NCBI GenBank assembly: GCA_016873755.1
Contig: VGWB01000001.1
Span: forward strand, 3,387-67,386
Length of the DNA stretch: 64,000 bases
From: Ignavibacteria bacterium
Lineage (GTDB): Bacteria; Bacteroidota; Ignavibacteria; UBA10030
Direction: 5' to 3'
In this document: in pieces, positions 1 through 64,000 of the stretch
How positions within the stretch are numbered: the first letter of the stretch is position 1
How the letters are laid out: each line of letters opens with the position of its first letter
Made by a program: the position numbers and the translations under genes
Notes under the pieces: generated by a model
Seen by the model: only the letters and a program-made list of their open reading frames with translations
Databases searched by the model: none
Told to the model about the DNA's origin: nothing

Positions 1-9327: not shown

Positions 9328-10140
9328 ATGAGGGTCATAATTCAACCGAACTACAATCATGTCAGCAAATGGGTTGCCAACTATGTCGTCAAGAAGATCA
9401 GGGAAGCGAAGCCGACGGCCGATCGGCCGTTTGTGCTTGGCCTGCCCACCGGCTCATCGCCCCTCGGCACCTATAAGGAGCTGATTGAGCTGCACAAGAA
9501 AGGGGAGGTGTCGTTCAGCAACGTTGTGACGTTCAACATGGACGAGTACATCGGGATCCCGGAGGACCACCCCGAGAGCTACCATTCGTTCATGTGGAAT
9601 AACTTCTTCAAGCAGATCGACATCAAGAAGGAGAACGCGAACATTCTGAACGGCAACGCCAAAGACCTTGCGAAGGAATGCGAGCAGTACGAGGCGAAGA
9701 TCAAGAAAGTCGGCGGTATTCAGCTCTTTCTTGGCGGCATTGGACCCGATGGGCACATCGCGTTCAACGAGCCTGGTTCGTCACTCGCGTCGAAGACCAG
9801 GGTCAAGACGCTGACATACGACACCATCCTTGCGAACGCGCGGTTCTTCGACAACGACATCTCCAAAGTGCCCAAGACAGCGCTGACGGTGGGTGTGGCC
9901 ACGGTGCTCGACGCGAACGAGGTGCTTATCATCATCAACGGATACAAGAAGGCTCGTGCGTTGGCGATGGTTGTCGAAGCCGGCGTCAATCATATGTGGA
10001 CGGTGAGTGCGCTGCAGCTCCATCCGCACGGCATCATCGTGTGTGATGATGAAGCGACCCTGGAACTCAAGGTAGGGACCGTAAAGTACTTCAAAGACAT
10101 CGAGGCTCCGAATCTCGATCCGGCTACGCTTCTTCGGTGA
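9328..10140 (+). CDS. nagB: Glucosamine-6-phosphate deaminase/isomerase (NagB/AgaI family), copy 2; about 60-65% identical to copy 1
   Basis: 270 aa. '[15 protein letters not shown]', 'NMDEYIG' and '[15 protein letters not shown]' are present. RBS 'AAGGAGAAG' precedes the start. Confidence 0.9.
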
Positions 10141-10235
10141 CGAGAGCGTGCGGCTCTGAACACGAACGGGCGAGGGTTCCCTCGCCCGTCGTCATTTCCT
10201 GCGCGCCGCCAGCAGTCGAAATCGCCGGTGGCGAC

Positions 10236-10913
10236 TCAGATTTGAATTGCCTTCACAAACCTCTTGACGATCTCGATCGGTCTGCTGATAGCCGTTCCAA
10301 CCACGACGGCGTGCGCCCCGAGTCGCATCGCGTACGCGAGTTGCTCGGGCGTCCAGAAGCGCCCCTCGGCAACAACCTGTCCTGGTAATCGCTTCGCGAG
10401 CATGCCAACCAAATCAAAATCCGGGACATCAAGGCGCACCTTACGTGTGTACTCCGTGTAGCCTGAGAGGGTTGTTGCTATGAAGTCTGCACCGGCCTTT
10501 GACGCGGCGATTCCCTCTTCGAATGTCGCGATATCCGCCATAAGGGGAATAGGGACTCGGCGCTTGACCTCGACCACCATCGAGGGGCCATCCATGCCGT
10601 TTGGCCGCACACGATGAGTGGCATCGAGCGCAGCAAGGTTGCCACCGGCCTGGGCGATCGCCTCGATATCGTCGATCGTTGCAGTGATGAGGACCTCGCC
10701 GTTTGAGAAGACGGATTTTGTGATTCCGATGATCGGAAGCTGAATGACTTTCTTGACTGCCCGAATATTCTCGATCCCGCGAACGCGCACCGCAACCGCC
10801 CCGCCGATCTGAGCAGCCCTGGCAAAAGCAGCAACAGACTCGGGATTGTCGAACGGACCGTTTTCTTCTGCCTGGCAGGAAACGATAAGACCGCGCTGGA
10901 GGAGTGGCGACAT
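10236..10913 (-). CDS. nanE: N-acetylmannosamine-6-phosphate 2-epimerase
   Basis: 'LQRGLIVSCQA...' is the NanE N-terminal signature, and the 'IIGI' and 'ATTLSGYT' regions match. The ATG at 10913 gives a 225-aa protein of typical NanE length. A GTG at 10976, directly abutting the GH38 stop codon, is an alternative coupled start. Confidence 0.8.
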   Translation of the reverse strand: MSPLLQRGLIVSCQAEENGPFDNPESVAAFARAAQIGGAVAVRVRGIENIRAVKKVIQLPIIGITKSVFSNGEVLITATIDDIEAIAQAGGNLAALDATHRVRPNGMDGPSMVVEVKRRVPIPLMADIATFEEGIAASKAGADFIATTLSGYTEYTRKVRLDVPDFDLVGMLAKRLPGQVVAEGRFWTPEQLAYAMRLGAHAVVVGTAISRPIEIVKRFVKAIQI

Positions 10914-10976
10914 GACTCTCAGAAGGCGTTTGCTGGATGTTTCAACTGGATGGTCAATGCCGGCAGCAGTTCGCAC

Positions 10977-13900
10977 TCACCGCTTCGGCTTGAACGCAAG
11001 CTTGAGCGTTTTGATTTCAAATGGTGAGAACTTGAGCGTAAGCTTCGATTTCACTGGCTTAAGCGGCGCCAGATCGTTCTCCAACATATCGCATTCCGCT
11101 ACAGCTTCAAGCCGCGCGCCGAATTCAAATGTAACCTTGGCGGGTTGACCGTGCGCTTCGTGGATCCGGACGATCACATCGTCGCTATCCTCTGCCTTCT
11201 TGATGCAATCGACGATGATGCTCGAACTTGCATAGCTGATCAACGGGCTGATTCGGTCCGCCGATCCCCGAATAACAAGTGGGACCTGATTGAATTCACG
11301 CGCCCGCTGAAGGGTCTCACCGGTCCGCCAATCGCCGGCGTGGGGATAGAGCGCGTAGCTGAGTTGATGGTCCCCTTGATCCGTGACCCGATTGTCGGTC
11401 AACCGCAACGGATCAAGAGGATGGGGATAGTGGGGTGAGCGGAGCAGTGTCAGCCGAAGCCTGTTCTCGCTCGCATCGTATCCGTACTTGCAGTCGTTGA
11501 TGAGACTGACGCCCGCTTTCTGCTCGGACAGATCGGCCCACTGCTGTGCGGGGACTTCGTACATCGCTCTGTGTCGGAGCTCCGTTGGCTTCGTGGTGCG
11601 CTGCAGCGCACCGAATTGGATCTCGTAGGTCGCATTGCTTGTCTTGACGTTCAGCGGGAACGAAACCTTCAGCAGAGTCTGCTTCTCTTTCCACCGAACG
11701 GAGGTCAGGAAATCGATGCGCCGGGACTTGTGATAGAACCTGATGTCCTGAGAGACGCTCGAGCCGCTATCCGATTTGTGCTCGATCCGAATCGCCGCCC
11801 GGAGCGGGCCCATCTCCAGGATTCGAATTCTGTTGAATTTCAGAAGTTCAAACTGCTTGCTCGGATACTCGGGATCGATCTCCCAGGCATCCCACTGCTT
11901 TGGAGTATCCTTGAAGCTCTGGAACACATTTGCACGCGCACCCTTGGCGATGAGCTCGCGCCGGAGTGTCTTGTCGTAGAGAGACGTGAAATGGCCCTTC
12001 GAATCGAGCCGCAAGCGATACAGCGGTGTGTCGACAAGGCGGTGGCTGATTTTCCACGGCGCAGCCGCAGCCGGCTGCGTGGTGCTCGGGCTGACGACAA
12101 GATTGGCGAAGGAAAACGGGGGGACGTTTTCCAGATAACAGAGCAGATGGACAATCCCTTTCTTCCGTCCAAGAATCTGATGGTCGACGGCCCTCCCATG
12201 GTCGTCGAGCACAAGGAAGTTCTTCCCTTTCGACTTCACCTCGAGGAGTACATACTCGTTCCGTTTCCATGCAAGCGGATTGAATATCGCAAAATCGTAC
12301 TCGCGCGTTCTTCGCTTCACGTTCTTCACAAGGCCGGAGAGTGCCCGGTGTTGCAGTTGTTCGCAGGTCCTGCGGATCTCTGCAAAATCCTTCCGCACGT
12401 CATCGAGCACTTCAGCAATGGAGGTCCCGGTGACGATGTCGTGGAACTGATTGAGCAACAACTTCTTCCACGCTTTCTCAATCTGATCCTGTTCGTAGCG
12501 GCGGGAGGCCGCTGTCGCGCCGAATATCCAGCCGAGAACGGACAGCAGCTCCGTGGCGTAGAGCTGCGATTCTGCTTGGCGGTTCTCGCGTTTCACCCAG
12601 CCGAGCGTCGTGTACGTTCCGCGGTGTTTCTCCAGGTACAGCTCGTCATCCCATGTCTCCAGCTCACCCGCGTGCTCCTCAACCACTTTGAAGAATCCTG
12701 TGACCGATGAGAACGTTGAGGGAGGCAATCCAACGATCGTGCGCAGGATTCTCCAGGATTCGATCTGTTCCTTCGTTGGTCCACCACCGCCATCACCAAA
12801 ACCGAATGTCTGAAGAGTCTCCGGACTCTCTTCTTTCTCAACGAATCCCTCCCAGCTCTTCTTGAGATCTTTCGGTGCTATTGATCCTTCCAACCCCACC
12901 GCGGGTGCATGCGAGAGCACCTTTGAGCCGTCAATTCCCTGCCACCAGAAGGTGTTGTGGCGGAATTTCGTCGTGTCGTTCCAGGTGAGCTTGGTTGTGA
13001 AGAAATACTTGATTCCAGTCTTCTTCAGTATTTGCGGGAGCGCCCAGCTATAGCCGAAGCTGTCCGGCAGCCACAAGACATCAGAATCTAGTCCAAATTC
13101 CCTCCTGAAGAACCGCTTTCCGTGGAGAATCTGACGCACCAACGATTCTCCGTTTGGGATGTTGCAGTCAGGCTCCACCCAGGTCGAGCCGATGGGATGC
13201 CAGCGGCCTTCGCTGACCTTCTGCTTGATCTCCTTGTAGAGGTCAGGATACTTCTCCTTGACTAACTCGTACAGCAAGGCCTGGGACTGCGTGTAGGAAA
13301 GCTCGGGGAATTCCTCCATCAAGCGCAAGACCGTTGAGAACGTTCGCGCACACTTACGTTTTGTCTCCTGCAATCTCCAGAGCCACACAACATCGATGTG
13401 CGATTGCGCGATGAGGTGAATGAGCCCCTGGATGTCAGTTTTGTACTCGGTTTCGAGAGTTCTCGAAAGAAAATTGTACGCGCGTACGATCGCGTTGGGA
13501 TACTCCTCTCCCTCGGGCTTGAAATATTTCAAGAAAACGAGGGTCTGACGGATGATCTCTCGTACCTCTTTCGACTCCGGGGTGGATTGGCCGGCGGTCC
13601 TTTCCAGCTCGTGAAGCGCGAGAAGACCATGGTAGAGCAAGCGAGCGGTGGGATTGAGGGTAACAAGTTCAGCAGAGTTGAACGTGCTCAACTCGCTCCT
13701 CCGTCCGCTGTATGCCTCGATGGCGACGAGGAAGCTCTGGTTCGTACGTGCCCTTGTGGTAAGAAGGACCTCCTGGTGGTGTGAATCGACCCCGTGGTAG
13801 GGCTTTCCGTTCAGGTACAGGAGCGATTCAGGCAGGTCGAGGAGCAGTGCGACGGGTTTCCCCGAAAACTCCCGGGGCACTCTGACGCGCCTTCGGAACC

Positions 13901-14090
13901 AGACCGTCTTGTCGTAGCCGCCCCACGGGGCGGGAATAGTGTATTTCCACCACTTCGTATCATTCAGAGACGGTGACGCTGCATGAGGAAATTCCCCTTC
14001 TTTCAATTTCCAGTCGGACAAAGGGACAGATGCCGGATAGATGTGGCTCTTGATGAAGGGGAGAGTCTGGGTGAGGAGATCGATTGCCAT
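10977..14090 (-). CDS. Glycoside hydrolase family 38 alpha-mannosidase; cytoplasmic (no signal peptide), with a ~230-aa N-terminal extension
   Basis: 1037 aa. The GH38 catalytic-region motif 'HIDVVWLWRL' (HxDxxWLW) and the aromatic-rich central and C-terminal domains are present. No N-terminal hydrophobic segment. Confidence 0.85.
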   Translation of the reverse strand: MAIDLLTQTLPFIKSHIYPASVPLSDWKLKEGEFPHAASPSLNDTKWWKYTIPAPWGGYDKTVWFRRRVRVPREFSGKPVALLLDLPESLLYLNGKPYHGVDSHHQEVLLTTRARTNQSFLVAIEAYSGRRSELSTFNSAELVTLNPTARLLYHGLLALHELERTAGQSTPESKEVREIIRQTLVFLKYFKPEGEEYPNAIVRAYNFLSRTLETEYKTDIQGLIHLIAQSHIDVVWLWRLQETKRKCARTFSTVLRLMEEFPELSYTQSQALLYELVKEKYPDLYKEIKQKVSEGRWHPIGSTWVEPDCNIPNGESLVRQILHGKRFFRREFGLDSDVLWLPDSFGYSWALPQILKKTGIKYFFTTKLTWNDTTKFRHNTFWWQGIDGSKVLSHAPAVGLEGSIAPKDLKKSWEGFVEKEESPETLQTFGFGDGGGGPTKEQIESWRILRTIVGLPPSTFSSVTGFFKVVEEHAGELETWDDELYLEKHRGTYTTLGWVKRENRQAESQLYATELLSVLGWIFGATAASRRYEQDQIEKAWKKLLLNQFHDIVTGTSIAEVLDDVRKDFAEIRRTCEQLQHRALSGLVKNVKRRTREYDFAIFNPLAWKRNEYVLLEVKSKGKNFLVLDDHGRAVDHQILGRKKGIVHLLCYLENVPPFSFANLVVSPSTTQPAAAAPWKISHRLVDTPLYRLRLDSKGHFTSLYDKTLRRELIAKGARANVFQSFKDTPKQWDAWEIDPEYPSKQFELLKFNRIRILEMGPLRAAIRIEHKSDSGSSVSQDIRFYHKSRRIDFLTSVRWKEKQTLLKVSFPLNVKTSNATYEIQFGALQRTTKPTELRHRAMYEVPAQQWADLSEQKAGVSLINDCKYGYDASENRLRLTLLRSPHYPHPLDPLRLTDNRVTDQGDHQLSYALYPHAGDWRTGETLQRAREFNQVPLVIRGSADRISPLISYASSSIIVDCIKKAEDSDDVIVRIHEAHGQPAKVTFEFGARLEAVAECDMLENDLAPLKPVKSKLTLKFSPFEIKTLKLAFKPKR

Positions 14091-14222
14091 CGGTGTGATG
14101 TCAGTCAGAATGGGCCAGTCGCGATCAACATTCGGTAAAACCGGCTAGAAAATAGGCATTGTTAGGTGATATGTCAAGTGAGTTCACGGCAAGGGATTGC
14201 GTGAGCTGGGATGATGCATTTC

Positions 14223-14251
14223 TTGACATTTTCGGGGGTTTGGAGTAATTT
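14223..14251 (+). promoter_or_regulatory. Sigma70-like promoter (TTGACA-N17-TAATTT), about 200 nt upstream of the giant T9SS cargo gene
   Basis: TTGACA at 14223-14228, a 17-nt spacer, then TAATTT at 14246-14251. It lies in the 330-bp divergent intergenic region, which would give a long 5' leader. Confidence 0.4.
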
Positions 14252-14465
14252 GGCAGGGGGAGAAACCAGCCTTACCGTTTGAAGTCGAACGATCTCGCTT
14301 GTTCGAAATCACAGCCAGTCACGCCGTCAGACTGTATTTCATGGAGAAAGGGATCTTAAGCTGTGCACCGATGGACTTCACTGATTTTCTCATCACCAGC
14401 TTCAGGAATCCGCGTACTCTTTGTCTTCTGTCAAGAACGTCCAGCATCCAATGCGTGAGGTTCCA

Positions 14466-17400
14466 ATGAAGAGTCTACTGATACCCTTCGTGTCCCTATC
14501 GCTTCTCGGATTCGCAGAGGCTCAGGATCTGAACTGGGAGCGAACAAGCGGCCCGCCTAGCGGCAAGGTGTTAGCTTTGGCCATCAGCGGGACGAACATC
14601 TTTGCAGGGGCAAGTGGTGGGGGCGTGTTTCTTTCGACGAACAATGGGACGACCTGGATTGCAGTGAACACTGGGTTGACGAACTTGGATGCTGGCGCAC
14701 TTGCCGTCAGCGGGACGAATCTCTTTGCGGGGACGTCTGGTGGTGTTTTTCTTTCCACGAACAACGGAACAAGCTGGACAGCGGCAAACAATGGATTGAC
14801 GAACACGAATGTTCTTGCCTTGGCTGTGAGCGGGTCGAACATCTTTGCGGGAACGTTTGGTGGTGTTTTTCTTTCCACGAACAACGGAACAAGCTGGACG
14901 GCGGTAAACACTGGGTTGACGAACACGATTATTTACGCATTGGCCGTGAGCGGGTCGAACATCTTTGCGGGGACATATGGTGGCGGTGTTTTTCGTTCGA
15001 CGAACAACGGAACAAGTTGGACAGCGACAAGCAGTGGGCTAACGAATTTGTATGTGCAGGCATTTGCCGTTAGCGGGACGAACATGTTTGCGGGGACATC
15101 CGGTGGTGGTGCCGTGTTCCTCTCAACGAACAACGGAACAAGCTGGACGGCGGTCAACACTGGGTTGACGAACATAAATGTTTTTGCCTTGGCGGTGAGT
15201 GGCGCGAACACCTTTGCGGGAACGGAGTTTGGTGGTGTTAATCTTTCGATGAACAACGGAAAGAGTTGGACGGCCGTCAACAATGGGCTGACGAATATGA
15301 ACGTTCGGGCATTGGCTGTGAGTGGGGCCAATATCTTCGCCGGGACGTGGGGAGATGGTGTTTTCCGGAGCTCGCTGCCTGCCAGTCTCCTTCCGTCTAT
15401 TCCGGAACAAGAGCCGAACAACACGGCAGGCCAGGCGAATCAAATAGCACTTGGAGATATTGTCGCCGGCTCCTTTTCCGTCCCCGGTGATGTTGACTAT
15501 TTCAAGCTCAACCTTGCTGCTCTTGATACGATCGATCTGCTTGGAAGCAACGCGGCAGGCTCGACCATCGATGCATATCTGAAGTTGTACGATGCATCCG
15601 GCAACCTCCTGGAGGAGAGTGACGACTTTCTGAGCACGGAGGCATCTCGCATCATCTGCGTGATTCCCTCCGGTGGGACATATTATATACGGTATGCTTG
15701 CCATCCAACGGGCGGGGAATATCCGAATGCGGTTGGCAAAAAGTCCGGTGCTCACTCGAACGATCTCAGCGAGCTTGAGAGTGTGACTCTGCTTCAGAAG
15801 TCCGTCCCTGCGCTTTCCGATACGGGAAGCTACCGGCTGATTGTTCGGAGGTTCAGGCCATCCGCTCCTCAGGTCAGAACGTCGGGGGGCTATAACATCT
15901 TCCACAATTCGGCCGCGTTTGATGGTGATTTCTACCCCAACGGTCTTCCTACAGCGCTGACCGTCGAGTACGGAACAACAACCGGCTACGGTTCCATGCG
16001 GCTGTTGGCAACGGCTCTCGATATCTTCGGCCAGTACTGTTCCGATGAGTTGCAGTCATTGTCTCCCAACACGGAATACCACTACCGACTCGTTGCGACA
16101 AACAGTCTCGGCAGGTCCGAGACAGCGAACGAGTCCTTCACCACTCCTCCGGCGCCGGATGGCTGGGTACGCGTACGGACGGGGACGACGCCCCTACTCA
16201 GGAATGTCGCTTTCGCGAATGTCAGCCTAGGCATGGCGGTTGGCGGAGACGGCTTGATCCTGAAAACGACGGACGGGGGGAGTTCGTGGACGCCTCTGAC
16301 CAGCAACACGTACGAGTATCTTCGCGGCATCGCGCTGGCGAGCCCGAGTGTTGCTCTTGCAGTCGGCAACAGCGGCACGATCCTGCGGACGACCGACGGA
16401 GGCACGACGTGGATAAGCAGGGCTTCAGGTACCACCTTGGAATTGACGGACGCTTGTTTCTCGGATGCGAACACGAGTGTCGTCGTTGGGAACGGCGGAT
16501 CAATGTTACGCACAACGGACGGCGGAGTGTCGTGGAATTCGATCAATAGCGGGACGACGCAGAATTTCCGCGGCGTGGATTTCGGAAACCCGAGCATCGG
16601 CATCGCCGTTGGAGCGAGCGGAACCATTCTCCGCACAACCGATGGTGGGAAGTCGTGGACGCTTGTGACCAGTCCGGTACCGGATTTCCTGTACAAAGTC
16701 TATATGGTAAATGAAAGAGTTGGCTTCGTGGCCGGAGCCGCGGGGATATTGCTGAAGACAACCGACGGTGGATCCTCCTGGGTGCGATTGACGAGCGGGA
16801 CTGACGCAATGCTCATCGGCATCTCCTTCTCGGACGAGCGAAATGGGATTACCGTGGGATTTGACCATCGATTGCTGCGGACGAAAGACGGCGGGGCAAC
16901 CTGGGCGAATGAGGAGAGCGGCACGTGGAACGATCTCTACGGCGCGGTGTTCGCGGGGACGAGTGCAATTGCGGTGGGAGACCACGCGACCGTGCTTCGA
17001 AAGGACATGGGGCCAGGCGCTGCCATCTCGGTTCAAGTGTTGAGTCCGAACGGCGGCGAATTCTGGAATGAGGACCTAGGTCACCGCATTCGCTGGCAGG
17101 CGAGCGAAAGCTCCGGGAAGACGATCAGCCGAATTCAAATCCTATACTCCGTGGATAACGGTGCTCACTATAGCGTCATCTTTGACTCTGTTGCCAACAC
17201 CGGCTCGCGCATCTGGGCAACTCCACGGACTCCGACCAAGGATGCGCGCGTGAGGGTTGTGGCTTATACCCCTGACGGCGCGTCTGCCTGGGACGAAAGC
17301 GATGCTCCCTTCACGATTGTGGATGTGGCGACATACGTACATCACACAGGTGTGCTTGCCCACACCGTGCGAAATGACGGCTTCACCGGCAGCGGAGGCG

Positions 17401-20021
17401 GGACCTACGATCCGGCTGAGCCCTCGCTCGAGTTTCCGCCGGGAAGCAAGAGACACTACCTGTATCTAGGGCAACTGATGGTCGGCGCTGTAACTGCATC
17501 TGGGGATACAATGGCGAATCTTGCCTATTCGGATGAGTTCCTGCCGGTTGCATCCATTGATACCAGGAGGTTCCCCAGCGTGTCGTATAGCGGATTTCGC
17601 TTCCTGATGAAACAGGCGCTGGGGCTGCAAATCGATCAGACCACATATTCCGTGATGAACGAATCGTACCTGTTGATGGGGTACGAAATCTCCAACAAGG
17701 GGATCTTCAAGTTCTCGAACATATACGTCGGATTCTATTGCGACTACGACCTCAACGATGCCGCGAAGAACCTGAGCGGGTACGATAGTGCGAACAGGCT
17801 TGGGTACGTGTTCGATCCGTCAGGCGGGTGGGGCGGATACGCGGGGATTCGGGTGCTCAGTCATACCTCCTCGACATTCCGTCGGTGGAGCGCGACGGTT
17901 CAACCTGAGCCACGAAATCCAGGTGACTTCTATCGGTCGATGGCGAAGCTCGGCAGCGACGATCCGTCGGCCGATCAACCTGCGGACTACCGCGTCCTGC
18001 AATGCGTCGGGCCGGTAACGCTTGCACCGGGAGAATCCGTGGCCTTCGTAGTTGCCGTTGCGGTCGGCGAAGGGTTGAGCGGCCTCCGCAACGCGGTGGA
18101 TCAGGCACAGAAGTTCCACGACATGCTTGTCAGTCCAGCTCCCGGGGTGATAACTGATCCTGCTTCGAACGTGACCTCCAGCTCGGCTAGGCTGAATGCG
18201 ACAGTCGATACGAGGGGACTGAGCACGACTGTGGTGTTCGAGTACGGAACGTCAACGAGCTACGGGAAGCAAGTTACGGCCGCGGGAAGTCCGTTTACTG
18301 CTGCCGACGCCATAACGGTCAGCGCCGATGTCACCGGGCTTACGGGCTCGACGACATATCATTACCGTGTGGTGGCAACGAACTCCGCCGGTACAACGCC
18401 GGGTCGGGACCAATCGTTTGTCACTCTCGCCAGTGGTACGATCGCAGTCACCTCAACACCGACAGTCTGGGCTACCGGCTTCGCGTACCCCGTAACGTGG
18501 ACGAGCAACAATGTCGCGGGCACCGTCACCATCAGGTTGTCGACGAACGGTGGCGCGTCCTATACGACGATCGGCGAATTTGCGAACACCGGTAGCGCCT
18601 CTGTGACGGTTCCAACATCGGCTTCACCTTCTACCAATTGTAAGCTTCGGATCTCGTCCACGCTGAATTCGGCGGTTTTTGGCGAGAGCGGGACGTTCAC
18701 CATTGTCTCCGGCACACGACCCACATCCATCCAGCTCTCCAACACCGTGAGCTTCCCAAGTCAGCCGACCGCGTCGACGGCGTACCGCTTGGTGAGCTTC
18801 CCCGGTGATGTCAGTTCGTTGCGTCTCAACCAGATTCTGAGCGGTACATCGCCGTACGATTGGCGCGTATTCCGAGACAACGGCAACTCGTCGAATTTCC
18901 TCGTTGAGTTCGCAGGAACCTCCACCCTCACAGTCGGTGAGGGATATTGGATGATCAACAAAGGATCGTTCACACTTTCGAGATCAGTGCCAATCGTGAC
19001 GCTCAGCAGCGACGCGAGCGCAAGCATTCCGCTGCATAGCGGTTGGAACATTATCGGCAATCCCTTTGAAAAGAGCGTCACGTGGACGGCGGTGCTGGCC
19101 GCAAATGGAATCTCGCCATCGGTATCAACGCGTATCTTGGACTACAACGGCTCGTACACATCAAGCAACTCGCTCGATCCATATAAGGGTTACTACTACT
19201 TCAATGCTGCCGGCGCGAGCTCGTTGAGGATTCCATATCCTTTTGGAACAAAGATGGAGTCCCCCTTCCAGCTTCCTCCCGTTGACTGGCAACTGAAGGT
19301 CTCCTATGCGTCCGACATCAACGAGGATCCTGAGAATTTCGTAGGCGTCGCCCCGGCGGCAACGGAGGGGTTTGACATGCTCGAAAGCTACAAACCGCCG
19401 TTGTTTATGGATCAAGCATTTGTCTATTTTGAGCGGCCGGAGTGGAATCAAGAGTACAGCTACTTCAGCGGTGACTATCGTCCCTCACTGGGCGATGGGC
19501 AGGTGTGGGATTTCGTCGTCCGCAATCCTCGCAAGTCGACCGGCACGCTGAAATTCTCTGGTGTCGAACAGGTCCCGTCAGACTATGCCATCAGACTGGT
19601 CAATCTCTCGAACGCGCGCCCGGTCGATCTCAGAGAGCAGAACGAGTATTCCTATCGCACGACTGACGTCATTACCAGATTCAAACTCATAATTGGAAAG
19701 CAACAATTCGTGGACCGCGCTCTGGTCGATGTGGTGCCCGAGAGCTTTGAGCTTCTCCAGAACTATCCGAACCCGTTCAACGCCGGAACGACGATCCTCT
19801 TCCGCGTCCCGCGTGAAAGTCGGGTTCAGCTGGATATCGTCTCCATGCTCGGCCAGAAGGTGAAGACGCTCGTAGAGGACTGGCTCGGTGCAGGGACGCA
19901 CTCCGTCACGTGGGATGGAGCAGACGCCGAGGGAAGACCGGTTGCGAGCGGCGTCTATTTCTACCGGCTCAGCTCGGACGGACAGCGCGTTCAAACAAAG
20001 AAACTCACTGTTCTGAAATAA
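14466..20021 (+). CDS. Giant secreted multidomain surface protein, cargo of the type IX secretion system. Domains: BNR/Ycf48-like beta-propeller repeats, a pre-peptidase C-terminal (PPC) domain, fibronectin type III domains and a C-terminal T9SS sorting domain.
   Basis: The signal peptide 'MKSLLIPFVSLSLLGFAEAQ' begins at 14466; in-frame starts also exist at 14421 (TTG) and 14451. Seven ~37-aa repeats of the form 'GTNIFAGTSGGVFLSTNNGTSWTAVNTGLTN' follow, then 'GDVDYFKLN' (PPC). Fibronectin-III-like segments read 'YHYRLVATNSLG' and 'YHYRVVATNSAG'. A second propeller has 'TTDGGxSWT' units. The C-terminus 'LLQNYPNPFNAGTTILF...GVYFYRLSSDGQRVQTKKLTVLK' is a canonical T9SS sorting domain. Confidence 0.85.
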   Translation: MKSLLIPFVSLSLLGFAEAQDLNWERTSGPPSGKVLALAISGTNIFAGASGGGVFLSTNNGTTWIAVNTGLTNLDAGALAVSGTNLFAGTSGGVFLSTNNGTSWTAANNGLTNTNVLALAVSGSNIFAGTFGGVFLSTNNGTSWTAVNTGLTNTIIYALAVSGSNIFAGTYGGGVFRSTNNGTSWTATSSGLTNLYVQAFAVSGTNMFAGTSGGGAVFLSTNNGTSWTAVNTGLTNINVFALAVSGANTFAGTEFGGVNLSMNNGKSWTAVNNGLTNMNVRALAVSGANIFAGTWGDGVFRSSLPASLLPSIPEQEPNNTAGQANQIALGDIVAGSFSVPGDVDYFKLNLAALDTIDLLGSNAAGSTIDAYLKLYDASGNLLEESDDFLSTEASRIICVIPSGGTYYIRYACHPTGGEYPNAVGKKSGAHSNDLSELESVTLLQKSVPALSDTGSYRLIVRRFRPSAPQVRTSGGYNIFHNSAAFDGDFYPNGLPTALTVEYGTTTGYGSMRLLATALDIFGQYCSDELQSLSPNTEYHYRLVATNSLGRSETANESFTTPPAPDGWVRVRTGTTPLLRNVAFANVSLGMAVGGDGLILKTTDGGSSWTPLTSNTYEYLRGIALASPSVALAVGNSGTILRTTDGGTTWISRASGTTLELTDACFSDANTSVVVGNGGSMLRTTDGGVSWNSINSGTTQNFRGVDFGNPSIGIAVGASGTILRTTDGGKSWTLVTSPVPDFLYKVYMVNERVGFVAGAAGILLKTTDGGSSWVRLTSGTDAMLIGISFSDERNGITVGFDHRLLRTKDGGATWANEESGTWNDLYGAVFAGTSAIAVGDHATVLRKDMGPGAAISVQVLSPNGGEFWNEDLGHRIRWQASESSGKTISRIQILYSVDNGAHYSVIFDSVANTGSRIWATPRTPTKDARVRVVAYTPDGASAWDESDAPFTIVDVATYVHHTGVLAHTVRNDGFTGSGGGTYDPAEPSLEFPPGSKRHYLYLGQLMVGAVTASGDTMANLAYSDEFLPVASIDTRRFPSVSYSGFRFLMKQALGLQIDQTTYSVMNESYLLMGYEISNKGIFKFSNIYVGFYCDYDLNDAAKNLSGYDSANRLGYVFDPSGGWGGYAGIRVLSHTSSTFRRWSATVQPEPRNPGDFYRSMAKLGSDDPSADQPADYRVLQCVGPVTLAPGESVAFVVAVAVGEGLSGLRNAVDQAQKFHDMLVSPAPGVITDPASNVTSSSARLNATVDTRGLSTTVVFEYGTSTSYGKQVTAAGSPFTAADAITVSADVTGLTGSTTYHYRVVATNSAGTTPGRDQSFVTLASGTIAVTSTPTVWATGFAYPVTWTSNNVAGTVTIRLSTNGGASYTTIGEFANTGSASVTVPTSASPSTNCKLRISSTLNSAVFGESGTFTIVSGTRPTSIQLSNTVSFPSQPTASTAYRLVSFPGDVSSLRLNQILSGTSPYDWRVFRDNGNSSNFLVEFAGTSTLTVGEGYWMINKGSFTLSRSVPIVTLSSDASASIPLHSGWNIIGNPFEKSVTWTAVLAANGISPSVSTRILDYNGSYTSSNSLDPYKGYYYFNAAGASSLRIPYPFGTKMESPFQLPPVDWQLKVSYASDINEDPENFVGVAPAATEGFDMLESYKPPLFMDQAFVYFERPEWNQEYSYFSGDYRPSLGDGQVWDFVVRNPRKSTGTLKFSGVEQVPSDYAIRLVNLSNARPVDLREQNEYSYRTTDVITRFKLIIGKQQFVDRALVDVVPESFELLQNYPNPFNAGTTILFRVPRESRVQLDIVSMLGQKVKTLVEDWLGAGTHSVTWDGADAEGRPVASGVYFYRLSSDGQRVQTKKLTVLK
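14570..15360. repeat. Intragenic tandem array of ~111-bp near-identical DNA repeats, about 7 units encoding 37-aa propeller-blade repeats
   Basis: Long, nearly identical stretches recur at 111-bp spacing, e.g. 'ctttgcggggacgtctggtggtgtttttctttccacgaacaacggaacaagctggac...'. Confidence 0.8.
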
Positions 20022-20031
20022 AGGAACTGCA

Positions 20032-20580
20032 ATGAGGATCTCTCGCGTATATCGGTATCGACGGCAGGTAATCGCAGGCCTCATTCTTCCACTGCTCATC
20101 TGGTGCGTGAATTCAACAGCGTTCGCGGCACCGGCGCCGCAGGATGAACTCAGGATTACTATCAAGGCGGTGGAAGTGAAGCCGGACTACATCATCGTCT
20201 CGTACGAGCTGGTGGCCCCTGCTGCGGACTCCTACGAAGTGAGCCTGGTCCTCCTGAGAGAGGGAAGCTCCTCCTTCAGAATCCCTGTGCGCGCTGCGTC
20301 CGGAGACATCGGAGAGGGGAAATTCGCCGGCGGTGTTCGGCAGGTGCGCTGGGAGTTTGGTAAGGACTATCCGCGCGGTCTCTCCGGGGAGGGTTTCTAT
20401 TTCGAGATCTCAGTCAGTAAAGTGAAAAGCAGTAACCTCTTGTTGTACGTCGGTCTCGGCGGCCTTGCAGCAGTTGGTGGGGCCGTGGCACTCTTAGCAG
20501 GTGGTAAGAAAAGCGAAGGCACAACGTCGACGCCGTCCCCGGCCGAACTGCCGATGCCACCCGCGCGTCCGACGAACTAG
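20032..20580 (+). CDS. Small single-pass membrane protein of unknown function: signal/anchor, ~110-aa extracytoplasmic domain, C-terminal transmembrane helix, Pro-rich tail
   Basis: It starts 10 nt after the giant gene stop. The N-terminal hydrophobic segment is 'VIAGLILPLLIWCVNSTAFA'. The C-terminal transmembrane helix is 'LLLYVGLGGLAAVGGAVALLAGG', followed by KK. Confidence 0.5.
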   Translation: MRISRVYRYRRQVIAGLILPLLIWCVNSTAFAAPAPQDELRITIKAVEVKPDYIIVSYELVAPAADSYEVSLVLLREGSSSFRIPVRAASGDIGEGKFAGGVRQVRWEFGKDYPRGLSGEGFYFEISVSKVKSSNLLLYVGLGGLAAVGGAVALLAGGKKSEGTTSTPSPAELPMPPARPTN

Positions 20581-20675
20581 GCATCTGACCGAAAGCTAGG
20601 ACTTCGCGTTCTAGCGGTGGGTGTATGAATGTTCTCTTCAGATCGCTTCTGCATTCTAGAGGGAGGAAATTCCCG

Positions 20676-23003
20676 ATGAGAACCCTTACAACGGTTTTGG
20701 TCTGTTTGGTGTTGCTCGCACAGACCGTACAGGGCCAGGTGAAGGCGAGGAGCCAAACGTTCTCAATCCAGCCCCCTGCCCGGCCTGCATCGCTGAGCGC
20801 TACGGCCGAGTTCAGTGAGCCGTCAGGAAACGGCTACCTGGATGCCGGCGAGAAAGGCACAATTAACGTGACCGTTGCCAACTCCGGCGGCACGGCTGCA
20901 AAAAATGTTGTGGCGAGGCTCAGTGCCGAAGGGAGCACTCCAGGCCTGGTGTTGACCGACCGAGTCACAATAGGCGAGATCGCCTCAAATGCGTCCGGGA
21001 CCGGAATGATCGAAGTGACGGCGCTGGGGACGGTGCAGACCGGACTTTTGAAGTTCACCGTGGAGGTTGTGGCAGACAACAACGTCAAAGCGGAACCGAA
21101 ATCCCTGAGCTTCTCGACACTCGCTGCTGCCGCGCCCGCGACGCTTGCTGTGACAGTCGAGTTCTCGGAGCCGTCGGGCAACAAGCTTCTTGATGCAGGG
21201 GAAAAAGGAACGATCAAGGTCACCGTATCGAATACGGGGGGCAGTACGGCGAAGAACGTCTTGGCGAAGCTCAGTTCTGCTGCTACGGCAGTTGGCATCG
21301 ACTTCTCAAAATCCGTGACGATCGGCGATGTTGCTCCCAGCAGCACACGAGCCGGCCAGTTTGAAGTATCGGCCTTTGACTACGTCCAGAGTCAAACGTT
21401 TTCTTTGACGGTTGAGGTGAGCGCCGACAATGGAGTCAAGGCAGATCCCCGGCCCGTCTCCTTCTCGACCCGCGCAGCTGTTAGGCCGGCCATCCTCGCG
21501 GCGACCGTCCAGTTCTCCGAGCCGTCGGGGAACGGAATCCTTGATCCGGGCGAGACAGGGACAGTGACTGTATCGATTACGAACACGGGAGGAACACCGG
21601 CCAAGGGTGTCATCGTAAGGGCGAAGACGCAAGTCGATGTCAGCGGCGTGACGTTTCCGGCAGTCGTGCAGGTAGGGGACATCGCCCCCACTGCTTCAGG
21701 CACAGCGAGGATTCCGGTCCAGGCTTCGGAGACGGTGCGCTCACAGACGATCTCGCTTACCCTTGAAGCGGCGGATGCCGGAGGCATTGCGGCCGAAGCG
21801 AAGACACTGGCTATCACAACGAGGGAAAGGGTGTTGGCCCGAGACACGGCGCCTCCCGACATCGAAGTCTGGGAACCCGTTGTCACCGCGTCCCGCGGTG
21901 TGAAGATTGTTCCAAGTGATTCAAAGTTTGCGACGCAGAGCTCTTCTGTCATTGTGAGGGGCATCGCGAAAGATACCAGCGGTGTCGCTGTCGTGACCAT
22001 TAACGGCCAGGAGGCAAGACTCTCAACGGGAGCGGAAGGATTCGAATTTGTCGGAGAGGCGCTGCTCGTCCTTGGCGAGAATGACGTTGAGGTGCGAGCC
22101 CTCGATCGGTTCAAAAATGAGAACAAGCTCACGTTTAGGGTCACGAGGAATCCCGAGACCCTCGCAGAAAGGAGACAAATCCCGGCAGCCCTGTTCAAAG
22201 GGCAGCGATGGGCCGTTATCGTCGGCATCTCGAGATACCGCTCGACGGATATCCCGCAGCTTCGGTATGCCGACCAGGATGCCCAGGAGTTCTACAAAAT
22301 CATGACCAAATCGATCGAGGAGGGAGGAGTGGGAGTGCCGAAAAGCAATGTCCGATTTCTCCTCAACGATCAGGCGACTTCGACGAATGTCCGAGAGGCG
22401 CTCACCGATTTCCTGAAGCTTGCCATCGAGGATGACTACGTTTTTATCTACTTCGCGGGACACGGAGCACCGGACCCGGATCGCCCCAAGATTCTCTATC
22501 TTCTCACGCACGATTCGGATTTGAACCGCCTTGCCGCCACATCGGTGAAAATGCAGGAGATTCAGGACGCTCTCCGGGACTACGTTGCTGCGAAGACCGT
22601 GCTTGTCTTTGCCGACGCCTGTCACAGCCGAGGCGTCACTGGAGCTGTGGCGACGAGGGCCCTTGCTCCTCCGGAGCTCGTCAACGACTTTCTCTCTGAA
22701 CTTGCCCGGGCGCGCGCAAGCACGATGACCTTCAGCGCAAGCGACGTGAACCAGCTCTCGCAAGAGGATAAGCGCTGGGGAGGTGGCCACGGCGTGTTTA
22801 CCTGGTATCTGCTTGAGGGACTACGTGGTAAAGCCGACCTGAACAGCGATCAGATGGTGCGGTTGGGAGAGCTCACCCAATTCGTCAGCGACAATGTTCG
22901 GCGCGACACGAGATCGCAGCAGAGCCCGATCTCCAGCGGGAATTTTGACATCAACTTGCCCCTCACCATCGTGACGGATAGACCGTCTCCAGAAAAACGC
23001 TGA
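20676..23003 (+). CDS. Secreted caspase-like cysteine peptidase (peptidase C14, metacaspase/orthocaspase type) with four N-terminal ~115-aa repeat domains, possibly CARDB-like
   Basis: RBS GGGAGG, then the signal peptide 'MRTLTTVLVCLVLLAQTVQG'. The unit 'AEFSEPSGNGYLDAGEKGTINVTVANSGGTAAKNV...' recurs four times. The C-terminal domain has 'RWAVIVGISRY', the catalytic His in 'IYFAGHGAPD' and the catalytic Cys in 'VFADACHSRG', the metacaspase D-A-C-H-S motif. Confidence 0.8.
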   Translation: MRTLTTVLVCLVLLAQTVQGQVKARSQTFSIQPPARPASLSATAEFSEPSGNGYLDAGEKGTINVTVANSGGTAAKNVVARLSAEGSTPGLVLTDRVTIGEIASNASGTGMIEVTALGTVQTGLLKFTVEVVADNNVKAEPKSLSFSTLAAAAPATLAVTVEFSEPSGNKLLDAGEKGTIKVTVSNTGGSTAKNVLAKLSSAATAVGIDFSKSVTIGDVAPSSTRAGQFEVSAFDYVQSQTFSLTVEVSADNGVKADPRPVSFSTRAAVRPAILAATVQFSEPSGNGILDPGETGTVTVSITNTGGTPAKGVIVRAKTQVDVSGVTFPAVVQVGDIAPTASGTARIPVQASETVRSQTISLTLEAADAGGIAAEAKTLAITTRERVLARDTAPPDIEVWEPVVTASRGVKIVPSDSKFATQSSSVIVRGIAKDTSGVAVVTINGQEARLSTGAEGFEFVGEALLVLGENDVEVRALDRFKNENKLTFRVTRNPETLAERRQIPAALFKGQRWAVIVGISRYRSTDIPQLRYADQDAQEFYKIMTKSIEEGGVGVPKSNVRFLLNDQATSTNVREALTDFLKLAIEDDYVFIYFAGHGAPDPDRPKILYLLTHDSDLNRLAATSVKMQEIQDALRDYVAAKTVLVFADACHSRGVTGAVATRALAPPELVNDFLSELARARASTMTFSASDVNQLSQEDKRWGGGHGVFTWYLLEGLRGKADLNSDQMVRLGELTQFVSDNVRRDTRSQQSPISSGNFDINLPLTIVTDRPSPEKR

Positions 23004-23039
23004 GGATCTGCCGTCGGCAATCGATCCGGAGATTTCCGG

Positions 23040-24704
23040 ATGCCGCCTGGCGGGAAAGGTACTATGATCCTATCATCGTCGATCAGGTTTCGCACTCTTC
23101 TTCTGGGCATCGCAGCAACTGCTGTGCTCTCCGCTCCCGCCCGGCCTCAGGTTCTCGCCCCACCGCGTGCGCTGAGGGTGCAGATCTCAGTGAATCACCC
23201 GAATCTGGTGTATCGTGAAGGTGATACTCTGCGAGTGTCGGTCACCGCGAACAAAAACTGCTACCTTCGGCTCATGTACTGCGAGGCGAGTGGAAAGGAC
23301 GTGGTCATCTTCCCGAACTACCAGGACATGGACGACAAAGTTCAGGGCGGGGTCGAGTACGTCATCCCGACGAAGTTCCAGATAACGCAGCCGCTGGGGA
23401 GCGAAGCTCTGCATGCGTTCGTAAGTTCGGAGAAGTTCTCGACGCTGGACGGCCTCGATCGTGGCGATGGCCTGATCGTGTTGAAAGAGCCCATAGAGAG
23501 GGTGCTCACGAAGCTGAGGTCAGGCGGGATTTTTGGGGAATATGCGGAACAGAGGTTGGAGATCATCACGAGGGCAAAGGAAGTCGCTGCATCCGAGGCA
23601 CCACAAATCAAACCGCCTTGGATTGAACTCGTACAGCCGGGTCCGAGCGATTTTCTTGTCGATCAGCGAGATACGGTCACGATCGAGGGTCTTGTGACAG
23701 GGGATGATCTTGTTACGCCCGTCCTCATCAACGGGAAACCCGTTCAGACGGAGAAGATCTCCTCAGGCCTGCAATTCAGTCTCTCGGTGGGATTGGTGGT
23801 GGGCGAAAACACGTTCGAGGTCGTCGCGAGGAATGCTCATCATCAAACGACGACGAAGTCCCTGGTAGTTAAGAGGGCAGAGAACAGGTTCGCTGGAAAG
23901 CGGTGGGCAGTAGTGATCGGGATCAGCGAGTACAAACATCCTGAGATCCACGACCTGAAGTATGCACATCGCGACGCGGAGGCGTTCTACGAGTTCTTGA
24001 AGAGCGCCAATGGGGGAGCGTTCGCCGACGATCATACCTTGCTCCTCACAGACGCAAAAGCCACAAAGGCGAACGTGCGGAGCGCGGTCTTCGACTTCTT
24101 GAAGCAGACGAGCGAGGAAGATCTGGTGATGATCTACTTCTCCGGACACGGTCTGAGCAGAGGCAAAGGATACTCCTACTTTGTGACACACGACAGTGAT
24201 CCGTACCGAATGGAAGAGACAGCGTTTGACATGGAAGATATCCAGGCCGCGCTGCGAAAGACGATCCAGGCGGAACGCGTGGTGATCTTCGCGGACGCGT
24301 GCTACAGTGGTGCAATCAATGACTATGTCAAAGGGACCCGAACAACTCAGCTCGAAGAGAATCTGATCAACCGATATTTGTCCGAGATGGCAAAGGCCAA
24401 GCCGGGCATCGTCTCTGTGACCTCGTGCGCCGAGAACGAAGTCTCGGGAGAAGCCTGGCTCTTCTGGGAGCACGGAGTGTTTACGTTCGTTCTCATTTCT
24501 GGTTTGGGAGGGAAGATCATTGATACTGAAGGACGAGTGAAGACGTTTGAAAGCGCCGACGCGGACGGGGACGGGATTGTCACTGTCAGCGAGCTTACTC
24601 AATATGTTACAAAGTATGTCCCGGGATATACCAAGAACAAGCAGAATCCCCAGGTTAGCAAATCCAATTTCGATCCAAATACTCCTCTGAGTGTTATTCG
24701 CTAA
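23040..24704 (+). CDS. Second secreted caspase-like cysteine peptidase (C14), with an N-terminal DUF4384-like domain
   Basis: The signal peptide is 'MILSSSIRFRTLLLGIAATAVLSA'. The N-terminal domain 'LRVQISVNHPNLVYREGDTLRVSVTANKNCYLRLMY' resembles the DUF4384 domain often found with caspase-like proteins; this is unverified. The C14 domain has 'RWAVVIGISEY', the His in 'IYFSGHGLS' and the Cys in 'IFADACYSGA'. Confidence 0.75.
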   Translation: MPPGGKGTMILSSSIRFRTLLLGIAATAVLSAPARPQVLAPPRALRVQISVNHPNLVYREGDTLRVSVTANKNCYLRLMYCEASGKDVVIFPNYQDMDDKVQGGVEYVIPTKFQITQPLGSEALHAFVSSEKFSTLDGLDRGDGLIVLKEPIERVLTKLRSGGIFGEYAEQRLEIITRAKEVAASEAPQIKPPWIELVQPGPSDFLVDQRDTVTIEGLVTGDDLVTPVLINGKPVQTEKISSGLQFSLSVGLVVGENTFEVVARNAHHQTTTKSLVVKRAENRFAGKRWAVVIGISEYKHPEIHDLKYAHRDAEAFYEFLKSANGGAFADDHTLLLTDAKATKANVRSAVFDFLKQTSEEDLVMIYFSGHGLSRGKGYSYFVTHDSDPYRMEETAFDMEDIQAALRKTIQAERVVIFADACYSGAINDYVKGTRTTQLEENLINRYLSEMAKAKPGIVSVTSCAENEVSGEAWLFWEHGVFTFVLISGLGGKIIDTEGRVKTFESADADGDGIVTVSELTQYVTKYVPGYTKNKQNPQVSKSNFDPNTPLSVIR

Positions 24705-24852
24705 TCCTTCCTTTTCGGTTGCAATTCCTCTTGACGAGGAGTACATTGCGCATCGCTTCGACCGAGGTCGTGTCCACGCCAACACGATCTACGTCCGCCA
24801 AGTGAGACGAATCCCATTCCCTGCACATTGACCTAGGCAGCGGGTCCCCATT

Positions 24853-26613
24853 ATGCACCTGATCGACTGGATCATCGTTCTCTCCTATTTCGTGTTCAGC
24901 GCCGCCATCGGGATCTATTTCACAAAACGAGCCGGTAAGAATATCCATGAGTATTTTCTCTCCGGGCGTAACTTGCCGTGGTGGCTGGCAGGCACATCAA
25001 TGGTGGCAACGACCTTCGCTGCTGATACGCCTCTTGCAGTGACGGAGCTTGTTGCAAAGAACGGCATTGCCGGAAACTGGCTCTGGTGGAACTTCATCTT
25101 CGGCGGGATGCTGACGGTCTTCTTCTTTGCGAGGTTGTGGCGTCGTGCGGGCATTCTCACTGACGTCGAGTTCGTCGAGCTGCGTTACTCCGGGAAAGCC
25201 GCCGCGTTTCTGCGGGGATTTCGCTCCCTCTATCTGGGGATTTTCATCAACTGTGTGATCATGGGCTGGGTGAATCTCGCTATGGCCGCTATCTTGGAGG
25301 GTATGTTTGGCATTCCGCGCGAAAGCGTCATGACTTACATAGGACTCGCGTTGGCGATTACAGCGGCCTATTCCGCGCTCTCCGGCATGTGGGGAGTTGT
25401 GGTGACGGATGCATTCCAGTTTGTCCTCGCCATGGTGGGAACGATCGTGCTCGCTTTCGTGGTGCTTGCTTTGCCTCAGGTTGGAGGCGTATCAGGGCTT
25501 GTGGAAAAACTCCCCGAATGGTCATTGAAACTCACCCCCGTCATTGAGAGCCATGGAACGGCGCAGGCCTTCGGTGGAGCGCTCGCTCTTTCTGCAGCCG
25601 CTTTTCTTGCGTTTGTCGGCGTGCAGTGGTGGGCATCGTGGTATCCGGGCGCTGAGCCGGGAGGAGGGGGATATGTAGCCCAGCGGATGATGTCGGCAAA
25701 GGATGAGAAACACTCCCTCTTCGCAACGCTCTGGTTCACCATCGCTCACTACTGTATTCGCCCCTGGCCTTGGATCCTGGTCGGGCTCGCTACATTGGTG
25801 CTCTACCCGGAGCTTTCACCCGCCGACAAAAAGCTCGGCTATGTCTATGCAATGAGGGACTATCTGCCGATCGGACTGAAAGGCATGTTGGTGGCCTCGT
25901 TCTTTGCCGCATATATGTCGACCATCGCGACGCAACTAAACTGGGGGACCTCGTACGTCATCAACGATTTCTACAAACGGTTCGTCAAGCCTAACGCCGT
26001 AGAGAAACGCCTGGTGCTTATCGCTCGCGCAACGACGATCACGATGATGATCCTCTCGCTGGTAATCACCGGATGGTTGGAGACGATCTCGGGCGCGTGG
26101 GCATTCATCATCGAAGCCGGCGCCGGCCTCGGCCTTGTCCTGATCCTGCGATGGTTCTGGTGGAGGATCAATGCGTGGAGTGAGATCGCGGCGATCATCA
26201 CCCCGCTCGTCGCGTACGCCTACGTGAAGTATGCAACGACGGTGGAATTTCCTGAATCCCTCTTCTACATTGTGGCCGTCACGACATGTTCCTGGATGCT
26301 CGTCACCTTCCTGACGAAGCCCACAGATGGAGAGACGTTGAAGAACTTCTACCGCCGAGTCCACCCGGGAGGAATCGGGTGGAAGCCGATTGCCGAATTG
26401 GTACCCGAAGTCAAGCGAGACTCGGGATATGCCCGGGTCTTCCTGAATTGGGTCGCCGGCATCGTGTTGGTATACGCGATGTTGTTCGGTGTCGGAAAGT
26501 TGATCCTCGGTCAGCATCTCGAGGGAGTGATGTTTCTCTTCGTAGGATTCCTCGCAGCCGGCGTCATTTACCGGGATCTCTCAAAGCGTGGTTTCGAAAA
26601 GCTGATGGAATGA
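24853..26613 (+). CDS. Sodium:solute symporter family (SSS/SSF) transporter
   Basis: 586 aa with about 13 predicted transmembrane segments. The N-terminus 'DWIIVLSYFVFSAAIGIYFTKRAGKNIHEYFLSGRNLPWWLAGTSMVATTFAADTPLAVTELV' matches the SSF signature region. Confidence 0.85.
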   Translation: MHLIDWIIVLSYFVFSAAIGIYFTKRAGKNIHEYFLSGRNLPWWLAGTSMVATTFAADTPLAVTELVAKNGIAGNWLWWNFIFGGMLTVFFFARLWRRAGILTDVEFVELRYSGKAAAFLRGFRSLYLGIFINCVIMGWVNLAMAAILEGMFGIPRESVMTYIGLALAITAAYSALSGMWGVVVTDAFQFVLAMVGTIVLAFVVLALPQVGGVSGLVEKLPEWSLKLTPVIESHGTAQAFGGALALSAAAFLAFVGVQWWASWYPGAEPGGGGYVAQRMMSAKDEKHSLFATLWFTIAHYCIRPWPWILVGLATLVLYPELSPADKKLGYVYAMRDYLPIGLKGMLVASFFAAYMSTIATQLNWGTSYVINDFYKRFVKPNAVEKRLVLIARATTITMMILSLVITGWLETISGAWAFIIEAGAGLGLVLILRWFWWRINAWSEIAAIITPLVAYAYVKYATTVEFPESLFYIVAVTTCSWMLVTFLTKPTDGETLKNFYRRVHPGGIGWKPIAELVPEVKRDSGYARVFLNWVAGIVLVYAMLFGVGKLILGQHLEGVMFLFVGFLAAGVIYRDLSKRGFEKLME

Positions 26614-28400
26614 TCAGAGCTGGAAGAACGATCATGAGCACCCAAACCATATACTTCTTGGCTTTCTTCCTCCTCTCAATACTCTGCGTACTCCTCTTCT
26701 TTTGGCTCATCCCCCAATCAGCCGACACGGTTTATGTCAACGCTAGAATCTATACGATGGATCGGGCGAACACGGTGGCTGAGGCGATGGCGGTGCGCGG
26801 AGATCGGATTGTGAGTGTCGGCTCCACCAAGGATCTGCAGCGGCGATTCGAGAGCCAGCGCGTGGTAGACCTGGAAGGGAAAACCGTTCTCCCTGGTCTG
26901 ATTGATGCCCACGTTCATTTGCTTAGCTTCGGTGTGTCCAAATTGACGCTCAACGTTTCCGGTACGAAAAGCGAAGCTCAGATCGCAGACATGGTACGCG
27001 ACCGCGCAGCGACCAGCGATCGTGGACAATGGATCCGCGGGCGCGGCTGGGACCAGAACAGCTGGGCATCGAAACGCTTTCCAACAAGGGATCTGTTGGA
27101 TCGTGCGTCACCGGGGAATCCGGTCTACCTGATCCGCATCGACGGTCACGCCGCCTGGGCCAACTCGCTCGCGCTGACGATTGCAGGGATCACGATTGAC
27201 ACGCCCGACCCTCCGGGAGGGAAAATCGTAAGGGATGCGCGCGGCAGCCCGACGGGAATTCTTATTGACAATGCAATGGATCTGGTTGGTGAGTTCCTCC
27301 CTCCCCCCTCTGACAACGAGCTCAAGGAAGCCGTACGGCTTGCCATCCGGGATTTCCTGATGTGCGGCATCACGTGTGTGCATGATATGGGGATCGAGGC
27401 CCGAGAGATCGAGTTGTACAAGCAGCTCATCGACGCCGATGAATTCCCGTTCCGCGTCTATGCTGCGATCGAGAGCGCCAGCCCGACGTGGTCCTTGTAC
27501 AACGGTAGTGATTCAGCCGGGAAGAAGAGAGCACCGTTCGTGGGCTACGGCGGCAACAAGTTGTGGGTGAGGGCGGTGAAGGTATACGTCGACGGCGCAC
27601 TGGGATCCCGCGGCGCAGCCTTGCTCGAGCCGTATTCCGACGATCCGATGAATCGCGGACTAACGGTGACGACTGAAGATGCTTTGCGGAGCGTCGTGGA
27701 TGATGCTCTTGCCAACGGCTTTCAGGTGTGCACACACGCCATTGGAGACCGGGCCAACAACATCATACTGAACGTTTATGAAAACGCACTCAAGGCTCGA
27801 TCCGTGCCTAACCATCGGTTTAGGCTTGAGCATGCTCAGGTGCTCGCCCCGAGCGATATCCCGCGTCTGAAGAAGCTCGGTGTCATCCCCAGCATGCAGC
27901 CGACACACTGCACTTCTGACATGTATTGGGCAGAAGCCCGGCTGGGTCACAGCCGGATTCTTGGAGCATATGCCTGGCGTTCCTTGCTTGATACCGGTGT
28001 CATCATTCCAGGAGGTTCGGATTGCCCCGTCGAGAATCCGAATCCTCTCTTCGGAATCTATGCGGCGATCACGCGCCGGGACTGGCTCGGTAGACCGAAA
28101 GATGCTCGTGACATTGCTGAATTCTTCCAACTTTCGGAAAGGGGTATTGTCGATCCTATAGCGTTTGACGGCGGTTGGTACGCGTCGCAACGGATGAAAC
28201 GTGACGAGGCACTGCGCGCGTTCACGACGTGGGCTGCATACGCTGGTTTTCAGGAATCCGTCCTTGGATCGCTGGAGCGAGGGAAATTGGCAGATTTTAT
28301 TGTCCTCTCCAGAGACATCACTGCAATTGATCCCATGGACATTCTCACAACAGTGGTGGAGCAAACGTTTGTCGGTGGGGAAGTCGTATACTCGAGGTAG
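26610..28400 (+). CDS. Membrane-anchored metal-dependent amidohydrolase (amidohydrolase-3 type)
   Basis: Its start overlaps the SSS stop (ATGA); a second in-frame ATG lies at 26634. The N-terminal transmembrane anchor is 'YFLAFFLLSILCVLLFFWLI'. The metal-binding 'LPGLIDAHVHLL' (HxH) is present. The C-terminal 'GGSD', as in '...IPGGSDCPVENPNP', is typical of the amidohydrolase superfamily. Confidence 0.75.
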   Translation: MIRAGRTIMSTQTIYFLAFFLLSILCVLLFFWLIPQSADTVYVNARIYTMDRANTVAEAMAVRGDRIVSVGSTKDLQRRFESQRVVDLEGKTVLPGLIDAHVHLLSFGVSKLTLNVSGTKSEAQIADMVRDRAATSDRGQWIRGRGWDQNSWASKRFPTRDLLDRASPGNPVYLIRIDGHAAWANSLALTIAGITIDTPDPPGGKIVRDARGSPTGILIDNAMDLVGEFLPPPSDNELKEAVRLAIRDFLMCGITCVHDMGIEAREIELYKQLIDADEFPFRVYAAIESASPTWSLYNGSDSAGKKRAPFVGYGGNKLWVRAVKVYVDGALGSRGAALLEPYSDDPMNRGLTVTTEDALRSVVDDALANGFQVCTHAIGDRANNIILNVYENALKARSVPNHRFRLEHAQVLAPSDIPRLKKLGVIPSMQPTHCTSDMYWAEARLGHSRILGAYAWRSLLDTGVIIPGGSDCPVENPNPLFGIYAAITRRDWLGRPKDARDIAEFFQLSERGIVDPIAFDGGWYASQRMKRDEALRAFTTWAAYAGFQESVLGSLERGKLADFIVLSRDITAIDPMDILTTVVEQTFVGGEVVYSR

Positions 28401-28514
28401 AGGACGACGGTCCGTCGTGTGATCAGGGTCAAGAGCGAGGCTGTTGTTTTTGCCCCGAAAAGTTAGTATGTTTTTGCCGAATCGCCAGAGCTAGGCAGAA
28501 GGAAGAGAGAATCA

Positions 28515-28922
28515 ATGCCGTACAGGGTTCTCATTGCAGATGATGATGAAGGCCAGCGGAAATCCCACGGCTTTGCGCTCGAGGTTTGCACTGCAATTCT
28601 CGAGGACGAGATCGAGATCGTGGAAACGGCGACAAGTGTCGAGACCTGGGAGAAGATTAAGTCTGAATTATTCAGCCTCATCATCCTTGACAACGACTTC
28701 AAGGATATGCACTTGAAAGGCCATCTTCCCGGGATTGCGCTGCTGCAACTCGCGCGGCGGGAGGGAATGAATCGCTCTACGCCCACGTTCTTCTGCAGTG
28801 CGGATGCATACGATACCTTGAAGGCAATGGTGGAGAAGTTCGGCGGTATTTATATGTCCAAAGTTGGATACGATATTGAGAAATCTGCTCAGTTGTTTGC
28901 GGAGAAGATGAAGAAGCGCTGA
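28515..28922 (+). CDS. Stand-alone response-regulator receiver domain protein (CheY-like)
   Basis: 135 aa with receiver-fold features: 'VLIADDDE', the phospho-acceptor Asp context 'LIILDNDFKDMHL', and the conserved Lys near 'YMSKVGY'. Confidence 0.75.
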   Translation: MPYRVLIADDDEGQRKSHGFALEVCTAILEDEIEIVETATSVETWEKIKSELFSLIILDNDFKDMHLKGHLPGIALLQLARREGMNRSTPTFFCSADAYDTLKAMVEKFGGIYMSKVGYDIEKSAQLFAEKMKKR

Positions 28923-28950
28923 AGCAAGTTGCGGTACGTCAGTGTGTTTG

Positions 28951-28979
28951 AAGGGGCTCTCATAAGGAGCCCCTTTTTC
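28951..28979 (+). terminator. Rho-independent terminator after the response-regulator gene
   Basis: GC stem 'AAGGGGCTC ... GAGCCCCTT' followed by a T5 run. Confidence 0.6.
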
Positions 28980-29068
28980 ATGACAGTGAAATGCAGCGGC
29001 TTGCGCTTTGGTGCAAATAGTCATACATTTTTCCCAGAGCATCATCTACGCTTGCACCTGGAGGTCCC

Positions 29069-29719
29069 GTGTACGAACGATGTCTGAACGAAGCTGAGCG
29101 AATCCTCGCCTCCGAGAAGGACGTCATCGTCCCCGTAAAGAAGATCTGGAAAGAAGTTGAGCGGCAGGGCAAGAACCAGGGATTCGAAATACCGTCGTTG
29201 GCGGACTTCACTGCGCTGCTGGAGGGGGACAGGCGATTTGAGTTCATGCCGTCCCATACCGAGGATGGTGAGCCGTTCGACGACGTCCCGACGGACGAGT
29301 TGGGGGAAGAGCCCGAGCTCGAAAGCCTGGGATTCTACTCGGGCGATCGTGTGAAACTGAAGAACGTCGAATTGACCCCGGAGGTCATCGGCGGACTGAT
29401 CCGAAGAAAAGTCGACATGACGATGGACGCGCTGACGAAAGCATGGGAACAGCGACCGGGTGGGGACCAGGAGACCGAGGACCAATTGCTGGATATCCTT
29501 GCTCGCACTCAGAAACTCCAGCGCGAAGTGAAGAGGACCTTTTCGGAAGAGAAGATGAAGCAGTTGAGTCTGGCGCTGAAGCGGTCGAAGAAACGTGCCG
29601 GCACTTCGAATAAGGCCAAGCCGAAACGTCAGGCCAAACGGAGACGACCCACCGCAAAGAAGCACCGGACGAAGAAATCCCCGACCGTTTCCCGACGCAA
29701 GCGAGGCCCACGGAAGTAA
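29069..29719 (+). CDS. Hypothetical protein with an acidic N-terminal region and an extremely basic Lys/Arg-rich C-terminal tail
   Basis: GTG start. The last ~45 aa read 'KRSKKRAGTSNKAKPKRQAKRRRPTAKKHRTKKSPTVSRRKRGPRK'. No recognised domain. Its stop overlaps the prmC start. Confidence 0.45.
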   Translation: MYERCLNEAERILASEKDVIVPVKKIWKEVERQGKNQGFEIPSLADFTALLEGDRRFEFMPSHTEDGEPFDDVPTDELGEEPELESLGFYSGDRVKLKNVELTPEVIGGLIRRKVDMTMDALTKAWEQRPGGDQETEDQLLDILARTQKLQREVKRTFSEEKMKQLSLALKRSKKRAGTSNKAKPKRQAKRRRPTAKKHRTKKSPTVSRRKRGPRK

Positions 29720-30636
29720 TGCTCCGGCAGAAGACTCGAGTCTGGTCCGTCCGCGAACTTATGAAGTTCGCGATCGATCACCTGCGTCGCAAAGGCATTG
29801 CCGAAGCGAGGCTGAACGTCGAGCTCCTGCTCTCCCACGCACTCGGCTGCCAGCGCATTGAGCTCTACACGAACTTCGACAAACCTCTCTCGAACAGGGA
29901 GATGAGAGCTTTTCGGTCTCTGTACGAGCGCAGACTGAACCGCGAACCCGTGCAGTACATCGTCGGCAGGACAGCCTTTATGGGACTTCAGCTCAGCGTC
30001 GATCCCAGGGTTCTCATTCCCCGGCCGGAAACTGAGACGCTGGTGGAGCAGACAATGCTCGTTTGCGGCAGGTTGCCCCACGAGTCCTCGGCTGAAATAC
30101 TGGAAATCGGCACGGGAAGCGGCAATATCGCCGTGGCACTGGCAAAGTTCGTTCGCAATGCCCGCATCACGGCCATCGATGTCAGTGATGCGGCTTTAGA
30201 GGTTGCCGGCCAAAACGCTGCACTGCACCACGTCGAGGCGAACATTTCCTACCAGCATATGGACGTTTTCGAGCCGGTGGATCAACTGATCCTGCGCAGG
30301 TTTGATATTGTCGTCTCGAACCCACCGTATGTCCCCCCGGCCGAATGGGATACCCTCCAGCAGGAGATTAGGAAATTCGAGCCGCGGACTGCACTGACCG
30401 ACACGGAAGACGGTTACGGATTCCTGAGGAGGATTATTGAGCTGGCACCCTATCTCGTGCGCGACAGAGGGGTGATTCTGGTCGAGGTCGGGCACGGACA
30501 GGCGGAGCGAGTCAAGGACCTGATGGAGCGGGCGGAATTCTTTGGGATTTCCGTCGTTCCTGACCTCGAGAGTATCCCCCGTGTCGTTCTGGGATCGTGT
30601 CGCTCGAAGACTCGCAATCCAGGCTTCGTCAACTAA
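29719..30636 (+). CDS. prmC: Release factor glutamine N5-methyltransferase (HemK/PrmC)
   Basis: The SAM-binding motif 'ILEIGTGSGNIAVALA' and the catalytic 'VVSNPPYV' (NPPY) are present. Confidence 0.85.
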   Translation: MLRQKTRVWSVRELMKFAIDHLRRKGIAEARLNVELLLSHALGCQRIELYTNFDKPLSNREMRAFRSLYERRLNREPVQYIVGRTAFMGLQLSVDPRVLIPRPETETLVEQTMLVCGRLPHESSAEILEIGTGSGNIAVALAKFVRNARITAIDVSDAALEVAGQNAALHHVEANISYQHMDVFEPVDQLILRRFDIVVSNPPYVPPAEWDTLQQEIRKFEPRTALTDTEDGYGFLRRIIELAPYLVRDRGVILVEVGHGQAERVKDLMERAEFFGISVVPDLESIPRVVLGSCRSKTRNPGFVN

Positions 30637-30666
30637 CCCGTTTGGCGCCTTCGTGCGTTCATCCGT

Positions 30667-31128
30667 ATGCGAGCACTCATCCAACGAGTACGCCGTTGTT
30701 CGGTTAACATCGACGGAAGAGTTCACAGTTCGATCGGCCCGGGATTGCTCATTCTCCTCGGAGTGAAGAACTCCGACACGGAGGCAGATGCGAAATACCT
30801 TGCTGACCGCTGCGGCGCACTTCGCATCTTCGACGATCCTGAAGGGAAGATGAATCTCTCTGTAAAGGATGTCGGAGGAGAGGCGTTGGTCGTCTCCCAG
30901 TTTACGCTCTATGCTGATACGCGCAAGGGAAATCGACCGAGCTACAGCGATGCGGCCACGCCAGCCGAGGCCGAACGATTGTACGAACTCTTCGTCCGTC
31001 GCCTGAAGGAGACACTCGGCGGCGCGAAGATCGCGACCGGAGTGTTTCGCGCGATGATGGATGTTGAGCTGGTGAACGACGGGCCAGTGACAGTCCAGAT
31101 TGAGAGCAAGAACCTCTCGTCAACCTGA
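30667..31128 (+). CDS. dtd: D-aminoacyl-tRNA deacylase
   Basis: 153 aa. '[10 protein letters not shown]', 'GLLILLGV' and 'SQFTLYAD' are characteristic Dtd motifs. Confidence 0.85.
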
Positions 31129-31150
31129 ATCTTCTTTTGCTACCCGCTCT

Positions 31151-32077
31151 GTGCGTGTCATTTTCCTTTTCCTTGACGGCGTTGGCATCGGCAAGGCGAA
31201 CGCGGATATCAATCCGATGTTCCGGGCAAACCTTCCGCATCTGCGATCGCTTCTGGGTGGACAGCTACCGCACACCCGGCTGAAGCGGATCTCGACCAGA
31301 TATGCCAATCTCGTGCCCCTGAGTGCAACACTCGGCGTGCCTGGACTCCCCCAGAGCGGTACCGGTCAAGCGACCCTCTTCACCGGCGTGAATGCCGCAA
31401 AACTGATTGGTCAACACTTCGGCCCGTATTCGCCGACGACGCTGCGCTCGCTCGTCGAAGAGAAGAACATCTTTCGCCATCTGATGTCCGGCGGCCATTC
31501 GGTCTGCTTCGCCAACGCTTTTCCCAAGCAGTTCTTCGATTATGTCCATTCCGGTACCCGTCGGCTCACCGTGACGACGCTCTCCTGCAGGTTTGCAGGT
31601 GTGCCGTTGATGGAGGCCGCCTCGCTCCACAAGAATGAGGCTCTCTCCGCGGACATCACACGCATGCGGTGGCCGTCGCTGGGATACCCGGATTTGACGA
31701 TCATCTCACCCGCCGAGGCTGGAAGGCATCTGTGGGACATCACCAGCCGCCACCGGTTCACGTTGTTCGAATACTGGCTGACCGACCACGCCGGTCATGC
31801 GCAAGACATGGCAAAGGCCGTCGAAGTGTTGGAGTTCTTTGATGCAATGCTCGGAGGGCTGCTCGAACGCTTCGATCCCGCGGGATCGCTCCTTGTCCTC
31901 ACGAGTGATCATGGGAACGTGGAAGATCTCTCGACCAAATCGCATACCCGAAACCAAGTCCCTTGCCTGGTTCTTGGGAAGCGACGTAAGGAATTCTTGG
32001 CCGGAATCCGGAACCTCACACACATCACACCGGCTATCCTGAGATTCTTGGGACGCGATGATACAAAGCGATCTTAG
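31151..32077 (+). CDS. Metalloenzyme-superfamily protein (alkaline-phosphatase-like / cofactor-independent phosphoglycerate-mutase-like)
   Basis: 'IFLFLDGVGIG' and 'LTSDHGN' are metal-binding signatures of the alkaline-phosphatase-like fold. GTG starts at 31151 or 31157 are favoured over the ATG at 31100, which overlaps dtd by 29 nt. Confidence 0.55.
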   Translation: MRVIFLFLDGVGIGKANADINPMFRANLPHLRSLLGGQLPHTRLKRISTRYANLVPLSATLGVPGLPQSGTGQATLFTGVNAAKLIGQHFGPYSPTTLRSLVEEKNIFRHLMSGGHSVCFANAFPKQFFDYVHSGTRRLTVTTLSCRFAGVPLMEAASLHKNEALSADITRMRWPSLGYPDLTIISPAEAGRHLWDITSRHRFTLFEYWLTDHAGHAQDMAKAVEVLEFFDAMLGGLLERFDPAGSLLVLTSDHGNVEDLSTKSHTRNQVPCLVLGKRRKEFLAGIRNLTHITPAILRFLGRDDTKRS

Positions 32078-34463
32078 CCGAAGACCGGCCGTACGCTTGG
32101 CCCTTCTGTACATAGCTGGAATTCTGGCGGCGAACCAGCTGGCTCTGCCGCTGTGGATCTCGTACGCAATCGTTTTCTTTCTTGCCATTCTCACGACTTT
32201 GGGTTGGCTTCGTTCTCCACGTTCCCTTCTTGTCGCCCTTGGCTTTCACGCGATCGTCCTGGTGTGCGGGTTCCATCTAGCCGCGCTGCAAAGCCACAAG
32301 GTCCAGGAAGAGATCCTGATGCCTCGGGGTACCGACGAATCCGTGCGCATTGCCGGAGTCGTGGAATCACAGCCGATAGAAAAGCAAACGCGGACGGAAC
32401 TGCTCGTCAGGTCGACGACCATCACACGATATGACACCACGTTCAGGCTCGCGCGGCGAGTCCTCGTAGTTGTCAGGAAAGCGGCACGGCAAGCCATGCC
32501 TCGTGACCTTACTGTTGGGGCAAATCTCAGTGTCTCCGGGACGCTTGAGCACCTGCCGGGCCCTCGGAATCCGGGGGAGTTCAACTATGGGCGCTACCTC
32601 GCCCTCAACGGCGTGCAAGGGCTTGTGATTGTCCGTGACACGGCCGGCATCACACTGGCAGATGGCCCGGGCAGTATGTCCGTTCAAACCATCTTCGGGC
32701 GGGCTCAAAAGGAGATCTACGGCACGCTTGATCGATTCCACCCTCCCGAGGAGGCGAGCTTCCTCAAGGGGATTGTCTTCGGCTACCGGGCGGATATTTC
32801 GCTGGACATCAAGCAGTCGTTTGTTGACACCGGGACCATCCACATTCTCGCCGTTTCCGGGTCGAACGTGCTGGTCGTGGCCCTGATCATGTATTCCCTG
32901 GCAAGCCTGTTGCGCCTCCCGCGGCGCTGGGTCACGGCCGTCACGATTCTCGGGCTGCTCTTCTATATGGTGATCACAGGTCTGAGCCCTTCGGTTATCC
33001 GCGCGACGATCATGGCAGCCGCAATTCTCATAGGGACTCTCTTCGAACGTAGAATCGATGTCTATAACTCTCTGGCTGCGGCGGCGCTGGTGATGCTTCT
33101 CTGGGACCCTCTCTACCTGCTCGATGTCGGATTTCAGCTTTCGTTCGCTGCAGTGCTTTCGATCGTCTATTTCTATCCGAAACTTGAATCCCTGATTCAC
33201 AAGATCCCGGAGCGATTTGAAGAGATCAAGGGGGTCGATTATGTCCTGAAGCTTTTCGCCGTCTCGCTCGCTGCCCAGCTTGGCACGCTACCCTTCACAG
33301 CGTACTACTTCGGCCGTATCTCACTGGTGGGGATTCTGGCCAATCTGGTCGTTGTGCCCATCAGCGGCATCAACGTTTTGCTAGGCTTCACAACGCTGGC
33401 CTCCTCATTCGTGTCGACATGGGTTGCGCAGACGTACGCCGCTCTTAACGGCGCCCTCGTGTCGTTTCTCCTAGGCTTCGTCTCTGCGGCTGCAAAAGCG
33501 CCTCTTGCGTACATTCAGATGGAGACAATTTCGGCAAGCGCTCCGGTCTTCTATTATCTTTGCATCGGCGCTGTTTTCAACATTCACAACCGGCGGGCAC
33601 TTGGCAAGTTCGTGATCGCCCTGCTGGTTGTCCTTAACGCTGTTCTGTATGCCGACCTTGTCAAGCCGCGCCAGCCGGCACTGACGCTCACTGTCATCGA
33701 TGTGGGTCAGGGTGATGCCTTGCTCCTGGAGTTCCCCGGCGGAAAACGTGTTCTGATCGATGCCGGGCCCAGGACGTTCAACTATGATGCCGGCGAGCGG
33801 ATCGTTGCCCCGTTCCTGAGGCGCAAGGGTATCGGAACGCTCGATGCACTTGTTGTATCCCACGCACACAGCGACCACATCGGTGGTGCCCTCTACCTGC
33901 TGGAGAACTTTCACGTTGCCAGGCTCATCGAGCCGAACGCATCCGGGTCGTCAGCGCTCTATCGCGAGATGAGCGAGGTGGCGAGGCGCCGCGGTGTGGC
34001 AGTCCACCGGATGTCCGCAGGCGACACACTGGCGATCGATCCGGCCACCCGTGTGTACGTGTTGCACCCTCGTTCAGTAGCTGAGAGCTCACGCAATCTC
34101 AATAACACGTCGTTGGTGTTGAAAGTGCTGTACGGGAGAACATCACTCCTCCTTCCGGGCGATGCCGAGACGGATGTTGAAGAAAAAGTTGTCCAGCGAT
34201 ATGGTCCTCTTGTCCCGAGCACAATCTTGAAGGCAGGGCACCACGGCAGCAACACCAGTTCCGGCGAACAGTTTCTACAGCAAGTCCGCCCGGTCCTCGC
34301 ATTGGTCTCTGTGGGACGCAACAACAAGTTCGGACATCCATCCGCGCAGGTGCTCGAGAGGTATCGGAGTTTGGGGATACAGGTCGAGCGGACTGATCTT
34401 GTCGGCGCGCTGGTTCTCGGCAGCGATGGGGAGAATGTCAGGATGATGGATTGGAGGGAGTGA
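32058..34463 (+). CDS. comEC: DNA internalisation competence protein ComEC/Rec2, with a C-terminal metallo-beta-lactamase domain
   Basis: A polytopic membrane N-terminal half; the competence-domain motif 'ILAVSGSNVLVV'; the C-terminal MBL motifs 'LTVIDVGQGDALLLEF' and 'VVSHAHSDHIGG'. Confidence 0.85.
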   Translation: MIQSDLSRRPAVRLALLYIAGILAANQLALPLWISYAIVFFLAILTTLGWLRSPRSLLVALGFHAIVLVCGFHLAALQSHKVQEEILMPRGTDESVRIAGVVESQPIEKQTRTELLVRSTTITRYDTTFRLARRVLVVVRKAARQAMPRDLTVGANLSVSGTLEHLPGPRNPGEFNYGRYLALNGVQGLVIVRDTAGITLADGPGSMSVQTIFGRAQKEIYGTLDRFHPPEEASFLKGIVFGYRADISLDIKQSFVDTGTIHILAVSGSNVLVVALIMYSLASLLRLPRRWVTAVTILGLLFYMVITGLSPSVIRATIMAAAILIGTLFERRIDVYNSLAAAALVMLLWDPLYLLDVGFQLSFAAVLSIVYFYPKLESLIHKIPERFEEIKGVDYVLKLFAVSLAAQLGTLPFTAYYFGRISLVGILANLVVVPISGINVLLGFTTLASSFVSTWVAQTYAALNGALVSFLLGFVSAAAKAPLAYIQMETISASAPVFYYLCIGAVFNIHNRRALGKFVIALLVVLNAVLYADLVKPRQPALTLTVIDVGQGDALLLEFPGGKRVLIDAGPRTFNYDAGERIVAPFLRRKGIGTLDALVVSHAHSDHIGGALYLLENFHVARLIEPNASGSSALYREMSEVARRRGVAVHRMSAGDTLAIDPATRVYVLHPRSVAESSRNLNNTSLVLKVLYGRTSLLLPGDAETDVEEKVVQRYGPLVPSTILKAGHHGSNTSSGEQFLQQVRPVLALVSVGRNNKFGHPSAQVLERYRSLGIQVERTDLVGALVLGSDGENVRMMDWRE

Positions 34464-34724
34464 GGTCCGGCGAATACCATGAGGGCACAACTCGACCATA
34501 TCAAGCTCGGGCGGGAGGAGTTCTTCCAAGAGATGCAGAGTATCAAGTATCAGGCCGGCAGTGGGCAATCGCTTGCACCTCGCACATCGACGGTCTACGA
34601 CGGTTCTCCGGACCTAGGGGCCCCGCATTTGTTGATCTCGCCTCTTGGCGGACCCCAGGTATGAGGGCCGAAAGCTGAGCGCTGAACAGTTTATCCGACA
34701 ACTTGCCTATCCGACATTGACATT

Positions 34725-34767
34725 TGATTTGCACTCTGTTGATCTACTGATTTGCACTCTGTTGATC
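34725..34767 (+). promoter_or_regulatory. Two perfect 20-bp direct repeats (TGATTTGCACTCTGTTGATC) separated by 3 bp, 20 bp upstream of the mutase start; a probable operator
   Basis: Repeat 1 is at 34725-34744 and repeat 2 at 34748-34767. A TTGACA hexamer at 34717-34722 sits immediately upstream, and a second 9-bp repeat 'TATCCGACA' occurs twice at 34691-34716. Confidence 0.5.
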
Positions 34768-34786
34768 CACGTTTGAGGATACCGTT

Positions 34787-36430
34787 ATGAGTCCAGACCT
34801 TAGCACACGCAGGAACGTCTGGGAGACGGAGAAAGTCAAGCCCGCGATCCAGAAACTTCCTGAGCGCAGGCAAACCTTCAACACGGATTCCGGCGTTGAG
34901 GTGGATCGGCTCTATTTGCCGGAAGACTCCGACTACATGAGCCGCCTGGGATTCCCCGGTGAATATCCGTTCACGCGCGGGATCCATCCCACGATGTACC
35001 GGAACCGATTCTGGACAATGCGCCAGTATGCGGGTTTCGGAACAGCGGAGGAATCGAACCAGCGCTATCGGTACCTGATTGCCAACGGTACGACCGGCCT
35101 CTCCGTTGCGTTTGATCTTCCGACACAAATGGGATATGATTCCGATCATCCGATGGCCGAAGGCGAGGTAGGGAAGGTCGGTGTAGCCATCGACACGCTG
35201 GCGGATATGGAAGCGCTTTTTGATGGAATCCGGCTTCAAGACGTTACTACCTCCATGACGATCAATTCGACCGCGGCTATCCTTCTGTGCATGTATGTGG
35301 GCGTGGCAAAGAAACAGGGCGCGGAGCTGCAGAGCATCTCCGGCACTATCCAGAACGACATCCTGAAAGAGTACGTTGCACGGGGGACGCATATCTATCC
35401 CCCTCAAGCATCCATGCGCCTGGTAACGGATGTCTTCGAATGGTGCAGCAACCATCTTCCGCGGTGGAACACAATATCCATCAGTGGCTATCATATTCGA
35501 GAAGCAGGAGCGACCGCAGTCCAAGAACTGGCCTTCACTCTGGCCAACGCGATCGCCTACGTTCAGGCGGCGGTCGATCGGGGCCTGGATGTTGACAGGT
35601 TCGGGGGCCAGTTGTCGTTTTTCTTCAACGCCCACAACAACTTCTTCGAAGAGATCGCCAAGTTCCGGGCAGCACGACGGATATGGGCAAAAATCATGAA
35701 GGAACGGTTCGGTGCGCGCAATGAGGAGACAATGAAATTGCGTTTCCATGCCCAAACCGGCGGATCAACACTGACGGCACAGCAGATCGACAACAACGTG
35801 GTTCGCGTGACGCTGCAGGCGCTGGCGGCCATTCTCGGGGGCTGCCAATCGCTCCACACCAATTCCCGCGACGAGGCTCTGGCCTTGCCGACGGAGGAGT
35901 CGGTTCGGTTGGCGCTGCGCACACAGCAGGTGATCGCGTACGAGTCGGGAGTGGCAGATACGGTTGACCCGCTCGGCGGATCGTATTTTGTCGAGTCACT
36001 GACCGATGAGATCGAAAAGAAGGCCTGGGAATATATCGAGAAGGTTGACAAGCTCGGTGGAGCGGTGCGGGCAATCGAGCAGCAGTTCTATCAGAAACAC
36101 ATTGCTGAGAGCGCCTACGAATACCAGATGGCTATCGAAAAGCGGGAGAAGATTTTCGTTGGTGTCAATCAGTTCAAGATTCAAGAGGAGCGGCAGCCCG
36201 AGATTCTATGGATCGACGAGAGCATACGGGACAAACAGGTTCAACGCCTCAACGCTATTCGGGCACGACGCGATCGGGGACCCCTCGAACGAGAAATTGT
36301 TCACCTGATGGAGGCAGCAAAGGGGAGCGGCAACGTGCTACCCTCCATCCTCCGGTGTGTTGAAGCCTATGCCACCGTGGGAGAGATCTCCAATGCGTTG
36401 CGGTCCGTGTGGGGAGAATATGAGTCCTGA
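34787..36430 (+). CDS. Methylmalonyl-CoA mutase family catalytic (substrate-binding barrel) subunit, without a B12-binding domain
   Basis: '[26 protein letters not shown]' and '[37 protein letters not shown]' are the methylmalonyl-CoA mutase N-terminal signatures. At 547 aa the protein ends before the cobalamin-binding domain. Confidence 0.85.
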
Positions 36431-36484
36431 CTGAATTCACTGCGCTTCCTTTGTCTCTTGTTTGCTTTTCCTCTATATTGAGCT

Positions 36485-37270
36485 GTGCGGATTTCAAAGA
36501 CACAGTTGAAGTACATTCGATCCCTCTCACACAAGAAAGCTCGCGAGGCCGAGCGCAGATTCACTCTCGAAGGCTGGCGAGCACTGAAGGAGGCGATCGC
36601 ATCTTCTGCAACGATGGATCTCGTGGCGGTTCTGCCTCGATTCCTTGCTGACCCGGATTACGCAAAGATCCTCCGACAGCTTGAGGAGCGGCGAATACCA
36701 GTCAGGGAAATCAGCGACGCGGAACTCAGGTTGGTTGCCGATACAGTCCATGCGCAAGGCGTTCTGGCTGTCGTGCATCGACCGGAACCGATCGTCAGTG
36801 ACGAGCGTCTGAATCGGGCGTCCCTTGTCGTCGCGTTGGATGCCGTCGCCGATCCCGGCAACGTAGGCTCCATCGTCCGATCTGCGGACTGGTTCGGTGT
36901 CGATCTTGTCCTTCTCGGAAAGGGGAGTGTGGAGCTCTTCAACGAGAAGGTGATCCGATCGACGGTGGGCTCAGTATTCCACGTTCCGGTCGTCTCGGGT
37001 GTAGACCTCTCGTCAACGTTGCGCAGGATGAAACAAGGGGGGTTCTTCGTTATGGGCCTTTCCGGTGACGCGAAGCGGGCGTACACGGATGTAGCTGGAC
37101 GAGCGAGAATGGTGATCCTCCTCGGAAGTGAAGGACACGGCCTCTCGAAGGAGGTGCGCGCTTCCGCCGACGTGATCGTTCAAATACCGAGGTTCGGGAA
37201 GGCCGAGTCACTGAACGTGAGCGTGGCATGCGGTATCGTCCTCTCTCATTTCCGTACAAAGAACAGATAA
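36485..37270 (+). CDS. TrmH/SpoU-family RNA 2'-O-methyltransferase (RlmB-like)
   Basis: N-terminal substrate-binding region, then the SPOUT motifs 'LVVALDAVADPGNVGSIVRSADWFGV' and 'ILLGSEGHGLS'. Confidence 0.8.
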   Translation: MRISKTQLKYIRSLSHKKAREAERRFTLEGWRALKEAIASSATMDLVAVLPRFLADPDYAKILRQLEERRIPVREISDAELRLVADTVHAQGVLAVVHRPEPIVSDERLNRASLVVALDAVADPGNVGSIVRSADWFGVDLVLLGKGSVELFNEKVIRSTVGSVFHVPVVSGVDLSSTLRRMKQGGFFVMGLSGDAKRAYTDVAGRARMVILLGSEGHGLSKEVRASADVIVQIPRFGKAESLNVSVACGIVLSHFRTKNR

Positions 37271-37292
37271 TGGAATTCTTGCGAAGATCACT

Positions 37293-38228
37293 ATGCTGAC
37301 TTCCGTTCCCGGATTCAAAGTCGGTCACTATACCGATAGCAAGGCAATGACCGGCTGTACGGTCATACTCTGTCCGCCCAGGACGCGCGCAAGCTGCGAA
37401 GTGCGCGGCAACTCTCCTGGTAGCCGGGAGCTTGCGTTGCTGGCGCCGGAGAAGTCCATGCAGGAAGTCCACGCCATCTTGCTGACAGGGGGGAGCGCCT
37501 TCGGTCTCGCCGCTTGCGACGGAGTGATACGGTGGCTCGAAGAGCACCGGATAGGCTATCAAACCCCGTGGGCCAGGGTGCCCATTGTTCCTGCTGCTGT
37601 CGTCTTTGACCTGAATGTCGGTAGCAACATGGTTCGGCCGGATTCCGCGGCTGGCTACAAGGCGTGCGAGTCCGCGTCGGCGGAATCGATTGCAGAGGGA
37701 AATGTCGGGGCCGGCACGGGAGTTACAATTGGCAAGTGGATGGGGGTCGAACACTGGATGAAGGGGGGACTGGGATCGAGTGCCTTCCAGATTGGGCCGT
37801 TGACCATCGGGGCTCTTGCGGTTGTCAACGCTGTGGGAGATGTCGTCGGTGAGGGTGGAAACGTTCTTGCGGGTGCGCGGGCCTCCGACGGAACGTTTCT
37901 GGGCGACCGGGAGAAGCATCGACCGTTGGCTCGGGGGAAAGTATTGGAGGACGTCAACACGACGCTTGCGGTGGTTGCGACGAACGCTGATTTCTCCAAG
38001 CTGGAATTGTTCCGAATAGCTCAGCGCGTGCACGATGGCATGGCTCGCGCCATCGTGCCCGTGCATACGTCGTATGATGGCGATGTCTCATTCGCGTTGT
38101 CGTGCGGGGGGGAACGCGCGGATCTCGACTACGTTGCCGAGCTTGCAGCTCAGCTCACAGCTGAGACGATACGAAGGGCCGTGAGAGCAGCGCAGAGTGT
38201 GAGCGGTGTTCCCGGACTTCGAGGCTAG
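37293..38228 (+). CDS. DmpA/OAT-type peptidase S58 family protein (L-aminopeptidase/D-esterase-like)
   Basis: 'VPGFKVGHYTD...TGCTVIL' and 'AILLTGGSAFGLAA' match the N-terminal nucleophile (Ntn) hydrolase family of DmpA-like peptidases. Confidence 0.75.
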   Translation: MLTSVPGFKVGHYTDSKAMTGCTVILCPPRTRASCEVRGNSPGSRELALLAPEKSMQEVHAILLTGGSAFGLAACDGVIRWLEEHRIGYQTPWARVPIVPAAVVFDLNVGSNMVRPDSAAGYKACESASAESIAEGNVGAGTGVTIGKWMGVEHWMKGGLGSSAFQIGPLTIGALAVVNAVGDVVGEGGNVLAGARASDGTFLGDREKHRPLARGKVLEDVNTTLAVVATNADFSKLELFRIAQRVHDGMARAIVPVHTSYDGDVSFALSCGGERADLDYVAELAAQLTAETIRRAVRAAQSVSGVPGLRG

Positions 38229-38403
38229 GTCCCGCCAGATTCGCGCCATTCCTGCTTGATCTCGAGTGCGGCCCGGGCTGGTTGGAATCCGTTCGAAATT
38301 CGGGTATATTTTCTAAAGGAGTGAAGTCCGGAAAGGTGGCATTTCAGCAAGTCTCCGTGCAGCTTGGTGCCGTCGGGCCGGATCTTGACACAAGACGCGA
38401 GAA

Positions 38404-38871
38404 ATGTCAGCAATAGTTGCTCGGATCGTGGAAGTGTGTGTGTTCAAAATGGATGGTGCCGGTCCGCAGTATCTATTGCTCGAGCGATCCAACGATGACA
38501 AGATCTATCCTGGCATTTGGCAGTGGATCACGGGGACGAAGAGGGATACAGAAAGCGCAGTGAAAGCGGCGGTGCGGGAGTTGGAGGAGGAAACAGCCCT
38601 GAAGCCTCGCCGATTATGGGTTGTGCCGCACGTGAATTCCTTCTACGTCGCGGCCAGTGACACGGTTCATCTCAGTCCTTTTTTCGCGGTAGAGGTTTCA
38701 CCCAACGACGAACCTCAGATGTCGGTTGAACACCAGGGATATGAGTGGTGCCGCTTCGAGCGGGCGCGAGAGAAGCTAGTATGGCCCGGACAGCGTCGCG
38801 GTTTGGAAATCGTGCATGAGTACATCACCGGTGAGGCTGCTGCAGCTCGACTAACTCAAATCACCCTCTAG
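38404..38871 (+). CDS. NUDIX hydrolase
   Basis: The Nudix box 'GTKRDTESAVKAAVRELEEETAL' (GX5EX7REUXEEXGU pattern) is present. Confidence 0.75.
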   Translation: MSAIVARIVEVCVFKMDGAGPQYLLLERSNDDKIYPGIWQWITGTKRDTESAVKAAVRELEEETALKPRRLWVVPHVNSFYVAASDTVHLSPFFAVEVSPNDEPQMSVEHQGYEWCRFERAREKLVWPGQRRGLEIVHEYITGEAAAARLTQITL

Positions 38872-38893
38872 GTCTCTAGAAAAGGAGTCTCAC

Positions 38894-39808
38894 TTGAGCT
38901 TGCTCGTTGTTGGTTCCGTCGCTTTTGACTCGGTAGATACACCATTTGGAAATGTGAAGGACGCGCTCGGAGGTTCTGCTGTCTACATCTCGGTAGCGGC
39001 GAGCTATTTCACGGCACCGGTGCGCTTGGTGGCTGTCGTGGGTGGGGATTTCCCGAGGTATCACATGCAGTTCCTCGAAGATCGGAAGGTCGATCTCGAC
39101 GGGCTTCAGGTCGTGCGGGAAGGGAAGACTTTCCGCTGGGGAGGTCGCTACCATTATGACCTCAACACGCGCGATTCTCTTTACACGGATCTTAATGTGT
39201 TCGAGCAGTTCAATCCGATAATTCCCAACGGTTTCAAGCGAAGCTCGTACGTCTGCTTGGGCAACATCGATCCCGTTCTGCAGCGACAAGTGCTCGACAG
39301 ACTCAGCAAACCCCGGCTCGTCGTGGGTGATACGATGAACTACTGGATCGAGAACAGGCCGAAAGAGTTGGCCGAAACGCTGAAGGTCATGGACGTCCTT
39401 GTCGTGAATGATTCCGAGGCACGTCTGCTGGCACATGAACCCAACCTCATGAAGGCGGCGAAGCGCATCATAGCTATGGGGCCAAAGATTGTCATTGTCA
39501 AGAAGGGTGAACACGGGGCGCTGCTGGTGACGGAGGAGACTATCTTCTCCGCACCGGCGTATCCTCTTGAGAACATCCATGACCCGACCGGCGCAGGCGA
39601 CGCCTTCGCTGGCGGGTTCGTGGGGTGGCTGGCACGAACGGATGACCTCTCGCCGGACAATCTCAAGCGCGCCGTGATCTACGGGAGTACGCTGGCATCG
39701 TTCTGTGTCGAGAAGTTCAGCGTCGACGGACTCAGAGATCTCACGTACCTTCAAATCCAGGATCGCTATCGTTCATTTATGCAGATTTCGCGGTTTGACG
39801 AGCGATGA
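38894..39808 (+). CDS. PfkB-family carbohydrate kinase (ribokinase-like)
   Basis: The N-terminal 'VVGSVAFD' and the C-terminal 'DPTGAGDAFAGGFVGWLA' (PfkB signature 2) are present. Confidence 0.8.
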   Translation: MSLLVVGSVAFDSVDTPFGNVKDALGGSAVYISVAASYFTAPVRLVAVVGGDFPRYHMQFLEDRKVDLDGLQVVREGKTFRWGGRYHYDLNTRDSLYTDLNVFEQFNPIIPNGFKRSSYVCLGNIDPVLQRQVLDRLSKPRLVVGDTMNYWIENRPKELAETLKVMDVLVVNDSEARLLAHEPNLMKAAKRIIAMGPKIVIVKKGEHGALLVTEETIFSAPAYPLENIHDPTGAGDAFAGGFVGWLARTDDLSPDNLKRAVIYGSTLASFCVEKFSVDGLRDLTYLQIQDRYRSFMQISRFDER

Positions 39809-40884
39809 ACACAGTGCGTCCTATAGAGTGGCGAGACGGGAAGGTCCGCTTTCTGGATCAAACACGACTTCCGCTCGAAGAAGTCTACGTGGAGACGGAT
39901 GAGGAGGTGGTCATTGCCGATGCGATCAGGTCCCTAGCCATCCGTGGTGCCCCGCTCGTCGGCATCGCGGCGGGCTACGGTTTCGTCCTTGCTTTCCAGA
40001 AGCTGAAAACGAACGACGTACAATCCACCATCGCGTGGATTGAACGGACGACCAACCTCTTTGCCTCCACCCGCCCCACCGCAGTCAATCTCTTTTGGGC
40101 GCTGAATCGTATGCGCTATGTGGTCATTGACGCCGCGGGCTCCGCGCTGGAAGAAACACAGTCGCGCTTGCTGGATGAGGCAAAAGCGATTCACGCGGAA
40201 GACGAAGAACTCTGCAGAGTGATCGGCCAGCTCGGGGCGCACTTGTTGCCGGCTGCTTCGACTGTTCTGACGCACTGCAACACCGGTAGCCTCGCGACCG
40301 GGGGATCGGGCACGGCGCAGAGCATCATCACAACGGCGTGGGAACAACTGAAGCTCCGCCACGTCTATATTGATGAAACTCGCCCGCTGCTGCAGGGGGC
40401 TCGGCTGACCGCGTGGGAGCTTGACAAGCTGCAAATCCCCTTCACACTCATAACTGACAGCACTGCAGCGTTCGTGATGCAGCGGGGAATGGTTAGCGTC
40501 GTTTTGGTCGGGGCAGACCGCATCACGCTCAACGGAGATGTCGCAAATAAAATCGGGACCTATGGTCTGGCGGTCCTCGCCAAACACCACGGGATTCCCT
40601 TCTACGTGGCAGCTCCGACGACAACGATCGACTTCGAGATGGCCTCGGGCAAGGACATACCCATCGAGCAAAGAAGCGGTGCCGAGGTGACGTCCTATGG
40701 GCAGAAACAGACAGCCCCCTCAGGCATCGATGTGTACGCACCGGCCTTTGACATCACGCCGAACGAGCTCGTCTCGGCGATCATAACGGAGAAAGGTGTG
40801 TTGCGGAGCCCCTTCCGGATGGCTATGGAGGAGCTGAAAAAGAAAGACCTTTCCTCCATTGTCAGAAAGGCCGTTTTTCGCTAG
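39805..40884 (+). CDS. mtnA: S-methyl-5-thioribose-1-phosphate isomerase (eIF-2B alpha/beta/delta family)
   Basis: 'IEWRDGKVRFLDQTRLPLEEVYVET', 'IRGAPLVGIAAGYG' and 'HCNTGSLAT' are typical MtnA motifs. The start overlaps the PfkB stop by 4 nt. Confidence 0.85.
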   Translation: MNTVRPIEWRDGKVRFLDQTRLPLEEVYVETDEEVVIADAIRSLAIRGAPLVGIAAGYGFVLAFQKLKTNDVQSTIAWIERTTNLFASTRPTAVNLFWALNRMRYVVIDAAGSALEETQSRLLDEAKAIHAEDEELCRVIGQLGAHLLPAASTVLTHCNTGSLATGGSGTAQSIITTAWEQLKLRHVYIDETRPLLQGARLTAWELDKLQIPFTLITDSTAAFVMQRGMVSVVLVGADRITLNGDVANKIGTYGLAVLAKHHGIPFYVAAPTTTIDFEMASGKDIPIEQRSGAEVTSYGQKQTAPSGIDVYAPAFDITPNELVSAIITEKGVLRSPFRMAMEELKKKDLSSIVRKAVFR

Positions 40885-40893
40885 GGTGGGCCG

Positions 40894-41751
40894 ATGCTGA
40901 CGAAAACCGACGCCATCGTGCTGAAGGGGATGAAATATAGGGACACGAGCAAGATCGTCACGTTCTATACGCGACGGTTCGGCAAGCTCAAGGGTGTCGC
41001 CAAAGGAGCTCGCCAGATGAAGAGCAAATTTGGTGCGGCTCTCGAGCCGATGACGAACGTAGCGCTTGTTCTTTACAGGAAAGAGCATCGTGACCTGCAA
41101 TTGGTTTCTCAGTGCGATATCATCAAGCCGTACAAGAAGATCCACAGCGAGTTTGACCGAATGACGGCAGCGATGTCGGTTCTGGAGCTGGTCAACCAGC
41201 TTACGCACGACGAGGAGGAAAACGCTGCGCTTTATTCTCTCTTGCTCGGGACATTGGATGAGCTGGAGCGCGCATCACGAAGATTCGTCAACCTTGTGTA
41301 CGCGTTCCAGATCCGGCTTGCCGGCTTGTTCGGTTTTGAGCCCTCCCTCGATCAATGCGGCAGCTGCGGAAGACGTGTCGATGAGTTCGCCGGCGAGGGA
41401 TCTGCGGTCTTCCAGCTGTCCAAAGGTGCGATCGTATGCCCGCGCTGCGCGCCTCAGCAGGCTCAGCATGCTTACGAGAGAGAATTCTGCCGAGCCCCGT
41501 CATCGTCTCGCGGGAGGAGATCGGAACAGACCAAGTCGAACGCAAAAATCTCGGTTCAGACATTGAGAGTATTGCAGAGATTGTTCAGGGCGAAGCTGGA
41601 CAGCGTGTCCGCCCTGGAGTACTCAAAGGCGACCGGGAACGAAATTGATGCAACTTTGCGTTTGTATTTGCGTCAACATTTTGAGGATCTCAAGCCGCTG
41701 AAATCCCTCGAAATCCACAACCGGATGGCAAACCGGGATTCAGTGGCGTAG
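40894..41751 (+). CDS. recO: DNA repair protein RecO
   Basis: An N-terminal OB-fold region 'AIVLKGMKYRDTSKIVTFYTRRFGKL' and a C-terminal zinc-ribbon 'CGSCGRRV...CPRC'. Confidence 0.85.
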   Translation: MLTKTDAIVLKGMKYRDTSKIVTFYTRRFGKLKGVAKGARQMKSKFGAALEPMTNVALVLYRKEHRDLQLVSQCDIIKPYKKIHSEFDRMTAAMSVLELVNQLTHDEEENAALYSLLLGTLDELERASRRFVNLVYAFQIRLAGLFGFEPSLDQCGSCGRRVDEFAGEGSAVFQLSKGAIVCPRCAPQQAQHAYEREFCRAPSSSRGRRSEQTKSNAKISVQTLRVLQRLFRAKLDSVSALEYSKATGNEIDATLRLYLRQHFEDLKPLKSLEIHNRMANRDSVA

Positions 41752-41830
41752 TGCGGATCCCGAGACAATCCGTGTTCAAGAAACAATCCTTCTATCAGAT
41801 AAGAGTTACACCGTGTTGAGGAGCTTAACC

Positions 41831-43387
41831 ATGTCAACGAAATCTGTCGTCGTAGCAATTTTGCTGATCTCCCTTGGTATTGTCCTTGGCGTGACGCTTG
41901 TGTCGACGTTCAAGGGTGTCGATATGAGCTTCGCGACACAAGATGTCAAGATCGGGGCGCAATCGAAATCTTCGAATGCACATCCGGCTCTGAAGGCGTT
42001 GAACGAAGCATACCAGTCAATCGCGAAGGAGGTCACGCCGACCGTTGTGTACATCACCGTTGTGTCACGATCTCGGTCAGACGACCAGAGCGATAGCTGG
42101 TTCCGGTTTTTCGGACCGGATTTCCGCATTGAACCTCGGACTCCTCGTCCGGAGGTTGGAGCGGGATCCGGTGTGATCCTTACATCCGACGGCTACATAC
42201 TGACAAACAACCACGTTGTCGGCAACGCGGTGTCCGACGGAATCGAGGTCACCCTCTCTGACAAACGAGTGTTCAAGAACGCCAAGCTGATCGGTACAGA
42301 CAAGTACACGGACCTCGCGGTGATCAAAGTGAATGCGAAGGACCTGGTGACCCCGCGCCTTGGGAACTCGGACGAGGTTGAGGTTGGCCAGATCGCGTTC
42401 GCATTCGGGAATCCGTTGGGATTGACGTCAACGATGACCCAAGGGATTATCAGCGCGACAGGACGAGGCCAGCTCGGCATCATAGCGGGCGAACTGAGGG
42501 ATCGGGATGATGCCAGTTACTCGATAGAGAATTTCATACAGACCGACGCTGCGGTCAACCCGGGCAACAGCGGTGGCGCACTCGTGAACATTAATGGTGA
42601 GGTAATCGGAATCAACACCGCGATCGCAACCACGAACGCACGCTTTCAGGGATACAGTTTCGCGATCCCCATCAACCTCGCGAAGAAAGTGGCAACGGAT
42701 CTTATCAAGTATGGGAAAGTACGGCGGGGATACATCGGTGTTGTGATTGAGACAGTGGACGCCACGATGGCCAAGGCGAAAGGGCTCGACAAACCAACGG
42801 GTGTCCTGGTACAGCGAGTGAACGCTGGCAGTGCGGGGGAGGCGGCTGGTGTCAAAGCAGGGGACATCATCTTGACCGTCGATGGAAGGGAAGTCAAAAC
42901 GTCCAATGAATTGCAGACGATTGTCGCTGCGAAGTACCCCGGCGAGACGGTCACGCTCAAGATTCTCCGCGACGGGAAGATGGTTGAGAAGAAAGTTGTG
43001 CTGAAGGCCCGCGACGAAGACGAGGAAGCTGTGGCGTCGGCTGACACCAAAAGAGAACCGAGCAAGCCAAGGGAGGCAGCCGGCCCAAGCCGGCTCGAGC
43101 TCGAAGACCTCGGGATGACTGTGAGGAACCTGGACTCAGACCTGAAGAAGAGCTATGAGACTGAGTCCGGAGTCCTCGTTGAAAGCGTCAAACCTCTCAG
43201 CGAGGCTCAGAAGAGACAGCTGAGACCAAACGATGTCATCCTGAGTGTTGGTGAACAGCCGGTAACTTCTGTCTCCCAGTTCGAGCAGTCTCTGAGGAAG
43301 AAGAACCCCGGCGACGCTGTGCTCATGCGGGTGAAAGGCGCCGACAAATCGACGCGATTCGTCGCGGTTGAAATCCCTCAGAAATAG
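41831..43387 (+). CDS. htrA: Periplasmic serine endoprotease DegP/HtrA (Do family) with two PDZ domains
   Basis: Signal/anchor 'MSTKSVVVAILLISLGIVLG'. Catalytic-triad motifs 'TNNHVV', 'DLAVIKV' and 'GNSGGALVN' are present. An alternative ATG lies at 41813. Confidence 0.85.
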   Translation: MSTKSVVVAILLISLGIVLGVTLVSTFKGVDMSFATQDVKIGAQSKSSNAHPALKALNEAYQSIAKEVTPTVVYITVVSRSRSDDQSDSWFRFFGPDFRIEPRTPRPEVGAGSGVILTSDGYILTNNHVVGNAVSDGIEVTLSDKRVFKNAKLIGTDKYTDLAVIKVNAKDLVTPRLGNSDEVEVGQIAFAFGNPLGLTSTMTQGIISATGRGQLGIIAGELRDRDDASYSIENFIQTDAAVNPGNSGGALVNINGEVIGINTAIATTNARFQGYSFAIPINLAKKVATDLIKYGKVRRGYIGVVIETVDATMAKAKGLDKPTGVLVQRVNAGSAGEAAGVKAGDIILTVDGREVKTSNELQTIVAAKYPGETVTLKILRDGKMVEKKVVLKARDEDEEAVASADTKREPSKPREAAGPSRLELEDLGMTVRNLDSDLKKSYETESGVLVESVKPLSEAQKRQLRPNDVILSVGEQPVTSVSQFEQSLRKKNPGDAVLMRVKGADKSTRFVAVEIPQK

Positions 43388-43411
43388 TGAGTTGTTGCCT
43401 TCAGTGGGCTT

Positions 43412-43470
43412 GCGGGGCGCAGGACCCTTCCGCACAGGCGGGAGAGCCTTGCGCCTTTGTCGTTTCTTTT
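43412..43470 (+). terminator. Probable intrinsic terminator after htrA
   Basis: A two-tier GC-rich hairpin (GGGGCGCAGG ... CCTTGCGCC with an inner CCGC/GCGG stem) followed by the T-rich run TTTGTCGTTTCTTTT. Confidence 0.35.
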
Positions 43471-43725
43471 CCGGTCGCCCTTGTAACCGGCCACCGTTTG
43501 ATACGGTTCAGTCAGCCGTAGAAATCCACCGCCTTTGGCCGTGGCTATGGACGGTTGGCTTTGCCGTTTGCATTGCTGACTCACCCCGCGTCCTCCTCTC
43601 TTCCGACCAAAAGAGGGGGAGTAAGGGGGTGAGTTGAGACGGAGACTTGTTGACGTTCCTGTTTTTCAAAAGCCACCAGCTATGGTGGTGGTTGTTTACT
43701 TTGTGCTCACGCCTCTTGCCTCGAC

Positions 43726-44623
43726 ATGGAGAGCACCGCAATTCGCTTCATAACAGCTGGTGAATCAGATGCTCGGACATCTGTGGGCATCGTGGAGGGA
43801 ATGCCGGCGGGAATCTCGATTTCAGCGGGCTACATCAACCATCAGATCCAGCGGCTGCAGAAGGCCCACGGGCTCGACGCTGGAGCGAAGGTCGCTCCCC
43901 CTGCGGTCGAAGTACTCTCGGGCATGAAATCTGGCAAGACCCTCGGCTCTCCAATCGCACTCCGGTGCATACAAAGTCACCGAGCAGGCGGATCTATCCT
44001 CTGTTCGGATTCTTGACAACGCGTACGAAGGTCGAATGCTCGAGCAGATGGATAGGCAGAAGAGGGTTGGCCGCCCGATGCCTGGCACGTTTGAACTCTT
44101 GGTTACGGGTGTGCCCGCCGGGCTGGCCGGCGGAATCCGGATCGGCGGTAGGCTCAATGAACTTCTGGTTGGAGCGCTGAGGTCTGTTCCCGGAGTGCAC
44201 TCAGTTAAGATCAGGTCTGGATTCCGTGGCGTCGAACCGTTCACCCTCGAGGCACGAGAAGCTCTTGCGCAGCGAGTTGCCAGCGGGAACCGCCGATATG
44301 ATCGCGTAGACGCGTCGAAAGTCGGTGCAACGCATGGGAAGCTCATCGTCATCAACGCGAAGACGCAGGCAATGTCATCGCCCGAACGAGATCTGGCTCC
44401 AGATCATCAAGGGAGGCGTAAGCCGCTCAAGGGATCTGTCCAGGGACCGTCTATACGCACCGTGCCGGCTTTTTCCGTACTTGCGGAGGCGGTGATTTCT
44501 CCTGTCCTCGCGAACGCATTTCTTGAGAAATTCCGCGGAAGCTCAGTAAGCGAAATCCGCAGCCAATACAAGCGGTCGGAACGTTTGAAGCAGCCTCCGC
44601 GGGTGAAAAACCCGCATTTGTAA
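43726..44623 (+). pseudogene. Degenerate chorismate synthase (aroC)-like gene: shortened, frame-broken and with active-site motifs eroded
   Basis: Two adjacent ORFs resemble AroC across their length. Fragment 1: 'FITAGESDARTSVGIVEGMPAGISI...VEVLSGMKSGKTLGSPIAL', versus E. coli '[24 protein letters not shown]...VKILSGVFEGVTTGTSIGL'. Fragment 2: 'VTGVPAGLAGGIRIGGRLNELLVGALRSVPGVHSVKIRSGF', versus '[39 protein letters not shown]', and the C-terminal 'GPSIRTVPAFSVLAEAVISPVLANAFL'. A stop at 44014-44016 breaks the frame and about 60 aa are missing. Confidence 0.35.
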
Positions 44624-44775
44624 GCGTACCTAATGAGATGGAAGCTCCGATGACGTGGGCTCGGACTCGAGGTGCTGACTGACGTCGGGACTGAAGGAAT
44701 TCCTTGGCATGCGGTCGGGGTGGGATGGCAGGAGCGTGAGGGCGGGATTTTCCCCAATTTCTCCCTTTTCTCACC

Positions 44776-44804
44776 TTGACTCTCTCTGGTGAATATGCTA
44801 TATT
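44776..44804 (+). promoter_or_regulatory. Consensus sigma70-type promoter TTGACT-N17-TATATT
   Basis: TTGACT at 44776-44781, a 17-nt spacer, then TATATT at 44799-44804. It lies about 95-120 nt upstream of the HNH-endonuclease gene, in an AT-rich patch. Confidence 0.5.
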
Positions 44805-44898
44805 TTGCAAGGAGTAACCACGAAATCTTCAAGTAAACTGTTCAATTTAGGCAGCTCTTTTGCCGACTTAAGGGGGTGCTTCAGACTTCAGCGCAGCA

Positions 44899-45429
44899 GT
44901 GTCATCCGTGGGTTCAAACGGAAGAATGAACCGTAAGGTGCTCGTGTTGAACCACAACTACGAGCCTCTCAGCGTCTGCAACATCAAGAAAGCTGTCGTC
45001 CTTCTCTACCTCGGAAAAGCCGAGTTGATCGAAGCCTCTGACGGTAGATTTCTGCATTCCGTGTCGATGACGATGCCGTTTCCGAGCATCGTTCGCCTTT
45101 CTGTCTACGTTCGAGTCCCCTACAAGAAAATCGTTCTGTCAAGGAAGAATATTCTGCGGCGCGATGGGCATAGATGTCAATACTGTGGTCGGGGGGATGT
45201 CCCATTAACGGTGGATCATGTTGTGCCGAAGGCGCGCGGTGGCGAGGATGCATGGGAGAATCTGGTGTGTGCCTGTGTGAGGTGCAACAACAAGAAAGGG
45301 GACCGACTCCCCAGCGAAGCCCAGATGAGTCTTATCCGAAGGCCCATCCGGCCCAATCACGTTATGTTCATTCGGGATTTCGTCGGCAGCGTAGATGACC
45401 GATGGAAGCCCTATTTGTATATGAATTGA
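44899..45429 (+). CDS. HNH endonuclease family protein
   Basis: 'RRDGHRCQYCGR...LTVDHVVPKARGG...WENLVCACVRCNNKKG' is an HNH motif with a Zn-finger Cys quartet. The N-terminal 'VLVLNHNYEPLSV' region is conserved. An alternative start lies at 44926. Confidence 0.8.
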   Translation: MSSVGSNGRMNRKVLVLNHNYEPLSVCNIKKAVVLLYLGKAELIEASDGRFLHSVSMTMPFPSIVRLSVYVRVPYKKIVLSRKNILRRDGHRCQYCGRGDVPLTVDHVVPKARGGEDAWENLVCACVRCNNKKGDRLPSEAQMSLIRRPIRPNHVMFIRDFVGSVDDRWKPYLYMN

Positions 45430-45529
45430 GGAGCGTTTTGCCATCAGCATTCAGCTCTCGGGCCTGGCTTTTTCTGGCTGATCGCTGAAAGCCGTACGCT
45501 GCCAGCACGAAAGGAGTCCGGAACGCGAA

Positions 45530-46522
45530 TTGAATCAGCGGAAGAAGGTAATTCTCAGCGGTATGCGACCGACCGGAAAGCTGCATCTCGGCAATCTCGT
45601 CGGTCCGCTTGAGAATTGGGTGGCGTTGCAGGGAGAATATCAGAATTATCATTTGATTGCTGATTACCACGCGCTCACGACCGATCCGGATGCGTCGGAA
45701 CTCTATCAGAATTCGATCGATATGCTGATCGACTGGCTTTCGGCCGGCCTGGATCCAAAGCGCAGCCCGATGTTTCGGCAATCGCAGATCAAAGAGCACG
45801 CCGAATTGCACCTGATATTTTCGATGTTGATCACGACGTCGCGCCTGGAACGAAATCCGACGTTGAAGGAGCAGGTTCGCGACCTTGACATGGAGAACAT
45901 CGTTTACGGCCACCTCGGGTATCCGGTACTGCAGGCTGCTGACATACTGGCATACAAAGGGGACCTCGTGCCTGTCGGTGAGGATCAAATGCCGCACATT
46001 GAGATCACGCGGGAGATCGCACGTCGCTTCAACACGCTCTACGCACCGAACAAGCCGGTGTTTCCGGAGCCAGAGGGGAAGCTGACTCGCTTCGCACGAT
46101 TCCCCGGGGTAGATGGCAGGCGGATGAGCAAATCGCTTGGGAATACAATACTCCTCGCGGATTCGCCCGACGAGATCGCCAAAAAGGTACGCAGTGCGGT
46201 TACGGATCCGCAGAAAATCCGCAAAGGGGATCCCGGGCGTCCCGATATCTGCCTGGTCTTCACCTACCACAACAAATTCAATGCGGGACAGTTAGCTGAG
46301 ATACGGCAGGGGTGCGAAAGCGGAAAGCTTGGATGCGTTGACTGCAAGATGATGTGCGCCAACAGGATCGCGGAGACGCTCGCACCACACCGTGAAAAGC
46401 GAGCGTACTACGAGAGACACATCGATGAGGTGAAATCCATCCTGCGCGATGGGGAAGCGCGCGCCCGTGCAGTCGCGCAGAAGACGATGGCCGAAGTACA
46501 CGAGGCGATGGGGGTAGGGTAA
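45530..46522 (+). CDS. trpS: Tryptophan--tRNA ligase
   Basis: The class I motifs 'PTGKLHLGNLVG' (HIGH-type) and 'KMSKSLGN' are present. TTG start with RBS AAGGAG 13 nt upstream. 330 aa. Confidence 0.9.
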   Translation: MNQRKKVILSGMRPTGKLHLGNLVGPLENWVALQGEYQNYHLIADYHALTTDPDASELYQNSIDMLIDWLSAGLDPKRSPMFRQSQIKEHAELHLIFSMLITTSRLERNPTLKEQVRDLDMENIVYGHLGYPVLQAADILAYKGDLVPVGEDQMPHIEITREIARRFNTLYAPNKPVFPEPEGKLTRFARFPGVDGRRMSKSLGNTILLADSPDEIAKKVRSAVTDPQKIRKGDPGRPDICLVFTYHNKFNAGQLAEIRQGCESGKLGCVDCKMMCANRIAETLAPHREKRAYYERHIDEVKSILRDGEARARAVAQKTMAEVHEAMGVG

Positions 46523-46600
46523 GAAAATGAAAAATGGAAAACGTGAAATGAAGAATGGAAGATGGAAAAGGGAGAACGGAAAGAGCAATTTCGATTATAG
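46523..46600. repeat. Polypurine (GAA/GGAA-rich) low-complexity tract directly after the trpS stop
   Basis: 'AAGAAAATGAAAAATGGAAAACGTGAAATGAAGAATGGAAGATGGAAAAGGGAGAACGGAAAGAG' has strong purine strand bias and is unusual in a ~59% GC genome. A GC hairpin without a T-run follows at 46625-46650. Confidence 0.6.
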
Positions 46601-46701
46601 ATTGAAGATTGCGCGTTTTTCGCGTCCCGCTCTAGTTGAGCGGGATAGATTAAGGAGCCGAATGCAGGGTGGTTGATTGCCGCATTGAGAGCTAACGTCT
46701 T

Positions 46702-47418
46702 ATGTATACGATCAAGCTGCAAGAATTTGAGGGACCGCTAGACCTTCTCCTCTTCTTCATCAGAAGAGATGAGCTGGATATTTACAACATCCCGATCTCA
46801 CGGATCACGAGGGAGTTTCTCGAGTACCTGCACTATGTGGAAGACCTTGACCTCGAGATCGCCGGTGAGTTTCTGGTGATGGCGGCGGAACTCATGCAGA
46901 TCAAGGTCAAGATGCTCCTGCCACCGGAGCCCGGTGAAGAGGAGGAAACAGATCCGCGCGCGAACCTGGTCAGACGCCTCGTCGAGTACAAGCGCTTCAA
47001 AGAGGCCGGCGCGGAGATGTCGGCCATGGAAGACGAGCAGCGCAAGCTCTATTCCCGGGGATACCACGAGGCTGACGAGAGAGCGGTGACGGAAGATGAG
47101 GAGGAGGGCTCGTTGAGGGATGTGTCGTTGTTTGACCTCATCGCGTCGTTGAAGTTTGCCGTCGAACGCATGCCGAAAAAGCTTGTGCACGAGATTGTCC
47201 GGCTCAACGTCACGATCGATGAGCAGATTGAGTACATCCTCGACTTTTTTGCCCGACGATCCGAGGCCACGTTCTATGAGCTGGTCAAGGATATGGAGGA
47301 AAAGATCCGCATCGTTGTCACATTCATCGCCCTGCTGGAGCTTATCCGGGCAAAGAGGATCATCGCGCGACAGGCTGAGCCGTTTGGAGAAGTCTCGATC
47401 ATGCGATACGTCAACTAG
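46702..47418 (+). CDS. scpA: Segregation and condensation protein A
   Basis: 'FEGPLDLLLFFIRRDELDIYNIPIS' is the ScpA N-terminal signature. 238 aa. Confidence 0.85.
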   Translation: MYTIKLQEFEGPLDLLLFFIRRDELDIYNIPISRITREFLEYLHYVEDLDLEIAGEFLVMAAELMQIKVKMLLPPEPGEEEETDPRANLVRRLVEYKRFKEAGAEMSAMEDEQRKLYSRGYHEADERAVTEDEEEGSLRDVSLFDLIASLKFAVERMPKKLVHEIVRLNVTIDEQIEYILDFFARRSEATFYELVKDMEEKIRIVVTFIALLELIRAKRIIARQAEPFGEVSIMRYVN

Positions 47419-47424
47419 CGAGCA

Positions 47425-48957
47425 ATGGCTGAAACCATAACAACAACGGAAACCACCGTTCTTCAGGTTCCTACCACGCTGAGAAGCCTGATCGAAGCAT
47501 TGTTCTTCGCTGCGCGCGAGCCGCTTTCGGTCAAGCAGATCCAGACGATCTATGAGTACCAGGGTCTGAACGGAGAGTCGCGTCAACTTGAACCGACTGA
47601 TGTGATCCGAGTCGTCGACGAGCTCAATGCCGAATACGACGCGGCAGATAAGCCGTATCGCATTATCCAGATCGCCGGCGGATATCAGTTTGCGACGCTC
47701 CCCGTTTACGCGGAATGGCTCGCCAAGCTCTACAAGGAGCAGACCCGCAGGAAGCTCTCGCAATCATCAATCGAAACGCTCGCGATTGTCGCCTACAAGC
47801 AACCGATCACCAAACCCGAGATCGAATCCATACGCGGCGTCAACTGCGACTATGTCCTGAAGACTCTTCTCGAGAAGGAACTCGTGACGATCGTCGGCCG
47901 CGCCACGACAGTCGGACGTCCGTTGCTCTATGGAACCACCAAGGAGTTTCTCAAGCACTTCGGTCTCAACGATCTGACAGACCTGCCACGTCCGCGTGAG
48001 ATTCAGGAGATCCTTGGCGAGAGCCAGTTTGAGACCGAGCGCCGGATGCTTGAGGCTCAGCAGGGAGTGCTGGAGAAAAAGGAGGAGGACTTCAGATCAA
48101 GACTGCCGCACATTCCCAAAAGAAAGCCAGGTCTCGATGAGGAAGTGAAAATCATACCGAGGAAGAGAATTCGCGAGATCAAGGTGCGGGAGGGTGATGG
48201 CGAATCGGCTGGCTCACGGGCAAAAGAGGAGTTGCACCATGTTGAACCGGACGTGACGACAGAGCCGGTGTCGACAGAGGGTGCGGCGACGGCTGATTCC
48301 GTCTCGCTCGAGCCTGTTCCGCCTTCCGACGCTCTCCCGACCACCGATGGCATCGTCGTCTTCGGACAAGAAGAGCAAATCCCCGAGCAGACGCTGCCCC
48401 CACAGGAAGAGGTCGGATTTGATACGATGAATCTTTTGGGCACCCGACCGGAGAGGCTGGCAGAACCCGAAGAGGACGCGGCGCAACAGGAGGTGGCTCC
48501 GGCACCCGATGTCGGCTCCTCATTCGAGGCCGCACAACTTGAGGATTCCGAGCTGCCGGCAGAAGAGCCGGGAGTGTTTACCCCGCCCGAGGTTGAACTG
48601 ACCGAAACGGAAACCACAGAAAGCCACCTTGAGGTAGAGGGGGGAGTGGAATCGGCACCAGCCCCGTCCGATGAGATGGAACAGCCCTCGATTGACGAAC
48701 CTCAAGAGCTTGGGTCGCGGGAAGGAGCGAGCATTCCAGACACGCAGGTGGGGATTGCCGAATTTGAGAAAACGCAGCCTGACGTATCTTCAGGCGCTGT
48801 CCCTCAAACCTCCACTGGAAGTTCGATCCAGAAAGAGGAACCGCAAATCCCCGTGCCGGACGCAACCACGGTCCGGCCTACCATTCCCCAGCCAAAGTCC
48901 CGATGGCACACGTGGAAAGAGAAGATCCAAGGGTTCATCAGGAAGCTCTTCGGCTGA
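47425..48957 (+). CDS. scpB: Segregation and condensation protein B with a ~300-aa acidic, Pro/Glu-rich, low-complexity C-terminal extension
   Basis: The first ~200 aa are ScpB-like winged helices, 'LIEALFFAAREPLSVKQIQTI'. The remainder is low-complexity, 'EEPGVFTPPEVELTETETTESHLEVEGGVESAPAP...'. Confidence 0.8.
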   Translation: MAETITTTETTVLQVPTTLRSLIEALFFAAREPLSVKQIQTIYEYQGLNGESRQLEPTDVIRVVDELNAEYDAADKPYRIIQIAGGYQFATLPVYAEWLAKLYKEQTRRKLSQSSIETLAIVAYKQPITKPEIESIRGVNCDYVLKTLLEKELVTIVGRATTVGRPLLYGTTKEFLKHFGLNDLTDLPRPREIQEILGESQFETERRMLEAQQGVLEKKEEDFRSRLPHIPKRKPGLDEEVKIIPRKRIREIKVREGDGESAGSRAKEELHHVEPDVTTEPVSTEGAATADSVSLEPVPPSDALPTTDGIVVFGQEEQIPEQTLPPQEEVGFDTMNLLGTRPERLAEPEEDAAQQEVAPAPDVGSSFEAAQLEDSELPAEEPGVFTPPEVELTETETTESHLEVEGGVESAPAPSDEMEQPSIDEPQELGSREGASIPDTQVGIAEFEKTQPDVSSGAVPQTSTGSSIQKEEPQIPVPDATTVRPTIPQPKSRWHTWKEKIQGFIRKLFG

Positions 48958-49664
48958 ACAAATTTCTTGCCTTAGCTGGAGTTGGATCGCGGCGCAAGAA
49001 CGATGAACTCATTCTTTCCGGCGTCGTCAAGGTGAACGGCAAGATCGTTCAGGAACTCGGGACAAAGATCCATCCGCTCAGAGACCGCGTGACCGTCAAC
49101 GGCCAACCGGTCCAAGTACGACACAAGCTGTACTACATCCTGTTCAACAAGCCGAAGGACTGCATAACGACGCTGAGTGACGAGCGGGGAAGGGCGACGG
49201 TGTTGGAGTACGTTCGAGTGCGCGAACGGGTCTATCCGATCGGAAGACTGGACCGAAACACGACGGGCTTACTGCTTCTCACCAACGATGGTGAGCTTGC
49301 TAACGGGCTGATGCATCCTCGTCGGGAGATTGAGCGTGTCTACCGGGTTCGGCTTGAACGTGGCATCCTCGAAGATCACTTCAGCAAACTGAGGCGCGGT
49401 ATCCGACTTGAGGAGGGGTTTGCAAAGCCACGCCAGGTTGAGCTTTTTCCCGGCTCTCGTCGGAAGGAGCTCATTGTGTCAATCGCTGAAGGCCGTAACC
49501 GGGAGGTGCGCAGGTTGTTCGAAGCGTTGGGGTATACGGTGAAGGGACTCGAGCGAGTGGCGTTTGGTGGACTGACAACGGAGGGTGTCGCGCGCGGTAG
49601 ATGGAGATATCTCACCCAGTCGGAAGTTCACTACCTCAGGCAACAAGCCGGATTGGAAACATAG
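48903..49664 (+). CDS. RsuA/RluB-family pseudouridine synthase with an N-terminal S4 domain
   Basis: S4 domain 'RLNKFLALAGVGSRRKNDELILSGVVKVNG'. Catalytic region 'YPIGRLDRNTTGLLLLTNDG' with the conserved Asp. The annotated ATG overlaps the scpB 3' end; the true start may be non-ATG near 48958. Confidence 0.8.
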   Translation: MAHVEREDPRVHQEALRLNKFLALAGVGSRRKNDELILSGVVKVNGKIVQELGTKIHPLRDRVTVNGQPVQVRHKLYYILFNKPKDCITTLSDERGRATVLEYVRVRERVYPIGRLDRNTTGLLLLTNDGELANGLMHPRREIERVYRVRLERGILEDHFSKLRRGIRLEEGFAKPRQVELFPGSRRKELIVSIAEGRNREVRRLFEALGYTVKGLERVAFGGLTTEGVARGRWRYLTQSEVHYLRQQAGLET

Positions 49665-49669
49665 AGCAT

Positions 49670-51211
49670 ATGCGAATTCCTCGCAGCAGTGGCATCTTGT
49701 TGCACCCCACCTCCTTACCGGGGCTCTACGGAACCGGTGATATCGGTGATGTCTCGCTGCATCTCATTGATTGGATGGTCGTGGCGGGTCAGAAGTTCTG
49801 GCAGGTGCTCCCGCTGACGCCGACGGGATATGGCAATTCCCCGTACATGGGACTCTCTGCTTTTGCCGGAAATCCTATGCTTGTCGGCTTCGAGCCGTTG
49901 GTGGCGAAGGGATGGCTCTCCGAGTCGGATTTTGTTCCGGCACCGAATTTTCCCCGCGGTCGCGTTGACTACCCTGTCGTGATTCCATATCGGCTTGAGA
50001 GACTCCGCCGCGCGGCCAATCGCTTCTTTGCCCGCCCGGATGGGACCGAGCTATCGGACTTTGAGGCTTTTTGCAGGGAACAGCGATCGTGGCTCGACGA
50101 TTTCTGTCTTTTCCAAGCATTGAACGAGCATTTCAAAGGCGTTGAGTGGACCCGATGGGAAGAAGATTGCGCGCAGAGGAAGCCGAAGGCACTCGCGCGC
50201 GTCCGGCGAGAACTTGCCGCTGAAGTCCGCATCTGGAAATTCGTGCAATGGCAGTTCTACCGTCAGTGGGCTCGAGTGAAGAACTACGCTCATGAGCGTG
50301 GGATCAAAATCGTAGGAGACATCCCGATTTTCGTCGCTCACCACAGCGCCGATGTCTGGTCACACCCGGAGCTCTTCTATCTCGACAAGAACGGAAGTCC
50401 AAAGGTGGTTGCAGGTGTGCCACCGGACTACTTTAGCGAGACAGGGCAGCGGTGGGGAAATCCGATCTACCGCTGGTCGCGGATAGAGGAGGATGGATTC
50501 CGCTGGTGGATTGATCGTTTCCGCAGTGCTTTCACGCTTTTCGACGTCGCTCGCATCGATCATTTTCGGGGCTTCGCAGGTTACTGGGAGATTCCTGCAG
50601 CAGAAAAGACAGCCGTCCGGGGACGGTGGGTGAAGGGCCCGTACGACAAATTCTTCAAGGAGGTTCAAAAGAAACTGGGCAAACTCCCGATCATCGCCGA
50701 AGACCTCGGAGTCATCACCCCCGATGTTGTCCGCCTACGCGATCAGTTCGAGTTCCCCGGAATGAAGGTTCTGCAGTTTGCGTTCGCTGAAGGTCCTGCC
50801 AACCCTTTTCTTCCGCACCGTTATGAGCACCATTGTGTTGTCTACACAGGAACGCATGACAACAACACAACGCGCGGGTGGTTTGCGACAGCCACGGAAC
50901 GGGAGAAGGCCTTCATCCGGAAGTATTGCCATACAGACGGCAAAGAGATACATCTGGATCTGATGCGCGTGGCCTCGAGGTCTGTCGCCGATCTTTCGGT
51001 CTTTCCGTTCCAGGATGTGCTTGGCCTCGGCACCGAGGGGCGTATGAACCTTCCGGGGACCGTTTTCGGCAACTGGGAATGGCGATTTTCGTGGGACCAG
51101 GTGGGGCCGGAGCACGCTCTGATGATGTACGAAATTGCGGCGCTGAACGGGAGGACTGATCCCGATCGCCTCGACTTACCGCCCTACCCGACCGAAAAGC
51201 AAACGCCGTAG
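49670..51211 (+). CDS. malQ: 4-alpha-glucanotransferase (GH77 amylomaltase)
   Basis: 'RSSGILLHPTSLPG..GIGD' is the typical MalQ N-terminus. 'GDIPIFVAHHSADVW' and 'YTGTHDNNTTRGW' are GH77 conserved regions. Confidence 0.85.
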   Translation: MRIPRSSGILLHPTSLPGLYGTGDIGDVSLHLIDWMVVAGQKFWQVLPLTPTGYGNSPYMGLSAFAGNPMLVGFEPLVAKGWLSESDFVPAPNFPRGRVDYPVVIPYRLERLRRAANRFFARPDGTELSDFEAFCREQRSWLDDFCLFQALNEHFKGVEWTRWEEDCAQRKPKALARVRRELAAEVRIWKFVQWQFYRQWARVKNYAHERGIKIVGDIPIFVAHHSADVWSHPELFYLDKNGSPKVVAGVPPDYFSETGQRWGNPIYRWSRIEEDGFRWWIDRFRSAFTLFDVARIDHFRGFAGYWEIPAAEKTAVRGRWVKGPYDKFFKEVQKKLGKLPIIAEDLGVITPDVVRLRDQFEFPGMKVLQFAFAEGPANPFLPHRYEHHCVVYTGTHDNNTTRGWFATATEREKAFIRKYCHTDGKEIHLDLMRVASRSVADLSVFPFQDVLGLGTEGRMNLPGTVFGNWEWRFSWDQVGPEHALMMYEIAALNGRTDPDRLDLPPYPTEKQTP

Positions 51212-51292
51212 CAGTTCGTCACCTGAGGGTTGTCCGTCGAGCAAAAATCAACTAGATTCACCTGCATATACGCCCTCTTCCCATTTGGCTCT

Positions 51293-52837
51293 ATGACTGA
51301 TCCTGAAAGCTCAAATCATCAGCCACCGTCGGCGTCCTCCGAGCAGGAAGAGCTCAATGTTCTCATGCTGCGTCGTCGTGAGGAACTGGAGCAGCTCAAG
51401 AAGCTCGGCGTCAATCCGTACCCGTATGAATTTGACCGCACCGATTTCTCAAGTGACATCCTCGCGAGCTTCAAAGACAATGCACCCCCGTGCAATGTCT
51501 CGGCCGCCGGCCGGATCATGTCACTGCGCCGGATGGGGAAAGCATCGTTCTGCCACATTCAGGACTCTCGCGGCAAGATCCAGGTCTACTTGAAGAGAGA
51601 CGACTTGGGTCCCATCTACGATGCCTTCAAGCTGATGGACATCGGTGATATCATCGGCGTGAAGGGATTTGTCTTCAGAACAAAAATGGGGGAAATCTCA
51701 ATTCACGCCCAGGAATTGGTGCTCCTATCGAAGTCGCTAAGACCCCTGCCCGTTGTCAAGGAGAAGGTGGATGAACAGGGGAACAAGACGATCTACGACC
51801 CATTCTCGGATAAGGAGCTCCGCTTCCGTCAGCGCTACGTCGACCTCGTCGTCAATCCGGGCGTGCGGGAGGTATTTGTCAAACGCGCAAAGATGATTGC
51901 GGCCATGCGCAAATTCCTGGATGAGCGAGGATACCTGGAGGTGGAGACTCCGATCCTTCAGCCGATGTACGGCGGTGCTTCAGCGCGCCCCTTTGTTTCG
52001 CACCACAATGCACTCGATGTCGATCTGTATCTCCGCATCGCCGACGAGCTTTATCTGAAACGGCTGATCGTTGGCGGATACGACGGTGTCTATGAGATCT
52101 CCAAGGATTTCCGGAACGAGGGCATGGATCGTACCCACAATCCCGAGTTCACGATGCTCGAGGTGTACGTGGCCTACAAAGACTACCGATGGATGATGGA
52201 GTTGACCGAGCAGATGATCCACGCCGCTGCAGTGGCTGTGAACGGGACGCCGAAGGCGATGCTCGGCGGGAATGAAGTTGACTTCACGCCGCCGTGGAGA
52301 CGGATCGCCTTGTTTGATGCGATCAAGGAATACACGGGCAAGGAACTTCGCGGCAAATCCGAGAAGGAATTGAGGACCATTGCACAGGAGCTCCACGTCG
52401 AGCTCGAGCCAGCGATGGGGGCAGGTGCGATCATCGATGAGATCCTTCGCGCCAAAGTGGAGCCGCATCTGGTGCAGCCGGCCTTCGTGACGGACTACCC
52501 CGTGGAGCTGTCCCCCCTGGCTAAACGGCATCGCTCCGAGCCCGGACTTGTGGAACGCTTTGAGGGGTTGGTCAACGGCCAGGAGATCTGCAACGCGTTT
52601 TCTGAGCTGAATGATCCGCTCGATCAGCGGGCACGATTCGAGGAACAAATGAAACTGCGTGCACGAGGTTACGAGGAGGCACAGGTGATGGACGATGATT
52701 TCCTCCGTGCACTGGAATACGGCATGCCGCCGACGGCCGGACTCGGCGTCGGGATCGACCGCCTCACGATGCTCTTGACGAACAAAGACTCGATCCGCGA
52801 TGTGCTCTTCTTCCCGCAAATGAAGCCGGAGAAGTGA
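51293..52837 (+). CDS. lysS: Lysine--tRNA ligase (class II)
   Basis: An N-terminal OB-fold anticodon-binding region, class II motifs including 'FRNEG', and '[14 protein letters not shown]' (motif 3). An in-frame ATG at 51230 would add a 21-aa leader of non-conserved sequence. Confidence 0.85.
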
Positions 52838-52878
52838 GTCTGCTGAGGCCTGGCCCCTGAATTCGAGGTGATGATGTT

Positions 52879-53622
52879 ATGGGGTTGCGCGGTTTCCGAT
52901 TGAACCTGACCCGTTCCGAGAAAGTCCTTGGCACCGGAGGCCTGCCCCATCCCCTGCGGCTTGTTCTCTATCCCCCGCTGGTTCTCTTCCTCGCCTTAAT
53001 GCCCGGGCCATGCGATGAACCTCTGCCGGCATACAAAGAGCCTGACAGACTCTTCGACGTCAGGCTTCGAGGTGAATACTTCCTTGGCATGTACGAGCAC
53101 TCGCTGCGCGTCTATGTTGAGATCACCAATATCTTCGACGAGACGCTTGTGGGACCGGCATCGCTCACCGGCACAGTCCAGGTCACGGCGGCTGATGATC
53201 CCAACGTTCGCAAAACGTTGACATTCACCAGCCAGAATATTCTCACGGCCCGGGGCTACAATGCGGGGTCGGGCATCCTCAAGATCGACCCGCAGGAGAA
53301 GATCGTTCTCCGTGCGACGTGGTACTTCGCCGAAAACAAAGTCGTTGATGACAGCGGCCGGGACCTTGCCCACGGTAACGAAGGGAGGGACCCATTCTTC
53401 TCATACGTTGTCGACAAGACATGCGAGTTCAGGAAACTCGCCCGGCCTGAGGACTTCATCCTTCAAGGTCAGATCAAGGTGTTTCAACGGACGGGTCCGG
53501 CAGTTGCAGATCCGAGCGTTTTTCCGTTCTGTTTCATAACGAATTTTGTCGATAGCAAGACCTGCCCGACGATCATGACGGATCCTCCATGCAACTATTG
53601 GCCCGAGCCTGACGGCCAATAG
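52879..53622 (+). CDS. Secreted protein or lipoprotein of unknown function, tandem paralog A, Cys-rich
   Basis: Hydrophobic leader '...LVLYPPLVLFLALMPGPC', then a Cys. It is ~55% identical to the downstream ORF, with conserved motifs 'VTNIFDETLEGPASL', 'SYVxDKTCxxRKLARPED', 'FPxCFxTNFVD' and 'PPCxNYWP'. Confidence 0.55.
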   Translation: MGLRGFRLNLTRSEKVLGTGGLPHPLRLVLYPPLVLFLALMPGPCDEPLPAYKEPDRLFDVRLRGEYFLGMYEHSLRVYVEITNIFDETLVGPASLTGTVQVTAADDPNVRKTLTFTSQNILTARGYNAGSGILKIDPQEKIVLRATWYFAENKVVDDSGRDLAHGNEGRDPFFSYVVDKTCEFRKLARPEDFILQGQIKVFQRTGPAVADPSVFPFCFITNFVDSKTCPTIMTDPPCNYWPEPDGQ

Positions 53623-53653
53623 CAGCGCAGGGCCGAAACCGAAGGAAGGTTCC

Positions 53654-54397
53654 ATGCAGATGGTGGATTGCGATAGCCGAACCGAGAATCGGAGCACCGG
53701 GCGTGCGTACCGCACCATTAAGCGCAGGCAATGTCTTCTCCTCCTGTCCGTTTTCGCACTCGGCCTGTCTGTTTCATTGGATTCCTGCAAAGAGCCGCTG
53801 CCATCGTACCGGGAACCGGAACAATTGTTCAGCGGTAGGATTGAGGGAGAATACTGGCTGAGCGACACAGAGCATTCATTCCGGATCTACATTTACGTCA
53901 CCAATATATTTGATGAAACGCTGGAGGGCCCTGCTTCGCTGAAAGGATCGATCGAGCTGTTCTTCGGCAGAGATCCGAGGATCCGGAAGACGTTTACACT
54001 CAACAGTCAGAATCTGATCTCGCCAAGAAGCTACTACCCGGCGACGGGCTCGCTCAGGATCGACCCCAAACAAACGCTGGTTTTCCAGGCGATCTGGTAC
54101 TTCCCTGCGAACCAGGTGATTGATGACAGCGGCAGGAACCTCACAGGAGATACGACTACCGCGAGCTTCTTCTCTTACGTGGACGACAAGACGTGCAAGT
54201 GGAGGAAACTCGCGAGACCTGAGGATCTGGTGCTAGAAGGAAACGTAAACCTGTTCGAGAAGTCGGCGCCAGTCTTGGTCGGGCCCAAGGTCTTCCCTCT
54301 TTGTTTCGTGACCAACTTCGTCGATGTTCGAATTTGTCCGCGGATTATTACGATACCACCGTGTGAAAACTACTGGCCCGGTAACGCGGACCTCTAG
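53654..54397 (+). CDS. Secreted protein or lipoprotein of unknown function, tandem paralog B, Cys-rich
   Basis: Signal peptide 'LLLLSVFALGLSVSLDSC'. It is paralogous to 52879-53622 and has the same four conserved Cys positions after the leader. Confidence 0.55.
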   Translation: MQMVDCDSRTENRSTGRAYRTIKRRQCLLLLSVFALGLSVSLDSCKEPLPSYREPEQLFSGRIEGEYWLSDTEHSFRIYIYVTNIFDETLEGPASLKGSIELFFGRDPRIRKTFTLNSQNLISPRSYYPATGSLRIDPKQTLVFQAIWYFPANQVIDDSGRNLTGDTTTASFFSYVDDKTCKWRKLARPEDLVLEGNVNLFEKSAPVLVGPKVFPLCFVTNFVDVRICPRIITIPPCENYWPGNADL

Positions 54398-54447
54398 CCG
54401 CGTTGAGCGAAACGAAGGTAGGGCAGGAACTTTCAAGGTGCATGACT

Positions 54448-57021
54448 ATGAAGACCGAATTCAGTAGGTCCTTTCCGAGGCTGGATGCATTCCTCCGGCT
54501 CGCGGCGGTGCTCTTCCTCTTTGCCCAGAATACCTATGCCCTGCCTGGGGCCGGAACAACAGGAATCCTCGAAGGCATTGTTCTTGACGAGCAGACGCGC
54601 GAGCCCCTCATTGGTGTCAATGTCGTTATCGTCGGAACCCTCCACGGTGCCGCCAGTGATGTTGAAGGCCGCTACCGTATCAACAATATCCGTGCAGGTG
54701 TGTACGAGGTTCGCTATAGCATCCTCGGATACACCTCAGTCGTGGTGAAGAATGTGACGATCCTGCCGGATCTGCGTACGAGGATCAATGTCGACATGGA
54801 AGAGACAACGTTGGAAATGAGCGTCGTCGAGGTGCGTGCAGAGCGACCGCTCATCCAGAAGGACCTTGCAGCAACTGCGTTCACACTGGGCGAGGTCAAA
54901 CTGGAGAAGCTGCCCATTTCGTCCTTCCGGGACGTGTTGCTGCTGCAGCCGGGCACCACGCTCGAAGGAAACGTGCGGGGTGGCAAGACCACGGAGGTCC
55001 TCTTTCTGGTCGACGGACTCCCGGTTCAGGATGTGATCGGGGGAGGCTTGGCCACGACGCTTCCGAGAAGCTCGATTACCAGCATGACTATCCATACCGG
55101 CGGATTTGACGCCGAATACGGCAATGCGCTCTCCGGTGTCGTCAACGTCATCACGAAGAGCGGCGGGGATCAGCACGATTTTGCCGTCCGCATTGATCGG
55201 GACAGCTGGATGCCGAGCAGCATCAACCAGCAGCAGGACCGCCTGAGTGAGTTCGAGCTCACTGCCGGCGGACCCATTGTGCGGGATCGGATGTACTACT
55301 TTGCTGCCAACTCGGTCATCTTGAGTGACACTCGGTGGTGGCAGGATCTTGACCGCTTCTTCCCATCGCCGATTTCAAAGGAATTTATCGGTTTCGGGAA
55401 GCTCGACTATCTCTTTTCCCCTCGCCTGAAGTTGAGTCTCCAGGGCATCTATTCGGTCAAAGACTGGAAGGACTACGAGTTCAGCTGGCGTTTCAACCTC
55501 TCCGGCTTGCCGACCAGAGCCCGCAACTCATACCGGGCTGTCCTTCTCCTGTCCCATACGGTATCCGATTGGAGCTTCTACACGGCAAGCCTGGACGTGT
55601 TCCATCTTCAATCAACCATCGGTGAGGGCTCAAAAGCATCCCTGTCCCTCCAACCGTACGATTATGACTTCTATCTGCAATACATTGTTGGAGGAAGACG
55701 GAACTGGTGGGCTGACGCGCGGCAAACGATCTACACCCTCAAGGGGGACTTCACCACGCAGATCGAAGAGAAGCATCTGCTTCGACTGGGAGTTGAGTTC
55801 AATCAGTATGATATTGTCTCGGACCTCGTAAAATATGAGCCCCAGACGACCTACTTTGGGAAACCCATCGTCGACGCACCGCTCCTCAACTATAGTAATT
55901 CCTATGACTACGCTCCGAGGTCGGGGAGCGTGTACGTCCAGGATAGGATCGAGCTCGTGCACGACGGGTCGAATCTTACCTTCGGGATGCGTTGGGATTT
56001 CCTGGACCCGACTGCGGAGCGTCCGATCGTAGAATTCATACCGCTCACCGGCAACGAATTCCGTCAGAACGTTACGGGCGCGACCAGGGCGAGATTCAAG
56101 CACCAGTTCAGCCCGCGGATGAGCGTCGCGGCTCCAGTCGGTCCATCGAGTTTCTTCTTCGTCAATTTCGGTCACTATTTCCAATTCCCCCTTTTCGAAT
56201 ACCTCTACTCCGGCATCAGCCCGGCCCAATTGCGACAGGGTGCGCGCAATGTGCTCACCGGCAACCCGGATCTCGAGCCGGAAAGAACGATCGCCTGGGA
56301 AATCGGCTTCAAATACGGACTCTCTGAGAACACGCTGGCGTCGTTGACGTACTTCCGCAAGGCCTTCAAGAACCAGATCGATTCGAAGACCCTTATTCCG
56401 TTCGACAGCAAATCGGCGGGCGACTACGGATACGCTTCGTACGTGAACAACGCGGAGGCGACGGCGACGGGCCTTGAGTTTGTCCTGAGCAGGGAACACG
56501 ATGAGCGGCTGTCGGGCAGCATTTCATATTCGTATATGGTGACCGACGGAATCAGCGAGTATGTTGATCAGACGATCAACTATGTCCAATGGGGATTTCC
56601 TCTCCCGGCGATACCCTTTCCCCTGAGCTGGGATCAACGACACACTATCAAAGCAGACGTCGACTTTCTGCTGCCCCTCGATATCACGTCTAATGTGGTT
56701 CTGTTGTACAACTCTCCTCGTCCATATACCTACTTTCCAACCCGTGACGGTTTCACTCCGCTCGTTCCCACCAAGACGCTGGTCCCGAACAACGCTCGTA
56801 TGTTCGATGTGGCGTTCGTCAACGCGAAGCTCTCACGTGACTTCGTGCTCGATGATGCGATGCGATACGTGCTTTCGATCTATGTCGATGTGCGAAATCT
56901 GTTCAACCGAAAGAATGTTCGCTGGATGGATTCAAGCGGAAGGATCGGAGGGGAACTCGGGGACCCGGGCGCATACTACGATTATCGCCGAATCCGAGTC
57001 GGAGCACGACTTCAGTTTTGA
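54448..57021 (+). CDS. TonB-dependent outer-membrane receptor with an N-terminal carboxypeptidase-regulatory-like (CarbopepD_reg) domain and a plug domain
   Basis: Signal peptide; 'GIVLDEQTREPLIGVNVVIVGTLHGAASDVEGRYRINNIRAGVYEVRYSILGY' (CarbopepD_reg); the plug region 'ISSFRDVLLLQPGTTLEGN'; a long beta-barrel; and a C-terminal aromatic residue, '...RIRVGARLQF'. Alternative starts lie at 54403 and 54442. Confidence 0.8.
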   Translation: MKTEFSRSFPRLDAFLRLAAVLFLFAQNTYALPGAGTTGILEGIVLDEQTREPLIGVNVVIVGTLHGAASDVEGRYRINNIRAGVYEVRYSILGYTSVVVKNVTILPDLRTRINVDMEETTLEMSVVEVRAERPLIQKDLAATAFTLGEVKLEKLPISSFRDVLLLQPGTTLEGNVRGGKTTEVLFLVDGLPVQDVIGGGLATTLPRSSITSMTIHTGGFDAEYGNALSGVVNVITKSGGDQHDFAVRIDRDSWMPSSINQQQDRLSEFELTAGGPIVRDRMYYFAANSVILSDTRWWQDLDRFFPSPISKEFIGFGKLDYLFSPRLKLSLQGIYSVKDWKDYEFSWRFNLSGLPTRARNSYRAVLLLSHTVSDWSFYTASLDVFHLQSTIGEGSKASLSLQPYDYDFYLQYIVGGRRNWWADARQTIYTLKGDFTTQIEEKHLLRLGVEFNQYDIVSDLVKYEPQTTYFGKPIVDAPLLNYSNSYDYAPRSGSVYVQDRIELVHDGSNLTFGMRWDFLDPTAERPIVEFIPLTGNEFRQNVTGATRARFKHQFSPRMSVAAPVGPSSFFFVNFGHYFQFPLFEYLYSGISPAQLRQGARNVLTGNPDLEPERTIAWEIGFKYGLSENTLASLTYFRKAFKNQIDSKTLIPFDSKSAGDYGYASYVNNAEATATGLEFVLSREHDERLSGSISYSYMVTDGISEYVDQTINYVQWGFPLPAIPFPLSWDQRHTIKADVDFLLPLDITSNVVLLYNSPRPYTYFPTRDGFTPLVPTKTLVPNNARMFDVAFVNAKLSRDFVLDDAMRYVLSIYVDVRNLFNRKNVRWMDSSGRIGGELGDPGAYYDYRRIRVGARLQF

Positions 57022-57198
57022 CGCGTGACCCTTTCCAGGGCTCATTCGCTGCTGCCGCGTTGTGCCGTATAGCGTCTGTTGATACGATCGTCAAGACGTG
57101 CATTTTACCTTGATTTTCAGGCATTTTCCGCTAATTTAAAGAATCACGTGCTGCAATTCGAAACTGTTTCAGACGATGCAGGAAAGAGGAGTCGAACG

Positions 57199-58821
57199 AT
57201 GAAGAAGAAGTTCTCAGGATGGGCTGTTTTGGCCCTGGTTATTGTAGGCCTGTTCGCAGGAATGGAGATCAACCAGCTTATCTCCGGAGACACGCCGTAC
57301 GAGCAGGCGAACAAGTTCAGGGAAATCCTCCAGCTAACCGAAAAGTACTATGTAGAGGAAGTCGACGCGAAAATGCTGACCGAGGCGGCTGTCGAGGGAC
57401 TGCTGGGCAAGCTTGATCCACATTCGGTGTACATACCCCAGCGGGCATATGACTTGGTGCGGGAAGAGTTCCGAGGTAAGTTCGAAGGGATCGGTATCCG
57501 TTTCACCATTCGCAATGATTCCATCTTTGTTGCGGAGACCATAGGCGGTGGCCCGTCGGCTCGTCTGGGAATTCAGACGAACGACCGTATTGTTCGCATT
57601 AACGACTCCTCTTCAGTCGGCTTCACCAACGATCAGGTCATCCAACGGCTGAGGGGGCCCAAAGGGTCCAAGGTCAAGGTTTCGATTGCACGCCCCGGCG
57701 TCAGAGAGTTACTCGACTTTGAGATCATCCGGGACGAGATCGCGCTCACGAGCGTGGATATCTCGATGATGGTGGACGACGAGGTTGGATACGTGAGCGT
57801 CAACCGCTTCAGTGAGCGCACGGATGCCGAACTTGTGGAGGCCCTCCGGAGCTTGCGGACAAAAGGTATGAAGCGACTGATTCTTGACCTTCGCGACAAC
57901 CCGGGCGGACTTCTGGAGCAGGCGTTCAAGATTGCTGACCTTTTTCTTGACGAAGGCACAAAAGAGAAGCCGCACAAGATTGTCTATACGACAGCCCGCC
58001 GCTCGGAGTTTGACGAAGCCTATTTTGCCAGGACGGGCCACGCTTATGAGAACCTTCCTTTGATCGTCTTGCTGAACAACACGTCGGCCAGTGCGAGCGA
58101 AATTGTCGCCGGGGCCATCCAGGACTGGGACCGGGGATTGGTCGTTGGCGAGACGAGCTTTGGCAAGGGGCTCGTGCAGCGGCAGTTCCCGCTGTCCGAT
58201 GGATCGGGGCTGCGGCTGACGATTGCCCGCTACTACACCCCGAGCGGACGCTCGATTCAGCGCGAATACGAAGGCAAAGAACGGCAGGCATATCAGCGTG
58301 AGGCGTTCCAACGTCAGGAGCGGGAAGGCGAAAATATTGAACATAGGTCGGAGGGCGATTCGTCGCGGCCGGTTTTCCGCACGAATGCCGGCCGGATGGT
58401 CTACGGCGGGGGAGGGATAACGCCGGATTATGTGGTAAAGAACCAGCCGCTGAGCTCGTTGACACAGAGCATGCTGCGGCGCGGACTCTTTGAGCAGTTT
58501 GTGACCGCGTATTTGGACGGAAAAGGACTGAAAATCCGCTCCGCATTTGGCAACGACCCAACCCGGTTCAGGCAATCGTTCACCGCTTCGGACGAAATCC
58601 TCAAAGACTTCCGATCGTTTGTTGATCAACAGAACATCAAGATTATCGAGAAAGAGTATGAGCAGGACCTCGCCTTCATCAAGACGAGGCTCAAGGCGAC
58701 ATTCGCCAGAAACTTCTGGGGGAATGATGGGTGGTATCGCATCATGCTACAGATCGATGCCCCCTTCCACAAAGCGCTCAGCCTCTTCCCAGAGGCGGAA
58801 AAGATCGCCAGGTTAAACTAG
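57199..58821 (+). CDS. Carboxyl-terminal processing peptidase (S41, tail-specific protease family)
   Basis: RBS AAAGAGGAG, then a signal/anchor 'MKKKFSGWAVLALVIVGLFAG'. A PDZ region 'GIGIRFTIRNDSIFVAETIGGGPSARLGIQTNDRIVRIND' follows. S41 catalytic motifs are 'LILDLRDNPGGLLEQA' and 'TSFGKGLVQ'. Confidence 0.8.
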   Translation: MKKKFSGWAVLALVIVGLFAGMEINQLISGDTPYEQANKFREILQLTEKYYVEEVDAKMLTEAAVEGLLGKLDPHSVYIPQRAYDLVREEFRGKFEGIGIRFTIRNDSIFVAETIGGGPSARLGIQTNDRIVRINDSSSVGFTNDQVIQRLRGPKGSKVKVSIARPGVRELLDFEIIRDEIALTSVDISMMVDDEVGYVSVNRFSERTDAELVEALRSLRTKGMKRLILDLRDNPGGLLEQAFKIADLFLDEGTKEKPHKIVYTTARRSEFDEAYFARTGHAYENLPLIVLLNNTSASASEIVAGAIQDWDRGLVVGETSFGKGLVQRQFPLSDGSGLRLTIARYYTPSGRSIQREYEGKERQAYQREAFQRQEREGENIEHRSEGDSSRPVFRTNAGRMVYGGGGITPDYVVKNQPLSSLTQSMLRRGLFEQFVTAYLDGKGLKIRSAFGNDPTRFRQSFTASDEILKDFRSFVDQQNIKIIEKEYEQDLAFIKTRLKATFARNFWGNDGWYRIMLQIDAPFHKALSLFPEAEKIARLN

Positions 58822-58826
58822 GGGGG

Positions 58827-59714
58827 ATGATGAAGAGGCGACGCGGCTGGTGGTTAGCGGTATTGCCGGTGTTCATTGGTCTGCTCTTCCTGGGCCTTGG
58901 GGTCGGAAGTTCGCAACCTGTGGCAGAGGCACAAGCGGAACATCCGTCGGAGTTGCTCGCTGTAACAACCGGCGGGATGTTGCAGGTGGGCGAAGAGCTT
59001 GAGTATGACGTCAGCTACTCGTTTTTCCACATTGGGACGATCCGGACATGCGTGGTCGATAGAGAGTTCCGAAACGGCAAAATGGTCTACAAGAGCGTGG
59101 CGTACATCGATTCCAATCCGAGCCTCAGCTGGCTCGTTGACCTGCATATTCGCTTCTATAGCGAGATTGATGACAGCGTCTTTTCGTATGCCTGGATCAG
59201 CGACGACAGCACGGAAAAAGAGATCTACTTTCGCCGGTTCAAGTTCGACTACTCGAACAACCGAGCGCTGCTGGAAAAAGGCAAGATAGTTCCTGGGGGT
59301 GCCCGAGCGGTCGAGGGCATAGATACGGTGTCGATCACAGAACGATGCCAGGACGGTCTCTCATTGTATTACTATGCGCGTGAAAATGTGCGCCAGAAGA
59401 AGCAGGTCCGTGTGGCAACGCTGATCGAAAGGAAGCAGGAGTACACTTTCATCAATTTCACGAACAAGAAATCCGGAGTCGAGATTGATGCAGTTAACCA
59501 TCTCGTCGAAGTCGTCGAATTCGATGGCAAGGCGGAGTACGTTGGTGTTTTTGGCCTCACCGGGGGGTTCCGGGGCTGGTTCAGCAATGATGACGCACGG
59601 ATTCCCGTTCTGGCGAGAATGAACGTGATTCTCGGGAGCATTAAGATAGAACTTGTCAGATGGACTCGAACCGGCTGGCAACCTCCTCTGTACGTTGAGG
59701 AGGCAGAGAGGTGA
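58827..59714 (+). CDS. Hypothetical secreted protein (possibly DUF3108-like)
   Basis: Signal peptide 'MMKRRRGWWLAVLPVFIGLLFLGLGVGS'. No catalytic motif recognised. Its stop overlaps the next gene (ATGA). Confidence 0.5.
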   Translation: MMKRRRGWWLAVLPVFIGLLFLGLGVGSSQPVAEAQAEHPSELLAVTTGGMLQVGEELEYDVSYSFFHIGTIRTCVVDREFRNGKMVYKSVAYIDSNPSLSWLVDLHIRFYSEIDDSVFSYAWISDDSTEKEIYFRRFKFDYSNNRALLEKGKIVPGGARAVEGIDTVSITERCQDGLSLYYYARENVRQKKQVRVATLIERKQEYTFINFTNKKSGVEIDAVNHLVEVVEFDGKAEYVGVFGLTGGFRGWFSNDDARIPVLARMNVILGSIKIELVRWTRTGWQPPLYVEEAER

Positions 59715-60140
59715 TCATTTCCTATCCGGGCATCTCGCCAAAAATGCACGCATCGGTGTTTGTTGCCGAGGATGCCCACATCGTTGGCGATGTCAAGATC
59801 GGCGAGGACGGCAGTGTATGGTTCAACTCAGTTGTCCGTGGGGATGTGAACTTTGTTCGCATCGGGAAAGGCACAAATGCTCAGGATAATTGCGTCCTGC
59901 ATGTGACCCACCAGAAACATCCCCTTCAATTGCCTGATCGGCATTGGGGCAGAAGTACTCGACGATGCGAAGGTCGGGCCCTGCGCCTTGGTGGCGGCAG
60001 GTTCGGCGGTCACGGTGGGCTTTGAGGTGCCAGAAGGTGTGCCTGCGCGTATCAAGCGGATGCTGACAGCCGAAGAGCGCCGGCACATCGAACAATCTGC
60101 ACGGAGCTACGTAGAGCATGTCAAGATCTATCGTTCCTGA
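59711..60140 (+). pseudogene. Gamma-class carbonic anhydrase / hexapeptide-repeat (YrdA/PaaY-like) gene disrupted by a ~60-bp internal deletion and frameshift
   Basis: The N-terminal 93 aa are canonical, '...IGKGTNAQDNCVLHVTHQKHPL'. The frame then breaks. The +1 frame continues as the canonical C-terminus, 'NCLIGIGAEVLDDAKVGPCALVAAGSAVTVGFEVPEGVPARIKRMLTAEERRHIEQSARSYVEHV'. The missing segment corresponds to 'IGDxVTVGHxAxLHGCTIGD', which contains two Zn-ligand His. Confidence 0.5.
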
Positions 60141-60158
60141 ATCCCAGAAGAGGTCGCC

Positions 60159-61058
60159 ATGAAACTCACGGTCTGGGGAGTCCGTGGCTCCGTCCCGACT
60201 CCCGGGAAGCACACAGTTCGGTACGGCGGAAACACGCCCTGTCTCGAGCTTCGACTTGACGACGACAGCCTCATTATTCTGGATGCCGGGACGGGGATTC
60301 GCAATTTCGGAGATCATCTCATCAACAATGGGGAATCGGTGCACGCCTATCTTCTCGTTACGCATCCCCATTGGGATCACATCCAAGGATTTCCCTTTTT
60401 CAAGCCGGCATTTATCTCGGGGAACGAGCTCACCATCTTCGGGACGGAGCGTCCGGAGAAGTCTTTGAGCGAAATCATCTCCGAGCAGATGAACCGGATC
60501 TACTTTCCGGTCCAGCTTCACGAATTGAAAGCGAAGCTCAATTTCAAGCCGATCAAGGAAGAAGGGGAGATGAAGATCTATGGCTGCACGGTGAAGACTC
60601 TGTACGTCAATCATCCGGGATTCACGGTCGGCTATCGGATCGAGTACAACGGAAAGACGCTTGTGTACATTAGCGACAACGAGCCGTATGACCGCGAGGC
60701 TGCTGCTTCTCTGTCGAACTTTGAAGCAGCGGTGAAGGCGAAGTTTGATTCGAAGAAAGGCGATCCGAACCAGCGAGTGTTCGACTTTTGCACGGGAGCT
60801 GATGTGTTACTCCACGATGCAACCTACACGCCGGAGGAGTACATCGACCGCGTCGGCTGGGGTCATTCCCATTACCTCTTTACACTACGTGTCGCTGCGC
60901 AGGCGGATGTGAAGCGGCTCTACTTGTTCCATCACGACCCGAACCACAGCGACGACAAAGTTGACGAAATCCTCAAGAAATGCAAAAAGGAGGTCAAGAC
61001 GCGTGGGTACAAGTTCGATTGCGAGGCGGCAGCAGAGGGAGGGGTAGTCACGATCTAA
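60159..61058 (+). CDS. MBL-fold metallo-hydrolase (PhnP / RNase Z-like subgroup)
   Basis: 'SLIILDAGTGIRNFG' and 'YLLVTHPHWDHIQGFPFF' (HxHxDH) are present. 299 aa. Confidence 0.8.
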   Translation: MKLTVWGVRGSVPTPGKHTVRYGGNTPCLELRLDDDSLIILDAGTGIRNFGDHLINNGESVHAYLLVTHPHWDHIQGFPFFKPAFISGNELTIFGTERPEKSLSEIISEQMNRIYFPVQLHELKAKLNFKPIKEEGEMKIYGCTVKTLYVNHPGFTVGYRIEYNGKTLVYISDNEPYDREAAASLSNFEAAVKAKFDSKKGDPNQRVFDFCTGADVLLHDATYTPEEYIDRVGWGHSHYLFTLRVAAQADVKRLYLFHHDPNHSDDKVDEILKKCKKEVKTRGYKFDCEAAAEGGVVTI

Positions 61059-61059
61059 C

Positions 61060-61088
61060 TTGACAATCAGCCGCAGCAAGATTATATT
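61060..61088 (+). promoter_or_regulatory. Consensus sigma70-type promoter TTGACA-N17-TATATT
   Basis: TTGACA at 61060-61065, a 17-nt spacer, then TATATT at 61083-61088. About 240 bp of apparently non-coding sequence follow before the next credible ATG at 61330. Confidence 0.5.
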
Positions 61089-61329
61089 TATCTCAGGGAT
61101 TGCTTTACGAGCCGTTGTTATGCCCCTGTTATTCAATGGGTTAGCATATGACCGGGTCGGTGAGAGGTCTCGAGGGGCAATGTGTTGTGGGCTGATCGAA
61201 GAGGGAATATTGACTGTGATAAGATGCCGGTGTCTTCTCCGTTACCCCGAGTTGCAGGCGACTTGACGCGATAGGGTGGCAAATCGGGGTTTTTCATTGC
61301 ACGAGATCGATGATCGCATAGGGAAAGCC

Positions 61330-61845
61330 ATGCAGTTCGCATTCCAAGAGTCCGACATCAGAAAGATTTCTCAGATCCTTGGTATTTCCGCCAAGCATCG
61401 AGGCAGCAACTATCGTTTCGAGGTCGAGAACAAGACTCTCAACCGGAAGCTGGCGCTGGAGATCTATCCGGATATCAATATCGGTCAGCGTCGCGGGAGC
61501 CTCGTCTCAGTCTACACGCCGACGGCGCACCTTCAGCTCCATTTTTGCACGGGATATGTTGTCAGCAAATTGCTGGGCGAGATTACCTTCGTTGCCGAAT
61601 CGAACGGCAAGCTCTCAGGACTGACGGTCGAGCGGGAAGGAGGGTGCTCGCTCTATGCTAACGTCGATCGTTCAATTCTCTCTGGTGATTTTACGACGCT
61701 TGGTCCGGAGGTAATGCTTTCTGGTATCGCGCTGTCGCTCACCGAGAACATCCTTCCGCAACCCACTCCATCCAAACGGGGGACGAAGGGAGAACACACA
61801 GCACGGGAGAAAGGAAAACGAAAGCCAAGGCCAAAGGCTGGATGA
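61330..61845 (+). CDS. Hypothetical protein with a Lys-rich C-terminal tail
   Basis: ORF with good codon usage that ends 'GTKGEHTAREKGKRKPRPKAG'. The ATG at 61330 is preferred over the GTG at 61276. Its stop overlaps the ybeY start. Confidence 0.45.
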   Translation: MQFAFQESDIRKISQILGISAKHRGSNYRFEVENKTLNRKLALEIYPDINIGQRRGSLVSVYTPTAHLQLHFCTGYVVSKLLGEITFVAESNGKLSGLTVEREGGCSLYANVDRSILSGDFTTLGPEVMLSGIALSLTENILPQPTPSKRGTKGEHTAREKGKRKPRPKAG

Positions 61846-62291
61846 TTTTCGTCTCAAATAATCACCCGTCTCTTCGGTTTTCGAGGCGGGAAACCTTCCG
61901 GACCGTCAAAAGCGTTCTAGAAGAGGAACTTGTGCCGTCGCTCAGTGTGTCTGTGGTATTTGTGGGGAGCCGTTTCATTCAACGCATCAACCGGCGATTT
62001 CTGAATCACAACCACATCACGGACGTCATTGCGTTTCCATTTCGGGATGGCCAGGGAGTTGATGCTGAGGTCTACGTGAATCTGGATCGCGCAAAAAGTC
62101 AGGCGCGTGAGCTTGGGATCAGCTATGCAGATGAGGCGCGCCGGCTCCTGATACACGGGATTCTCCACGTGCTCGGGTATACAGATCACACAACGGGAGG
62201 GAGATCTCGGATGAGACGACGAGAGGATTTCCTCCTCGCGTTACTCTCAAGTGCTAAGAGGCATAGATCGCATGCAAGAGCGAATCGTTGA
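61842..62291 (+). CDS. ybeY: rRNA maturation endoribonuclease YbeY
   Basis: 'HGILHVLGYTDH' is the YbeY zinc-binding H3xH5xH motif. 149 aa. Confidence 0.85.
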   Translation: MIFVSNNHPSLRFSRRETFRTVKSVLEEELVPSLSVSVVFVGSRFIQRINRRFLNHNHITDVIAFPFRDGQGVDAEVYVNLDRAKSQARELGISYADEARRLLIHGILHVLGYTDHTTGGRSRMRRREDFLLALLSSAKRHRSHARANR

Positions 62292-62727
62292 AATCATTCT
62301 CTTCCTCGTCAACGAGCTGAAATCCAACAAGCAGCTCAGCGAGGTGGACGTCTCCTTACTGACCGACAGCGGCTATACCCCTACGGAGATCTCTACGGCG
62401 TTTTCGTGGCTCTTCGAGCGGCTGTCCATTGGCCAGCAGCTTGTTTCGGAGGAGCGCGACACACGCCTGTCGCACCGTGTCCTGCACGAGGCCGAGAAAA
62501 TGATCGTTACGCCCGAAGCCTACGGCTATTTGCTGCAGTGCCGCCAGCTTGGGTTGCTTTCCAACGCGGACATCGAGACAATTATCGAGAAGATCATGGC
62601 TGCGGGGTTTTCCACGGTCGGTGTGCCGGAAATGAAAAGTTTTGTGGCCGGTGTGCTGCTCGATTCGGGCAATCAGCCGCGAATGAGCGGGCGAATCTCG
62701 CTAAACAGTACTGATACCATCCACTAG
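62272..62727 (+). CDS. smg: Smg (DUF494) family protein
   Basis: 'MQERIVEIILFLVNEL...LTDSGYTPTEISTAFSWLFERL' matches the Smg/DUF494 pattern. It lies immediately upstream of topA, a linkage seen in many bacteria. Confidence 0.6.
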   Translation: MQERIVEIILFLVNELKSNKQLSEVDVSLLTDSGYTPTEISTAFSWLFERLSIGQQLVSEERDTRLSHRVLHEAEKMIVTPEAYGYLLQCRQLGLLSNADIETIIEKIMAAGFSTVGVPEMKSFVAGVLLDSGNQPRMSGRISLNSTDTIH

Positions 62728-62738
62728 CGTTCGGGTTC

Positions 62739-64000
62739 ATGGAAAAATCCTTAATCATCGTTGAGTCCCCATCCAAGGCGAAGACTATCAACAAATACCT
62801 TGGGAAAGACTACGTTGTCGAAGCATCGGTGGGGCACATCAAGAATTTGCCGAAAAGCAAACTTGGGGTAGATGTTGACAATGGCTTCGAGGTGACGTAC
62901 GAATTCATCAAGGGGAAAGACGAGGTCATCAAGAAGCTCCGAGATAAGGCGGCGAAGGCAAAAGAGATCTATCTGGCAACTGATCCTGACCGGGAGGGGG
63001 AAGCGATCGCGGCTCACCTCGCAGACGAAATCAAGCCTGCCAACAAGAGAATCAAGCGCGTCCTCTTTCATGAGATCACCGCTGCAGGTGTGAGAGAGGG
63101 GATGCGCCATCCGAAGAAGATCGATACGCATCTTGCGCTGTCACAACAAGCCCGCCGAGCGATGGATCGCATCGTGGGGTACAAGGTGAGCCCGTTTGTC
63201 TGGAAAACCTTCTACTACGGCCTGTCTGCGGGACGCGTGCAATCAGTCGCGCTGCGGCTGATTTGTGAGCGGGAAGAGTTGATCAGGGGTTTCGTTGCAG
63301 AGGAATACTGGTCGATTACGGGTGAGTTTCAGACGGTTCAAAGCGAGCCGTTCCTGGCGAAGTTGACCAGGGTGGCGGGCCAAGAGCCCCGGATTCCCGA
63401 CGAAACGACGATGAAGGGATACCTGGGGGAGATCGAAAAGCAGCGCTTTGAGATCACGGGTGTAGAGCGAAAGCCCGTGAGGCGAAATCCGCCTGCGCCG
63501 TTCATCACCAGCACATTGCAGCAAGAGGCCGCCCGGCGCCTGCGCTTCTCGACGAAGCGGACGATGATGCTTGCACAGAGACTGTACGAAGGTGTCGAAG
63601 TGGGGGAGGAGGGCCTCACGGGACTTATCACGTACATGCGAACGGATTCGACGCGGCTGAGCGCGGAGGCGATTACTCACGTCCGTGAGTACATCTACGC
63701 CAACTACGGAAAAGAATACGTGCCGAAGGAGCCTCGCCTGTTCAAGAAAGGGAAATCCTCCCAGGACGCGCACGAAGCCATTCGTCCGACATCCCTCAGA
63801 CTGACGCCGAAAGTGGTCAAGAGGTATCTCGACAAAGAACTGTACCTTCTCTACGAGCTGATTTGGAACCGGTTCGTGGCCTGCCAGATGACACCGGCCG
63901 AGTTTGAACAAATCTCGGTCGACGTGACAGGCGGGGAGTACCTCTTCCGTGCCACGGATCAGCGGCCGAGATTCAGGGGCTTCCTGCAAGTATACGACGA
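62739..64000 (+). CDS. topA: DNA topoisomerase I; 5' portion, continues past the window end
   Basis: A TOPRIM domain 'SLIIVESPSKAKTINKYLG...ATDPDREGEAIAAHL' and the topoisomerase IA region 'LSQQARRAMDRIVGYKVSPFVWK'. The frame is still open at position 64000. Confidence 0.9.
   Translation, partial: MEKSLIIVESPSKAKTINKYLGKDYVVEASVGHIKNLPKSKLGVDVDNGFEVTYEFIKGKDEVIKKLRDKAAKAKEIYLATDPDREGEAIAAHLADEIKPANKRIKRVLFHEITAAGVREGMRHPKKIDTHLALSQQARRAMDRIVGYKVSPFVWKTFYYGLSAGRVQSVALRLICEREELIRGFVAEEYWSITGEFQTVQSEPFLAKLTRVAGQEPRIPDETTMKGYLGEIEKQRFEITGVERKPVRRNPPAPFITSTLQQEAARRLRFSTKRTMMLAQRLYEGVEVGEEGLTGLITYMRTDSTRLSAEAITHVREYIYANYGKEYVPKEPRLFKKGKSSQDAHEAIRPTSLRLTPKVVKRYLDKELYLLYELIWNRFVACQMTPAEFEQISVDVTGGEYLFRATDQRPRFRGFLQVYD

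What the first reader, a model, noticed from the sequence alone, without database searches (positions are those of the whole stretch)
14466..20021. 1866-aa T9SS cargo protein combining two beta-propellers, a PPC domain and fibronectin-III modules, expressed from a long leader
The C-terminal 'NYPNPFN...YFYRL...KLTVLK' sorting domain unambiguously marks type IX secretion. The propeller repeats are Asn-substituted BNR/Ycf48-like blades ('STNNGTSWT', 'TTDGGSSWT'). A sigma70-like promoter (14223-14251) lies about 200 nt upstream of the start, leaving a long leader with regulatory potential. This looks like a lineage-specific surface adhesin or binding protein. Its function cannot be inferred beyond carbohydrate or ligand binding.
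Basis: partly seen in the sequence, partly recalled or inferred. Interest (0 to 1): 0.5.

Follow-up and report, generated by a model that had tools for sequence, protein, structure and literature searches.

The report
Modular secreted surface protein of Ignavibacteria
This is a real gene for a very large protein, made only of binding-type modules, that is almost certainly exported to the cell surface by the type IX secretion system; that part is ordinary, but the gene belongs to a conserved, undescribed trio with a small membrane protein and secreted caspase-like proteases.

Summary
The gene is 14466-20021 (+) and encodes 1851 aa, not 1866, which is the longest ORF from a TTG at 14421. An identical protein is already in NCBI as 'T9SS type A sorting domain-containing protein [Ignavibacteria bacterium]'. 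Both seven-bladed Asp-box propellers are real. The PPC and fibronectin-III matches fall just below the Pfam cutoffs.

New here:
- A 350-aa two-sandwich module always sits directly before the sorting domain in more than 50 relatives.
- No catalytic domain was found.

The TTGACA-N17-TAATTT promoter is conserved in six related loci. The roughly 208-nt leader shows no RNA structure signal and no Rfam match.

At orthologous loci the passenger modules are swapped, while the C-terminal 540 aa, a 182-aa membrane protein and the caspase-like peptidase genes stay linked. This trio recurs in about 20 metagenomic loci.

Verdict: an ordinary new member of the T9SS cargo class, probably a surface binding protein. 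The linked caspase module is the part worth following.

The parts
14223..14251 (+). Sigma-70-like promoter: -35 TTGACA (14223-14228), 17-nt spacer, -10 TAATTT (14246-14251)
   Evidence: Sequence. The hexamers and the spacing are invariant and the spacer sequence varies in window, L001, L005, L006, L007 and L008. The consensus scan does not report it because the -10 matches only 3 of 6 positions. The transcription start has not been mapped.
14149..14177 (-). Divergent promoter-like site TTGACA-17-TATTTT facing the GH38 alpha-mannosidase gene (10977-14090, minus strand)
   Evidence: Consensus scan, 10 of 12 matches. The block is conserved in the three-locus alignment and in L006-L008.
14258..14465 (+). 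Inferred 5' leader of about 208 nt; the first ~120 nt are conserved and the rest is not
   Evidence: Alignments A4 and A8. MFE z-score is +1.14. No Rfam match. Consensus fold is -7.6 kcal/mol with a positive covariation term.
14466..20021 (+). Coding sequence of the 1851-aa cargo protein, stop codon included
   Evidence: It is 100% identical to P0001, and orthologues P0002 and P0003 are 60% and 55% identical. Start codon supported.
14466..14522 (+). Sec signal peptide (residues 1-19, predicted cleavage AEA|Q)
   Evidence: Read directly from the translation. No signal-peptide predictor was available.
14523..15380 (+). Propeller 1 (residues ~20-305): six S-T-N-N-G-T-S-W Asp-box-like blades plus a closing blade; also a DNA tandem repeat
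   Evidence: Sortilin-Vps10 50.9 bits. NF045728 scores 110 bits, below its cutoff of 175. Match to GH74 structures at E = 6e-5. Motif positions. Tandem repeat of period 123 nt, 6.4 copies, at 14577-15364.
15408..15890 (+). PPC-like beta-sandwich (residues ~315-475)
   Evidence: PF04151 at E = 2.4e-4, 22.4 bits against a cutoff of 25.9. PF04151 is recorded on homologues P0003, P0013, P0018 and P0048.
15897..16154 (+). Fibronectin-III-like module a (residues ~478-563), of the PhoD_N / purple-acid-phosphatase-N type
   Evidence: Pur_ac_phosph_N at E = 1e-4 and fn3 at E = 0.009. It is 37% identical to module b, E = 5e-14.
16158..17021 (+). Propeller 2 (residues ~565-852): Ycf48-like, six T-T-D-G-G-x-S-W blades plus a closing blade
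   Evidence: PSII_BNR 98.8 bits against a cutoff of 27. Ycf48 structures 5ojp and 2xbg match at E about 1e-20. Motif positions.
17028..17315 (+). Ig-like linker domain 1 (residues ~855-950)
   Evidence: Related to Ig-like domain 2 (E = 3e-6). No family match. The fold was not modelled.
17316..18131 (+). Unannotated beta-supersandwich domain (residues ~951-1222) with invariant D1093, D1095 and D1174
18138..18425 (+). Fibronectin-III-like module b (residues ~1225-1320)
   Evidence: PhoD_N 29.0 bits against a cutoff of 30; fn3 23.1 against 25. Related to module a.
18429..18701 (+). Ig-like linker domain 2 (residues ~1322-1412); the segment conserved among orthologous loci begins here
   Evidence: The 67%-identical stretch shared with the L006 protein begins at residue 1316.
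18702..19751 (+). Conserved pre-CTD module ('Cmod', residues ~1413-1762): two beta-sandwich domains joined by a flexible linker
19752..20018 (+). T9SS type-A C-terminal sorting domain (residues ~1763-1851)
20032..20580 (+). 182-aa small protein, 10 nt downstream: N-terminal signal/TM, beta-rich ectodomain (SGDIGEGKF, GFYFEI), C-terminal TM, tail ELPxPPxRP
   Evidence: Translation. 69-70% identical in orthologous loci and 33-35% in distant ones. 93 clusters, all unnamed and without Pfam. No family match.
20625..23003 (+). Secreted caspase-like peptidase 1 (CARDB/DUF11-type repeats, Glucodextran_B-like domain, Peptidase_C14 with an H...C dyad)
   Evidence: NF047832 scores 100.9, below its cutoff of 140.
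23040..24704 (+). Secreted caspase-like peptidase 2 (DUF4384, Glucodextran_B-like domain, Peptidase_C14 with an H...C dyad)

Best explanation
The gene encodes an 1851-aa modular protein.

Export route. A Sec signal peptide takes the protein to the periplasm. A type-A C-terminal sorting domain should then hand it to the type IX secretion translocon. By analogy with Porphyromonas cargo, that domain would be cut off and the protein tethered to the outer surface.

What the passenger does. It carries no recognisable catalytic domain. It is a chain of beta-rich binding modules: two seven-bladed Asp-box propellers, a PPC-like sandwich, two fibronectin-III-like and two Ig-like modules, and a galactose-mutarotase-like supersandwich. 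These sit on a conserved two-sandwich stalk. The most likely role is therefore a surface-displayed ligand-binding protein, probably glycan-binding, acting as an adhesin or capture protein.

How it evolves. The outer modules are exchanged between related species, while the C-terminal 540 aa stay fixed.

Expression and partners. It is probably transcribed from a conserved sigma-70-like promoter about 208 nt upstream. It is probably co-transcribed with a small bitopic membrane protein and two secreted caspase-like cysteine peptidases, and these most likely mature or turn over the cargo.

Shown here: the domain content, the sorting-domain match, promoter conservation, and gene linkage. Inferred: export, surface attachment, ligand binding, co-transcription, and any action of the peptidases on the cargo.
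For: Sorting domain: TIGR04183 scores above its cutoff, and the modelled fold matches solved sorting domains. A signal peptide is visible in the translation.

Fixed tail, variable head: the pre-CTD module lies at the C-terminus of 50 of the 120 best relatives. In orthologous loci the N-terminal propeller is shortened (P0002), replaced by FG-GAP repeats (P0003), or the whole passenger is replaced (L006). Meanwhile the last 540 aa are 62-67% identical.

Promoter: the hexamers are invariant in six loci.

Operon: the gaps between the four genes are 10, 44 and 36 nt, with no terminator-like or promoter-like site on the + strand in them.

Gene linkage: the small gene is followed within about 50 nt by a caspase-like gene in about 18 distinct loci. 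A cargo with the pre-CTD module lies immediately before or after the pair in most loci with enough sequence. There were no such hits in 57 control loci totalling 965 kb.
Against: - No T9SS machinery gene lies in the window, so export is inferred from the signal alone.
- Pfam's own sorting-domain model is just under threshold.
- Binding is inferred from folds that are mostly accessory domains of carbohydrate-active enzymes. No ligand site was identified.
- Three invariant aspartates in the supersandwich could mean catalysis or metal binding instead.
- Gene linkage does not show that the peptidases act on this protein.
- The conserved promoter block persists in L008, where a transposase-like ORF lies downstream, so it may serve the divergent GH38 gene.
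Confidence: 0.6

Rival explanations
1. It is a secreted carbohydrate-active enzyme. On this view the propellers (GH74-like or sialidase-like) or the supersandwich with its three invariant aspartates form a catalytic site. The protein would then work with the neighbouring alpha-mannosidase and amino-sugar genes.
For: Propeller 1 matches GH74 structures weakly (E = 6e-5) and the 'F510_1955 family glycosylhydrolase' model at 110 bits. The supersandwich fold is typical of GH15, GH65, GH94, GH38 and GH92 enzymes and of aldose epimerases. D1093, D1095 and D1174 are invariant. The GH38, NanE, glucosamine-6-P isomerase-like and ROK genes are neighbours, and this neighbourhood is syntenic in related loci.
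Against: NF045728 is far below its cutoff (110 against 175). The two propellers are separated by about 260 aa, not apposed as in GH74. In GH15, GH65 and GH94 the supersandwich accompanies a catalytic (alpha/alpha)6 barrel, which is absent here. Propeller 1 is dispensable or replaceable in orthologues. The same cargo type occurs in loci without GH38.
Confidence: 0.15
2. The cargo is the variable sensing or bait arm of an envelope conflict or defence module. The exchangeable passenger would recognise a phage, competitor or environmental ligand, and the linked caspase-like peptidases would execute the response.
For: The passenger is variable while the C-terminal module and the small-protein/caspase genes stay conserved. 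Caspase-like domains match a PADLOC caspase model and, below cutoff, the conflict-system-associated caspase model NF047832. CHASE2 sensor genes lie nearby in two distant loci.
Against: Both peptidases carry signal peptides and adhesion-type extracytoplasmic domains, unlike cytoplasmic abortive-infection caspases. NF047832 is below its cutoff (about 101 against 140). No NTPase, effector or other defence gene is present. The locus sits among housekeeping genes with normal composition.
Confidence: 0.1
3. The conserved TTGACA-N17-TAATTT block and the conserved DNA after it are control elements of the divergent GH38 gene (an activator or repressor site), not a promoter and leader of the cargo gene. 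The cargo gene would then be transcribed from an unrecognised promoter nearer its start.
For: The block lies 46-75 nt upstream of the GH38 -35 hexamer. It is kept in L008, where the downstream gene is a RAYT-like transposase ORF. It is absent from an orthologous cargo gene that is not next to GH38 (L072). The -10 matches only 3 of 6 consensus positions.
Against: Two invariant hexamers at exactly 17 nt with a freely varying spacer is the signature of a promoter rather than of a protein-binding palindrome. The -35 is a perfect TTGACA. The GH38-facing promoter uses a similar T-rich -10, TATTTT. The last ~110 nt before the ATG are not conserved and hold no better candidate.
Confidence: 0.2

Closest known systems
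Type-A CTD cargo of the type IX secretion system (for example Porphyromonas gingivalis gingipains; mirolase of Tannerella)
   Same: N-terminal Sec signal plus an ~85-aa C-terminal beta-sandwich sorting domain matching TIGR04183. The fold is similar to solved sorting domains. Established knowledge: the sorting domain is the outer-membrane export signal, is removed by PorU, and type-A cargo is linked to anionic LPS (PMC4804311, PMC4560394 and PMC9143113 abstracts).
   Different: The host is an Ignavibacteria MAG, not Bacteroidota. No protease or other catalytic passenger is present. A conserved 350-aa two-sandwich module precedes the sorting domain where gingipains have a single Ig-like domain. 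The gene is linked to a small membrane protein and caspase-like peptidases.
Ycf48/HCF136 photosystem II assembly factor (seven-bladed propeller; PDB 5ojp, 2xbg)
   Same: Propeller 2 matches PF14870 at 98.8 bits and Ycf48 structures at E about 1e-20. Blades are about 41 aa and carry Asp-box-like turns.
   Different: The NF010237 equivalog score is 104.8 against a cutoff of 326. Here the propeller is one domain inside a secreted giant protein. Nothing links it to a photosystem.
GH74 xyloglucanases and BNR/Sortilin-Vps10 propellers
   Same: Propeller 1 shares the repeat type (Sortilin-Vps10 50.9 bits; 5fkt at E = 6e-5).
   Different: GH74 enzymes use two adjacent propellers that form a catalytic cleft. 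Here the propellers are separated by two other domains, and the glycosylhydrolase model NF045728 is not reached.
N-terminal beta-supersandwich (galactose-mutarotase-like) domain of GH15 glucoamylase/glucodextranase and GH94/GH65 phosphorylases
   Different: Sequence identity is 8-15%, and no sequence model detects the relationship. There is no accompanying (alpha/alpha)6 catalytic domain. The domain has its own invariant D-x-D and D-Y-R motifs.
PorU, the clan-CD cysteine peptidase that acts as T9SS sortase
   Same: The linked Peptidase_C14 genes encode clan-CD His-Cys peptidases with signal peptides, next to a T9SS cargo. The clan assignment is from my own knowledge of MEROPS.
   Different: They belong to family C14, not the C25-like family of PorU, and have no sorting domain of their own. 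Any role in processing the cargo is a hypothesis.

Membership tests
T9SS type-A cargo | C-terminal ~80-aa domain matching TIGR04183 above its curated cutoff | tested here: met
   40.7 bits against a cutoff of 23; residues 1767-1848, at the extreme C-terminus.
T9SS type-A cargo | Pfam PF18962 (Por_Secre_tail) above its gathering score | tested here: inconclusive
   25.6 bits against 27, E = 1.5e-5. The related FlgD_ig model passes (30.1 against 27).
T9SS type-A cargo | Sorting domain folds as the beta-sandwich seen in solved CTDs | tested here: met
T9SS type-A cargo | N-terminal Sec signal peptide | tested here: met
   MKSLLIPFVSLSLLGFAEA|QD, read from the translation. No predictor was run.
T9SS type-A cargo | T9SS machinery (SprA/Sov, PorV, PorU, PorK-N) encoded in the same genome | not testable with these tools
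   Only 64 kb is available, and none of its genes is a T9SS component.
T9SS type-A cargo | Export, CTD removal and surface attachment | not testable with these tools
   Needs proteomics or genetics.
T9SS type-B cargo (TIGR04131 / CHU_C) | Match to the type-B sorting-domain model | tested here: not met
   CHU_C scores 18.6 bits against 27. TIGR04131 is not among the NCBIfam hits at E <= 0.1.
Ycf48 (photosystem II assembly factor) | Equivalog-level match (NF010237) as a stand-alone ~330-aa lipoprotein | tested here: not met
   104.8 bits against a cutoff of 326. It is a domain inside an 1851-aa protein. Only the fold family PF14870 is met (98.8 against 27).
F510_1955-family / GH74-type glycoside hydrolase | Family model above cutoff; two apposed propellers | tested here: not met
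   NF045728 scores 110.2 against 175. The propellers are separated by residues 306-564.
PPC (bacterial pre-peptidase C-terminal) domain | PF04151 above its gathering score | tested here: inconclusive
   22.4 bits against 25.9, E = 2.4e-4, covering 67 of 70 profile positions. The label is present on homologues.
Fibronectin type III | PF00041 or a related fn3-type model above its gathering score | tested here: inconclusive
   fn3 23.1 against 25, PhoD_N 29.0 against 30, Pur_ac_phosph_N 22.8 against 30. The two copies are related to each other at E = 5e-14.
Galactose-mutarotase-like beta-supersandwich | Fold match to solved members | tested here: met
Galactose-mutarotase-like beta-supersandwich | Sugar-binding or catalytic residues of characterised members | not tested
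   Model coordinates could not be inspected. Only the invariant D1093, D1095 and D1174 are known.
Structured cis-regulatory leader RNA (riboswitch, attenuator) | Rfam match, excess folding energy, or covariation | tested here: not met
   No Rfam family at gathering score, and only a chance-level match at E <= 1. z = +1.14. The covariation term is unfavourable with five sequences.
Sigma-70-type promoter | -35 and -10 hexamers at 16-18 nt, conserved among relatives; mapped transcription start | tested here: inconclusive
   The -35 matches 6 of 6 and the -10 3 of 6, with a 17-nt spacer. The hexamers are invariant in six loci. The start site has not been mapped.

The most novel reading that the evidence does not exclude
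Cargo proteins ending in the 350-aa pre-CTD module, the ~170-180-aa bitopic 'SGDIG...PPxRP' protein and the secreted Glucodextran_B-C14 caspase-like peptidase form one undescribed functional system of FCB-group bacteria (more distant versions add a papain-like peptidase). In it, a dedicated clan-CD peptidase matures, releases or anchors a T9SS cargo whose passenger is freely exchangeable. That would be a cargo-specific counterpart of the PorU sortase step.
Probability: 0.3. Interest if true: 0.65.

Novelty: new member of a known kind. Interest (0 to 1): 0.35.

Why it matters
The gene itself adds one more uncharacterised T9SS cargo, and it is already labelled as such in NCBI. The by-products are of more use.

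- Two widespread domain families have no Pfam or NCBIfam model. One is a supersandwich domain found in at least 1142 protein clusters. The other is a pre-CTD stalk module present in dozens of large cargo proteins.
- The gene trio (cargo, small membrane protein, secreted caspase-like peptidase) is tightly linked and is not mentioned in the searchable literature.

If the peptidases act on the cargo, this would show cargo-specific processing in T9SS outside Bacteroidota. It would also give bacterial extracytoplasmic caspase homologues a concrete substrate.

The conserved promoter gives a rare footprinted example of a TTGACA-type promoter in Ignavibacteria.

Tried and rejected
- Word-indexed homology search with the 281-aa middle domain alone found nothing, although full-length hits contain the domain. 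The exhaustive search then found 1142 clusters. I treat the empty result as a limit of the tool.
- Profile searches of PDB sequences were empty for the middle domain. For the C-terminal module they hit only FlgD/PorU-type sorting domains.
- Leader: Rfam at gathering score for the whole window and at E <= 1 for the leader gave only a chance snoRNA match on the wrong strand. The single-sequence fold is no better than shuffles. The five-sequence consensus fold is weak with an unfavourable covariation term.
- By eye I looked for an ECF-type promoter (GGAAC...CGT) and for a second promoter around the conserved TGTATTTCA. The spacings (21-23 and 21-31 nt) do not fit.
- A 13-codon upstream ORF starting at 14341 is not conserved in L001.
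- An orthologous cargo gene away from GH38 (L072) lacks the promoter block, so no further leader sequences could be gathered.
- The AlphaFold-database fold library was not available.
- PADLOC and NCBIfam gave no name for the small protein, the pre-CTD module or the middle domain.
- Literature searches for Ignavibacteria with T9SS, for caspase with T9SS, and for DUF4384 found nothing on this module.
Full report
**1. The observation**

The window is uniform in composition, at about 53-58% G+C. It holds a single very long ORF on the + strand, 14421..20021, which is 1866 aa if read from a TTG. The title ('1866-aa') and the coordinates therefore disagree.

ATG 14466 is the better start for three reasons:
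- It is followed by a typical signal peptide, MKSLLIPFVSLSLLGFAEA|Q.
- The ATG and the following codons align with the starts of two orthologous genes, whereas the upstream in-frame ATG at 14451 is not conserved.
- A 100% identical 1851-aa protein (P0001) is already in NCBI/nr as 'MAG: T9SS type A sorting domain-containing protein [Ignavibacteria bacterium]'.

**2. Domain content**

Residue numbers count from M14466.

- Residues 20-305 hold six S-T-N-N-G-T-S-W turns spaced about 41 aa apart, plus a closing blade. They match Sortilin-Vps10/BNR-type models and, weakly, GH74 structures. At DNA level this region is a 123-nt tandem repeat of 6.4 copies with 74% matches.
- Residues 565-852 hold six T-T-D-G-G-x-S-W turns. 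They match PSII_BNR at 98.8 bits and solved Ycf48 proteins at E about 1e-20. The 'two propellers' claim is therefore confirmed.
- The PPC match (residues 342-409) scores 22.4 bits against a cutoff of 25.9.
- The fibronectin-III-type matches (residues ~478-563 and ~1225-1320) are also just under their cutoffs. The two copies are clearly related to each other (E = 5e-14), and homologues carry the same labels.
- Two ~95-aa segments (855-950 and 1322-1412) are related to each other (E = 3e-6) and look like Ig-type spacers. This was not modelled.
- The C-terminal 85 aa pass TIGR04183 (40.7 bits against 23) and narrowly miss PF18962 (25.6 against 27). The type-B model is not matched.

**3. The two stretches without any family match**

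*Residues ~951-1222.* These gave nothing in Pfam, even at E <= 5, nothing in NCBIfam and nothing in PDB sequences. An exhaustive search found 1142 protein clusters at E <= 1e-3 and 109 at E <= 1e-10. Most are large multi-domain proteins, and some are short proteins made of this domain plus a T9SS sorting domain.

The fold is thus the galactose-mutarotase-like supersandwich. It is nearly always found in carbohydrate-active proteins, but usually as an accessory to a catalytic barrel, and that barrel is absent here.

No catalytic domain was detected anywhere in the protein.

**4. Promoter and leader**

The consensus scan does not list the site, because the -10 matches only three of six positions.

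Alignment with orthologous intergenic regions shows both hexamers invariant, the spacing fixed and the spacer sequence free to vary. This holds in six loci: window, L001, L005, L006, L007 and L008. That pattern is good phylogenetic support for a promoter. A second conserved site on the other strand (TTGACA-17-TATTTT, 14177 to 14149) faces the divergent GH38 gene.

With a start near 14258 the leader is about 208 nt. Its first ~120 nt contain conserved blocks and the rest is not conserved.

There is no evidence that the leader is a structured RNA:
- no Rfam match;
- a folding energy no better than shuffled sequence (z = +1.14);
- a weak consensus fold with an unfavourable covariation term from five sequences.

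One caveat applies. In L008 the promoter block persists although a transposase-like ORF lies downstream. An orthologous cargo gene that is not next to GH38 (L072) lacks the block. The block could therefore belong to GH38 regulation.

**5. Orthologues and modularity**

Related Ignavibacteriaceae contigs keep the same neighbourhood: GH38 (divergent), cargo, a 181-aa ORF, two Peptidase_C14 genes, then an amidohydrolase. The cargo itself is mosaic:
- P0002 is 60% identical overall but has only two Asp-box blades plus a closing blade at its N-terminus.
- P0003 is 55-62% identical, carries FG-GAP repeats instead of propeller 1, and lacks fn3 module b.
- The L006 protein shares only the last 540 aa (67% identity). 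The rest of it is a different BNR-type passenger at 27-30% identity.

The small downstream protein stays 69-70% identical throughout. A fixed C-terminal unit with exchangeable outer modules is what one expects of a surface-exposed binding protein.

**6. The linked genes**

The next three genes follow after gaps of 10, 44 and 36 nt. No terminator-like or promoter-like site lies on the + strand in the gaps.

- *Small protein, 20032-20580.* It encodes a 182-aa protein with an N-terminal signal/TM segment, a beta-rich ectodomain (SGDIGEGKF, GFYFEI), a C-terminal TM segment and a tail ELPxPPxRP. It has no family match. Its 93 database clusters are all unnamed.
- *Peptidases, 20625-23003 and 23040-24704.* They encode signal-peptide-bearing proteins with adhesion-type domains, a Glucodextran_B-like domain and a Peptidase_C14 domain with intact His and Cys motifs.

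The same arrangement turned up around more distant proteins that carry the pre-CTD module:
- in the P0022 locus, as cargo, a 174-aa homologue, then C14;
- in the P0005 locus, as a 165-aa homologue, C14, then cargo.

A metagenome scan with the small-protein alignment returned 29 loci. HMM scans of all fetched loci gave three results:
- A caspase-like gene starts within about 50 nt downstream of the small gene in about 18 distinct loci. The only exceptions with room for it are L066, L080 and L094.
- A cargo with the pre-CTD module lies immediately upstream of the small gene or immediately downstream of the peptidase in most loci with enough sequence.
- There were no hits for any of the three in 57 unrelated control loci (965 kb).

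Three further distant homologues (P0304, P0349, P0315) all show the small gene followed by Glucodextran_B+C14. In these a papain-like Peptidase_C1 gene lies just upstream, and a T9SS-tail protein lies just downstream in two of the three.

I found nothing on this trio in the searchable literature.

**7. How it most likely works**

Shown:
- the signal peptide;
- the type-A sorting domain, by both HMM and fold;
- a passenger made only of binding-type beta modules;
- the conserved stalk;
- the conserved promoter;
- the tight linkage to the small protein and the C14 peptidases.

Established for the family, from Porphyromonas work: the sorting domain is the outer-membrane export signal, PorU removes it, and type-A cargo is attached to anionic LPS (abstracts of PMC4804311, PMC4560394 and PMC9143113).

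Inferred: this protein is exported by T9SS and displayed on the surface, where its propellers and supersandwich bind a ligand, most plausibly a glycan. The four genes form one operon. The secreted clan-CD peptidases mature or turn over the cargo.

One weak hint fits orthocaspases cutting after basic residues (PMC6426788 abstract). The linker between the two stalk sandwiches is the only low-confidence segment of the model, and it carries a Lys or Arg in 13 of 19 homologues.

The rivals are an enzyme, a conflict-system sensor arm, and a promoter block that belongs to GH38. None is excluded, and each is scored separately in this report.

**8. Comparison and novelty**

By the testable criteria the protein is a type-A T9SS cargo. 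It is not a Ycf48 orthologue (equivalog model 104.8 bits against a cutoff of 326). It is not a member of the F510_1955 glycosylhydrolase family (110.2 bits against 175). Whether the genome encodes the secretion machinery cannot be tested, because the window holds only housekeeping and sugar-metabolism genes.

As given, the finding is an ordinary new member of a very large and already annotated class. What is not described elsewhere is the supersandwich domain family, the pre-CTD module, and the cargo/small-protein/caspase trio.

**9. Verdict**

Interest is modest (0.35) and rests mainly on the linked caspase module rather than on the cargo itself.

Noticed in passing
window 20032-24704; loci L001, L005, L006, L065, L067, L068, L074, L079, L082, L084-L090, L092, L096-L099: There is a conserved gene trio: a T9SS cargo ending in the 350-aa pre-CTD module, a ~165-182-aa bitopic protein (SGDIG...GFYFEI...TM...PPxRP), and one or two secreted Glucodextran_B + Peptidase_C14 proteins. 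Gene order varies: the cargo comes either first or last. None of the three gave a hit in 965 kb of control loci.
   Followed up: yes
L067 1686-3056; L097 6616-8004; L098 6186-7577; L099 6562-7965: In more distant versions of the trio, a papain-like Peptidase_C1 gene of about 460 aa sits immediately upstream of the small gene. CHASE2-domain genes lie nearby in L098 and L099. The window has a second C14 gene (with DUF4384) instead.
   Followed up: partly
window 17316-18131: The middle domain belongs to a large family (1142 clusters at 50% identity) that has no Pfam or NCBIfam model. It has a supersandwich fold and invariant D-x-D and D-Y-R aspartates. Some members are short proteins consisting of this domain plus a T9SS tail (P0242, P0245, P0215).
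   Followed up: partly
window 14577-15364; P0002 N-terminus: Propeller 1 is encoded by a 123-nt tandem DNA repeat (6.4 copies). The orthologue P0002 has only three blades there. This could be real copy-number variation or an assembly collapse.
   Followed up: partly
L008 about 9000-9720 (minus strand of the locus): In UBA10030 the conserved promoter is followed by a RAYT/IS200-like transposase ORF instead of the cargo gene. The ORF (MELEQGKYYHIYNRGNN...) is flanked by repeated GAGACTTGACAAGTCTC palindromes, which look like REP elements.
   Followed up: no
L005 about 7350-7730: The gene call for P0003 appears truncated. An ATG that aligns with the window's start codon, followed by a signal peptide (MNRLKVISASLFLFALASAQ), lies about 380 nt upstream of the called start.
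   Followed up: no
window 14466-14525, 20676-20740: The predicted signal-peptide cleavage sites expose an N-terminal glutamine in the cargo (AEA|QD) and in caspase-like protein 1 (VQG|QV). This is the 'Q-rule' described for Bacteroidetes but reported not to hold across the whole FCB group (PMC5837995).
   Followed up: no
window 43726-44623 and 44899-45429: Two consecutive short ORFs carry the N-terminal and C-terminal parts of a chorismate-synthase-like protein. The usual GESHG motif reads GESDA, and only the C-terminal half matches Pfam, at E = 3e-8. This suggests a split or degenerate gene. An HNH endonuclease ORF follows.
   Followed up: no
window 24853-26613 and 26286-28400: The longest ORFs of the sodium:solute symporter and of the amidohydrolase overlap by about 330 nt. 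The amidohydrolase domain starts at residue ~167, and the orthologue in L001 is 600 aa, so the true start is probably downstream. L001 lacks the symporter gene between the caspase genes and the amidohydrolase.
   Followed up: no

What the first reader, a model, noticed from the sequence alone, without database searches (positions are those of the whole stretch)
43388..44898. Eroded chorismate synthase gene between htrA and an HNH endonuclease gene
Two adjacent ORFs (43726-44016 and 44036-44623) align along their length with AroC: the G-ES-G...G-IV-G-P-GI N-terminus, 'SGVPAGLG...A(L)[15 protein letters not shown]', and the C-terminal helix. The invariant motifs are mutated (ESHG to ESDA), the RPGHAD region is lost, the protein is ~60 aa short and the frame is broken. 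The remnant lies in a 1.5-kb stretch of poorer coding quality. The adjacent AT-rich segment carries a textbook TTGACT-N17-TATATT promoter. Either a dispensable or duplicated aroC is decaying here, or this is a diverged non-enzymatic paralog. In the first case, aromatic amino acid prototrophy would require another copy.
Basis: partly seen in the sequence, partly recalled or inferred. Interest (0 to 1): 0.5.

Follow-up and report, generated by a model that had tools for sequence, protein, structure and literature searches.

The report
Broken remnant of chorismate synthase gene
This is the wreck of the bacterium's own chorismate synthase gene (aroC), a step needed to make aromatic amino acids: it lost its catalytic residues long ago, persisted for a while as a weakly conserved 'dead enzyme', and in this lake population has now been cut in two by a deletion, yet public annotation still calls both pieces chorismate synthase.

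Summary
ORF1 (43726-44016) and ORF2 (44036-44623) match the N-terminal and C-terminal parts of chorismate synthase (PF01264, E 2.5e-13 and 2.9e-8).

The break is real: the same 96 + 195 aa split is on at least 9 contigs from independent Lake Tanganyika assemblies.

It is not a duplicate. About 50 Ignavibacteria loci carry an intact 386-392 aa aroC in exactly this slot (htrA-aroC-HNH-trpS-scpAB).

Only one sister lineage (73% identity) shares the degenerate form. One strain there has a single open 343-codon frame; another has a nonsense codon.

Both lineages lack the catalytic His and Asp and the Arg-rich motif, so catalysis was lost before they split.

Decay has not been purely neutral. Omega is 0.40, against 0.61-1.32 in neutral simulation and 0.07 in neighbouring genes. 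It is 0.34 in the fold core and 0.80 in the former active-site loops.

In this window a 188-bp frameshifting deletion removes 63 core codons, and a second deletion removes the native stop codon.

Verdict: a genuine, late-stage pseudogene of the ancestral aroC that passed through a dead-enzyme phase. It is ordinary in kind and modest in interest. Whether the organism is auxotrophic could not be tested.

The parts
41813..43387 (+). htrA/degP-type serine protease gene (upstream neighbour, intact)
   Evidence: TIGR02037 Do-family endopeptidase 418 bits (cut-off 416.2); Trypsin_2 plus two PDZ domains. Omega 0.067 against the sister lineage.
43415..43472 (+). Hairpin followed by a T-rich run: likely intrinsic terminator of htrA
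   Evidence: Folds to about -29 to -31 kcal/mol. The same hairpin is present after htrA in L088, where it folds with z -3.4 (84% identity over 43393-43455). The consensus scanner did not flag it, so the terminator role is an inference.
43456..43699 (+). 244 nt present only in this lineage, between the htrA terminator and the aroC remnant. Contains a strong hairpin (about 43573-43642) and a terminator-like hairpin (43671-43693).
   Evidence: L088 has 7 nt where the window has 244. There are no other copies in the window or in any fetched locus. Hairpin folding z-scores are -2.5 and -2.3. The terminator-like site was found by the scanner. Rfam gave only chance-level hits.
43726..44016 (+). ORF1: N-terminal remnant of aroC. 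The homologous part is 43738-43962; the last 17 codons are out-of-frame read-through after the deletion junction.
   Evidence: PF01264 positions 1-74, E 2.5e-13. 58% identical to residues 2-75 of intact AroC P0003. GESHG has become GESDA.
43961..43964 (+). Junction of a net 188-nt deletion that shifts the frame by +1
   Evidence: L001 positions 438-627 (190 nt) correspond to 2 nt here. The deletion removes residues 72-134 of the sister-lineage protein. In its model these form core helix 82-99, strand 103-111 and helix 120-130, with block pLDDT 82-96.
43964..44623 (+). C-terminal remnant of aroC. Homology in this frame starts at 43964; the mechanical ORF2 starts at the ATG at 44036; the stop codon is at 44621-44623.
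   Evidence: PF01264 positions 173-327, E 2.9e-8. 39% identical to residues 181-389 of P0003. In 1QXO numbering: N251 is P, K311 is Q, R337 is G, D339 is S.
44574..44634 (+). 3' junction: a net 175-nt loss relative to the sister lineage that removed the native stop codon, so the frame reads on for about 16 unrelated codons
   Evidence: L001 positions 1232-1467 (236 nt) correspond to 61 nt here.
44776..44804 (+). Sigma-70-like promoter TTGACT-N17-TATATT of the HNH gene (not of the remnant)
   Evidence: Scores 10 of 12 with a TG extension. The core CTTGACTCTC...TGCTATATTTT is conserved upstream of the HNH gene in most related loci.
44805..44925 (+). Conserved leader / possible N-terminal extension of the HNH gene, with an SD-like AAGGGGGTG (44870-44878) and an invariant CTTCAG (44886-44891)
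   Evidence: In 72 of 72 distinct upstream sequences the TTC is in frame with the HNH coding sequence, with no intervening stop. RNAalifold finds only an invariant GGAG:CUUC pairing. See the items noticed in passing.
44926..45429 (+). HNH endonuclease gene (downstream neighbour, intact). The annotated start is the ATG at 44926; the ORF listing gives an in-frame GTG at 44899.
   Evidence: PF01844 and PF14279. 98% identical to the sister lineage and 93% to L005, which is more conserved than TrpS at 84%.

Best explanation
Window 43726-44623 is a pseudogene: the broken remnant of this Ignavibacteria lineage's own ancestral chorismate synthase gene, still sitting in its conserved slot (htrA-aroC-HNH-trpS-scpA-scpB).

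Inferred order of events:
1. Before this Lake Tanganyika population and one sister population diverged, the protein lost its catalytic apparatus. This covers the first invariant His, the Arg-rich EPSP-phosphate motif, and the equivalents of Asn251, Lys311, Arg337 and the active-site base Asp339. In the sister lineage an in-frame loss of about 48 residues also removed RPGHAD/His110. The reading frame stayed open throughout.
2. The dead protein then evolved about 4-5 times faster than normal, but still under purifying selection. That selection was concentrated on the fold core and was nearly absent on the former active-site loops. This fits an expressed, folded but non-catalytic relic.
3. Constraint has recently lapsed in both lineages. 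Here, a 188-bp deletion removed 63 core codons and shifted the frame. A second deletion took away the native stop codon. In addition, 244 bp containing hairpins now separate the gene from the htrA terminator. In the sister population a nonsense allele segregates.

What is shown: the homology, the synteny, the lesions and their reproducibility, the loss of motifs, and the selection statistics.

What is inferred: the order of events, that the relic had some non-catalytic benefit (or that its misfolding was costly), and that the two ORFs here no longer do anything.
For: Homology.

Positional orthology: intact 386-392 aa aroC lies between htrA and the HNH gene in L003-L007. The same holds in about 54 genome loci and in more than 25 metagenome loci, including another Lake Tanganyika species, L114.

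Nearest relatives:
- Only P0001/L001 (73% identity, one 343-codon frame) is close. All other hits in a 5.8-billion-protein search are at most 38% identical.
- No GTDB species-representative genome exceeds 43%.

The lesions are real: the 96 + 195 aa pair occurs on at least 9 contigs from JGI samples 3300020074, 3300020083, 3300020084 and 3300020222 and from Logan SRR7979708 and SRR7989281, at 99.9-100% DNA identity. These are Lake Tanganyika metagenomes.

An independent lesion exists in the sister lineage: GAG to TAG at codon 230 in L088.

Loss of catalysis:
- Of 140 columns that are at least 98% invariant in 116 intact AroCs, the window keeps 52, lacks 33 and has changed 55.
- 46 of 153 conserved columns are changed identically in both lineages.
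- The roles of His110 and Asp339 are described in PMC3509576.

Not neutral:
- Omega is 0.40, against about 0.07 for 13 neighbouring genes.
- A neutral GTR simulation gives 0.91 (range 0.61-1.32); 0 of 2000 runs were as low as observed.
- Total divergence is 0.171, against 0.321 at the neighbours' 4-fold sites.
- Omega is 0.34 in the core and 0.80 in the former active-site loops, with equal dS.
- Neutral drift to the observed amino-acid divergence would leave no stop codon in only about 0.3% of runs.

Recent relaxation: L001 and L088 differ at 12 of 1044 nt in the remnant (7 nonsynonymous including a stop, 3 synonymous). They differ at 5 of 2583 nt in four neighbouring genes.

The 188-nt deletion removes the best-modelled core elements.
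Against: - Omega is clearly below 1, and both pieces are still open for 96 and 195 codons. A residual function of the fragments is therefore not excluded.
- There are no expression data.
- Only two lineages carry the degenerate form, so the timing rests on one pairwise comparison plus outgroups.
- NG86 is a simple estimator.
- The core-versus-loop partition was taken from an AlphaFold model built on an alignment of intact AroCs, which makes it partly circular.
- The rest of the genome was not seen, so the reason aroC became dispensable is unknown. It could be auxotrophy or replacement by another gene.
Confidence: 0.75

Rival explanations
1. The AroC-derived protein is a functional non-enzymatic protein (a pseudoenzyme) that is still in use. 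It would act as a single 343-aa protein in the sister lineage and as two separately translated pieces, or one of them, in this genome.
For: Purifying selection since the two lineages split: omega 0.40, with 0 of 2000 neutral simulations as low. The fold core is more constrained than the loops. The frame has stayed open despite about 60% amino-acid divergence from intact AroC. The sister protein models as a chorismate-synthase-like core, with pTM 0.80 and TM about 0.7 to 1q1l.
Against: The deletion here removes 63 residues of the best-folded core. The sister population carries a nonsense allele, and its recent changes look unconstrained, at 7 nonsynonymous to 3 synonymous. No other members of such a family exist among 5.8 billion protein clusters. 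No promoter-like site lies upstream, and a terminator-like hairpin sits 33 nt before ORF1.
Confidence: 0.1
2. It is a plain, long-dead pseudogene that has drifted neutrally ever since aroC became dispensable.
For: All catalytic signatures are gone. There are multiple deletions and an insertion. It is the fastest-evolving coding-like sequence in the neighbourhood.
Against: Omega is 0.40, against a neutral expectation of 0.61-1.32. Third-position share of differences is 0.52, against 0.33 expected. Total divergence is half the neutral rate. The sister copy has 343 open codons, although 5-6 stops would be expected.
Confidence: 0.08
3. The ancestral aroC became dispensable because another chorismate synthase elsewhere in the genome took over (a xenolog or a distant paralog). 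The organism would then remain prototrophic. This concerns the cause and is compatible with the pseudogene verdict.
For: There is only indirect support. Chorismate also feeds folate and quinone synthesis, so complete loss is costly. This is established pathway knowledge and was not tested here.
Against: No second aroC lies in the 64-kb window (tblastn). After a replacement one would expect fast neutral decay rather than a long phase at omega of about 0.4. The rest of the genome was not available.
Confidence: 0.2
4. The frame break is an assembly or sequencing artefact, or is bypassed by programmed +1 frameshifting, so that a single protein is made.
For: Both frames are open across 43928-44014, so a +1 shift anywhere in that stretch would fuse the two ORFs.
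Against: The structure is identical on at least 9 contigs from independent samples and assemblers. The lesion is a 188-nt deletion, not a homopolymer error. There is no slippery motif at CTC-C-GGT. Even a fused product would lack 63 core residues and all catalytic residues.
Confidence: 0.02

Closest known systems
Chorismate synthase AroC (EC 4.2.3.5; Pfam PF01264, NCBIfam TIGR00033), as in the Ignavibacteria orthologs P0003, P0011 and P0083
   Same: Clear sequence homology over both remnant pieces. Same genomic slot between htrA and the HNH-trpS-scpAB genes. Same fold predicted for the less eroded sister copy.
   Different: About 110 residues are missing and the frame is broken. Scores are 55 and 35 bits against the equivalog cut-off of 212. 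Both invariant His, the active-site Asp, the Arg-rich motif and the FMN-loop residues are lost.
Unitary pseudogenes of biosynthetic genes in bacteria that have become nutritionally dependent (for example reductive evolution in host-restricted pathogens; general knowledge, not tested here)
   Same: A single-copy ancestral gene disabled in place by deletions, a frameshift or a nonsense codon. Different lesions occur in related strains. The flanking genes are intact.
   Different: Here the loss of catalysis predates the disabling lesions by a long interval in which the frame was kept open and the fold core stayed under selection. The rest of the 64-kb window looks gene-dense, and no other broken gene was noticed; this was not checked systematically.
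Pseudoenzymes (catalytically dead homologs kept by selection)
   Same: Catalytic residues are lost while the fold is retained and omega stays below 1, in the interval before the break and perhaps still in the sister lineage.
   Different: No function is known. The form is confined to two closely related populations. It is already broken here and carries a nonsense allele in the sister population.

Membership tests
Chorismate synthase (functional AroC) | Significant match to the family profile | tested here: met
   PF01264 scores 49.9 and 33.2 bits against a cut-off of 27. The NCBIfam equivalog cut-off is not reached: TIGR00033 scores 55.2 and 34.8 against 212.2.
Chorismate synthase (functional AroC) | One uninterrupted reading frame of about 350-400 codons covering the whole domain | tested here: not met
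   There are two frames of 96 and 195 codons. Profile positions 75-172 are absent, and a 188-nt deletion shifts the frame.
Chorismate synthase (functional AroC) | The two invariant active-site histidines (His10 and His110 in S. pneumoniae numbering) | tested here: not met
   GESHG is GESDA, and the RPGHAD segment is deleted. The roles of these residues are described in PMC3509576.
Chorismate synthase (functional AroC) | Invariant active-site aspartate in the R-S-D motif (Asp339), with Arg337 | tested here: not met
   R-S-D is G-P-S in the window and D-P-S in the sister lineage.
Chorismate synthase (functional AroC) | Arg-rich RRQxGYGRGxRM substrate-phosphate motif and FMN-loop residues (Asn251, Lys311) | tested here: not met
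   The motif reads QRLQKAHGLDAGAKV. N251 is P and K311 is Q.
Pseudogene of the positional ortholog | Homolog of a functional gene at the orthologous position | tested here: met
   Intact aroC occupies the same slot in about 50 or more related loci.
Pseudogene of the positional ortholog | Disabling lesions that are real rather than artefacts | tested here: met
   The lesions are the 188-nt frameshifting deletion and the loss of the native stop codon. They are reproduced on at least 9 contigs from independent assemblies.
Pseudogene of the positional ortholog | Neutral evolution (omega of about 1) | tested here: inconclusive
   The average since the split is 0.40, which is not neutral. Omega is 0.80 in the former active-site loops. 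Recent strain differences in the sister lineage are 7 nonsynonymous to 3 synonymous. The period after the deletion cannot be isolated.
Pseudogene of the positional ortholog | No functional product (no expression or activity) | not testable with these tools
   This needs metatranscriptomes, metaproteomes or biochemistry.
Pseudoenzyme (dead enzyme retained by selection) | Catalytic residues lost while purifying selection and an intact frame persist | tested here: inconclusive
   This holds for the shared history and for sister copy L001: 343 open codons and omega 0.34 in the core. It does not hold in this window, where the frame is broken and 63 core residues are deleted.

The most novel reading that the evidence does not exclude
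The aroC of this Ignavibacteria clade was not simply lost. It was converted into a lineage-specific non-catalytic protein that kept the chorismate-synthase fold for some other role. That protein would still be functional as a 343-aa product in the sister population, and only very recently abandoned, or split into still-useful pieces, in the Lake Tanganyika population.
Probability: 0.2. Interest if true: 0.5.

Novelty: new member of a known kind. Interest (0 to 1): 0.3.

Why it matters
Practical consequences:
- NCBI names both fragments 'chorismate synthase' (MBM4159489.1 and MBM4159490.1), and both pass the Pfam threshold.
- Automated metabolic reconstruction of this MAG would therefore score the last step of the shikimate pathway as present, although the gene cannot work.
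- If no other copy exists, the organism depends on its community for aromatic amino acids and for other chorismate-derived compounds.

Evolutionary point: the locus is a dated snapshot of gene death in three stages, namely loss of catalysis, a long weakly constrained dead-enzyme phase, and then independent disabling lesions in sister populations. This is useful as an example but is not surprising in kind.

Tried and rejected
- **RNA searches.** Rfam at gathering threshold on the whole window found nothing. A permissive search of 43300-45000 gave only chance-level eukaryotic or archaeal hits. There are no tRNA or tmRNA genes.
- **Second aroC in the window.** tblastn with two intact AroCs found none. 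Pfam scans of 20 further ORFs found no aromatic-pathway genes.
- **Exact look-up of the 176-aa HNH product.** The version starting at the GTG at 44899 is not on record.
- **GTDB species-representative genomes.** The best match is 43% identical. No genome of this species or its sister was found, so the rest of the shikimate pathway could not be examined.
- **Metagenome contig scans.** The first scan, with a remnant-specific alignment, matched 352 stretches but confirmed none. This is odd, because the window's own contigs should match.
- **The 244-nt lineage-specific insert.** It has no other copies, so there is no evidence that it is a mobile or repeated element.
- **An antisense gene as the source of constraint.** The antisense shadow frame gives a similar omega, as expected when third codon positions coincide, but it carries 3-5 stop codons. 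Rejected.
- **Programmed frameshift.** There is no slippery site, and a fused product would still lack the core. Rejected.
- **RNA structure in the HNH leader.** RNAalifold gave only four invariant pairs and no covariation.
- **Literature.** Nothing was found on inactive chorismate synthase homologs or on aromatic auxotrophy in Ignavibacteria.
Full report
**What is in the sequence**

Between the stop of a Do/HtrA-type protease gene (41813-43387) and an HNH endonuclease gene (44926-45429) lie two ORFs on the + strand. They are 43726-44016 (96 aa, frame 1) and 44036-44623 (195 aa, frame 2).

- ORF1 matches Pfam Chorismate_synt PF01264 at profile positions 1-74 (E 2.5e-13).
- ORF2 matches positions 173-327 (E 2.9e-8).
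- Both are above the gathering score of 27 bits.
- Both are far below the NCBIfam equivalog cut-off: TIGR00033 scores 55 and 35 bits against 212.

Against solved structures, the two pieces align colinearly with Aquifex chorismate synthase 1q1l. ORF1 covers residues 8-82 and ORF2 covers residues 217-392.

tblastn with an intact relative (P0003, 392 aa) places its residues 2-75 at 43741-43962 and residues 181-389 at 43949-44575. About 110 central residues therefore have no counterpart.

**It is the ancestral gene, not a duplicate**

A search of 5.8 billion protein clusters found only one close relative: P0001, 343 aa and 73% identical. Everything else is a normal AroC of about 391 aa from Ignavibacteria or Bacteroidota at 38% identity or less.

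The contigs carrying intact AroCs P0011, P0003 and P0083 have the gene order NUDIX-PfkB-MtnA-RecO-HtrA-AroC-HNH-TrpS-ScpA-ScpB-RluB-MalQ. This is the order in the window, with the remnant in the AroC slot.

The same arrangement recurs in about 54 loci from species-representative genomes and in more than 25 metagenome loci. One of these, L114, is from a different Ignavibacteria species in Lake Tanganyika.

Against the nearest intact relative, L005:
- HtrA is 70% identical.
- TrpS is 84% identical.
- The HNH protein is 93% identical.
- The remnant is only 56% (N-terminal part) and 40% (C-terminal part) identical.

**The break is real**

The window corresponds to JGI contig Ga0194125_10001110. 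The exact 96-aa and 195-aa products are on at least 9 contigs. These come from JGI samples 3300020074, 3300020083, 3300020084 and 3300020222 and from two independent Logan assemblies (SRR7979708, SRR7989281). They are 99.9-100% identical to the window at the DNA level across the region. The JGI samples are Lake Tanganyika metagenomes (PMC8245535).

NCBI holds both fragments as 'MAG: chorismate synthase [Ignavibacteria bacterium]', MBM4159489.1 and MBM4159490.1.

**Anatomy of the lesions**

The sister lineage is represented by L001 and L088 (ENA assemblies ERZ27250457 and ERZ27250473). It has the same neighbours at 86-98% protein identity, except ScpB at 75% over its full length. Alignment with it shows four differences in the window:

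1. A net 188-nt deletion at 43961/43964 (L001 positions 438-627). It removes residues 72-134 of the sister protein and shifts the frame.
2. A net 175-nt loss at 44574-44634. It removes the native stop codon, so the frame runs on for about 16 unrelated codons.
3. A 6-nt in-frame indel.
4. An extra 244 nt (43456-43699) between the conserved htrA terminator-like hairpin (43415-43472) and the start of the remnant. This segment holds two further hairpins, one of them terminator-like at 43671-43693.

In the sister lineage, L001 has one open frame of 343 codons. The nearly identical strain L088 has GAG to TAG at codon 230. The two lineages therefore carry independent disabling lesions.

**Catalysis was lost before the lineages split**

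I aligned 116 intact AroCs and took the 140 columns that are at least 98% invariant.
- The window keeps 52 of them, lacks 33 and has changed 55.
- L001 keeps 64, lacks 21 and has changed 55.

Of 153 columns that are at least 90% conserved and present in both lineages, 46 carry the same derived residue in both.

Shared losses include:
- RRQxGYGRGGRM has become QRLQKAHGLDAG.KV.
- R-S-D has become (G/D)-P-S.

In S. pneumoniae numbering, N251 is P, K311 is Q, R337 is G and D339 is S in the window (alignment). The first invariant His is Asp in the window and Glu in L001.

The RPGHAD/His110 and SARETA segments are missing from both. In L001 this is an in-frame loss of about 48 residues. Whether the window's ancestor had the same loss cannot be told, because the 188-nt deletion covers that site.

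The review PMC3509576 describes His110 as the flavin N1 proton donor. It describes the invariant Asp as the active-site base, whose mutation lowers activity 300-600 fold. Neither copy can be a chorismate synthase.

**The decay has not been purely neutral**

Comparing the window with the sister lineage:

| Measure | Remnant | Neighbouring genes |
|---|---|---|
| dS | 0.35 | 0.15-0.87 |
| dN | 0.14 | 0.01-0.08 in 13 genes |
| omega | 0.40 | mostly 0.04-0.16 |

ScpB, which has a low-complexity tail, is the exception among neighbours at omega 0.30.

I built a neutral null from a GTR spectrum estimated at 2429 four-fold sites of 15 neighbouring genes.
- It gives an NG86 omega of 0.91 (95% range 0.61-1.32). 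None of 2000 simulations reached 0.40.
- Differences fall 52% at third codon positions, against 33% expected and a maximum of 48% in simulation.
- Total divergence is 0.171, against 0.321 at the neighbours' four-fold sites.

The antisense shadow frame gives a similar omega, as it must when third positions coincide, but it contains stop codons.

Splitting the codons by an AlphaFold model of P0001 (pTM 0.80; best PDB matches are chorismate synthases at TM about 0.7) gives:
- omega 0.34 for the modelled core;
- omega 0.80 for the two low-confidence segments that were the FMN/EPSP loops;
- equal dS in both partitions.

This partition is partly circular, because the model rests on an alignment of intact AroCs.

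Kimura protein distances give an AroC/HtrA ratio of 0.6-1.06 among intact lineages. The ratio is 3.3 between the window and the sister lineage, and about 4.8 on the stem leading to both. The acceleration is therefore old and roughly steady.

I also simulated neutral drift of an intact aroC to an amino-acid p-distance of 0.47-0.56. This produces 4.8-5.8 stop codons and leaves the frame open in only about 0.3% of runs, before counting indels. Yet L001 is open for 343 codons. Selection must have kept the frame open after catalysis was lost.

**Constraint has recently lapsed**

L001 and L088 differ at 5 of 2583 nt in four neighbouring genes. They differ at 12 of 1044 nt in the remnant: 7 nonsynonymous changes (including the stop codon) and 3 synonymous.

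In the window, the 188-nt deletion removes helix 82-99, strand 103-111 and helix 120-130 of the model. These are its most confident core elements, with block pLDDT 82-96. Any product could not adopt the fold.

Polarised amino-acid changes are symmetric: 9 derived in the window and 8 derived in L001. This suggests the deletion is recent relative to the split.

No sigma-70-like site precedes ORF1. The only such site in 43300-45000 is the HNH promoter.

**Interpretation**

The best-supported reading is a late-stage pseudogene of the positional aroC ortholog that passed through a long dead-enzyme phase.

Why a dead protein was kept is unknown. The two candidates are a non-catalytic role of the fold and selection against misfolding of an expressed product. 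Both are inferences.

Why aroC became dispensable is also open. The window has no second aroC and no other aromatic-pathway gene. The genome of this species was not available.

**Comparison with what is known, and novelty**

This is a member of the chorismate synthase family by descent but fails every functional criterion tested. Pseudogenes of biosynthetic genes are a well-known kind. The intermediate 'catalytically dead but constrained' stage is a mildly interesting variant, and no literature on an inactive AroC lineage was found.

The practical point is annotation. Both fragments pass Pfam and are named chorismate synthase in public records, so pathway-completeness tools will be misled.

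**Side observation: the HNH gene**

- The TTGACT-N17-TATATT site (44776-44804) is the conserved promoter of the HNH gene.
- Downstream of it is a conserved leader ending in AGGAGG(TG)-N4-9-CTTCAG.
- In 72 of 72 distinct upstream sequences, the TTC of this motif is in frame with the HNH coding sequence. It lies 36, 39, 42, 63 or 66 nt upstream of the annotated start, with no stop codon in between.
- The codon two positions before TTC is a stop codon in 26 of 72 sequences. The codon immediately before TTC is always GNC.
- The annotated start position is ATG in only 19 of 72 sequences, and is not a start codon at all in 19.
- Some homologs do have canonical starts immediately before this F-S motif, for example MVFSA and MLVFSA.
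- RNAalifold finds only an invariant GGAG:CUUC pairing, and Rfam finds nothing.

Where translation of this very conserved gene starts is unexplained.

Noticed in passing
window 44776-44925 (and the HNH-upstream regions of L003-L134): The HNH gene has a strongly conserved sigma-70-like promoter and a conserved leader ending in AGGAGG(TG)-N4-9-CTTCAG. In 72 of 72 distinct sequences the TTC is in frame with the HNH coding sequence, 36-66 nt upstream of the annotated start, with no stop in between. The codon two positions before TTC is a stop in 26 of 72. The annotated start codon is ATG in only 19 of 72 and is not a start codon in 19. The real start site, and whether initiation is non-canonical, is unexplained. 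A strong SD-like element is unexpected if Ignavibacteria resemble Bacteroidota in rarely using SD sequences (from memory, not checked here).
   Followed up: partly
window 44926-45429: The 167-aa HNH protein (named McrA-like by JGI) is more conserved across Ignavibacteria than the adjacent tryptophanyl-tRNA synthetase: 93% against 84% identity to L005. It always sits just upstream of trpS-scpA-scpB, which suggests a housekeeping role rather than a mobile or defence nuclease.
   Followed up: partly
window 43456-43699: A 244-nt segment is absent from the sister lineage. It carries a strong imperfect hairpin (about 43573-43642, -34 kcal/mol, z -2.5) and a terminator-like hairpin (43671-43693). There are no other copies in the window or in the fetched loci. 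Its origin is unknown.
   Followed up: partly
L001 1258-1467 / L088 11033-11245: The sister lineage has about 175 nt more after the remnant's stop codon than the window has. This stretch includes GC-rich inverted repeats (GTCCCGACAGAGACAGCGACTGTGTCGGGAGG; CCCGCCCG...CGGGCGGGGGCGGG). It was not characterised.
   Followed up: no
NCBI proteins MBM4159489.1 and MBM4159490.1 (window 43726-44016 and 44036-44623): Both fragments are deposited as 'chorismate synthase' with no pseudogene flag visible in the names returned. This is a likely source of false pathway completeness.
   Followed up: yes
L006 4426-5843 compared with L007 4308-5843: In NCBI assembly GCA_001802215.1 the htrA gene is called as two ORFs (329 aa with no Pfam hit, plus a 143-aa PDZ piece). 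The near-identical ENA contig has one 511-aa gene. Conversely, L007 lacks an HNH gene call although tblastn finds the gene. These are probably assembly or gene-calling differences.
   Followed up: no
window 47425-48957: ScpB here is 510 aa, with a long acidic, low-complexity C-terminal extension. It has the highest omega among the intact neighbours (0.30) and only 75% identity to the sister lineage.
   Followed up: no
window 14421-24704: There is a very large ORF (1866 aa, 14421-20021, not scanned). It is followed by two tandem genes for caspase-domain (Peptidase_C14) proteins with CARDB, DUF4384 and Glucodextran_B domains (20625-23003 and 23040-24704).
   Followed up: no
Metagenome-contig scan with alignment A3: The scan matched 352 stretches to remnant-specific peptide patterns, but tblastn confirmed none. 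The window's own JGI contigs should have matched. This is possibly a tool or confirmation quirk rather than biology.
   Followed up: no

What the first reader, a model, noticed from the sequence alone, without database searches (positions are those of the whole stretch)
52879..57021. Two paralogous Cys-rich secreted/lipoproteins in tandem, immediately upstream of a TonB-dependent receptor
The 247-aa ORFs are ~55% identical. They share a hydrophobic leader ending in Cys and four further strictly conserved Cys in KTC, FPxCF, CP and PPCxNYWP motifs, consistent with two disulfides. They precede by 5 nt a TonB-dependent receptor with an N-terminal CarbopepD_reg domain. In Bacteroidota, TonB-dependent transporters typically partner with SusD-like lipoproteins, and no SusD-like gene is here. 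These small proteins may be a novel class of receptor-associated substrate-capture proteins, duplicated for specificity.
Basis: partly seen in the sequence, partly recalled or inferred. Interest (0 to 1): 0.6.

Follow-up and report, generated by a model that had tools for sequence, protein, structure and literature searches.

The report
Lipoprotein partners of a TonB-dependent transporter
Two tandem genes encode outer-membrane lipoproteins of an undescribed family that, in every related genome examined but one, sits next to one particular TonB-dependent outer-membrane transporter, so they are most likely its dedicated helper subunits; this kind of system is already known in Bacteroidota, but this protein family is new.

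Summary
ORF A (52879-53622) and ORF B (53654-54397) are real 247-aa paralogues, 51% identical. Both are under purifying selection. They lie upstream of a TonB-dependent transporter (TBDT) with an N-terminal CarbopepD_reg domain.

Both have a signal peptide ending in a lipobox Cys, then a near-invariant C-x-E-x-L-P-P-Y/R-x-D/E-P segment. An FnIII/Ig-like beta-sandwich follows (AF2 pLDDT 90), then a tail with four conserved Cys.

The family has no Pfam, NCBIfam or PDB relative. It has about 200 clusters at 50% identity, all in uncultured Ignavibacteria-like Bacteroidota.

Linkage to the TBDT holds in both directions:
- Starting from the lipoprotein, an orthologous TBDT is adjacent in 32 of 35 loci. 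Two loci cannot be evaluated and one is an orphan.
- Starting from the TBDT, 22 of 22 fully evaluable loci carry 1-5 tandem lipoprotein genes.
- The duplications are recurrent and lineage-specific.

The TBDT is not SusC-type, so the absence of SusD is expected.

Best reading: a new family of TBDT partner lipoproteins, the "alternate lids" of Price et al. 2023. Surface exposure, ligand capture and the substrate are all untested.

Verdict: new member of a known kind, moderate interest.

The parts
52879..53622 (+). Paralogue A, 247-aa lipoprotein precursor (mature about 203 aa from Cys45)
   Evidence: ORF. 51% identical to B. 79% identical to its orthologue in L001, dN/dS 0.15. No Pfam or NCBIfam hit.
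53654..54397 (+). Paralogue B, 247-aa lipoprotein precursor. It is closer than A to the single-copy orthologues in other genomes.
   Evidence: NJ tree. dN/dS 0.15. AF2 model has pLDDT 89.7 with the 76-sequence alignment.
52879..53013 (+). A: signal peptide, with an Arg/Lys-containing N-terminal region and the hydrophobic stretch LVLYPPLVLFLALM, ending in lipobox-like MPGP|C (Cys45)
   Evidence: The G-P-C variant also occurs in single-copy members such as P0004 and P0010.
53654..53788 (+). B: signal peptide (..IKRRQ then CLLLLSVFALGLSVSL) ending in lipobox L-D-S|C (Cys45)
   Evidence: Position -1 is S, G or A in 80% of 153 family members.
53011..53043 (+). A: conserved N-terminal segment of the mature protein, CDEPLPAYKEP. 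Family motif: C-x-E-x-L-P-P-Y/R-x-D/E-P.
   Evidence: E47, L49, P50 and P55 are nearly invariant in alignments that were not selected on the motif. Position-by-position counts.
53786..53818 (+). B: the same conserved N-terminal segment, CKEPLPSYREP
53903..53923 (+). B: NIFDETL, the most conserved internal motif, at the beta2-beta3 turn. The same motif in A is at 53128-53148.
   Evidence: N84, D87, E88 and T89 are conserved in at least 89% of 151 members. This segment has the lowest entropy of all.
54185..54379 (+). B: Cys-containing C-terminal part, with C181 (54194-96), C217 (54302-04), C228 (54335-37) and C237 (54362-64). The equivalents in A are C182, C218, C229 and C238, within 53413-53604.
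   Evidence: The co-loss pattern suggests disulfides C181-C228 and C217-C237. This pairing is inferred.
54448..57021 (+). TonB-dependent transporter, 857 aa from ATG 54448 (the longest ORF starts at TTG 54403). It has a signal peptide, a CarbopepD_reg N-terminal extension, a plug and a barrel.
   Evidence: Pfam. NCBIfam: SusC/RagA model 67 bits against a cut-off of 368. Start site. 45-91% identical to the orthologues next to every family member.
54820..54840 (+). TonB-box-like segment SVVEVRA, between the N-terminal extension and the plug. The following ERPLIQKD is conserved in orthologues.
   Evidence: Alignment A3. Coordinates. Assignment rests on resemblance to the TonB-box consensus, so it is inferred.

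Best explanation
A and B are outer-membrane lipoproteins of an undescribed family. Each has an FnIII/Ig-like beta-sandwich of about 200 aa and a C-terminal tail probably stapled by two disulfides. They act as dedicated partner subunits of the TonB-dependent transporter encoded immediately downstream.

Proposed mechanism:
1. Sec export, lipidation at Cys45 and cleavage by signal peptidase II.
2. Transfer to the outer membrane and, probably, flipping to the cell surface. The acidic, Pro-rich N-terminal segment C-x-E-x-L-P-P-Y-x-D/E-P would serve as export signal and/or tether.
3. Docking on the transporter, where the sandwich helps capture or hand over the (unknown) substrate. This is how the 'alternate lid' lipoproteins of non-SusC TBDTs in Bacteroides are thought to work.
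4. The three genes form one operon. The extra copy gives a second, diverged partner for the same transporter.

Shown: the gene structure, the lipoprotein-type N-terminus, the fold class, the conserved Cys, purifying selection on both copies, and near-obligate two-way genomic coupling with one TBDT orthologue group.

Inferred: physical complex, surface orientation, ligand capture, disulfide pairing and operon transcription.
For: Coupling, starting from the lipoprotein. An orthologous TBDT (45-91% identical to the window's) is directly adjacent on the same strand in 32 of 35 loci. Two loci end before a TBDT could appear (L022, L032). One is an orphan (L031).

Coupling, starting from the TBDT N-terminus. 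All 22 loci with a complete orthologous TBDT and at least 700 nt on both flanks carry at least one family gene next to it. Four loci with only 26%-identical TBDTs carry none.

Adjacency survives rearrangement. The gene lies upstream of the TBDT in most lineages. In the lineages with the most diverged TBDTs (about 45-58% identical) it is more often downstream, while LysS and CtpA stay on the flanks.

Lipoprotein features. A hydrophobic leader followed by an invariant Cys is found in essentially all members. Position -1 is S, G or A in 80%.

Extracytoplasmic features. Four conserved Cys are lost in pairs.

Acidic residues after the Cys. E or D at +3 is found in 153 of 153 members, and 84 of 153 have two or three acidic residues within +2 to +5. 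This partly resembles the Bacteroidota lipoprotein export signal.

Selection. dN/dS is 0.15 for A and for B, against 0.07 for the TBDT and 0.06 for LysS.

Fold. A confident model with a binding-module-type beta-sandwich.

Precedent. Six families of non-SusD lipoproteins encoded next to non-SusC TBDTs in Bacteroides have genetic and AlphaFold-Multimer support.

Cell envelope. The organism has a type IX secretion substrate (Por_Secre_tail domain in the 14421-20021 protein), so a Bacteroidota-type envelope is likely.
Against: - There is no direct evidence of a complex or of surface exposure.
- The export-signal match is partial. B has only one acidic residue (C-K-E-P). The experimentally defined minimal signal needs two acidic residues preceded by a polar or basic residue. 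That signal has not been studied in Ignavibacteria-like lineages.
- Position -1 of A's lipobox is Pro, which is atypical for signal peptidase II.
- No substrate clue was found. No riboswitch appears in the window or in 12 related loci, and the neighbours are housekeeping genes.
- One family member (L031) has no adjacent TBDT.
- Multimer prediction could not be run with these tools.
Confidence: 0.6

Rival explanations
1. Periplasm-facing outer-membrane lipoproteins. They work with the same TBDT from the inside, for example by binding its CarbopepD_reg N-terminal extension or plug, or by assisting its assembly or regulation. They would not capture substrate outside the cell.
For: The genomic coupling says nothing about which side of the membrane the protein faces. 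The export-signal match is only partial. The most conserved parts are the N-terminal segment next to the lipid anchor and the NxFDETL turn. That conservation would fit a fixed protein-protein interface. The TBDT carries a periplasmic N-terminal extension domain.
Against: An invariant acidic residue close to the lipidated Cys is the hallmark of surface lipoproteins in Bacteroidota. All characterised TBDT-adjacent lipoproteins of this phylum that have been localised are surface-exposed. Recurrent duplication and faster evolution than the TBDT fit an outward-facing protein better.
Confidence: 0.2
2. Surface shields rather than substrate binders. The lipoproteins cover the exposed face of a conserved, possibly indispensable transporter against phages or bacteriocins that use it as receptor. 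The arrays of 2-5 diverged copies would be the product of an arms race.
For: There were at least seven independent lineage-specific tandem duplications, with up to five copies per locus. The lipoproteins are 25-83% identical where the TBDTs are 45-91%. The TBDT sits in a deeply conserved housekeeping neighbourhood.
Against: dN/dS of 0.15 shows overall purifying selection, not diversifying selection. The family is vertically inherited and core, with no mobile or phage context. Two thirds of loci have a single copy. No site-level test of positive selection was done.
Confidence: 0.1
3. The proteins are functionally tied to the downstream S41 C-terminal processing protease (CtpA), as an inhibitor or adaptor lipoprotein, in the way NlpI and LbcA serve Prc and CtpA. 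Adjacency to the TBDT would be secondary.
Against: CtpA is absent from 15 of 38 loci with enough flank, whereas the TBDT is always present. The TBDT, and sometimes a GH57 gene, separates the lipoprotein from CtpA. The BsuPI resemblance is at generic Ig-fold level, with 14-15% identity over 102 residues. Known S41 adaptors are TPR proteins (own knowledge).
Confidence: 0.05

Closest known systems
'Alternate lid' lipoproteins of non-SusC TonB-dependent transporters in Bacteroides: BtuG, XusB/DUF4374, DUF4249, DUF4625, DUF4876, BT4056 and HmuY (Price, Deutschbauer and Arkin 2023, bioRxiv 10.1101/2023.03.17.533168)
   Same: [quoted passage not shown] Proximity is conserved across many lineages. Acidic residues follow the lipidated Cys. 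The barrel is of ordinary length rather than SusC length. Distribution is restricted to Bacteroidota in the broad sense.
   Different: No sequence relation to any of those families: no Pfam hit in 76 members, and hhalign against a DUF4249 protein gives probability 1.4%. The fold differs: a single FnIII/Ig-like sandwich with a Cys-stapled tail, against a beta-propeller in BtuG and other folds elsewhere. Tandem arrays of 2-5 paralogues per single TBDT recur. The family is found in Ignavibacteria-like lineages, not Bacteroidia. No genetic or multimer evidence exists yet.
SusD / SusC pairs of polysaccharide utilisation loci
   Same: The concept of a surface lipoprotein capping a TBDT that carries a CarbopepD_reg-like N-terminal extension.
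   Different: SusD is a large alpha-helical TPR protein, whereas these are all-beta proteins of about 200 aa. The TBDT fails the SusC/RagA model (67 bits against a 368-bit cut-off). There are no PUL-type enzymes or regulators at this locus.
HmuY-HmuR haem uptake of Porphyromonas and Bacteroides
   Same: A small all-beta lipoprotein of about 200 aa encoded directly upstream of its TBDT.
BsuPI (PF12690; PDB 3isy), intracellular proteinase inhibitor of Bacillus subtilis
   Different: 14-15% identity. Only half of the protein is covered. 75 of 76 members have no Pfam BsuPI hit. BsuPI is cytoplasmic and has no lipid anchor or Cys tail.

Membership tests
Bacterial lipoprotein (signal peptidase II substrate) | N-terminal signal peptide with a positively charged N-terminal region and a hydrophobic core, followed by a lipobox ending in an invariant Cys | tested here: met
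   Cys45 is invariant in all alignments. It is preceded by an uncharged run with a median of 13 residues. Position -1 is S, G or A in 80% of 153 members. The test was rule-based only. SignalP and LipoP were not available. A has Pro at -1.
Bacteroidota surface lipoprotein (carrying the lipoprotein export signal) | Two or more acidic residues at about +3 to +5 after the Cys, preceded by a polar or basic residue. Examples: K-(D/E)2, SDDDD, SDDFE (Lauber 2016, PMC5080379). | tested here: inconclusive
   E or D at +3 is found in all members. 84 of 153 have two or three acidic residues in +2 to +5, and 69 of 153 have only one. A is C-D-E-P and B is C-K-E-P. The signal has not been defined for Ignavibacteria-like lineages.
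TBDT-associated 'alternate lid' lipoproteins (a functional class, Price et al. 2023) | [quoted passage not shown] | tested here: met
   32 of 35 loci starting from the lipoprotein, and 22 of 22 evaluable loci starting from the TBDT. TBDT identity ranges down to about 45%.
TBDT-associated 'alternate lid' lipoproteins (a functional class, Price et al. 2023) | [quoted passage not shown] | not testable with these tools
   Structure prediction accepts single chains only and returns no coordinates or PAE. There are no genetic data for these uncultured organisms.
Known lid families: SusD, BtuG, DUF4374/XusB, DUF4249, DUF4625, DUF4876, HmuY | A significant match to the family's Pfam or NCBIfam model | tested here: not met
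   No Pfam or NCBIfam hit for A or B at E<=0.1. None of these families was hit by any of 76 members at E<=0.01. hhalign of the family profile against the DUF4249 protein of L005 gives probability 1.4%.
BsuPI (PF12690) | A match to the Pfam model at or above its gathering score | tested here: not met
   Only 1 of 76 members hits, at E 9.4e-4. A and B do not hit. The resemblance is at fold level only.
TonB-dependent transporter (third gene) | Plug domain, 22-strand-type barrel domain and a TonB box | tested here: met
   TonB_dep_Rec_b-barrel at 5.5e-27. Plug at 25.3 bits, above the 23.9-bit cut-off. A conserved SVVEVRA-ERPLIQKD segment precedes the plug. The C-terminus ends in Phe.
SusC/RagA subfamily (TIGR04056) | A score at or above the 368.25-bit cut-off over the whole protein, plus an adjacent SusD | tested here: not met
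   67.2 bits, matching residues 57-257 only. No SusD-like neighbour: the flanking genes are LysS, CtpA and DUF3108.

The most novel reading that the evidence does not exclude
This is a 'one transporter, several caps' system. A single core-genome TonB-dependent transporter of Ignavibacteria-like bacteria would be served by an expandable array of 1-5 diverged, interchangeable or hetero-oligomeric surface lipoproteins of a new fold family. This would broaden or switch what the transporter can capture, or mask it from phages. The invariant C-x-E-x-L-P-P-Y-x-D-P segment would be a clade-specific surface-export and docking signal, distinct from the export signal defined in Bacteroidia.
Probability: 0.2. 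Interest if true: 0.65.

Novelty: new member of a known kind. Interest (0 to 1): 0.4.

Why it matters
TonB-dependent transporters with surface-lipoprotein partners are the main nutrient-capture devices of Bacteroidota. The known partner families come almost entirely from gut Bacteroidia.

This adds an uncatalogued family of about 200 clusters with no Pfam, NCBIfam or PDB entry. It comes from environmental Ignavibacteria-like lineages and has unusually clean two-way gene linkage to one transporter orthologue group. That makes it a good candidate for a Pfam entry and for multimer modelling.

The conserved N-terminal segment could help define how lipoproteins reach the surface outside the Bacteroidia. 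The recurrent arrays of 2-5 copies beside one transporter pose a concrete question about stoichiometry and specificity.

It does not overturn any concept, and the substrate remains unknown.

Tried and rejected
- **Word-indexed protein search**. It gave only 12 homologues and suggested a tiny family. The exhaustive representative search corrected this to 198 clusters at E<=1e-3.
- **Foldseek against AFDB50**. The library was unavailable.
- **Profile against PDB sequences**. No hit.
- **The search for related loci with the 76-sequence alignment**. It failed because no conserved stretch was available. The 13-sequence alignment worked.
- **Relation to DUF4249**, which co-occurs in L005 and L013. 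Rejected by hhalign.
- **Riboswitch or other RNA leader as a substrate clue.** None in the window or in 12 loci.
- **Sigma-70 promoter and terminator scan**. No promoter-like sites, and terminator-like sites were at chance level. This is uninformative, because Bacteroidota promoters differ from the sigma-70 consensus.
- **Glycan hints.** A MalQ gene lies two genes upstream. A GH57 gene lies downstream of the TBDT in 12 loci. BNR-repeat type IX secretion proteins follow the TBDT in 7 loci. I treated these as conserved synteny, not as evidence for a substrate.
- **Disulfide geometry and mapping of conserved residues onto the model.** Not possible, because model coordinates are not exposed.
- **Fused lipoprotein-TBDT chain as a pseudo-multimer.** Not attempted. 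The tool rejects non-window sequences and returns no interface metrics.

Full report
**Observation**

The window carries two 247-aa ORFs on the + strand, A at 52879-53622 and B at 53654-54397. They are followed by a long ORF at 54403-57021.

A and B are 51% identical and 71% similar over 216 residues, E 3e-86.

The third ORF is a TonB-dependent transporter (TBDT). It has a CarbopepD_reg N-terminal domain, a weak but above-threshold Plug, and a barrel.

Two details need correcting:
- The 5-nt gap applies only to the longest ORF, which starts at a TTG. Alignment of orthologues, and the gene calls on near-identical public contigs, put the start at ATG 54448 (857 aa). That is 50 nt after B's stop.
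- The TBDT is not SusC-type. It scores 67 bits on TIGR04056 against a cut-off of 368, and matches the N-terminal part only. The lack of a SusD gene is therefore expected and not remarkable.

**Are the genes real?**

A close relative (L001/L002) has orthologues of both paralogues. dN/dS is 0.15 for A and 0.15 for B. For comparison it is 0.07 for the TBDT and 0.06-0.12 for LysS, MalQ and RluB. Both copies are maintained by selection, and they evolve about twice as fast as the transporter.

**What the proteins look like**

Neither protein hits Pfam or NCBIfam at E<=0.1. None of 76 diverse family members hits a relevant Pfam family. A family profile finds nothing among PDB sequences.

The word-indexed search found only 12 homologues. 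The exhaustive search of 1.84 billion representatives found 198 clusters at E<=1e-3 and 118 at E<=1e-10, nearly all 190-240 aa.

Every member has the same layout:
- A hydrophobic leader ends in Cys. Position -1 is S, G or A in 80%, and P in 8%, including A.
- A strikingly conserved start of the mature protein follows: C-[DNEK]-E-[SP]-L-P-P-[YR]-x-[DE]-P. E47, L49, P50 and P55 are also near-invariant in alignments that were not selected on this motif.
- The mature part is about 185-205 aa.

AlphaFold2 gives pLDDT 80 with 13 sequences and 89.7 with 76 sequences, with identical topology. The model is a sandwich of about 10 strands, a long loop at 150-189 and a C-terminal tail.

The most conserved internal element is N-x-F-D-E-T-L at the beta2-beta3 turn. 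W148, DDxGR, D178, R184 and E190 are also conserved.

The four non-lipobox Cys are all present in 100 of 151 distinct members. Twenty members keep C181 and C228 but lack C217 and C237. Twenty lack all four. This pattern suggests disulfides C181-C228 and C217-C237. That pairing is inferred, because the model coordinates could not be read. Conserved paired Cys fit an extracytoplasmic location.

**Genomic coupling**

This is the strongest result.

Starting from the lipoprotein, I collected 35 loci by exact-protein look-ups and a scan of GTDB genomes:
- In 32, a TBDT 45-91% identical to the window's is directly adjacent on the same strand.
- Two contigs (L022, L032) end inside the lipoprotein array.
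- One distant member (L031, 24% identical to B) is an orphan. It sits between an unrelated gene and a divergent GH20 gene.

Starting from the TBDT N-terminus, a metagenome scan gave 62 loci:
- All 22 loci with a complete orthologous TBDT and at least 700 nt on both sides carry one or more family genes next to it.
- Four loci whose TBDT is only 26% identical carry none.

The lipoprotein lies upstream of the TBDT in most lineages. In the lineages with the most diverged TBDTs (about 45-58% identical) it is more often downstream, although several loci in that range still have it upstream. LysS upstream and CtpA-DUF3108 downstream often stay in place in both arrangements. So adjacency to the TBDT has survived rearrangement. 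No other gene is constant. CtpA is within 4 kb in 23 of 38 loci, LysS in 22 of 46, GH57 in 12 and a BNR-repeat type IX secretion protein in 7.

The hosts are uncultured. The MAGs are labelled Bacteroidota, Ignavibacteria(les/ota), and once each KSB1 and Chitinophagaceae. The window's own locus recurs in JGI metagenomes 3300020222 and 3300020084.

**Duplication**

About two thirds of roughly 67 distinct loci have one copy. About 16 have two, four have three, and one lineage (L033/L034/L062) has five in tandem. These counts are approximate, because some arrays are cut by contig ends.

In a neighbour-joining tree, paralogues group by lineage. This implies at least seven independent duplications. 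The A/B duplication is shared with L001/L002 but not with the single-copy genome of P0004. B is the copy closer to single-copy orthologues: P0004 is 65% identical to B and 58% to A.

**Interpretation**

Non-SusC TBDTs of Bacteroides are often encoded next to unrelated lipoproteins: BtuG, XusB/DUF4374, DUF4249, DUF4625, DUF4876, BT4056 and HmuY. These are predicted to bind the transporter's outer face, and in several cases they are genetically required (Price et al. 2023).

The present family meets the genomic criteria of that class and belongs to none of its known families. I therefore read A and B as dedicated partner lipoproteins of the adjacent TBDT. They are probably surface-exposed and help capture or deliver the substrate.

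Surface exposure is uncertain. The invariant acidic residue at +3, and a second one in about half the members, resembles the Bacteroidota lipoprotein export signal. That signal has been defined experimentally as two acidic residues preceded by a polar or basic one (PMC5080379). B, with C-K-E-P, does not strictly meet it.

The substrate is unknown. The TBDT's best family matches are sub-threshold haem and siderophore receptor models, and PfeA and CirA among solved structures. No riboswitch was found.

Rivals:
- A periplasm-facing partner, which the genomic coupling cannot exclude.
- A protective cap shaped by phage or bacteriocin pressure. This fits the recurrent duplication but not the overall purifying selection.
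- A link to the CtpA protease suggested by the BsuPI-like fold. This is weak, because CtpA is often absent while the TBDT never is.

**Novelty and score**

The family is new to the databases I could query. The kind of system, a TBDT plus a non-SusD partner lipoprotein in Bacteroidota, is established. I rate it a new member of a known kind, interest 0.4.

The most novel reading still open is an expandable 'one transporter, several caps' system with a clade-specific export and docking signal. I give it probability about 0.2.

Noticed in passing
window 54362-54364 (codon 237 of B); L098, L099 and L100 position 1710: The window has TGT (Cys237, one of the conserved Cys). Three public contigs are otherwise identical over 2744 nt: JGI 3300020222, JGI 3300020084 and Logan SRR7008010. 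They have TAT (Tyr) at this codon, and it is the only mismatch. So a C237Y variant of paralogue B exists in the natural population. It would leave its inferred disulfide partner C217 unpaired.
   Followed up: partly
window 14421-20021 (+); L005 9794-13795; L009 5207-9316; L011 6798-end; L013 about 11264-15347; L054: The window encodes an 1866-aa BNR/Asp-box repeat protein (PSII_BNR, Sortilin-Vps10-like) with a type IX secretion C-terminal sorting domain. Homologous proteins of 1330-1370 aa lie directly after the orthologous TBDT in several other lineages. In L005 and L013 a DUF4249 lipoprotein follows them. This may hint at a larger surface module in those lineages.
   Followed up: partly
window 59711-60340 (+): The hexapeptide-repeat (gamma-carbonic-anhydrase-like) gene is 168-170 aa in relatives. 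In the window it is broken. Residues 1-74 are in one frame and residues 94-168 in another, with about 19 residues missing. This is a probable pseudogene or assembly error.
   Followed up: partly
window 47425-61058 and loci L002, L004, L014-L019, L023, L025, L029, L041, L043, L046, L050, L051, L056, L057, L059, L062, L067, L071, L073, L087: There is deeply conserved synteny: ScpB-RluB-MalQ-LysS-[lipoprotein(s)]-TBDT-(GH57)-CtpA(S41)-DUF3108-hexapeptide-MBL. It persists down to about 47% TBDT identity. The transporter module is therefore part of a core, vertically inherited neighbourhood, not an accessory island.
   Followed up: partly
L033/L034 2929-6412; L062 2413-5794: Five tandem family paralogues (33-47% identical to one another) precede the TBDT. 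Upstream of them lie a Big_1/invasin-like protein and a CHRD-domain protein.
   Followed up: partly
L031 357-1019: This is the only family member found without an adjacent TBDT (P0150, 24% identical to B). It keeps the CDETLPPRQDP start and the NTYDET motif. It sits next to a divergently oriented GH20 hexosaminidase.
   Followed up: partly
window 10977-14090 (-) and 20625-23003 (+): A GH38 alpha-mannosidase, and a 792-aa protein with CARDB plus a caspase (Peptidase_C14)/CHAT domain. Neither is related to the finding.
   Followed up: no
L013 8001-8599 and 8670-11211: In this MAG both the lipoprotein and the TBDT are split across reading frames. This looks like assembly frameshifts rather than pseudogenes.
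   Followed up: no

What the first reader, a model, noticed from the sequence alone, without database searches (positions are those of the whole stretch)
61060..61329. Candidate small RNA, or 48-aa Cys-rich peptide, driven by a consensus promoter between the MBL-hydrolase and a hypothetical gene
A perfect TTGACA-N17-TATATT promoter is followed by ~240 nt with no credible long ORF. The only ORF starts inside the -35 box. Its internal ATG at 61120 would give a 48-aa peptide with the Cys pattern 'AMCCGLIEEGILTVIRCRC'. The segment ends in a G-rich element followed by a T5 run ('...GGCAAATCGGGGTTTTTCATT', 61281-61296), resembling an intrinsic terminator with a weak stem. A ~200-nt transcript such as a 6S-like or regulatory sRNA, or a tiny Cys-rich protein, is plausible.
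Basis: seen in the sequence. Interest (0 to 1): 0.5.

Follow-up and report, generated by a model that had tools for sequence, protein, structure and literature searches.

The report
Conserved 200-nt noncoding RNA unit
A near-consensus promoter and a genuine terminator, both conserved in more than a hundred related Ignavibacteria genomes, bracket about 200 bases that most likely make a non-coding RNA (not a peptide, not 6S RNA) directly in front of the ybeY operon, in a slot that sister lineages fill with a cold-shock protein gene.

Summary
The promoter is real. TTGACA-N17-TATATT (61060-61088) is the only 11/12 match in 64 kb, and the motif is kept right after the MBL-hydrolase stop codon in 125 of 136 related loci. 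This intrinsic terminator is conserved with compensatory changes in about 80 loci. The predicted transcript is about 200 nt (about 61095-61294) and ends 35 nt before the ATG of a highly conserved hypothetical gene fused to ybeY.

The 48-aa Cys-rich ORF is not coding. Its dN/dS is 0.82, against 0.04-0.05 in the flanking genes, and it stops early in the nearest relatives. Nothing supports 6S or any Rfam family, and no conserved fold was found.

Constraint is modular: the first 57 nt, a 19-nt block and the terminator arms are conserved, while the linkers drift at about the synonymous rate.

Sister lineages carry an intact cspA-family gene between the same promoter and terminator. Some carry decayed csp remnants, and others have the promoter directly at the gene.

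Best reading: a non-coding leader/sRNA unit whose terminator gates read-through into the hyp-ybeY operon. Whether it acts in trans, and whether it derives from csp, is unresolved.

The parts
60159..61058 (+). Upstream gene: MBL-fold hydrolase with weak RNase Z-like similarity. Its stop codon TAA 61056-61058 lies one base before the -35 box.
   Evidence: The ORF is listed. Pfam Lactamase_B_2 matches at E 4e-19. NCBIfam RNase Z models match only below their cut-offs.
61060..61065 (+). -35 hexamer TTGACA
   Evidence: Found. 'CTTGACA(A/T)T' is kept at this position, right after the MBL stop codon, in 125 of 136 distinct related loci.
61083..61088 (+). -10 hexamer TATATT, with a 17-nt spacer
   Evidence: Found. 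'TATATT' is invariant in the relatives listed.
61095..61294 (+). Predicted non-coding transcript of about 200 nt. The start is inferred at A61095 or G61096, 7-8 nt after the -10. The 3' end is placed in the U-tract.
   Evidence: This is inferred from the promoter and terminator positions; no expression data exist. No Rfam family matches. The ORFs are not conserved.
61095..61151 (+). Conserved 5' domain. Conservation is at the sequence level, with no conserved fold shown. It contains two copies of GTTAKGC 22 nt apart.
   Evidence: Only 1 of 57 positions differs from L089, against 0.288 at four-fold sites. It aligns without gaps across 11 relatives. The alifold energy is only -1.7 kcal/mol. The window's MFE hairpin is not kept in L008, L009, L090 or L091.
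61152..61194 (+). Fast-evolving linker 1. It contains the population SNPs at 61186 and 61188.
   Evidence: 17 of 43 positions differ from L089. It cannot be aligned with L008/L009 and carries indels. The SNPs are shown.
61195..61213 (+). Conserved 19-nt block ATCGAAGAGGGAATATTGA. It is purine-rich, and AGGGAA resembles the RBS of the downstream gene.
   Evidence: 0 of 19 positions differ from L089 (P=0.0016). The pattern AGGG-N3-4-TTGA-N-T-N2-GA is kept in L008, L009 and L090.
61214..61243 (+). Fast-evolving linker 2
   Evidence: 11 of 30 positions differ from L089.
61245..61289 (+). Intrinsic terminator hairpin. The 5' arm is CCCCGAGTTGC (61245-61255), the loop is 23 nt, and the 3' arm is GCAAATCGGGG (61279-61289).
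   Evidence: dG is -18.6 to -19.8 kcal/mol. The closing pair has probability 0.82 in the ensemble of the whole transcript. The arms show 0 of 12 and 0 of 17 differences from L089, while the loop shows 6 of 23. On the covariance-model alignment, 96.9% of cells are paired and 7 of 11 pairs carry compensatory changes; 0 of 500 shuffles reach this.
61290..61294 (+). U-tract (T5) of the terminator
   Evidence: Shown. A run of 4-7 T follows the hairpin in the relatives.
61295..61329 (+). Post-terminator spacer, which is the 5' UTR/RBS of the downstream gene in read-through transcripts.
   Evidence: 3 of 34 positions differ from L089. The hairpin ends 31-47 nt before the ATG in most NC and csp loci. 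No promoter-like site lies here.
61330..61845 (+). Downstream conserved hypothetical gene (171 aa), whose stop overlaps the ybeY start. Start at ATG 61330, not at GTG 61276.
   Evidence: The homologue alignment fixes the N-terminus. No Pfam or NCBIfam family matches. ybeY lies at 61842-62291.

Best explanation
The interval is a non-coding transcription unit that doubles as the leader of the downstream operon.

A strong sigma-70-type promoter (61060-61088) fires at about 61095. RNA polymerase transcribes about 200 nt and meets an intrinsic terminator (hairpin 61245-61289, U-tract 61290-61294) 35 nt before the ATG of the hypothetical gene. That gene is translationally coupled to ybeY and is followed by DUF494/smg, topA and further genes.

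Most transcripts stop there and give a discrete RNA of about 200 nt. The fraction that reads through is the mRNA of the hyp-ybeY operon, which has no recognisable promoter of its own. The terminator therefore works as an attenuator that sets, and possibly regulates, operon expression. It also ends transcription coming from the upstream MBL operon.

Shown: the promoter and terminator motifs, their conservation and covariation, the absence of coding potential, and modular purifying selection on the first 57 nt, a 19-nt block and the terminator arms.

Inferred: the transcription start, the termination itself, and the dependence of the operon on read-through.

Speculative: read-through is modulated by RNA chaperones of the cold-shock family. 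These are known to weaken intrinsic terminators in E. coli, and the orthologous slot holds a cspA-family gene in sister lineages. Also speculative: the terminated RNA has a trans function through its conserved, apparently unstructured segments.
For: - Promoter: an 11/12 match, unique in the window. The motif is present at the same place in 125 of 136 distinct related loci.
- Terminator: unique in the window and folding with P=0.82 in the full transcript. Hairpins of dG about -10 to -34 kcal/mol followed by T-runs occur in most of the 94 distinct sequences folded, and the inner stems differ in sequence but still pair. A model built from the window subfamily finds the same element just upstream of hyp in 60-odd loci, including csp-type ones, and almost nowhere else in 400 kb. 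On that alignment 96.9% of cells pair, 7 of 11 pairs show compensatory change, and 0 of 500 shuffles match this.
- Leader role, part 1: the hairpin ends 31-47 nt before the ATG in most loci that have it. No second promoter-like site of at least 9/12 lies in 58000-64000.
- Leader role, part 2: in 34 'short' loci the same promoter sits 26-117 nt before the hyp ATG with no terminator, so this promoter is the operon's promoter.
- Non-coding: shown.
- Selection: the whole unit evolves 2-5 times slower than four-fold sites in close pairs. Against L089 the pattern is modular: 1/57, 17/43, 0/19, 11/30, 0/12, 6/23, 0/17 and 3/34 differences along the unit, with a neutral proxy of 0.288.
- Csp link, part 1: 21 loci carry an intact cspA-family gene between the equivalent promoter and terminator. 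L044 and L049 carry clear decayed csp remnants in the slot, L071 a weaker one, and L078 matches only at the terminator end of the csp profile.
- Csp link, part 2: Csp proteins attenuate intrinsic termination in E. coli (PMC9765468, citing Bae et al. 2000, PMC16622).
Against: - There are no expression data. The start site, termination efficiency and read-through are all inferred.
- No alternative (antiterminator) pairing is conserved. The nearly isoenergetic alternative fold in the window (block GGG 61203-61205 with CCC 61245-61247) involves invariant bases only, so it carries no covariation. The CUCGAGGGG segment that could pair with the 5' arm is already lost in L089.
- No conserved secondary structure was found outside the terminator.
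- No motif is shared across the whole non-coding clade beyond what shuffles give. A single conserved mechanism for all 66 loci is therefore not demonstrated.
- The element has been deleted in the 'short' lineages, so it is dispensable.
- Promoters of other sigma factors would not have been seen by the scan.
- Four-fold sites are an imperfect neutral proxy.
Confidence: 0.55

Rival explanations
1. It is an independent trans-acting small RNA gene. The 200-nt terminated RNA is the functional product. Its conserved unstructured segments (61095-61151 and 61195-61213) are seed or protein-binding regions, and read-through into hyp-ybeY is incidental.
For: The architecture is typical of base-pairing sRNAs: a strong promoter, conserved segments that appear single-stranded, fast-evolving linkers, and a terminator hairpin with a U-tail. 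The element turns over quickly between subfamilies while its ends are kept. In the 24-member sister subfamily, the conserved part is an AU/CA-rich stretch directly before the terminator.
Against: The same promoter directly drives hyp in 34 loci, and no other promoter for hyp is visible, so the unit cannot be purely independent. No targets can be predicted from a 64-kb window. Whether the genome has Hfq or ProQ is unknown. This reading is not exclusive of the leader reading.
Confidence: 0.2
2. It is an evolutionary relic with no RNA-level function. A cspA-family gene once sat between this promoter and terminator and its coding sequence has decayed. Only the promoter (needed for hyp-ybeY) and the terminator (needed to end the MBL operon or to damp the strong promoter) are under selection.
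For: The slot holds csp in a sister clade. Within that clade csp has decayed at least twice to non-coding inserts of 174-240 nt that keep the promoter and terminator: L044/L049, and more weakly L071. Two linkers in the window drift at about the synonymous rate. No conserved fold was found. The terminator model hits csp-type terminators, with L040 at E 6e-6.
Against: The window element and the whole non-coding clade show no residual csp similarity (tblastn, nhmmer and hmmsearch all E>0.2). The 57-nt 5' domain and the 19-nt block are far more conserved than neutral (P about 1e-7 and 0.002), which a pure relic does not explain. The insert length of 140-310 nt is kept across a deep clade despite bacterial deletion bias. 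Polarity is unresolved: L080, which has a non-coding insert, groups with the csp clade, so simple parsimony can equally favour csp insertion into a pre-existing leader.
Confidence: 0.15
3. It is a small protein gene: the 48-aa Cys-rich ORF 61120-61266, or a shorter ORF such as the TTG at 61209.
For: The frame is open in the window and in L089. An SD-like GAGGG precedes the TTG at 61209.
Against: Omega is 0.82, against 0.04-0.05 in the flanking genes. 18 of 48 residues differ at 97% flank identity, including 2 of the 4 Cys. The frame stops at codon 4 in L009 and at codon 14 in L008/L090. A population variant changes Cys to Arg. There is no SD before ATG 61120. The only peptide similarity across subfamilies lies over the nucleotide-conserved terminator. 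Pfam gives no hit.
Confidence: 0.02
4. It is a known structured RNA: 6S RNA, a riboswitch or another Rfam leader, or a cspA-type thermosensor.
For: Only the size (about 200 nt), the strong promoter, and the terminator close to a downstream ORF point this way.
Against: Rfam 15 gives no hit at gathering score in the window or in 20 related loci. In the interval, the only hit at E<=10 is a chance folP match on the minus strand. The MFE z-score is +0.86. There is no covariation-supported fold outside the terminator. The interior is not conserved across the clade, unlike any aptamer.
Confidence: 0.03

Closest known systems
5'-UTR-derived small RNAs made by premature termination. Examples are terminated riboswitch leaders such as Listeria SreA/SreB and E. 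coli SroA/SroG. These examples are from my own knowledge and were not checked here.
   Same: A promoter, a leader of about 100-250 nt and an intrinsic terminator lie a few tens of nt before the first gene of an operon. The terminated leader accumulates as a discrete small RNA, and read-through yields the mRNA.
   Different: No ligand-binding aptamer and no conserved fold is present. No conserved antiterminator pairing was found. The interior turns over quickly between subfamilies.
Csp-sensitive intrinsic terminators, such as those inside the E. coli metY-nusA-infB-rbfA-rpsO-pnp operon and the SgrS terminator
   Same: An intrinsic terminator sits upstream of genes for RNA and ribosome maturation; here those include ybeY, and the ribosome hibernation factor S30AE lies further down the operon in related contigs. 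In sister lineages a csp gene lies immediately upstream of this terminator. Csp proteins reduce termination at such sites in E. coli (PMC9765468).
   Different: Nothing here shows that Csp acts on this terminator. The window strain has no csp gene in the slot, and none is detectable in the 64 kb.
cspA-family gene unit: strong promoter, long 5' UTR, 66-70-aa CDS, terminator
   Same: The genomic slot is the same, between the MBL hydrolase and hyp. The -35/-10 consensus is the same and sits right after the MBL stop. The terminator is of the same type, CCCCGA...TCGGGGTTTT, about 40 nt before hyp.
   Different: The window has no cold-shock-domain coding sequence and no detectable remnant of one. 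It shows no similarity to the csp 5' UTRs of the sister clade.
6S RNA
   Same: Its length is about 200 nt and it has a strong housekeeping-type promoter.
   Different: There is no match to RF00013 or the 6S-Flavo model. There is no rod-like fold with a central bubble; the 5' end forms its own hairpin and the 3' end is a terminator. The fold is not unusually stable.

Membership tests
sigma-70-type promoter | -35 TTGACA and -10 TATAAT-like hexamers separated by 16-18 nt | tested here: met
   An 11/12 match with a 17-nt spacer, unique in 64 kb with 0.05 expected by chance. The motif is conserved in 125 of 136 related loci.
sigma-70-type promoter | Transcription actually starts about 7 nt downstream of the -10 | not testable with these tools
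   No transcriptome or 5'-end data are available.
intrinsic (Rho-independent) terminator | A G+C-rich hairpin immediately followed by a U-tract | tested here: met
   The stem is 61245-61255/61279-61289 with dG about -19 kcal/mol, followed by T5 at 61290-61294. It is unique in the window.
intrinsic (Rho-independent) terminator | Pairing is maintained in evolution by compensatory changes | tested here: met
   96.9% of cells are paired and 7 of 11 pairs show changes on both sides. 0 of 500 shuffles reach this, and slid controls give 28-59% paired. The alignment was fitted to the model, which favours pairing.
6S RNA | Match to the Rfam 6S covariance models | tested here: not met
   No hit at gathering score or at E<=10.
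6S RNA | Extended rod with paired 5' and 3' ends and a central bubble | tested here: not met
   The MFE and centroid structures show a 5' hairpin plus a 3' terminator. The z-score is +0.86.
riboswitch / structured cis-regulatory leader | A conserved aptamer fold supported by covariation | tested here: not met
   The alifold energy of the 5' domain is -1.7 kcal/mol. The window's hairpin is not kept in its nearest relatives. No motif is shared across the clade. Rfam gives nothing.
riboswitch / structured cis-regulatory leader | A terminator a few tens of nt upstream of the regulated ORF, with mutually exclusive antiterminator pairing | tested here: inconclusive
   The terminator position fits, at 35 nt before the ATG. 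An alternative fold within 0.7 kcal/mol exists, but it has no covariation and is not kept in L089.
small protein gene | An ORF conserved in relatives under purifying selection, with an RBS | tested here: not met
   Omega is 0.82, there are premature stops in L008, L009 and L090, and there is no SD before ATG 61120.
csp pseudogene / relic | Residual similarity to a cold-shock-domain coding sequence | tested here: not met
   The window's best hits are E 3.3 with tblastn and E 6.3 with hmmsearch. nhmmer gives none, whereas L044 and L049 score 1e-15 to 5e-35.
csp pseudogene / relic | Positional homology to an intact csp unit: same flanks, promoter and terminator | tested here: met
   The direction of change is unresolved.
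Hfq/ProQ-dependent base-pairing sRNA | A chaperone is present in the genome, the RNA binds it, and mRNA targets exist | not testable with these tools
   Only 64 kb of the genome is available, and no interaction data exist.

The most novel reading that the evidence does not exclude
The unit is a regulatory RNA born from a cold-shock gene. After the csp coding sequence was lost, its strong promoter and Csp-responsive terminator were retained. The intervening sequence was re-shaped under selection into a non-coding RNA. That RNA either titrates Csp-type chaperones or serves as their sensor, coupling hyp-ybeY (ribosome/RNA quality control) expression to chaperone levels or temperature.
Probability: 0.15. 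Interest if true: 0.65.

Novelty: new member of a known kind. Interest (0 to 1): 0.4.

Why it matters
If transcription data confirm it, this would be an uncatalogued, clade-wide non-coding RNA/leader of Ignavibacteria, which no Rfam family matched here. It controls access to an operon that contains the universally conserved RNase YbeY and a very conserved protein of unknown fold.

The comparative series is the more interesting part. The same promoter-terminator cassette carries an intact csp gene, decaying csp remnants, a constrained non-coding insert, or nothing. That gives a natural experiment on how a coding unit and a non-coding unit can replace each other, and on whether intrinsic terminators next to csp genes are chaperone-responsive outside the Proteobacteria.

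It also shows that these Ignavibacteria, which GTDB places in Bacteroidota, keep a canonical TTGACA/TATAAT-type promoter at this locus. In practical terms, it removes a false small-protein candidate.

Tried and rejected
- Rfam at gathering score and at E<=10 on the window and on 20 related loci gave nothing usable.
- A covariance model of the window's predicted 5' hairpin (61096-61171) did not transfer. L008, L009, L090 and L091 align with many non-canonical pairs, so I do not claim that fold.
- RNAalifold on the 11-sequence 5' domain and on the 24-sequence sister subfamily found only the terminator.
- I thought I saw a clade-wide 'GGAGG' / 'UUGA..GACAACA' motif. A k-mer test against shuffles does not support it beyond the window and sister subfamilies.
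- Searches for csp remnants in the non-coding clade with tblastn, a nucleotide profile and a protein HMM were negative; only L044, L049, L071 and L078 in the csp clade score.
- The candidate antiterminator CUCGAGGGG (61168-61176) is not kept in L089.
- The two population SNPs are not explained by any well-supported pairing.
- The element is not a repeat; nothing else in the 64 kb resembles it.
- Fold prediction for the downstream protein gave no PDB match that could hint at a ligand or partner.
- Literature searches found nothing on Ignavibacteria small RNAs.
- The polarity of csp versus the non-coding state could not be settled from the midpoint-rooted NJ tree.

Full report
**Context.** The window comes from an Ignavibacteria MAG population. 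The downstream protein is identical to 'FJ217_00240, Ignavibacteria bacterium', and the exact MBL protein is found on Lake Tanganyika-type JGI and Logan contigs. The interval 61059-61329 lies between an MBL-fold hydrolase (60159-61058) and a 171-aa hypothetical gene (61330-61845). The stop of that gene overlaps the start of ybeY (61842-62291). DUF494/smg follows in the window, and topA, a tyrosine recombinase, the S30AE hibernation factor and hprK follow on the related contigs. An alignment of 20 homologues fixes the start of the hypothetical gene at ATG 61330, not at GTG 61276.

**The promoter.** TTGACA (61060-61065), a 17-nt spacer and TATATT (61083-61088) are present. This is the only site in 64 kb within one mismatch of the consensus, with 0.05 expected by chance.

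**The terminator.** CCCCGAGTTGC (61245-61255) pairs with GCAAATCGGGG (61279-61289) with one mismatch and a 23-nt loop, and T5 follows at 61290-61294. The hairpin has dG about -19 kcal/mol. The pattern CCCCG-N20-50-CGGGGTTTT is unique in the window, with 0.04 expected. The consensus terminator scan missed it because it only allows loops of 3-8 nt. In the ensemble of the whole predicted transcript, the terminator's closing pair has probability 0.82.

**Relatives.** I fetched 160 related loci through the downstream protein. Among 136 distinct loci with enough upstream sequence, 125 have TTGAC(A/T/C)-N15-19-TAnA(T/A)T, and it sits at or within a few tens of nt of the MBL stop codon. What lies between this promoter and the hyp ATG falls into classes:
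- 66 loci have a non-coding insert with 140-310 nt between the -10 and the hyp ATG. The regular expression finds a CCCC...GGGG-T-run hairpin in 60 of these.
- 21 loci have an intact cspA-family gene (66-70 aa) with a 5' UTR of 36-300 nt, and 18 of these have the same kind of terminator.
- 4 loci in the csp clade have lost the intact gene: two with clear csp remnants, one with a weak one, and one matching only the terminator end of the csp profile.
- 34 'short' loci have the promoter 26-117 nt from the ATG and no terminator.
- 11 loci have no promoter match.

Where the hairpin is present, it ends 31-47 nt before the ATG in most loci.

**Terminator covariation.** A covariance model built from six terminators of the window subfamily finds the element just upstream of hyp in 60-odd loci, including csp-type loci (L040 E 6e-6, L058 E 1e-5). 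It finds essentially nothing else in 400 kb. On that alignment 96.9% of cells pair and 7 of 11 pairs show compensatory changes. No shuffle out of 500 reaches this, and slid controls pair at 28-59%. The alignment is model-fitted, which favours pairing. However, the raw hairpins already show different inner stems that still pair: GAGTTGC/GCAAATC, GCGTCTC/GAGAC, GATTGCTCAG/CTGAGCAG and GAGTGTTCAC/GTGAACAG.

**No peptide.** The 48-codon frame from ATG 61120 is open in the window and in L089, the closest distinct relative (97% identical in hyp).
- 18 of 48 residues differ, including 2 of the 4 Cys.
- Nei-Gojobori omega is 0.82, like the out-of-frame controls (0.28 and 0.85), whereas hyp and MBL give 0.05 and 0.04.
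- The frame stops after 3 codons in L009 and after 13 in L008/L090.
- The L010 group has no ATG at that position.
- Six of the eight assemblies compared (the window and seven related contigs) carry TGTCGC instead of TGTTGT at 61183-61188, which turns a Cys into an Arg.
- Across all subfamilies, the only ORF-to-ORF similarity lies over the nucleotide-conserved terminator.

**No known RNA family.**
- Rfam 15 gives nothing at gathering score in the window or in 20 related loci. At E<=10 it gives only a chance folP match on the wrong strand.
- The 206-nt RNA folds no better than dinucleotide shuffles (z +0.86).
- The 5' end is predicted to form its own hairpin (61096-61171) and does not pair with the 3' end, so a 6S-like rod is excluded.
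- That 5' hairpin is not conserved. RNAalifold on 11 gaplessly aligned relatives gives -1.7 kcal/mol. A model built on the hairpin aligns L008, L009, L090 and L091 with many non-canonical pairs.

**Selection on the interior, which matters for function.** In close pairs the whole unit diverges 2-5 times more slowly than four-fold degenerate sites of the flanking genes. Between the window and L089 the alignment is gapless and the four-fold divergence is 0.288. The pattern is modular:

| Segment | Coordinates | Differences |
|---|---|---|
| 5' domain | 61095-61151 | 1/57 |
| Linker 1 | 61152-61194 | 17/43 |
| Block ATCGAAGAGGGAATATTGA | 61195-61213 | 0/19 |
| Linker 2 | 61214-61243 | 11/30 |
| Terminator 5' arm | 61244-61255 | 0/12 |
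| Terminator loop | 61256-61278 | 6/23 |
| Terminator 3' arm and U-tract | 61279-61295 | 0/17 |
| Post-terminator spacer | 61296-61329 | 3/34 |

The 5' domain is alignable without gaps in the window, L089, L090, L008, L009 and L091, in the L010 group and in L017. The 19-nt block is recognisable in L008, L009 and L090. Beyond these subfamilies the interior is not conserved: 24 sequence clusters exist, and shared k-mers do not exceed shuffles. The element is not repeated elsewhere in the window.

**The csp connection.** A neighbour-joining tree of MBL plus hyp splits the loci into two clades. In one, the slot holds csp. In the other, which contains the window, it holds the non-coding insert, and the 'short' loci are nested inside it.
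- Inside the csp clade, L044 and L049 keep only the C-terminal half of csp (tblastn E about 1e-15 to 1e-18, nhmmer E 5e-35 and 4e-29, hmmsearch E 1e-15 and 4e-12).
- L071 keeps a weaker nucleotide-level trace (nhmmer E 2e-9, hmmsearch E 0.04). L078 matches only the terminator end of the csp profile (nhmmer E 4e-6).
- All four retain the promoter and terminator. Decay from csp to a non-coding insert therefore happens.
- The window and its whole clade show no residual csp similarity by any of the three methods (best E>0.2). They also show no similarity to the csp 5' UTRs.
- Polarity is open. L080, which has a non-coding insert, groups with the csp clade, so plain parsimony can also favour insertion of csp into a pre-existing leader.

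**Mechanism.** No other promoter-like site of at least 9/12 exists in 58000-64000, and the same promoter directly abuts hyp in 34 loci. It is therefore most likely the operon promoter, and in the window its transcripts must pass the terminator to reach hyp-ybeY.

I read the unit as a terminated leader. It produces an abundant RNA of about 200 nt and a limited amount of read-through mRNA, and the terminator also stops transcription coming from the MBL operon.

Whether read-through is regulated is unknown. An alternative fold only 0.7 kcal/mol below the best fold that contains the terminator pairs the conserved block (GGG 61203-61205) with the base of the terminator (CCC 61245-61247). It has no covariation, and another candidate antiterminator is lost in L089.

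A testable idea comes from the synteny. Cold-shock-domain proteins weaken intrinsic terminators in E. coli, both at the metY-nusA-infB operon and at sRNA terminators (PMC9765468, which cites Bae et al. 2000). This terminator may be chaperone-responsive, whether csp is encoded in cis (sister clade) or elsewhere (window clade).

The conserved, apparently unstructured 5' domain and block would equally suit a trans-acting sRNA. The data do not separate the two readings, and they are not exclusive.

**Verdict.** The peptide and 6S readings are rejected. The element is an uncatalogued non-coding transcription unit/leader, conserved across an Ignavibacteria clade. It is a new member of a known kind, with an unusual and informative evolutionary relation to a cold-shock gene. 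All statements about transcription are inferences from sequence.

Noticed in passing
window 59711-60140 (+): The hexapeptide-repeat (gamma-carbonic-anhydrase-like) gene upstream of the MBL gene is broken. The N-terminal part (59711-60025) and the C-terminal part (59988-60140) are in different frames, and about 90 nt of the middle is missing. The same break appears in seven independent assemblies (L001-L007). Relatives L008-L028 have both parts in one frame. It therefore looks like a real pseudogene in this population, not a sequencing error.
   Followed up: partly
window 61330-61845 (+): The downstream hypothetical protein is very conserved (2951 homologues, 65-88% identity across the clade) but has no Pfam or NCBIfam family. 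AlphaFold gives a confident all-beta domain (pLDDT above 85 for residues 1-110) plus a disordered Lys/Arg-rich tail. Foldseek finds no PDB match better than E 0.2. Its stop overlaps the ybeY start.
   Followed up: partly
L040, L042, L073 and perhaps L079: 5' UTR of the csp gene upstream of hyp: The csp genes with long 5' UTRs (137-300 nt) share a long-range inverted repeat (ACACATAGACC ... GGTCTAT(G/T)(A/G)TGTT) in the UTR. It might be a thermosensor-like hairpin. Rfam gave no hit in L040, L073 or L079; L042 was not scanned.
   Followed up: no
window 61186 and 61188: There are two linked population variants: TGTTGTG in the window and L005, and TGTCGCG in six other assemblies. They lie in the fast-evolving linker. 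They are not explained by any well-supported base pair, and they change Cys to Arg in the rejected ORF.
   Followed up: partly
window 61117-61123 and 61139-61145: The conserved 5' domain carries two similar heptamers, GTTATGC and GTTAGCA, 22 nt apart. Both are kept in the relatives with this 5' domain (window subfamily and L010 group), as GTTAGNC and GTTAGC in the L010 group, and only loosely in L017. They could be a protein-binding site on the RNA or on the DNA.
   Followed up: no
L010, L093, L096, L097 (upstream of hyp): This subgroup keeps the window-type 5' domain but lacks the CCCCG...CGGGG terminator. L010 instead ends in a different hairpin, AGAGAGG...TTTCTCT followed by T's, about 25 nt before the ATG. 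This suggests terminator replacement rather than loss.
   Followed up: no
window 61842-62291 (+), and L001-L005: The public gene calls on five of the seven related contigs miss ybeY and instead call a 79-90-aa ORF on the opposite strand. The + strand ORF matches Pfam YbeY at E 2.5e-24.
   Followed up: no
L008-L167, promoter position: Three promoter flavours track the content of the slot: TTGACAATC-N-GGTTATATT (mostly non-coding inserts), TTGACATTGAT with an 18-nt spacer (the main csp clade), and TTGACATTCA-N-GGAATGTATATTGGCGTGGGTT (short type). All are canonical -35/-10 promoters in a lineage that GTDB places in Bacteroidota.
   Followed up: partly
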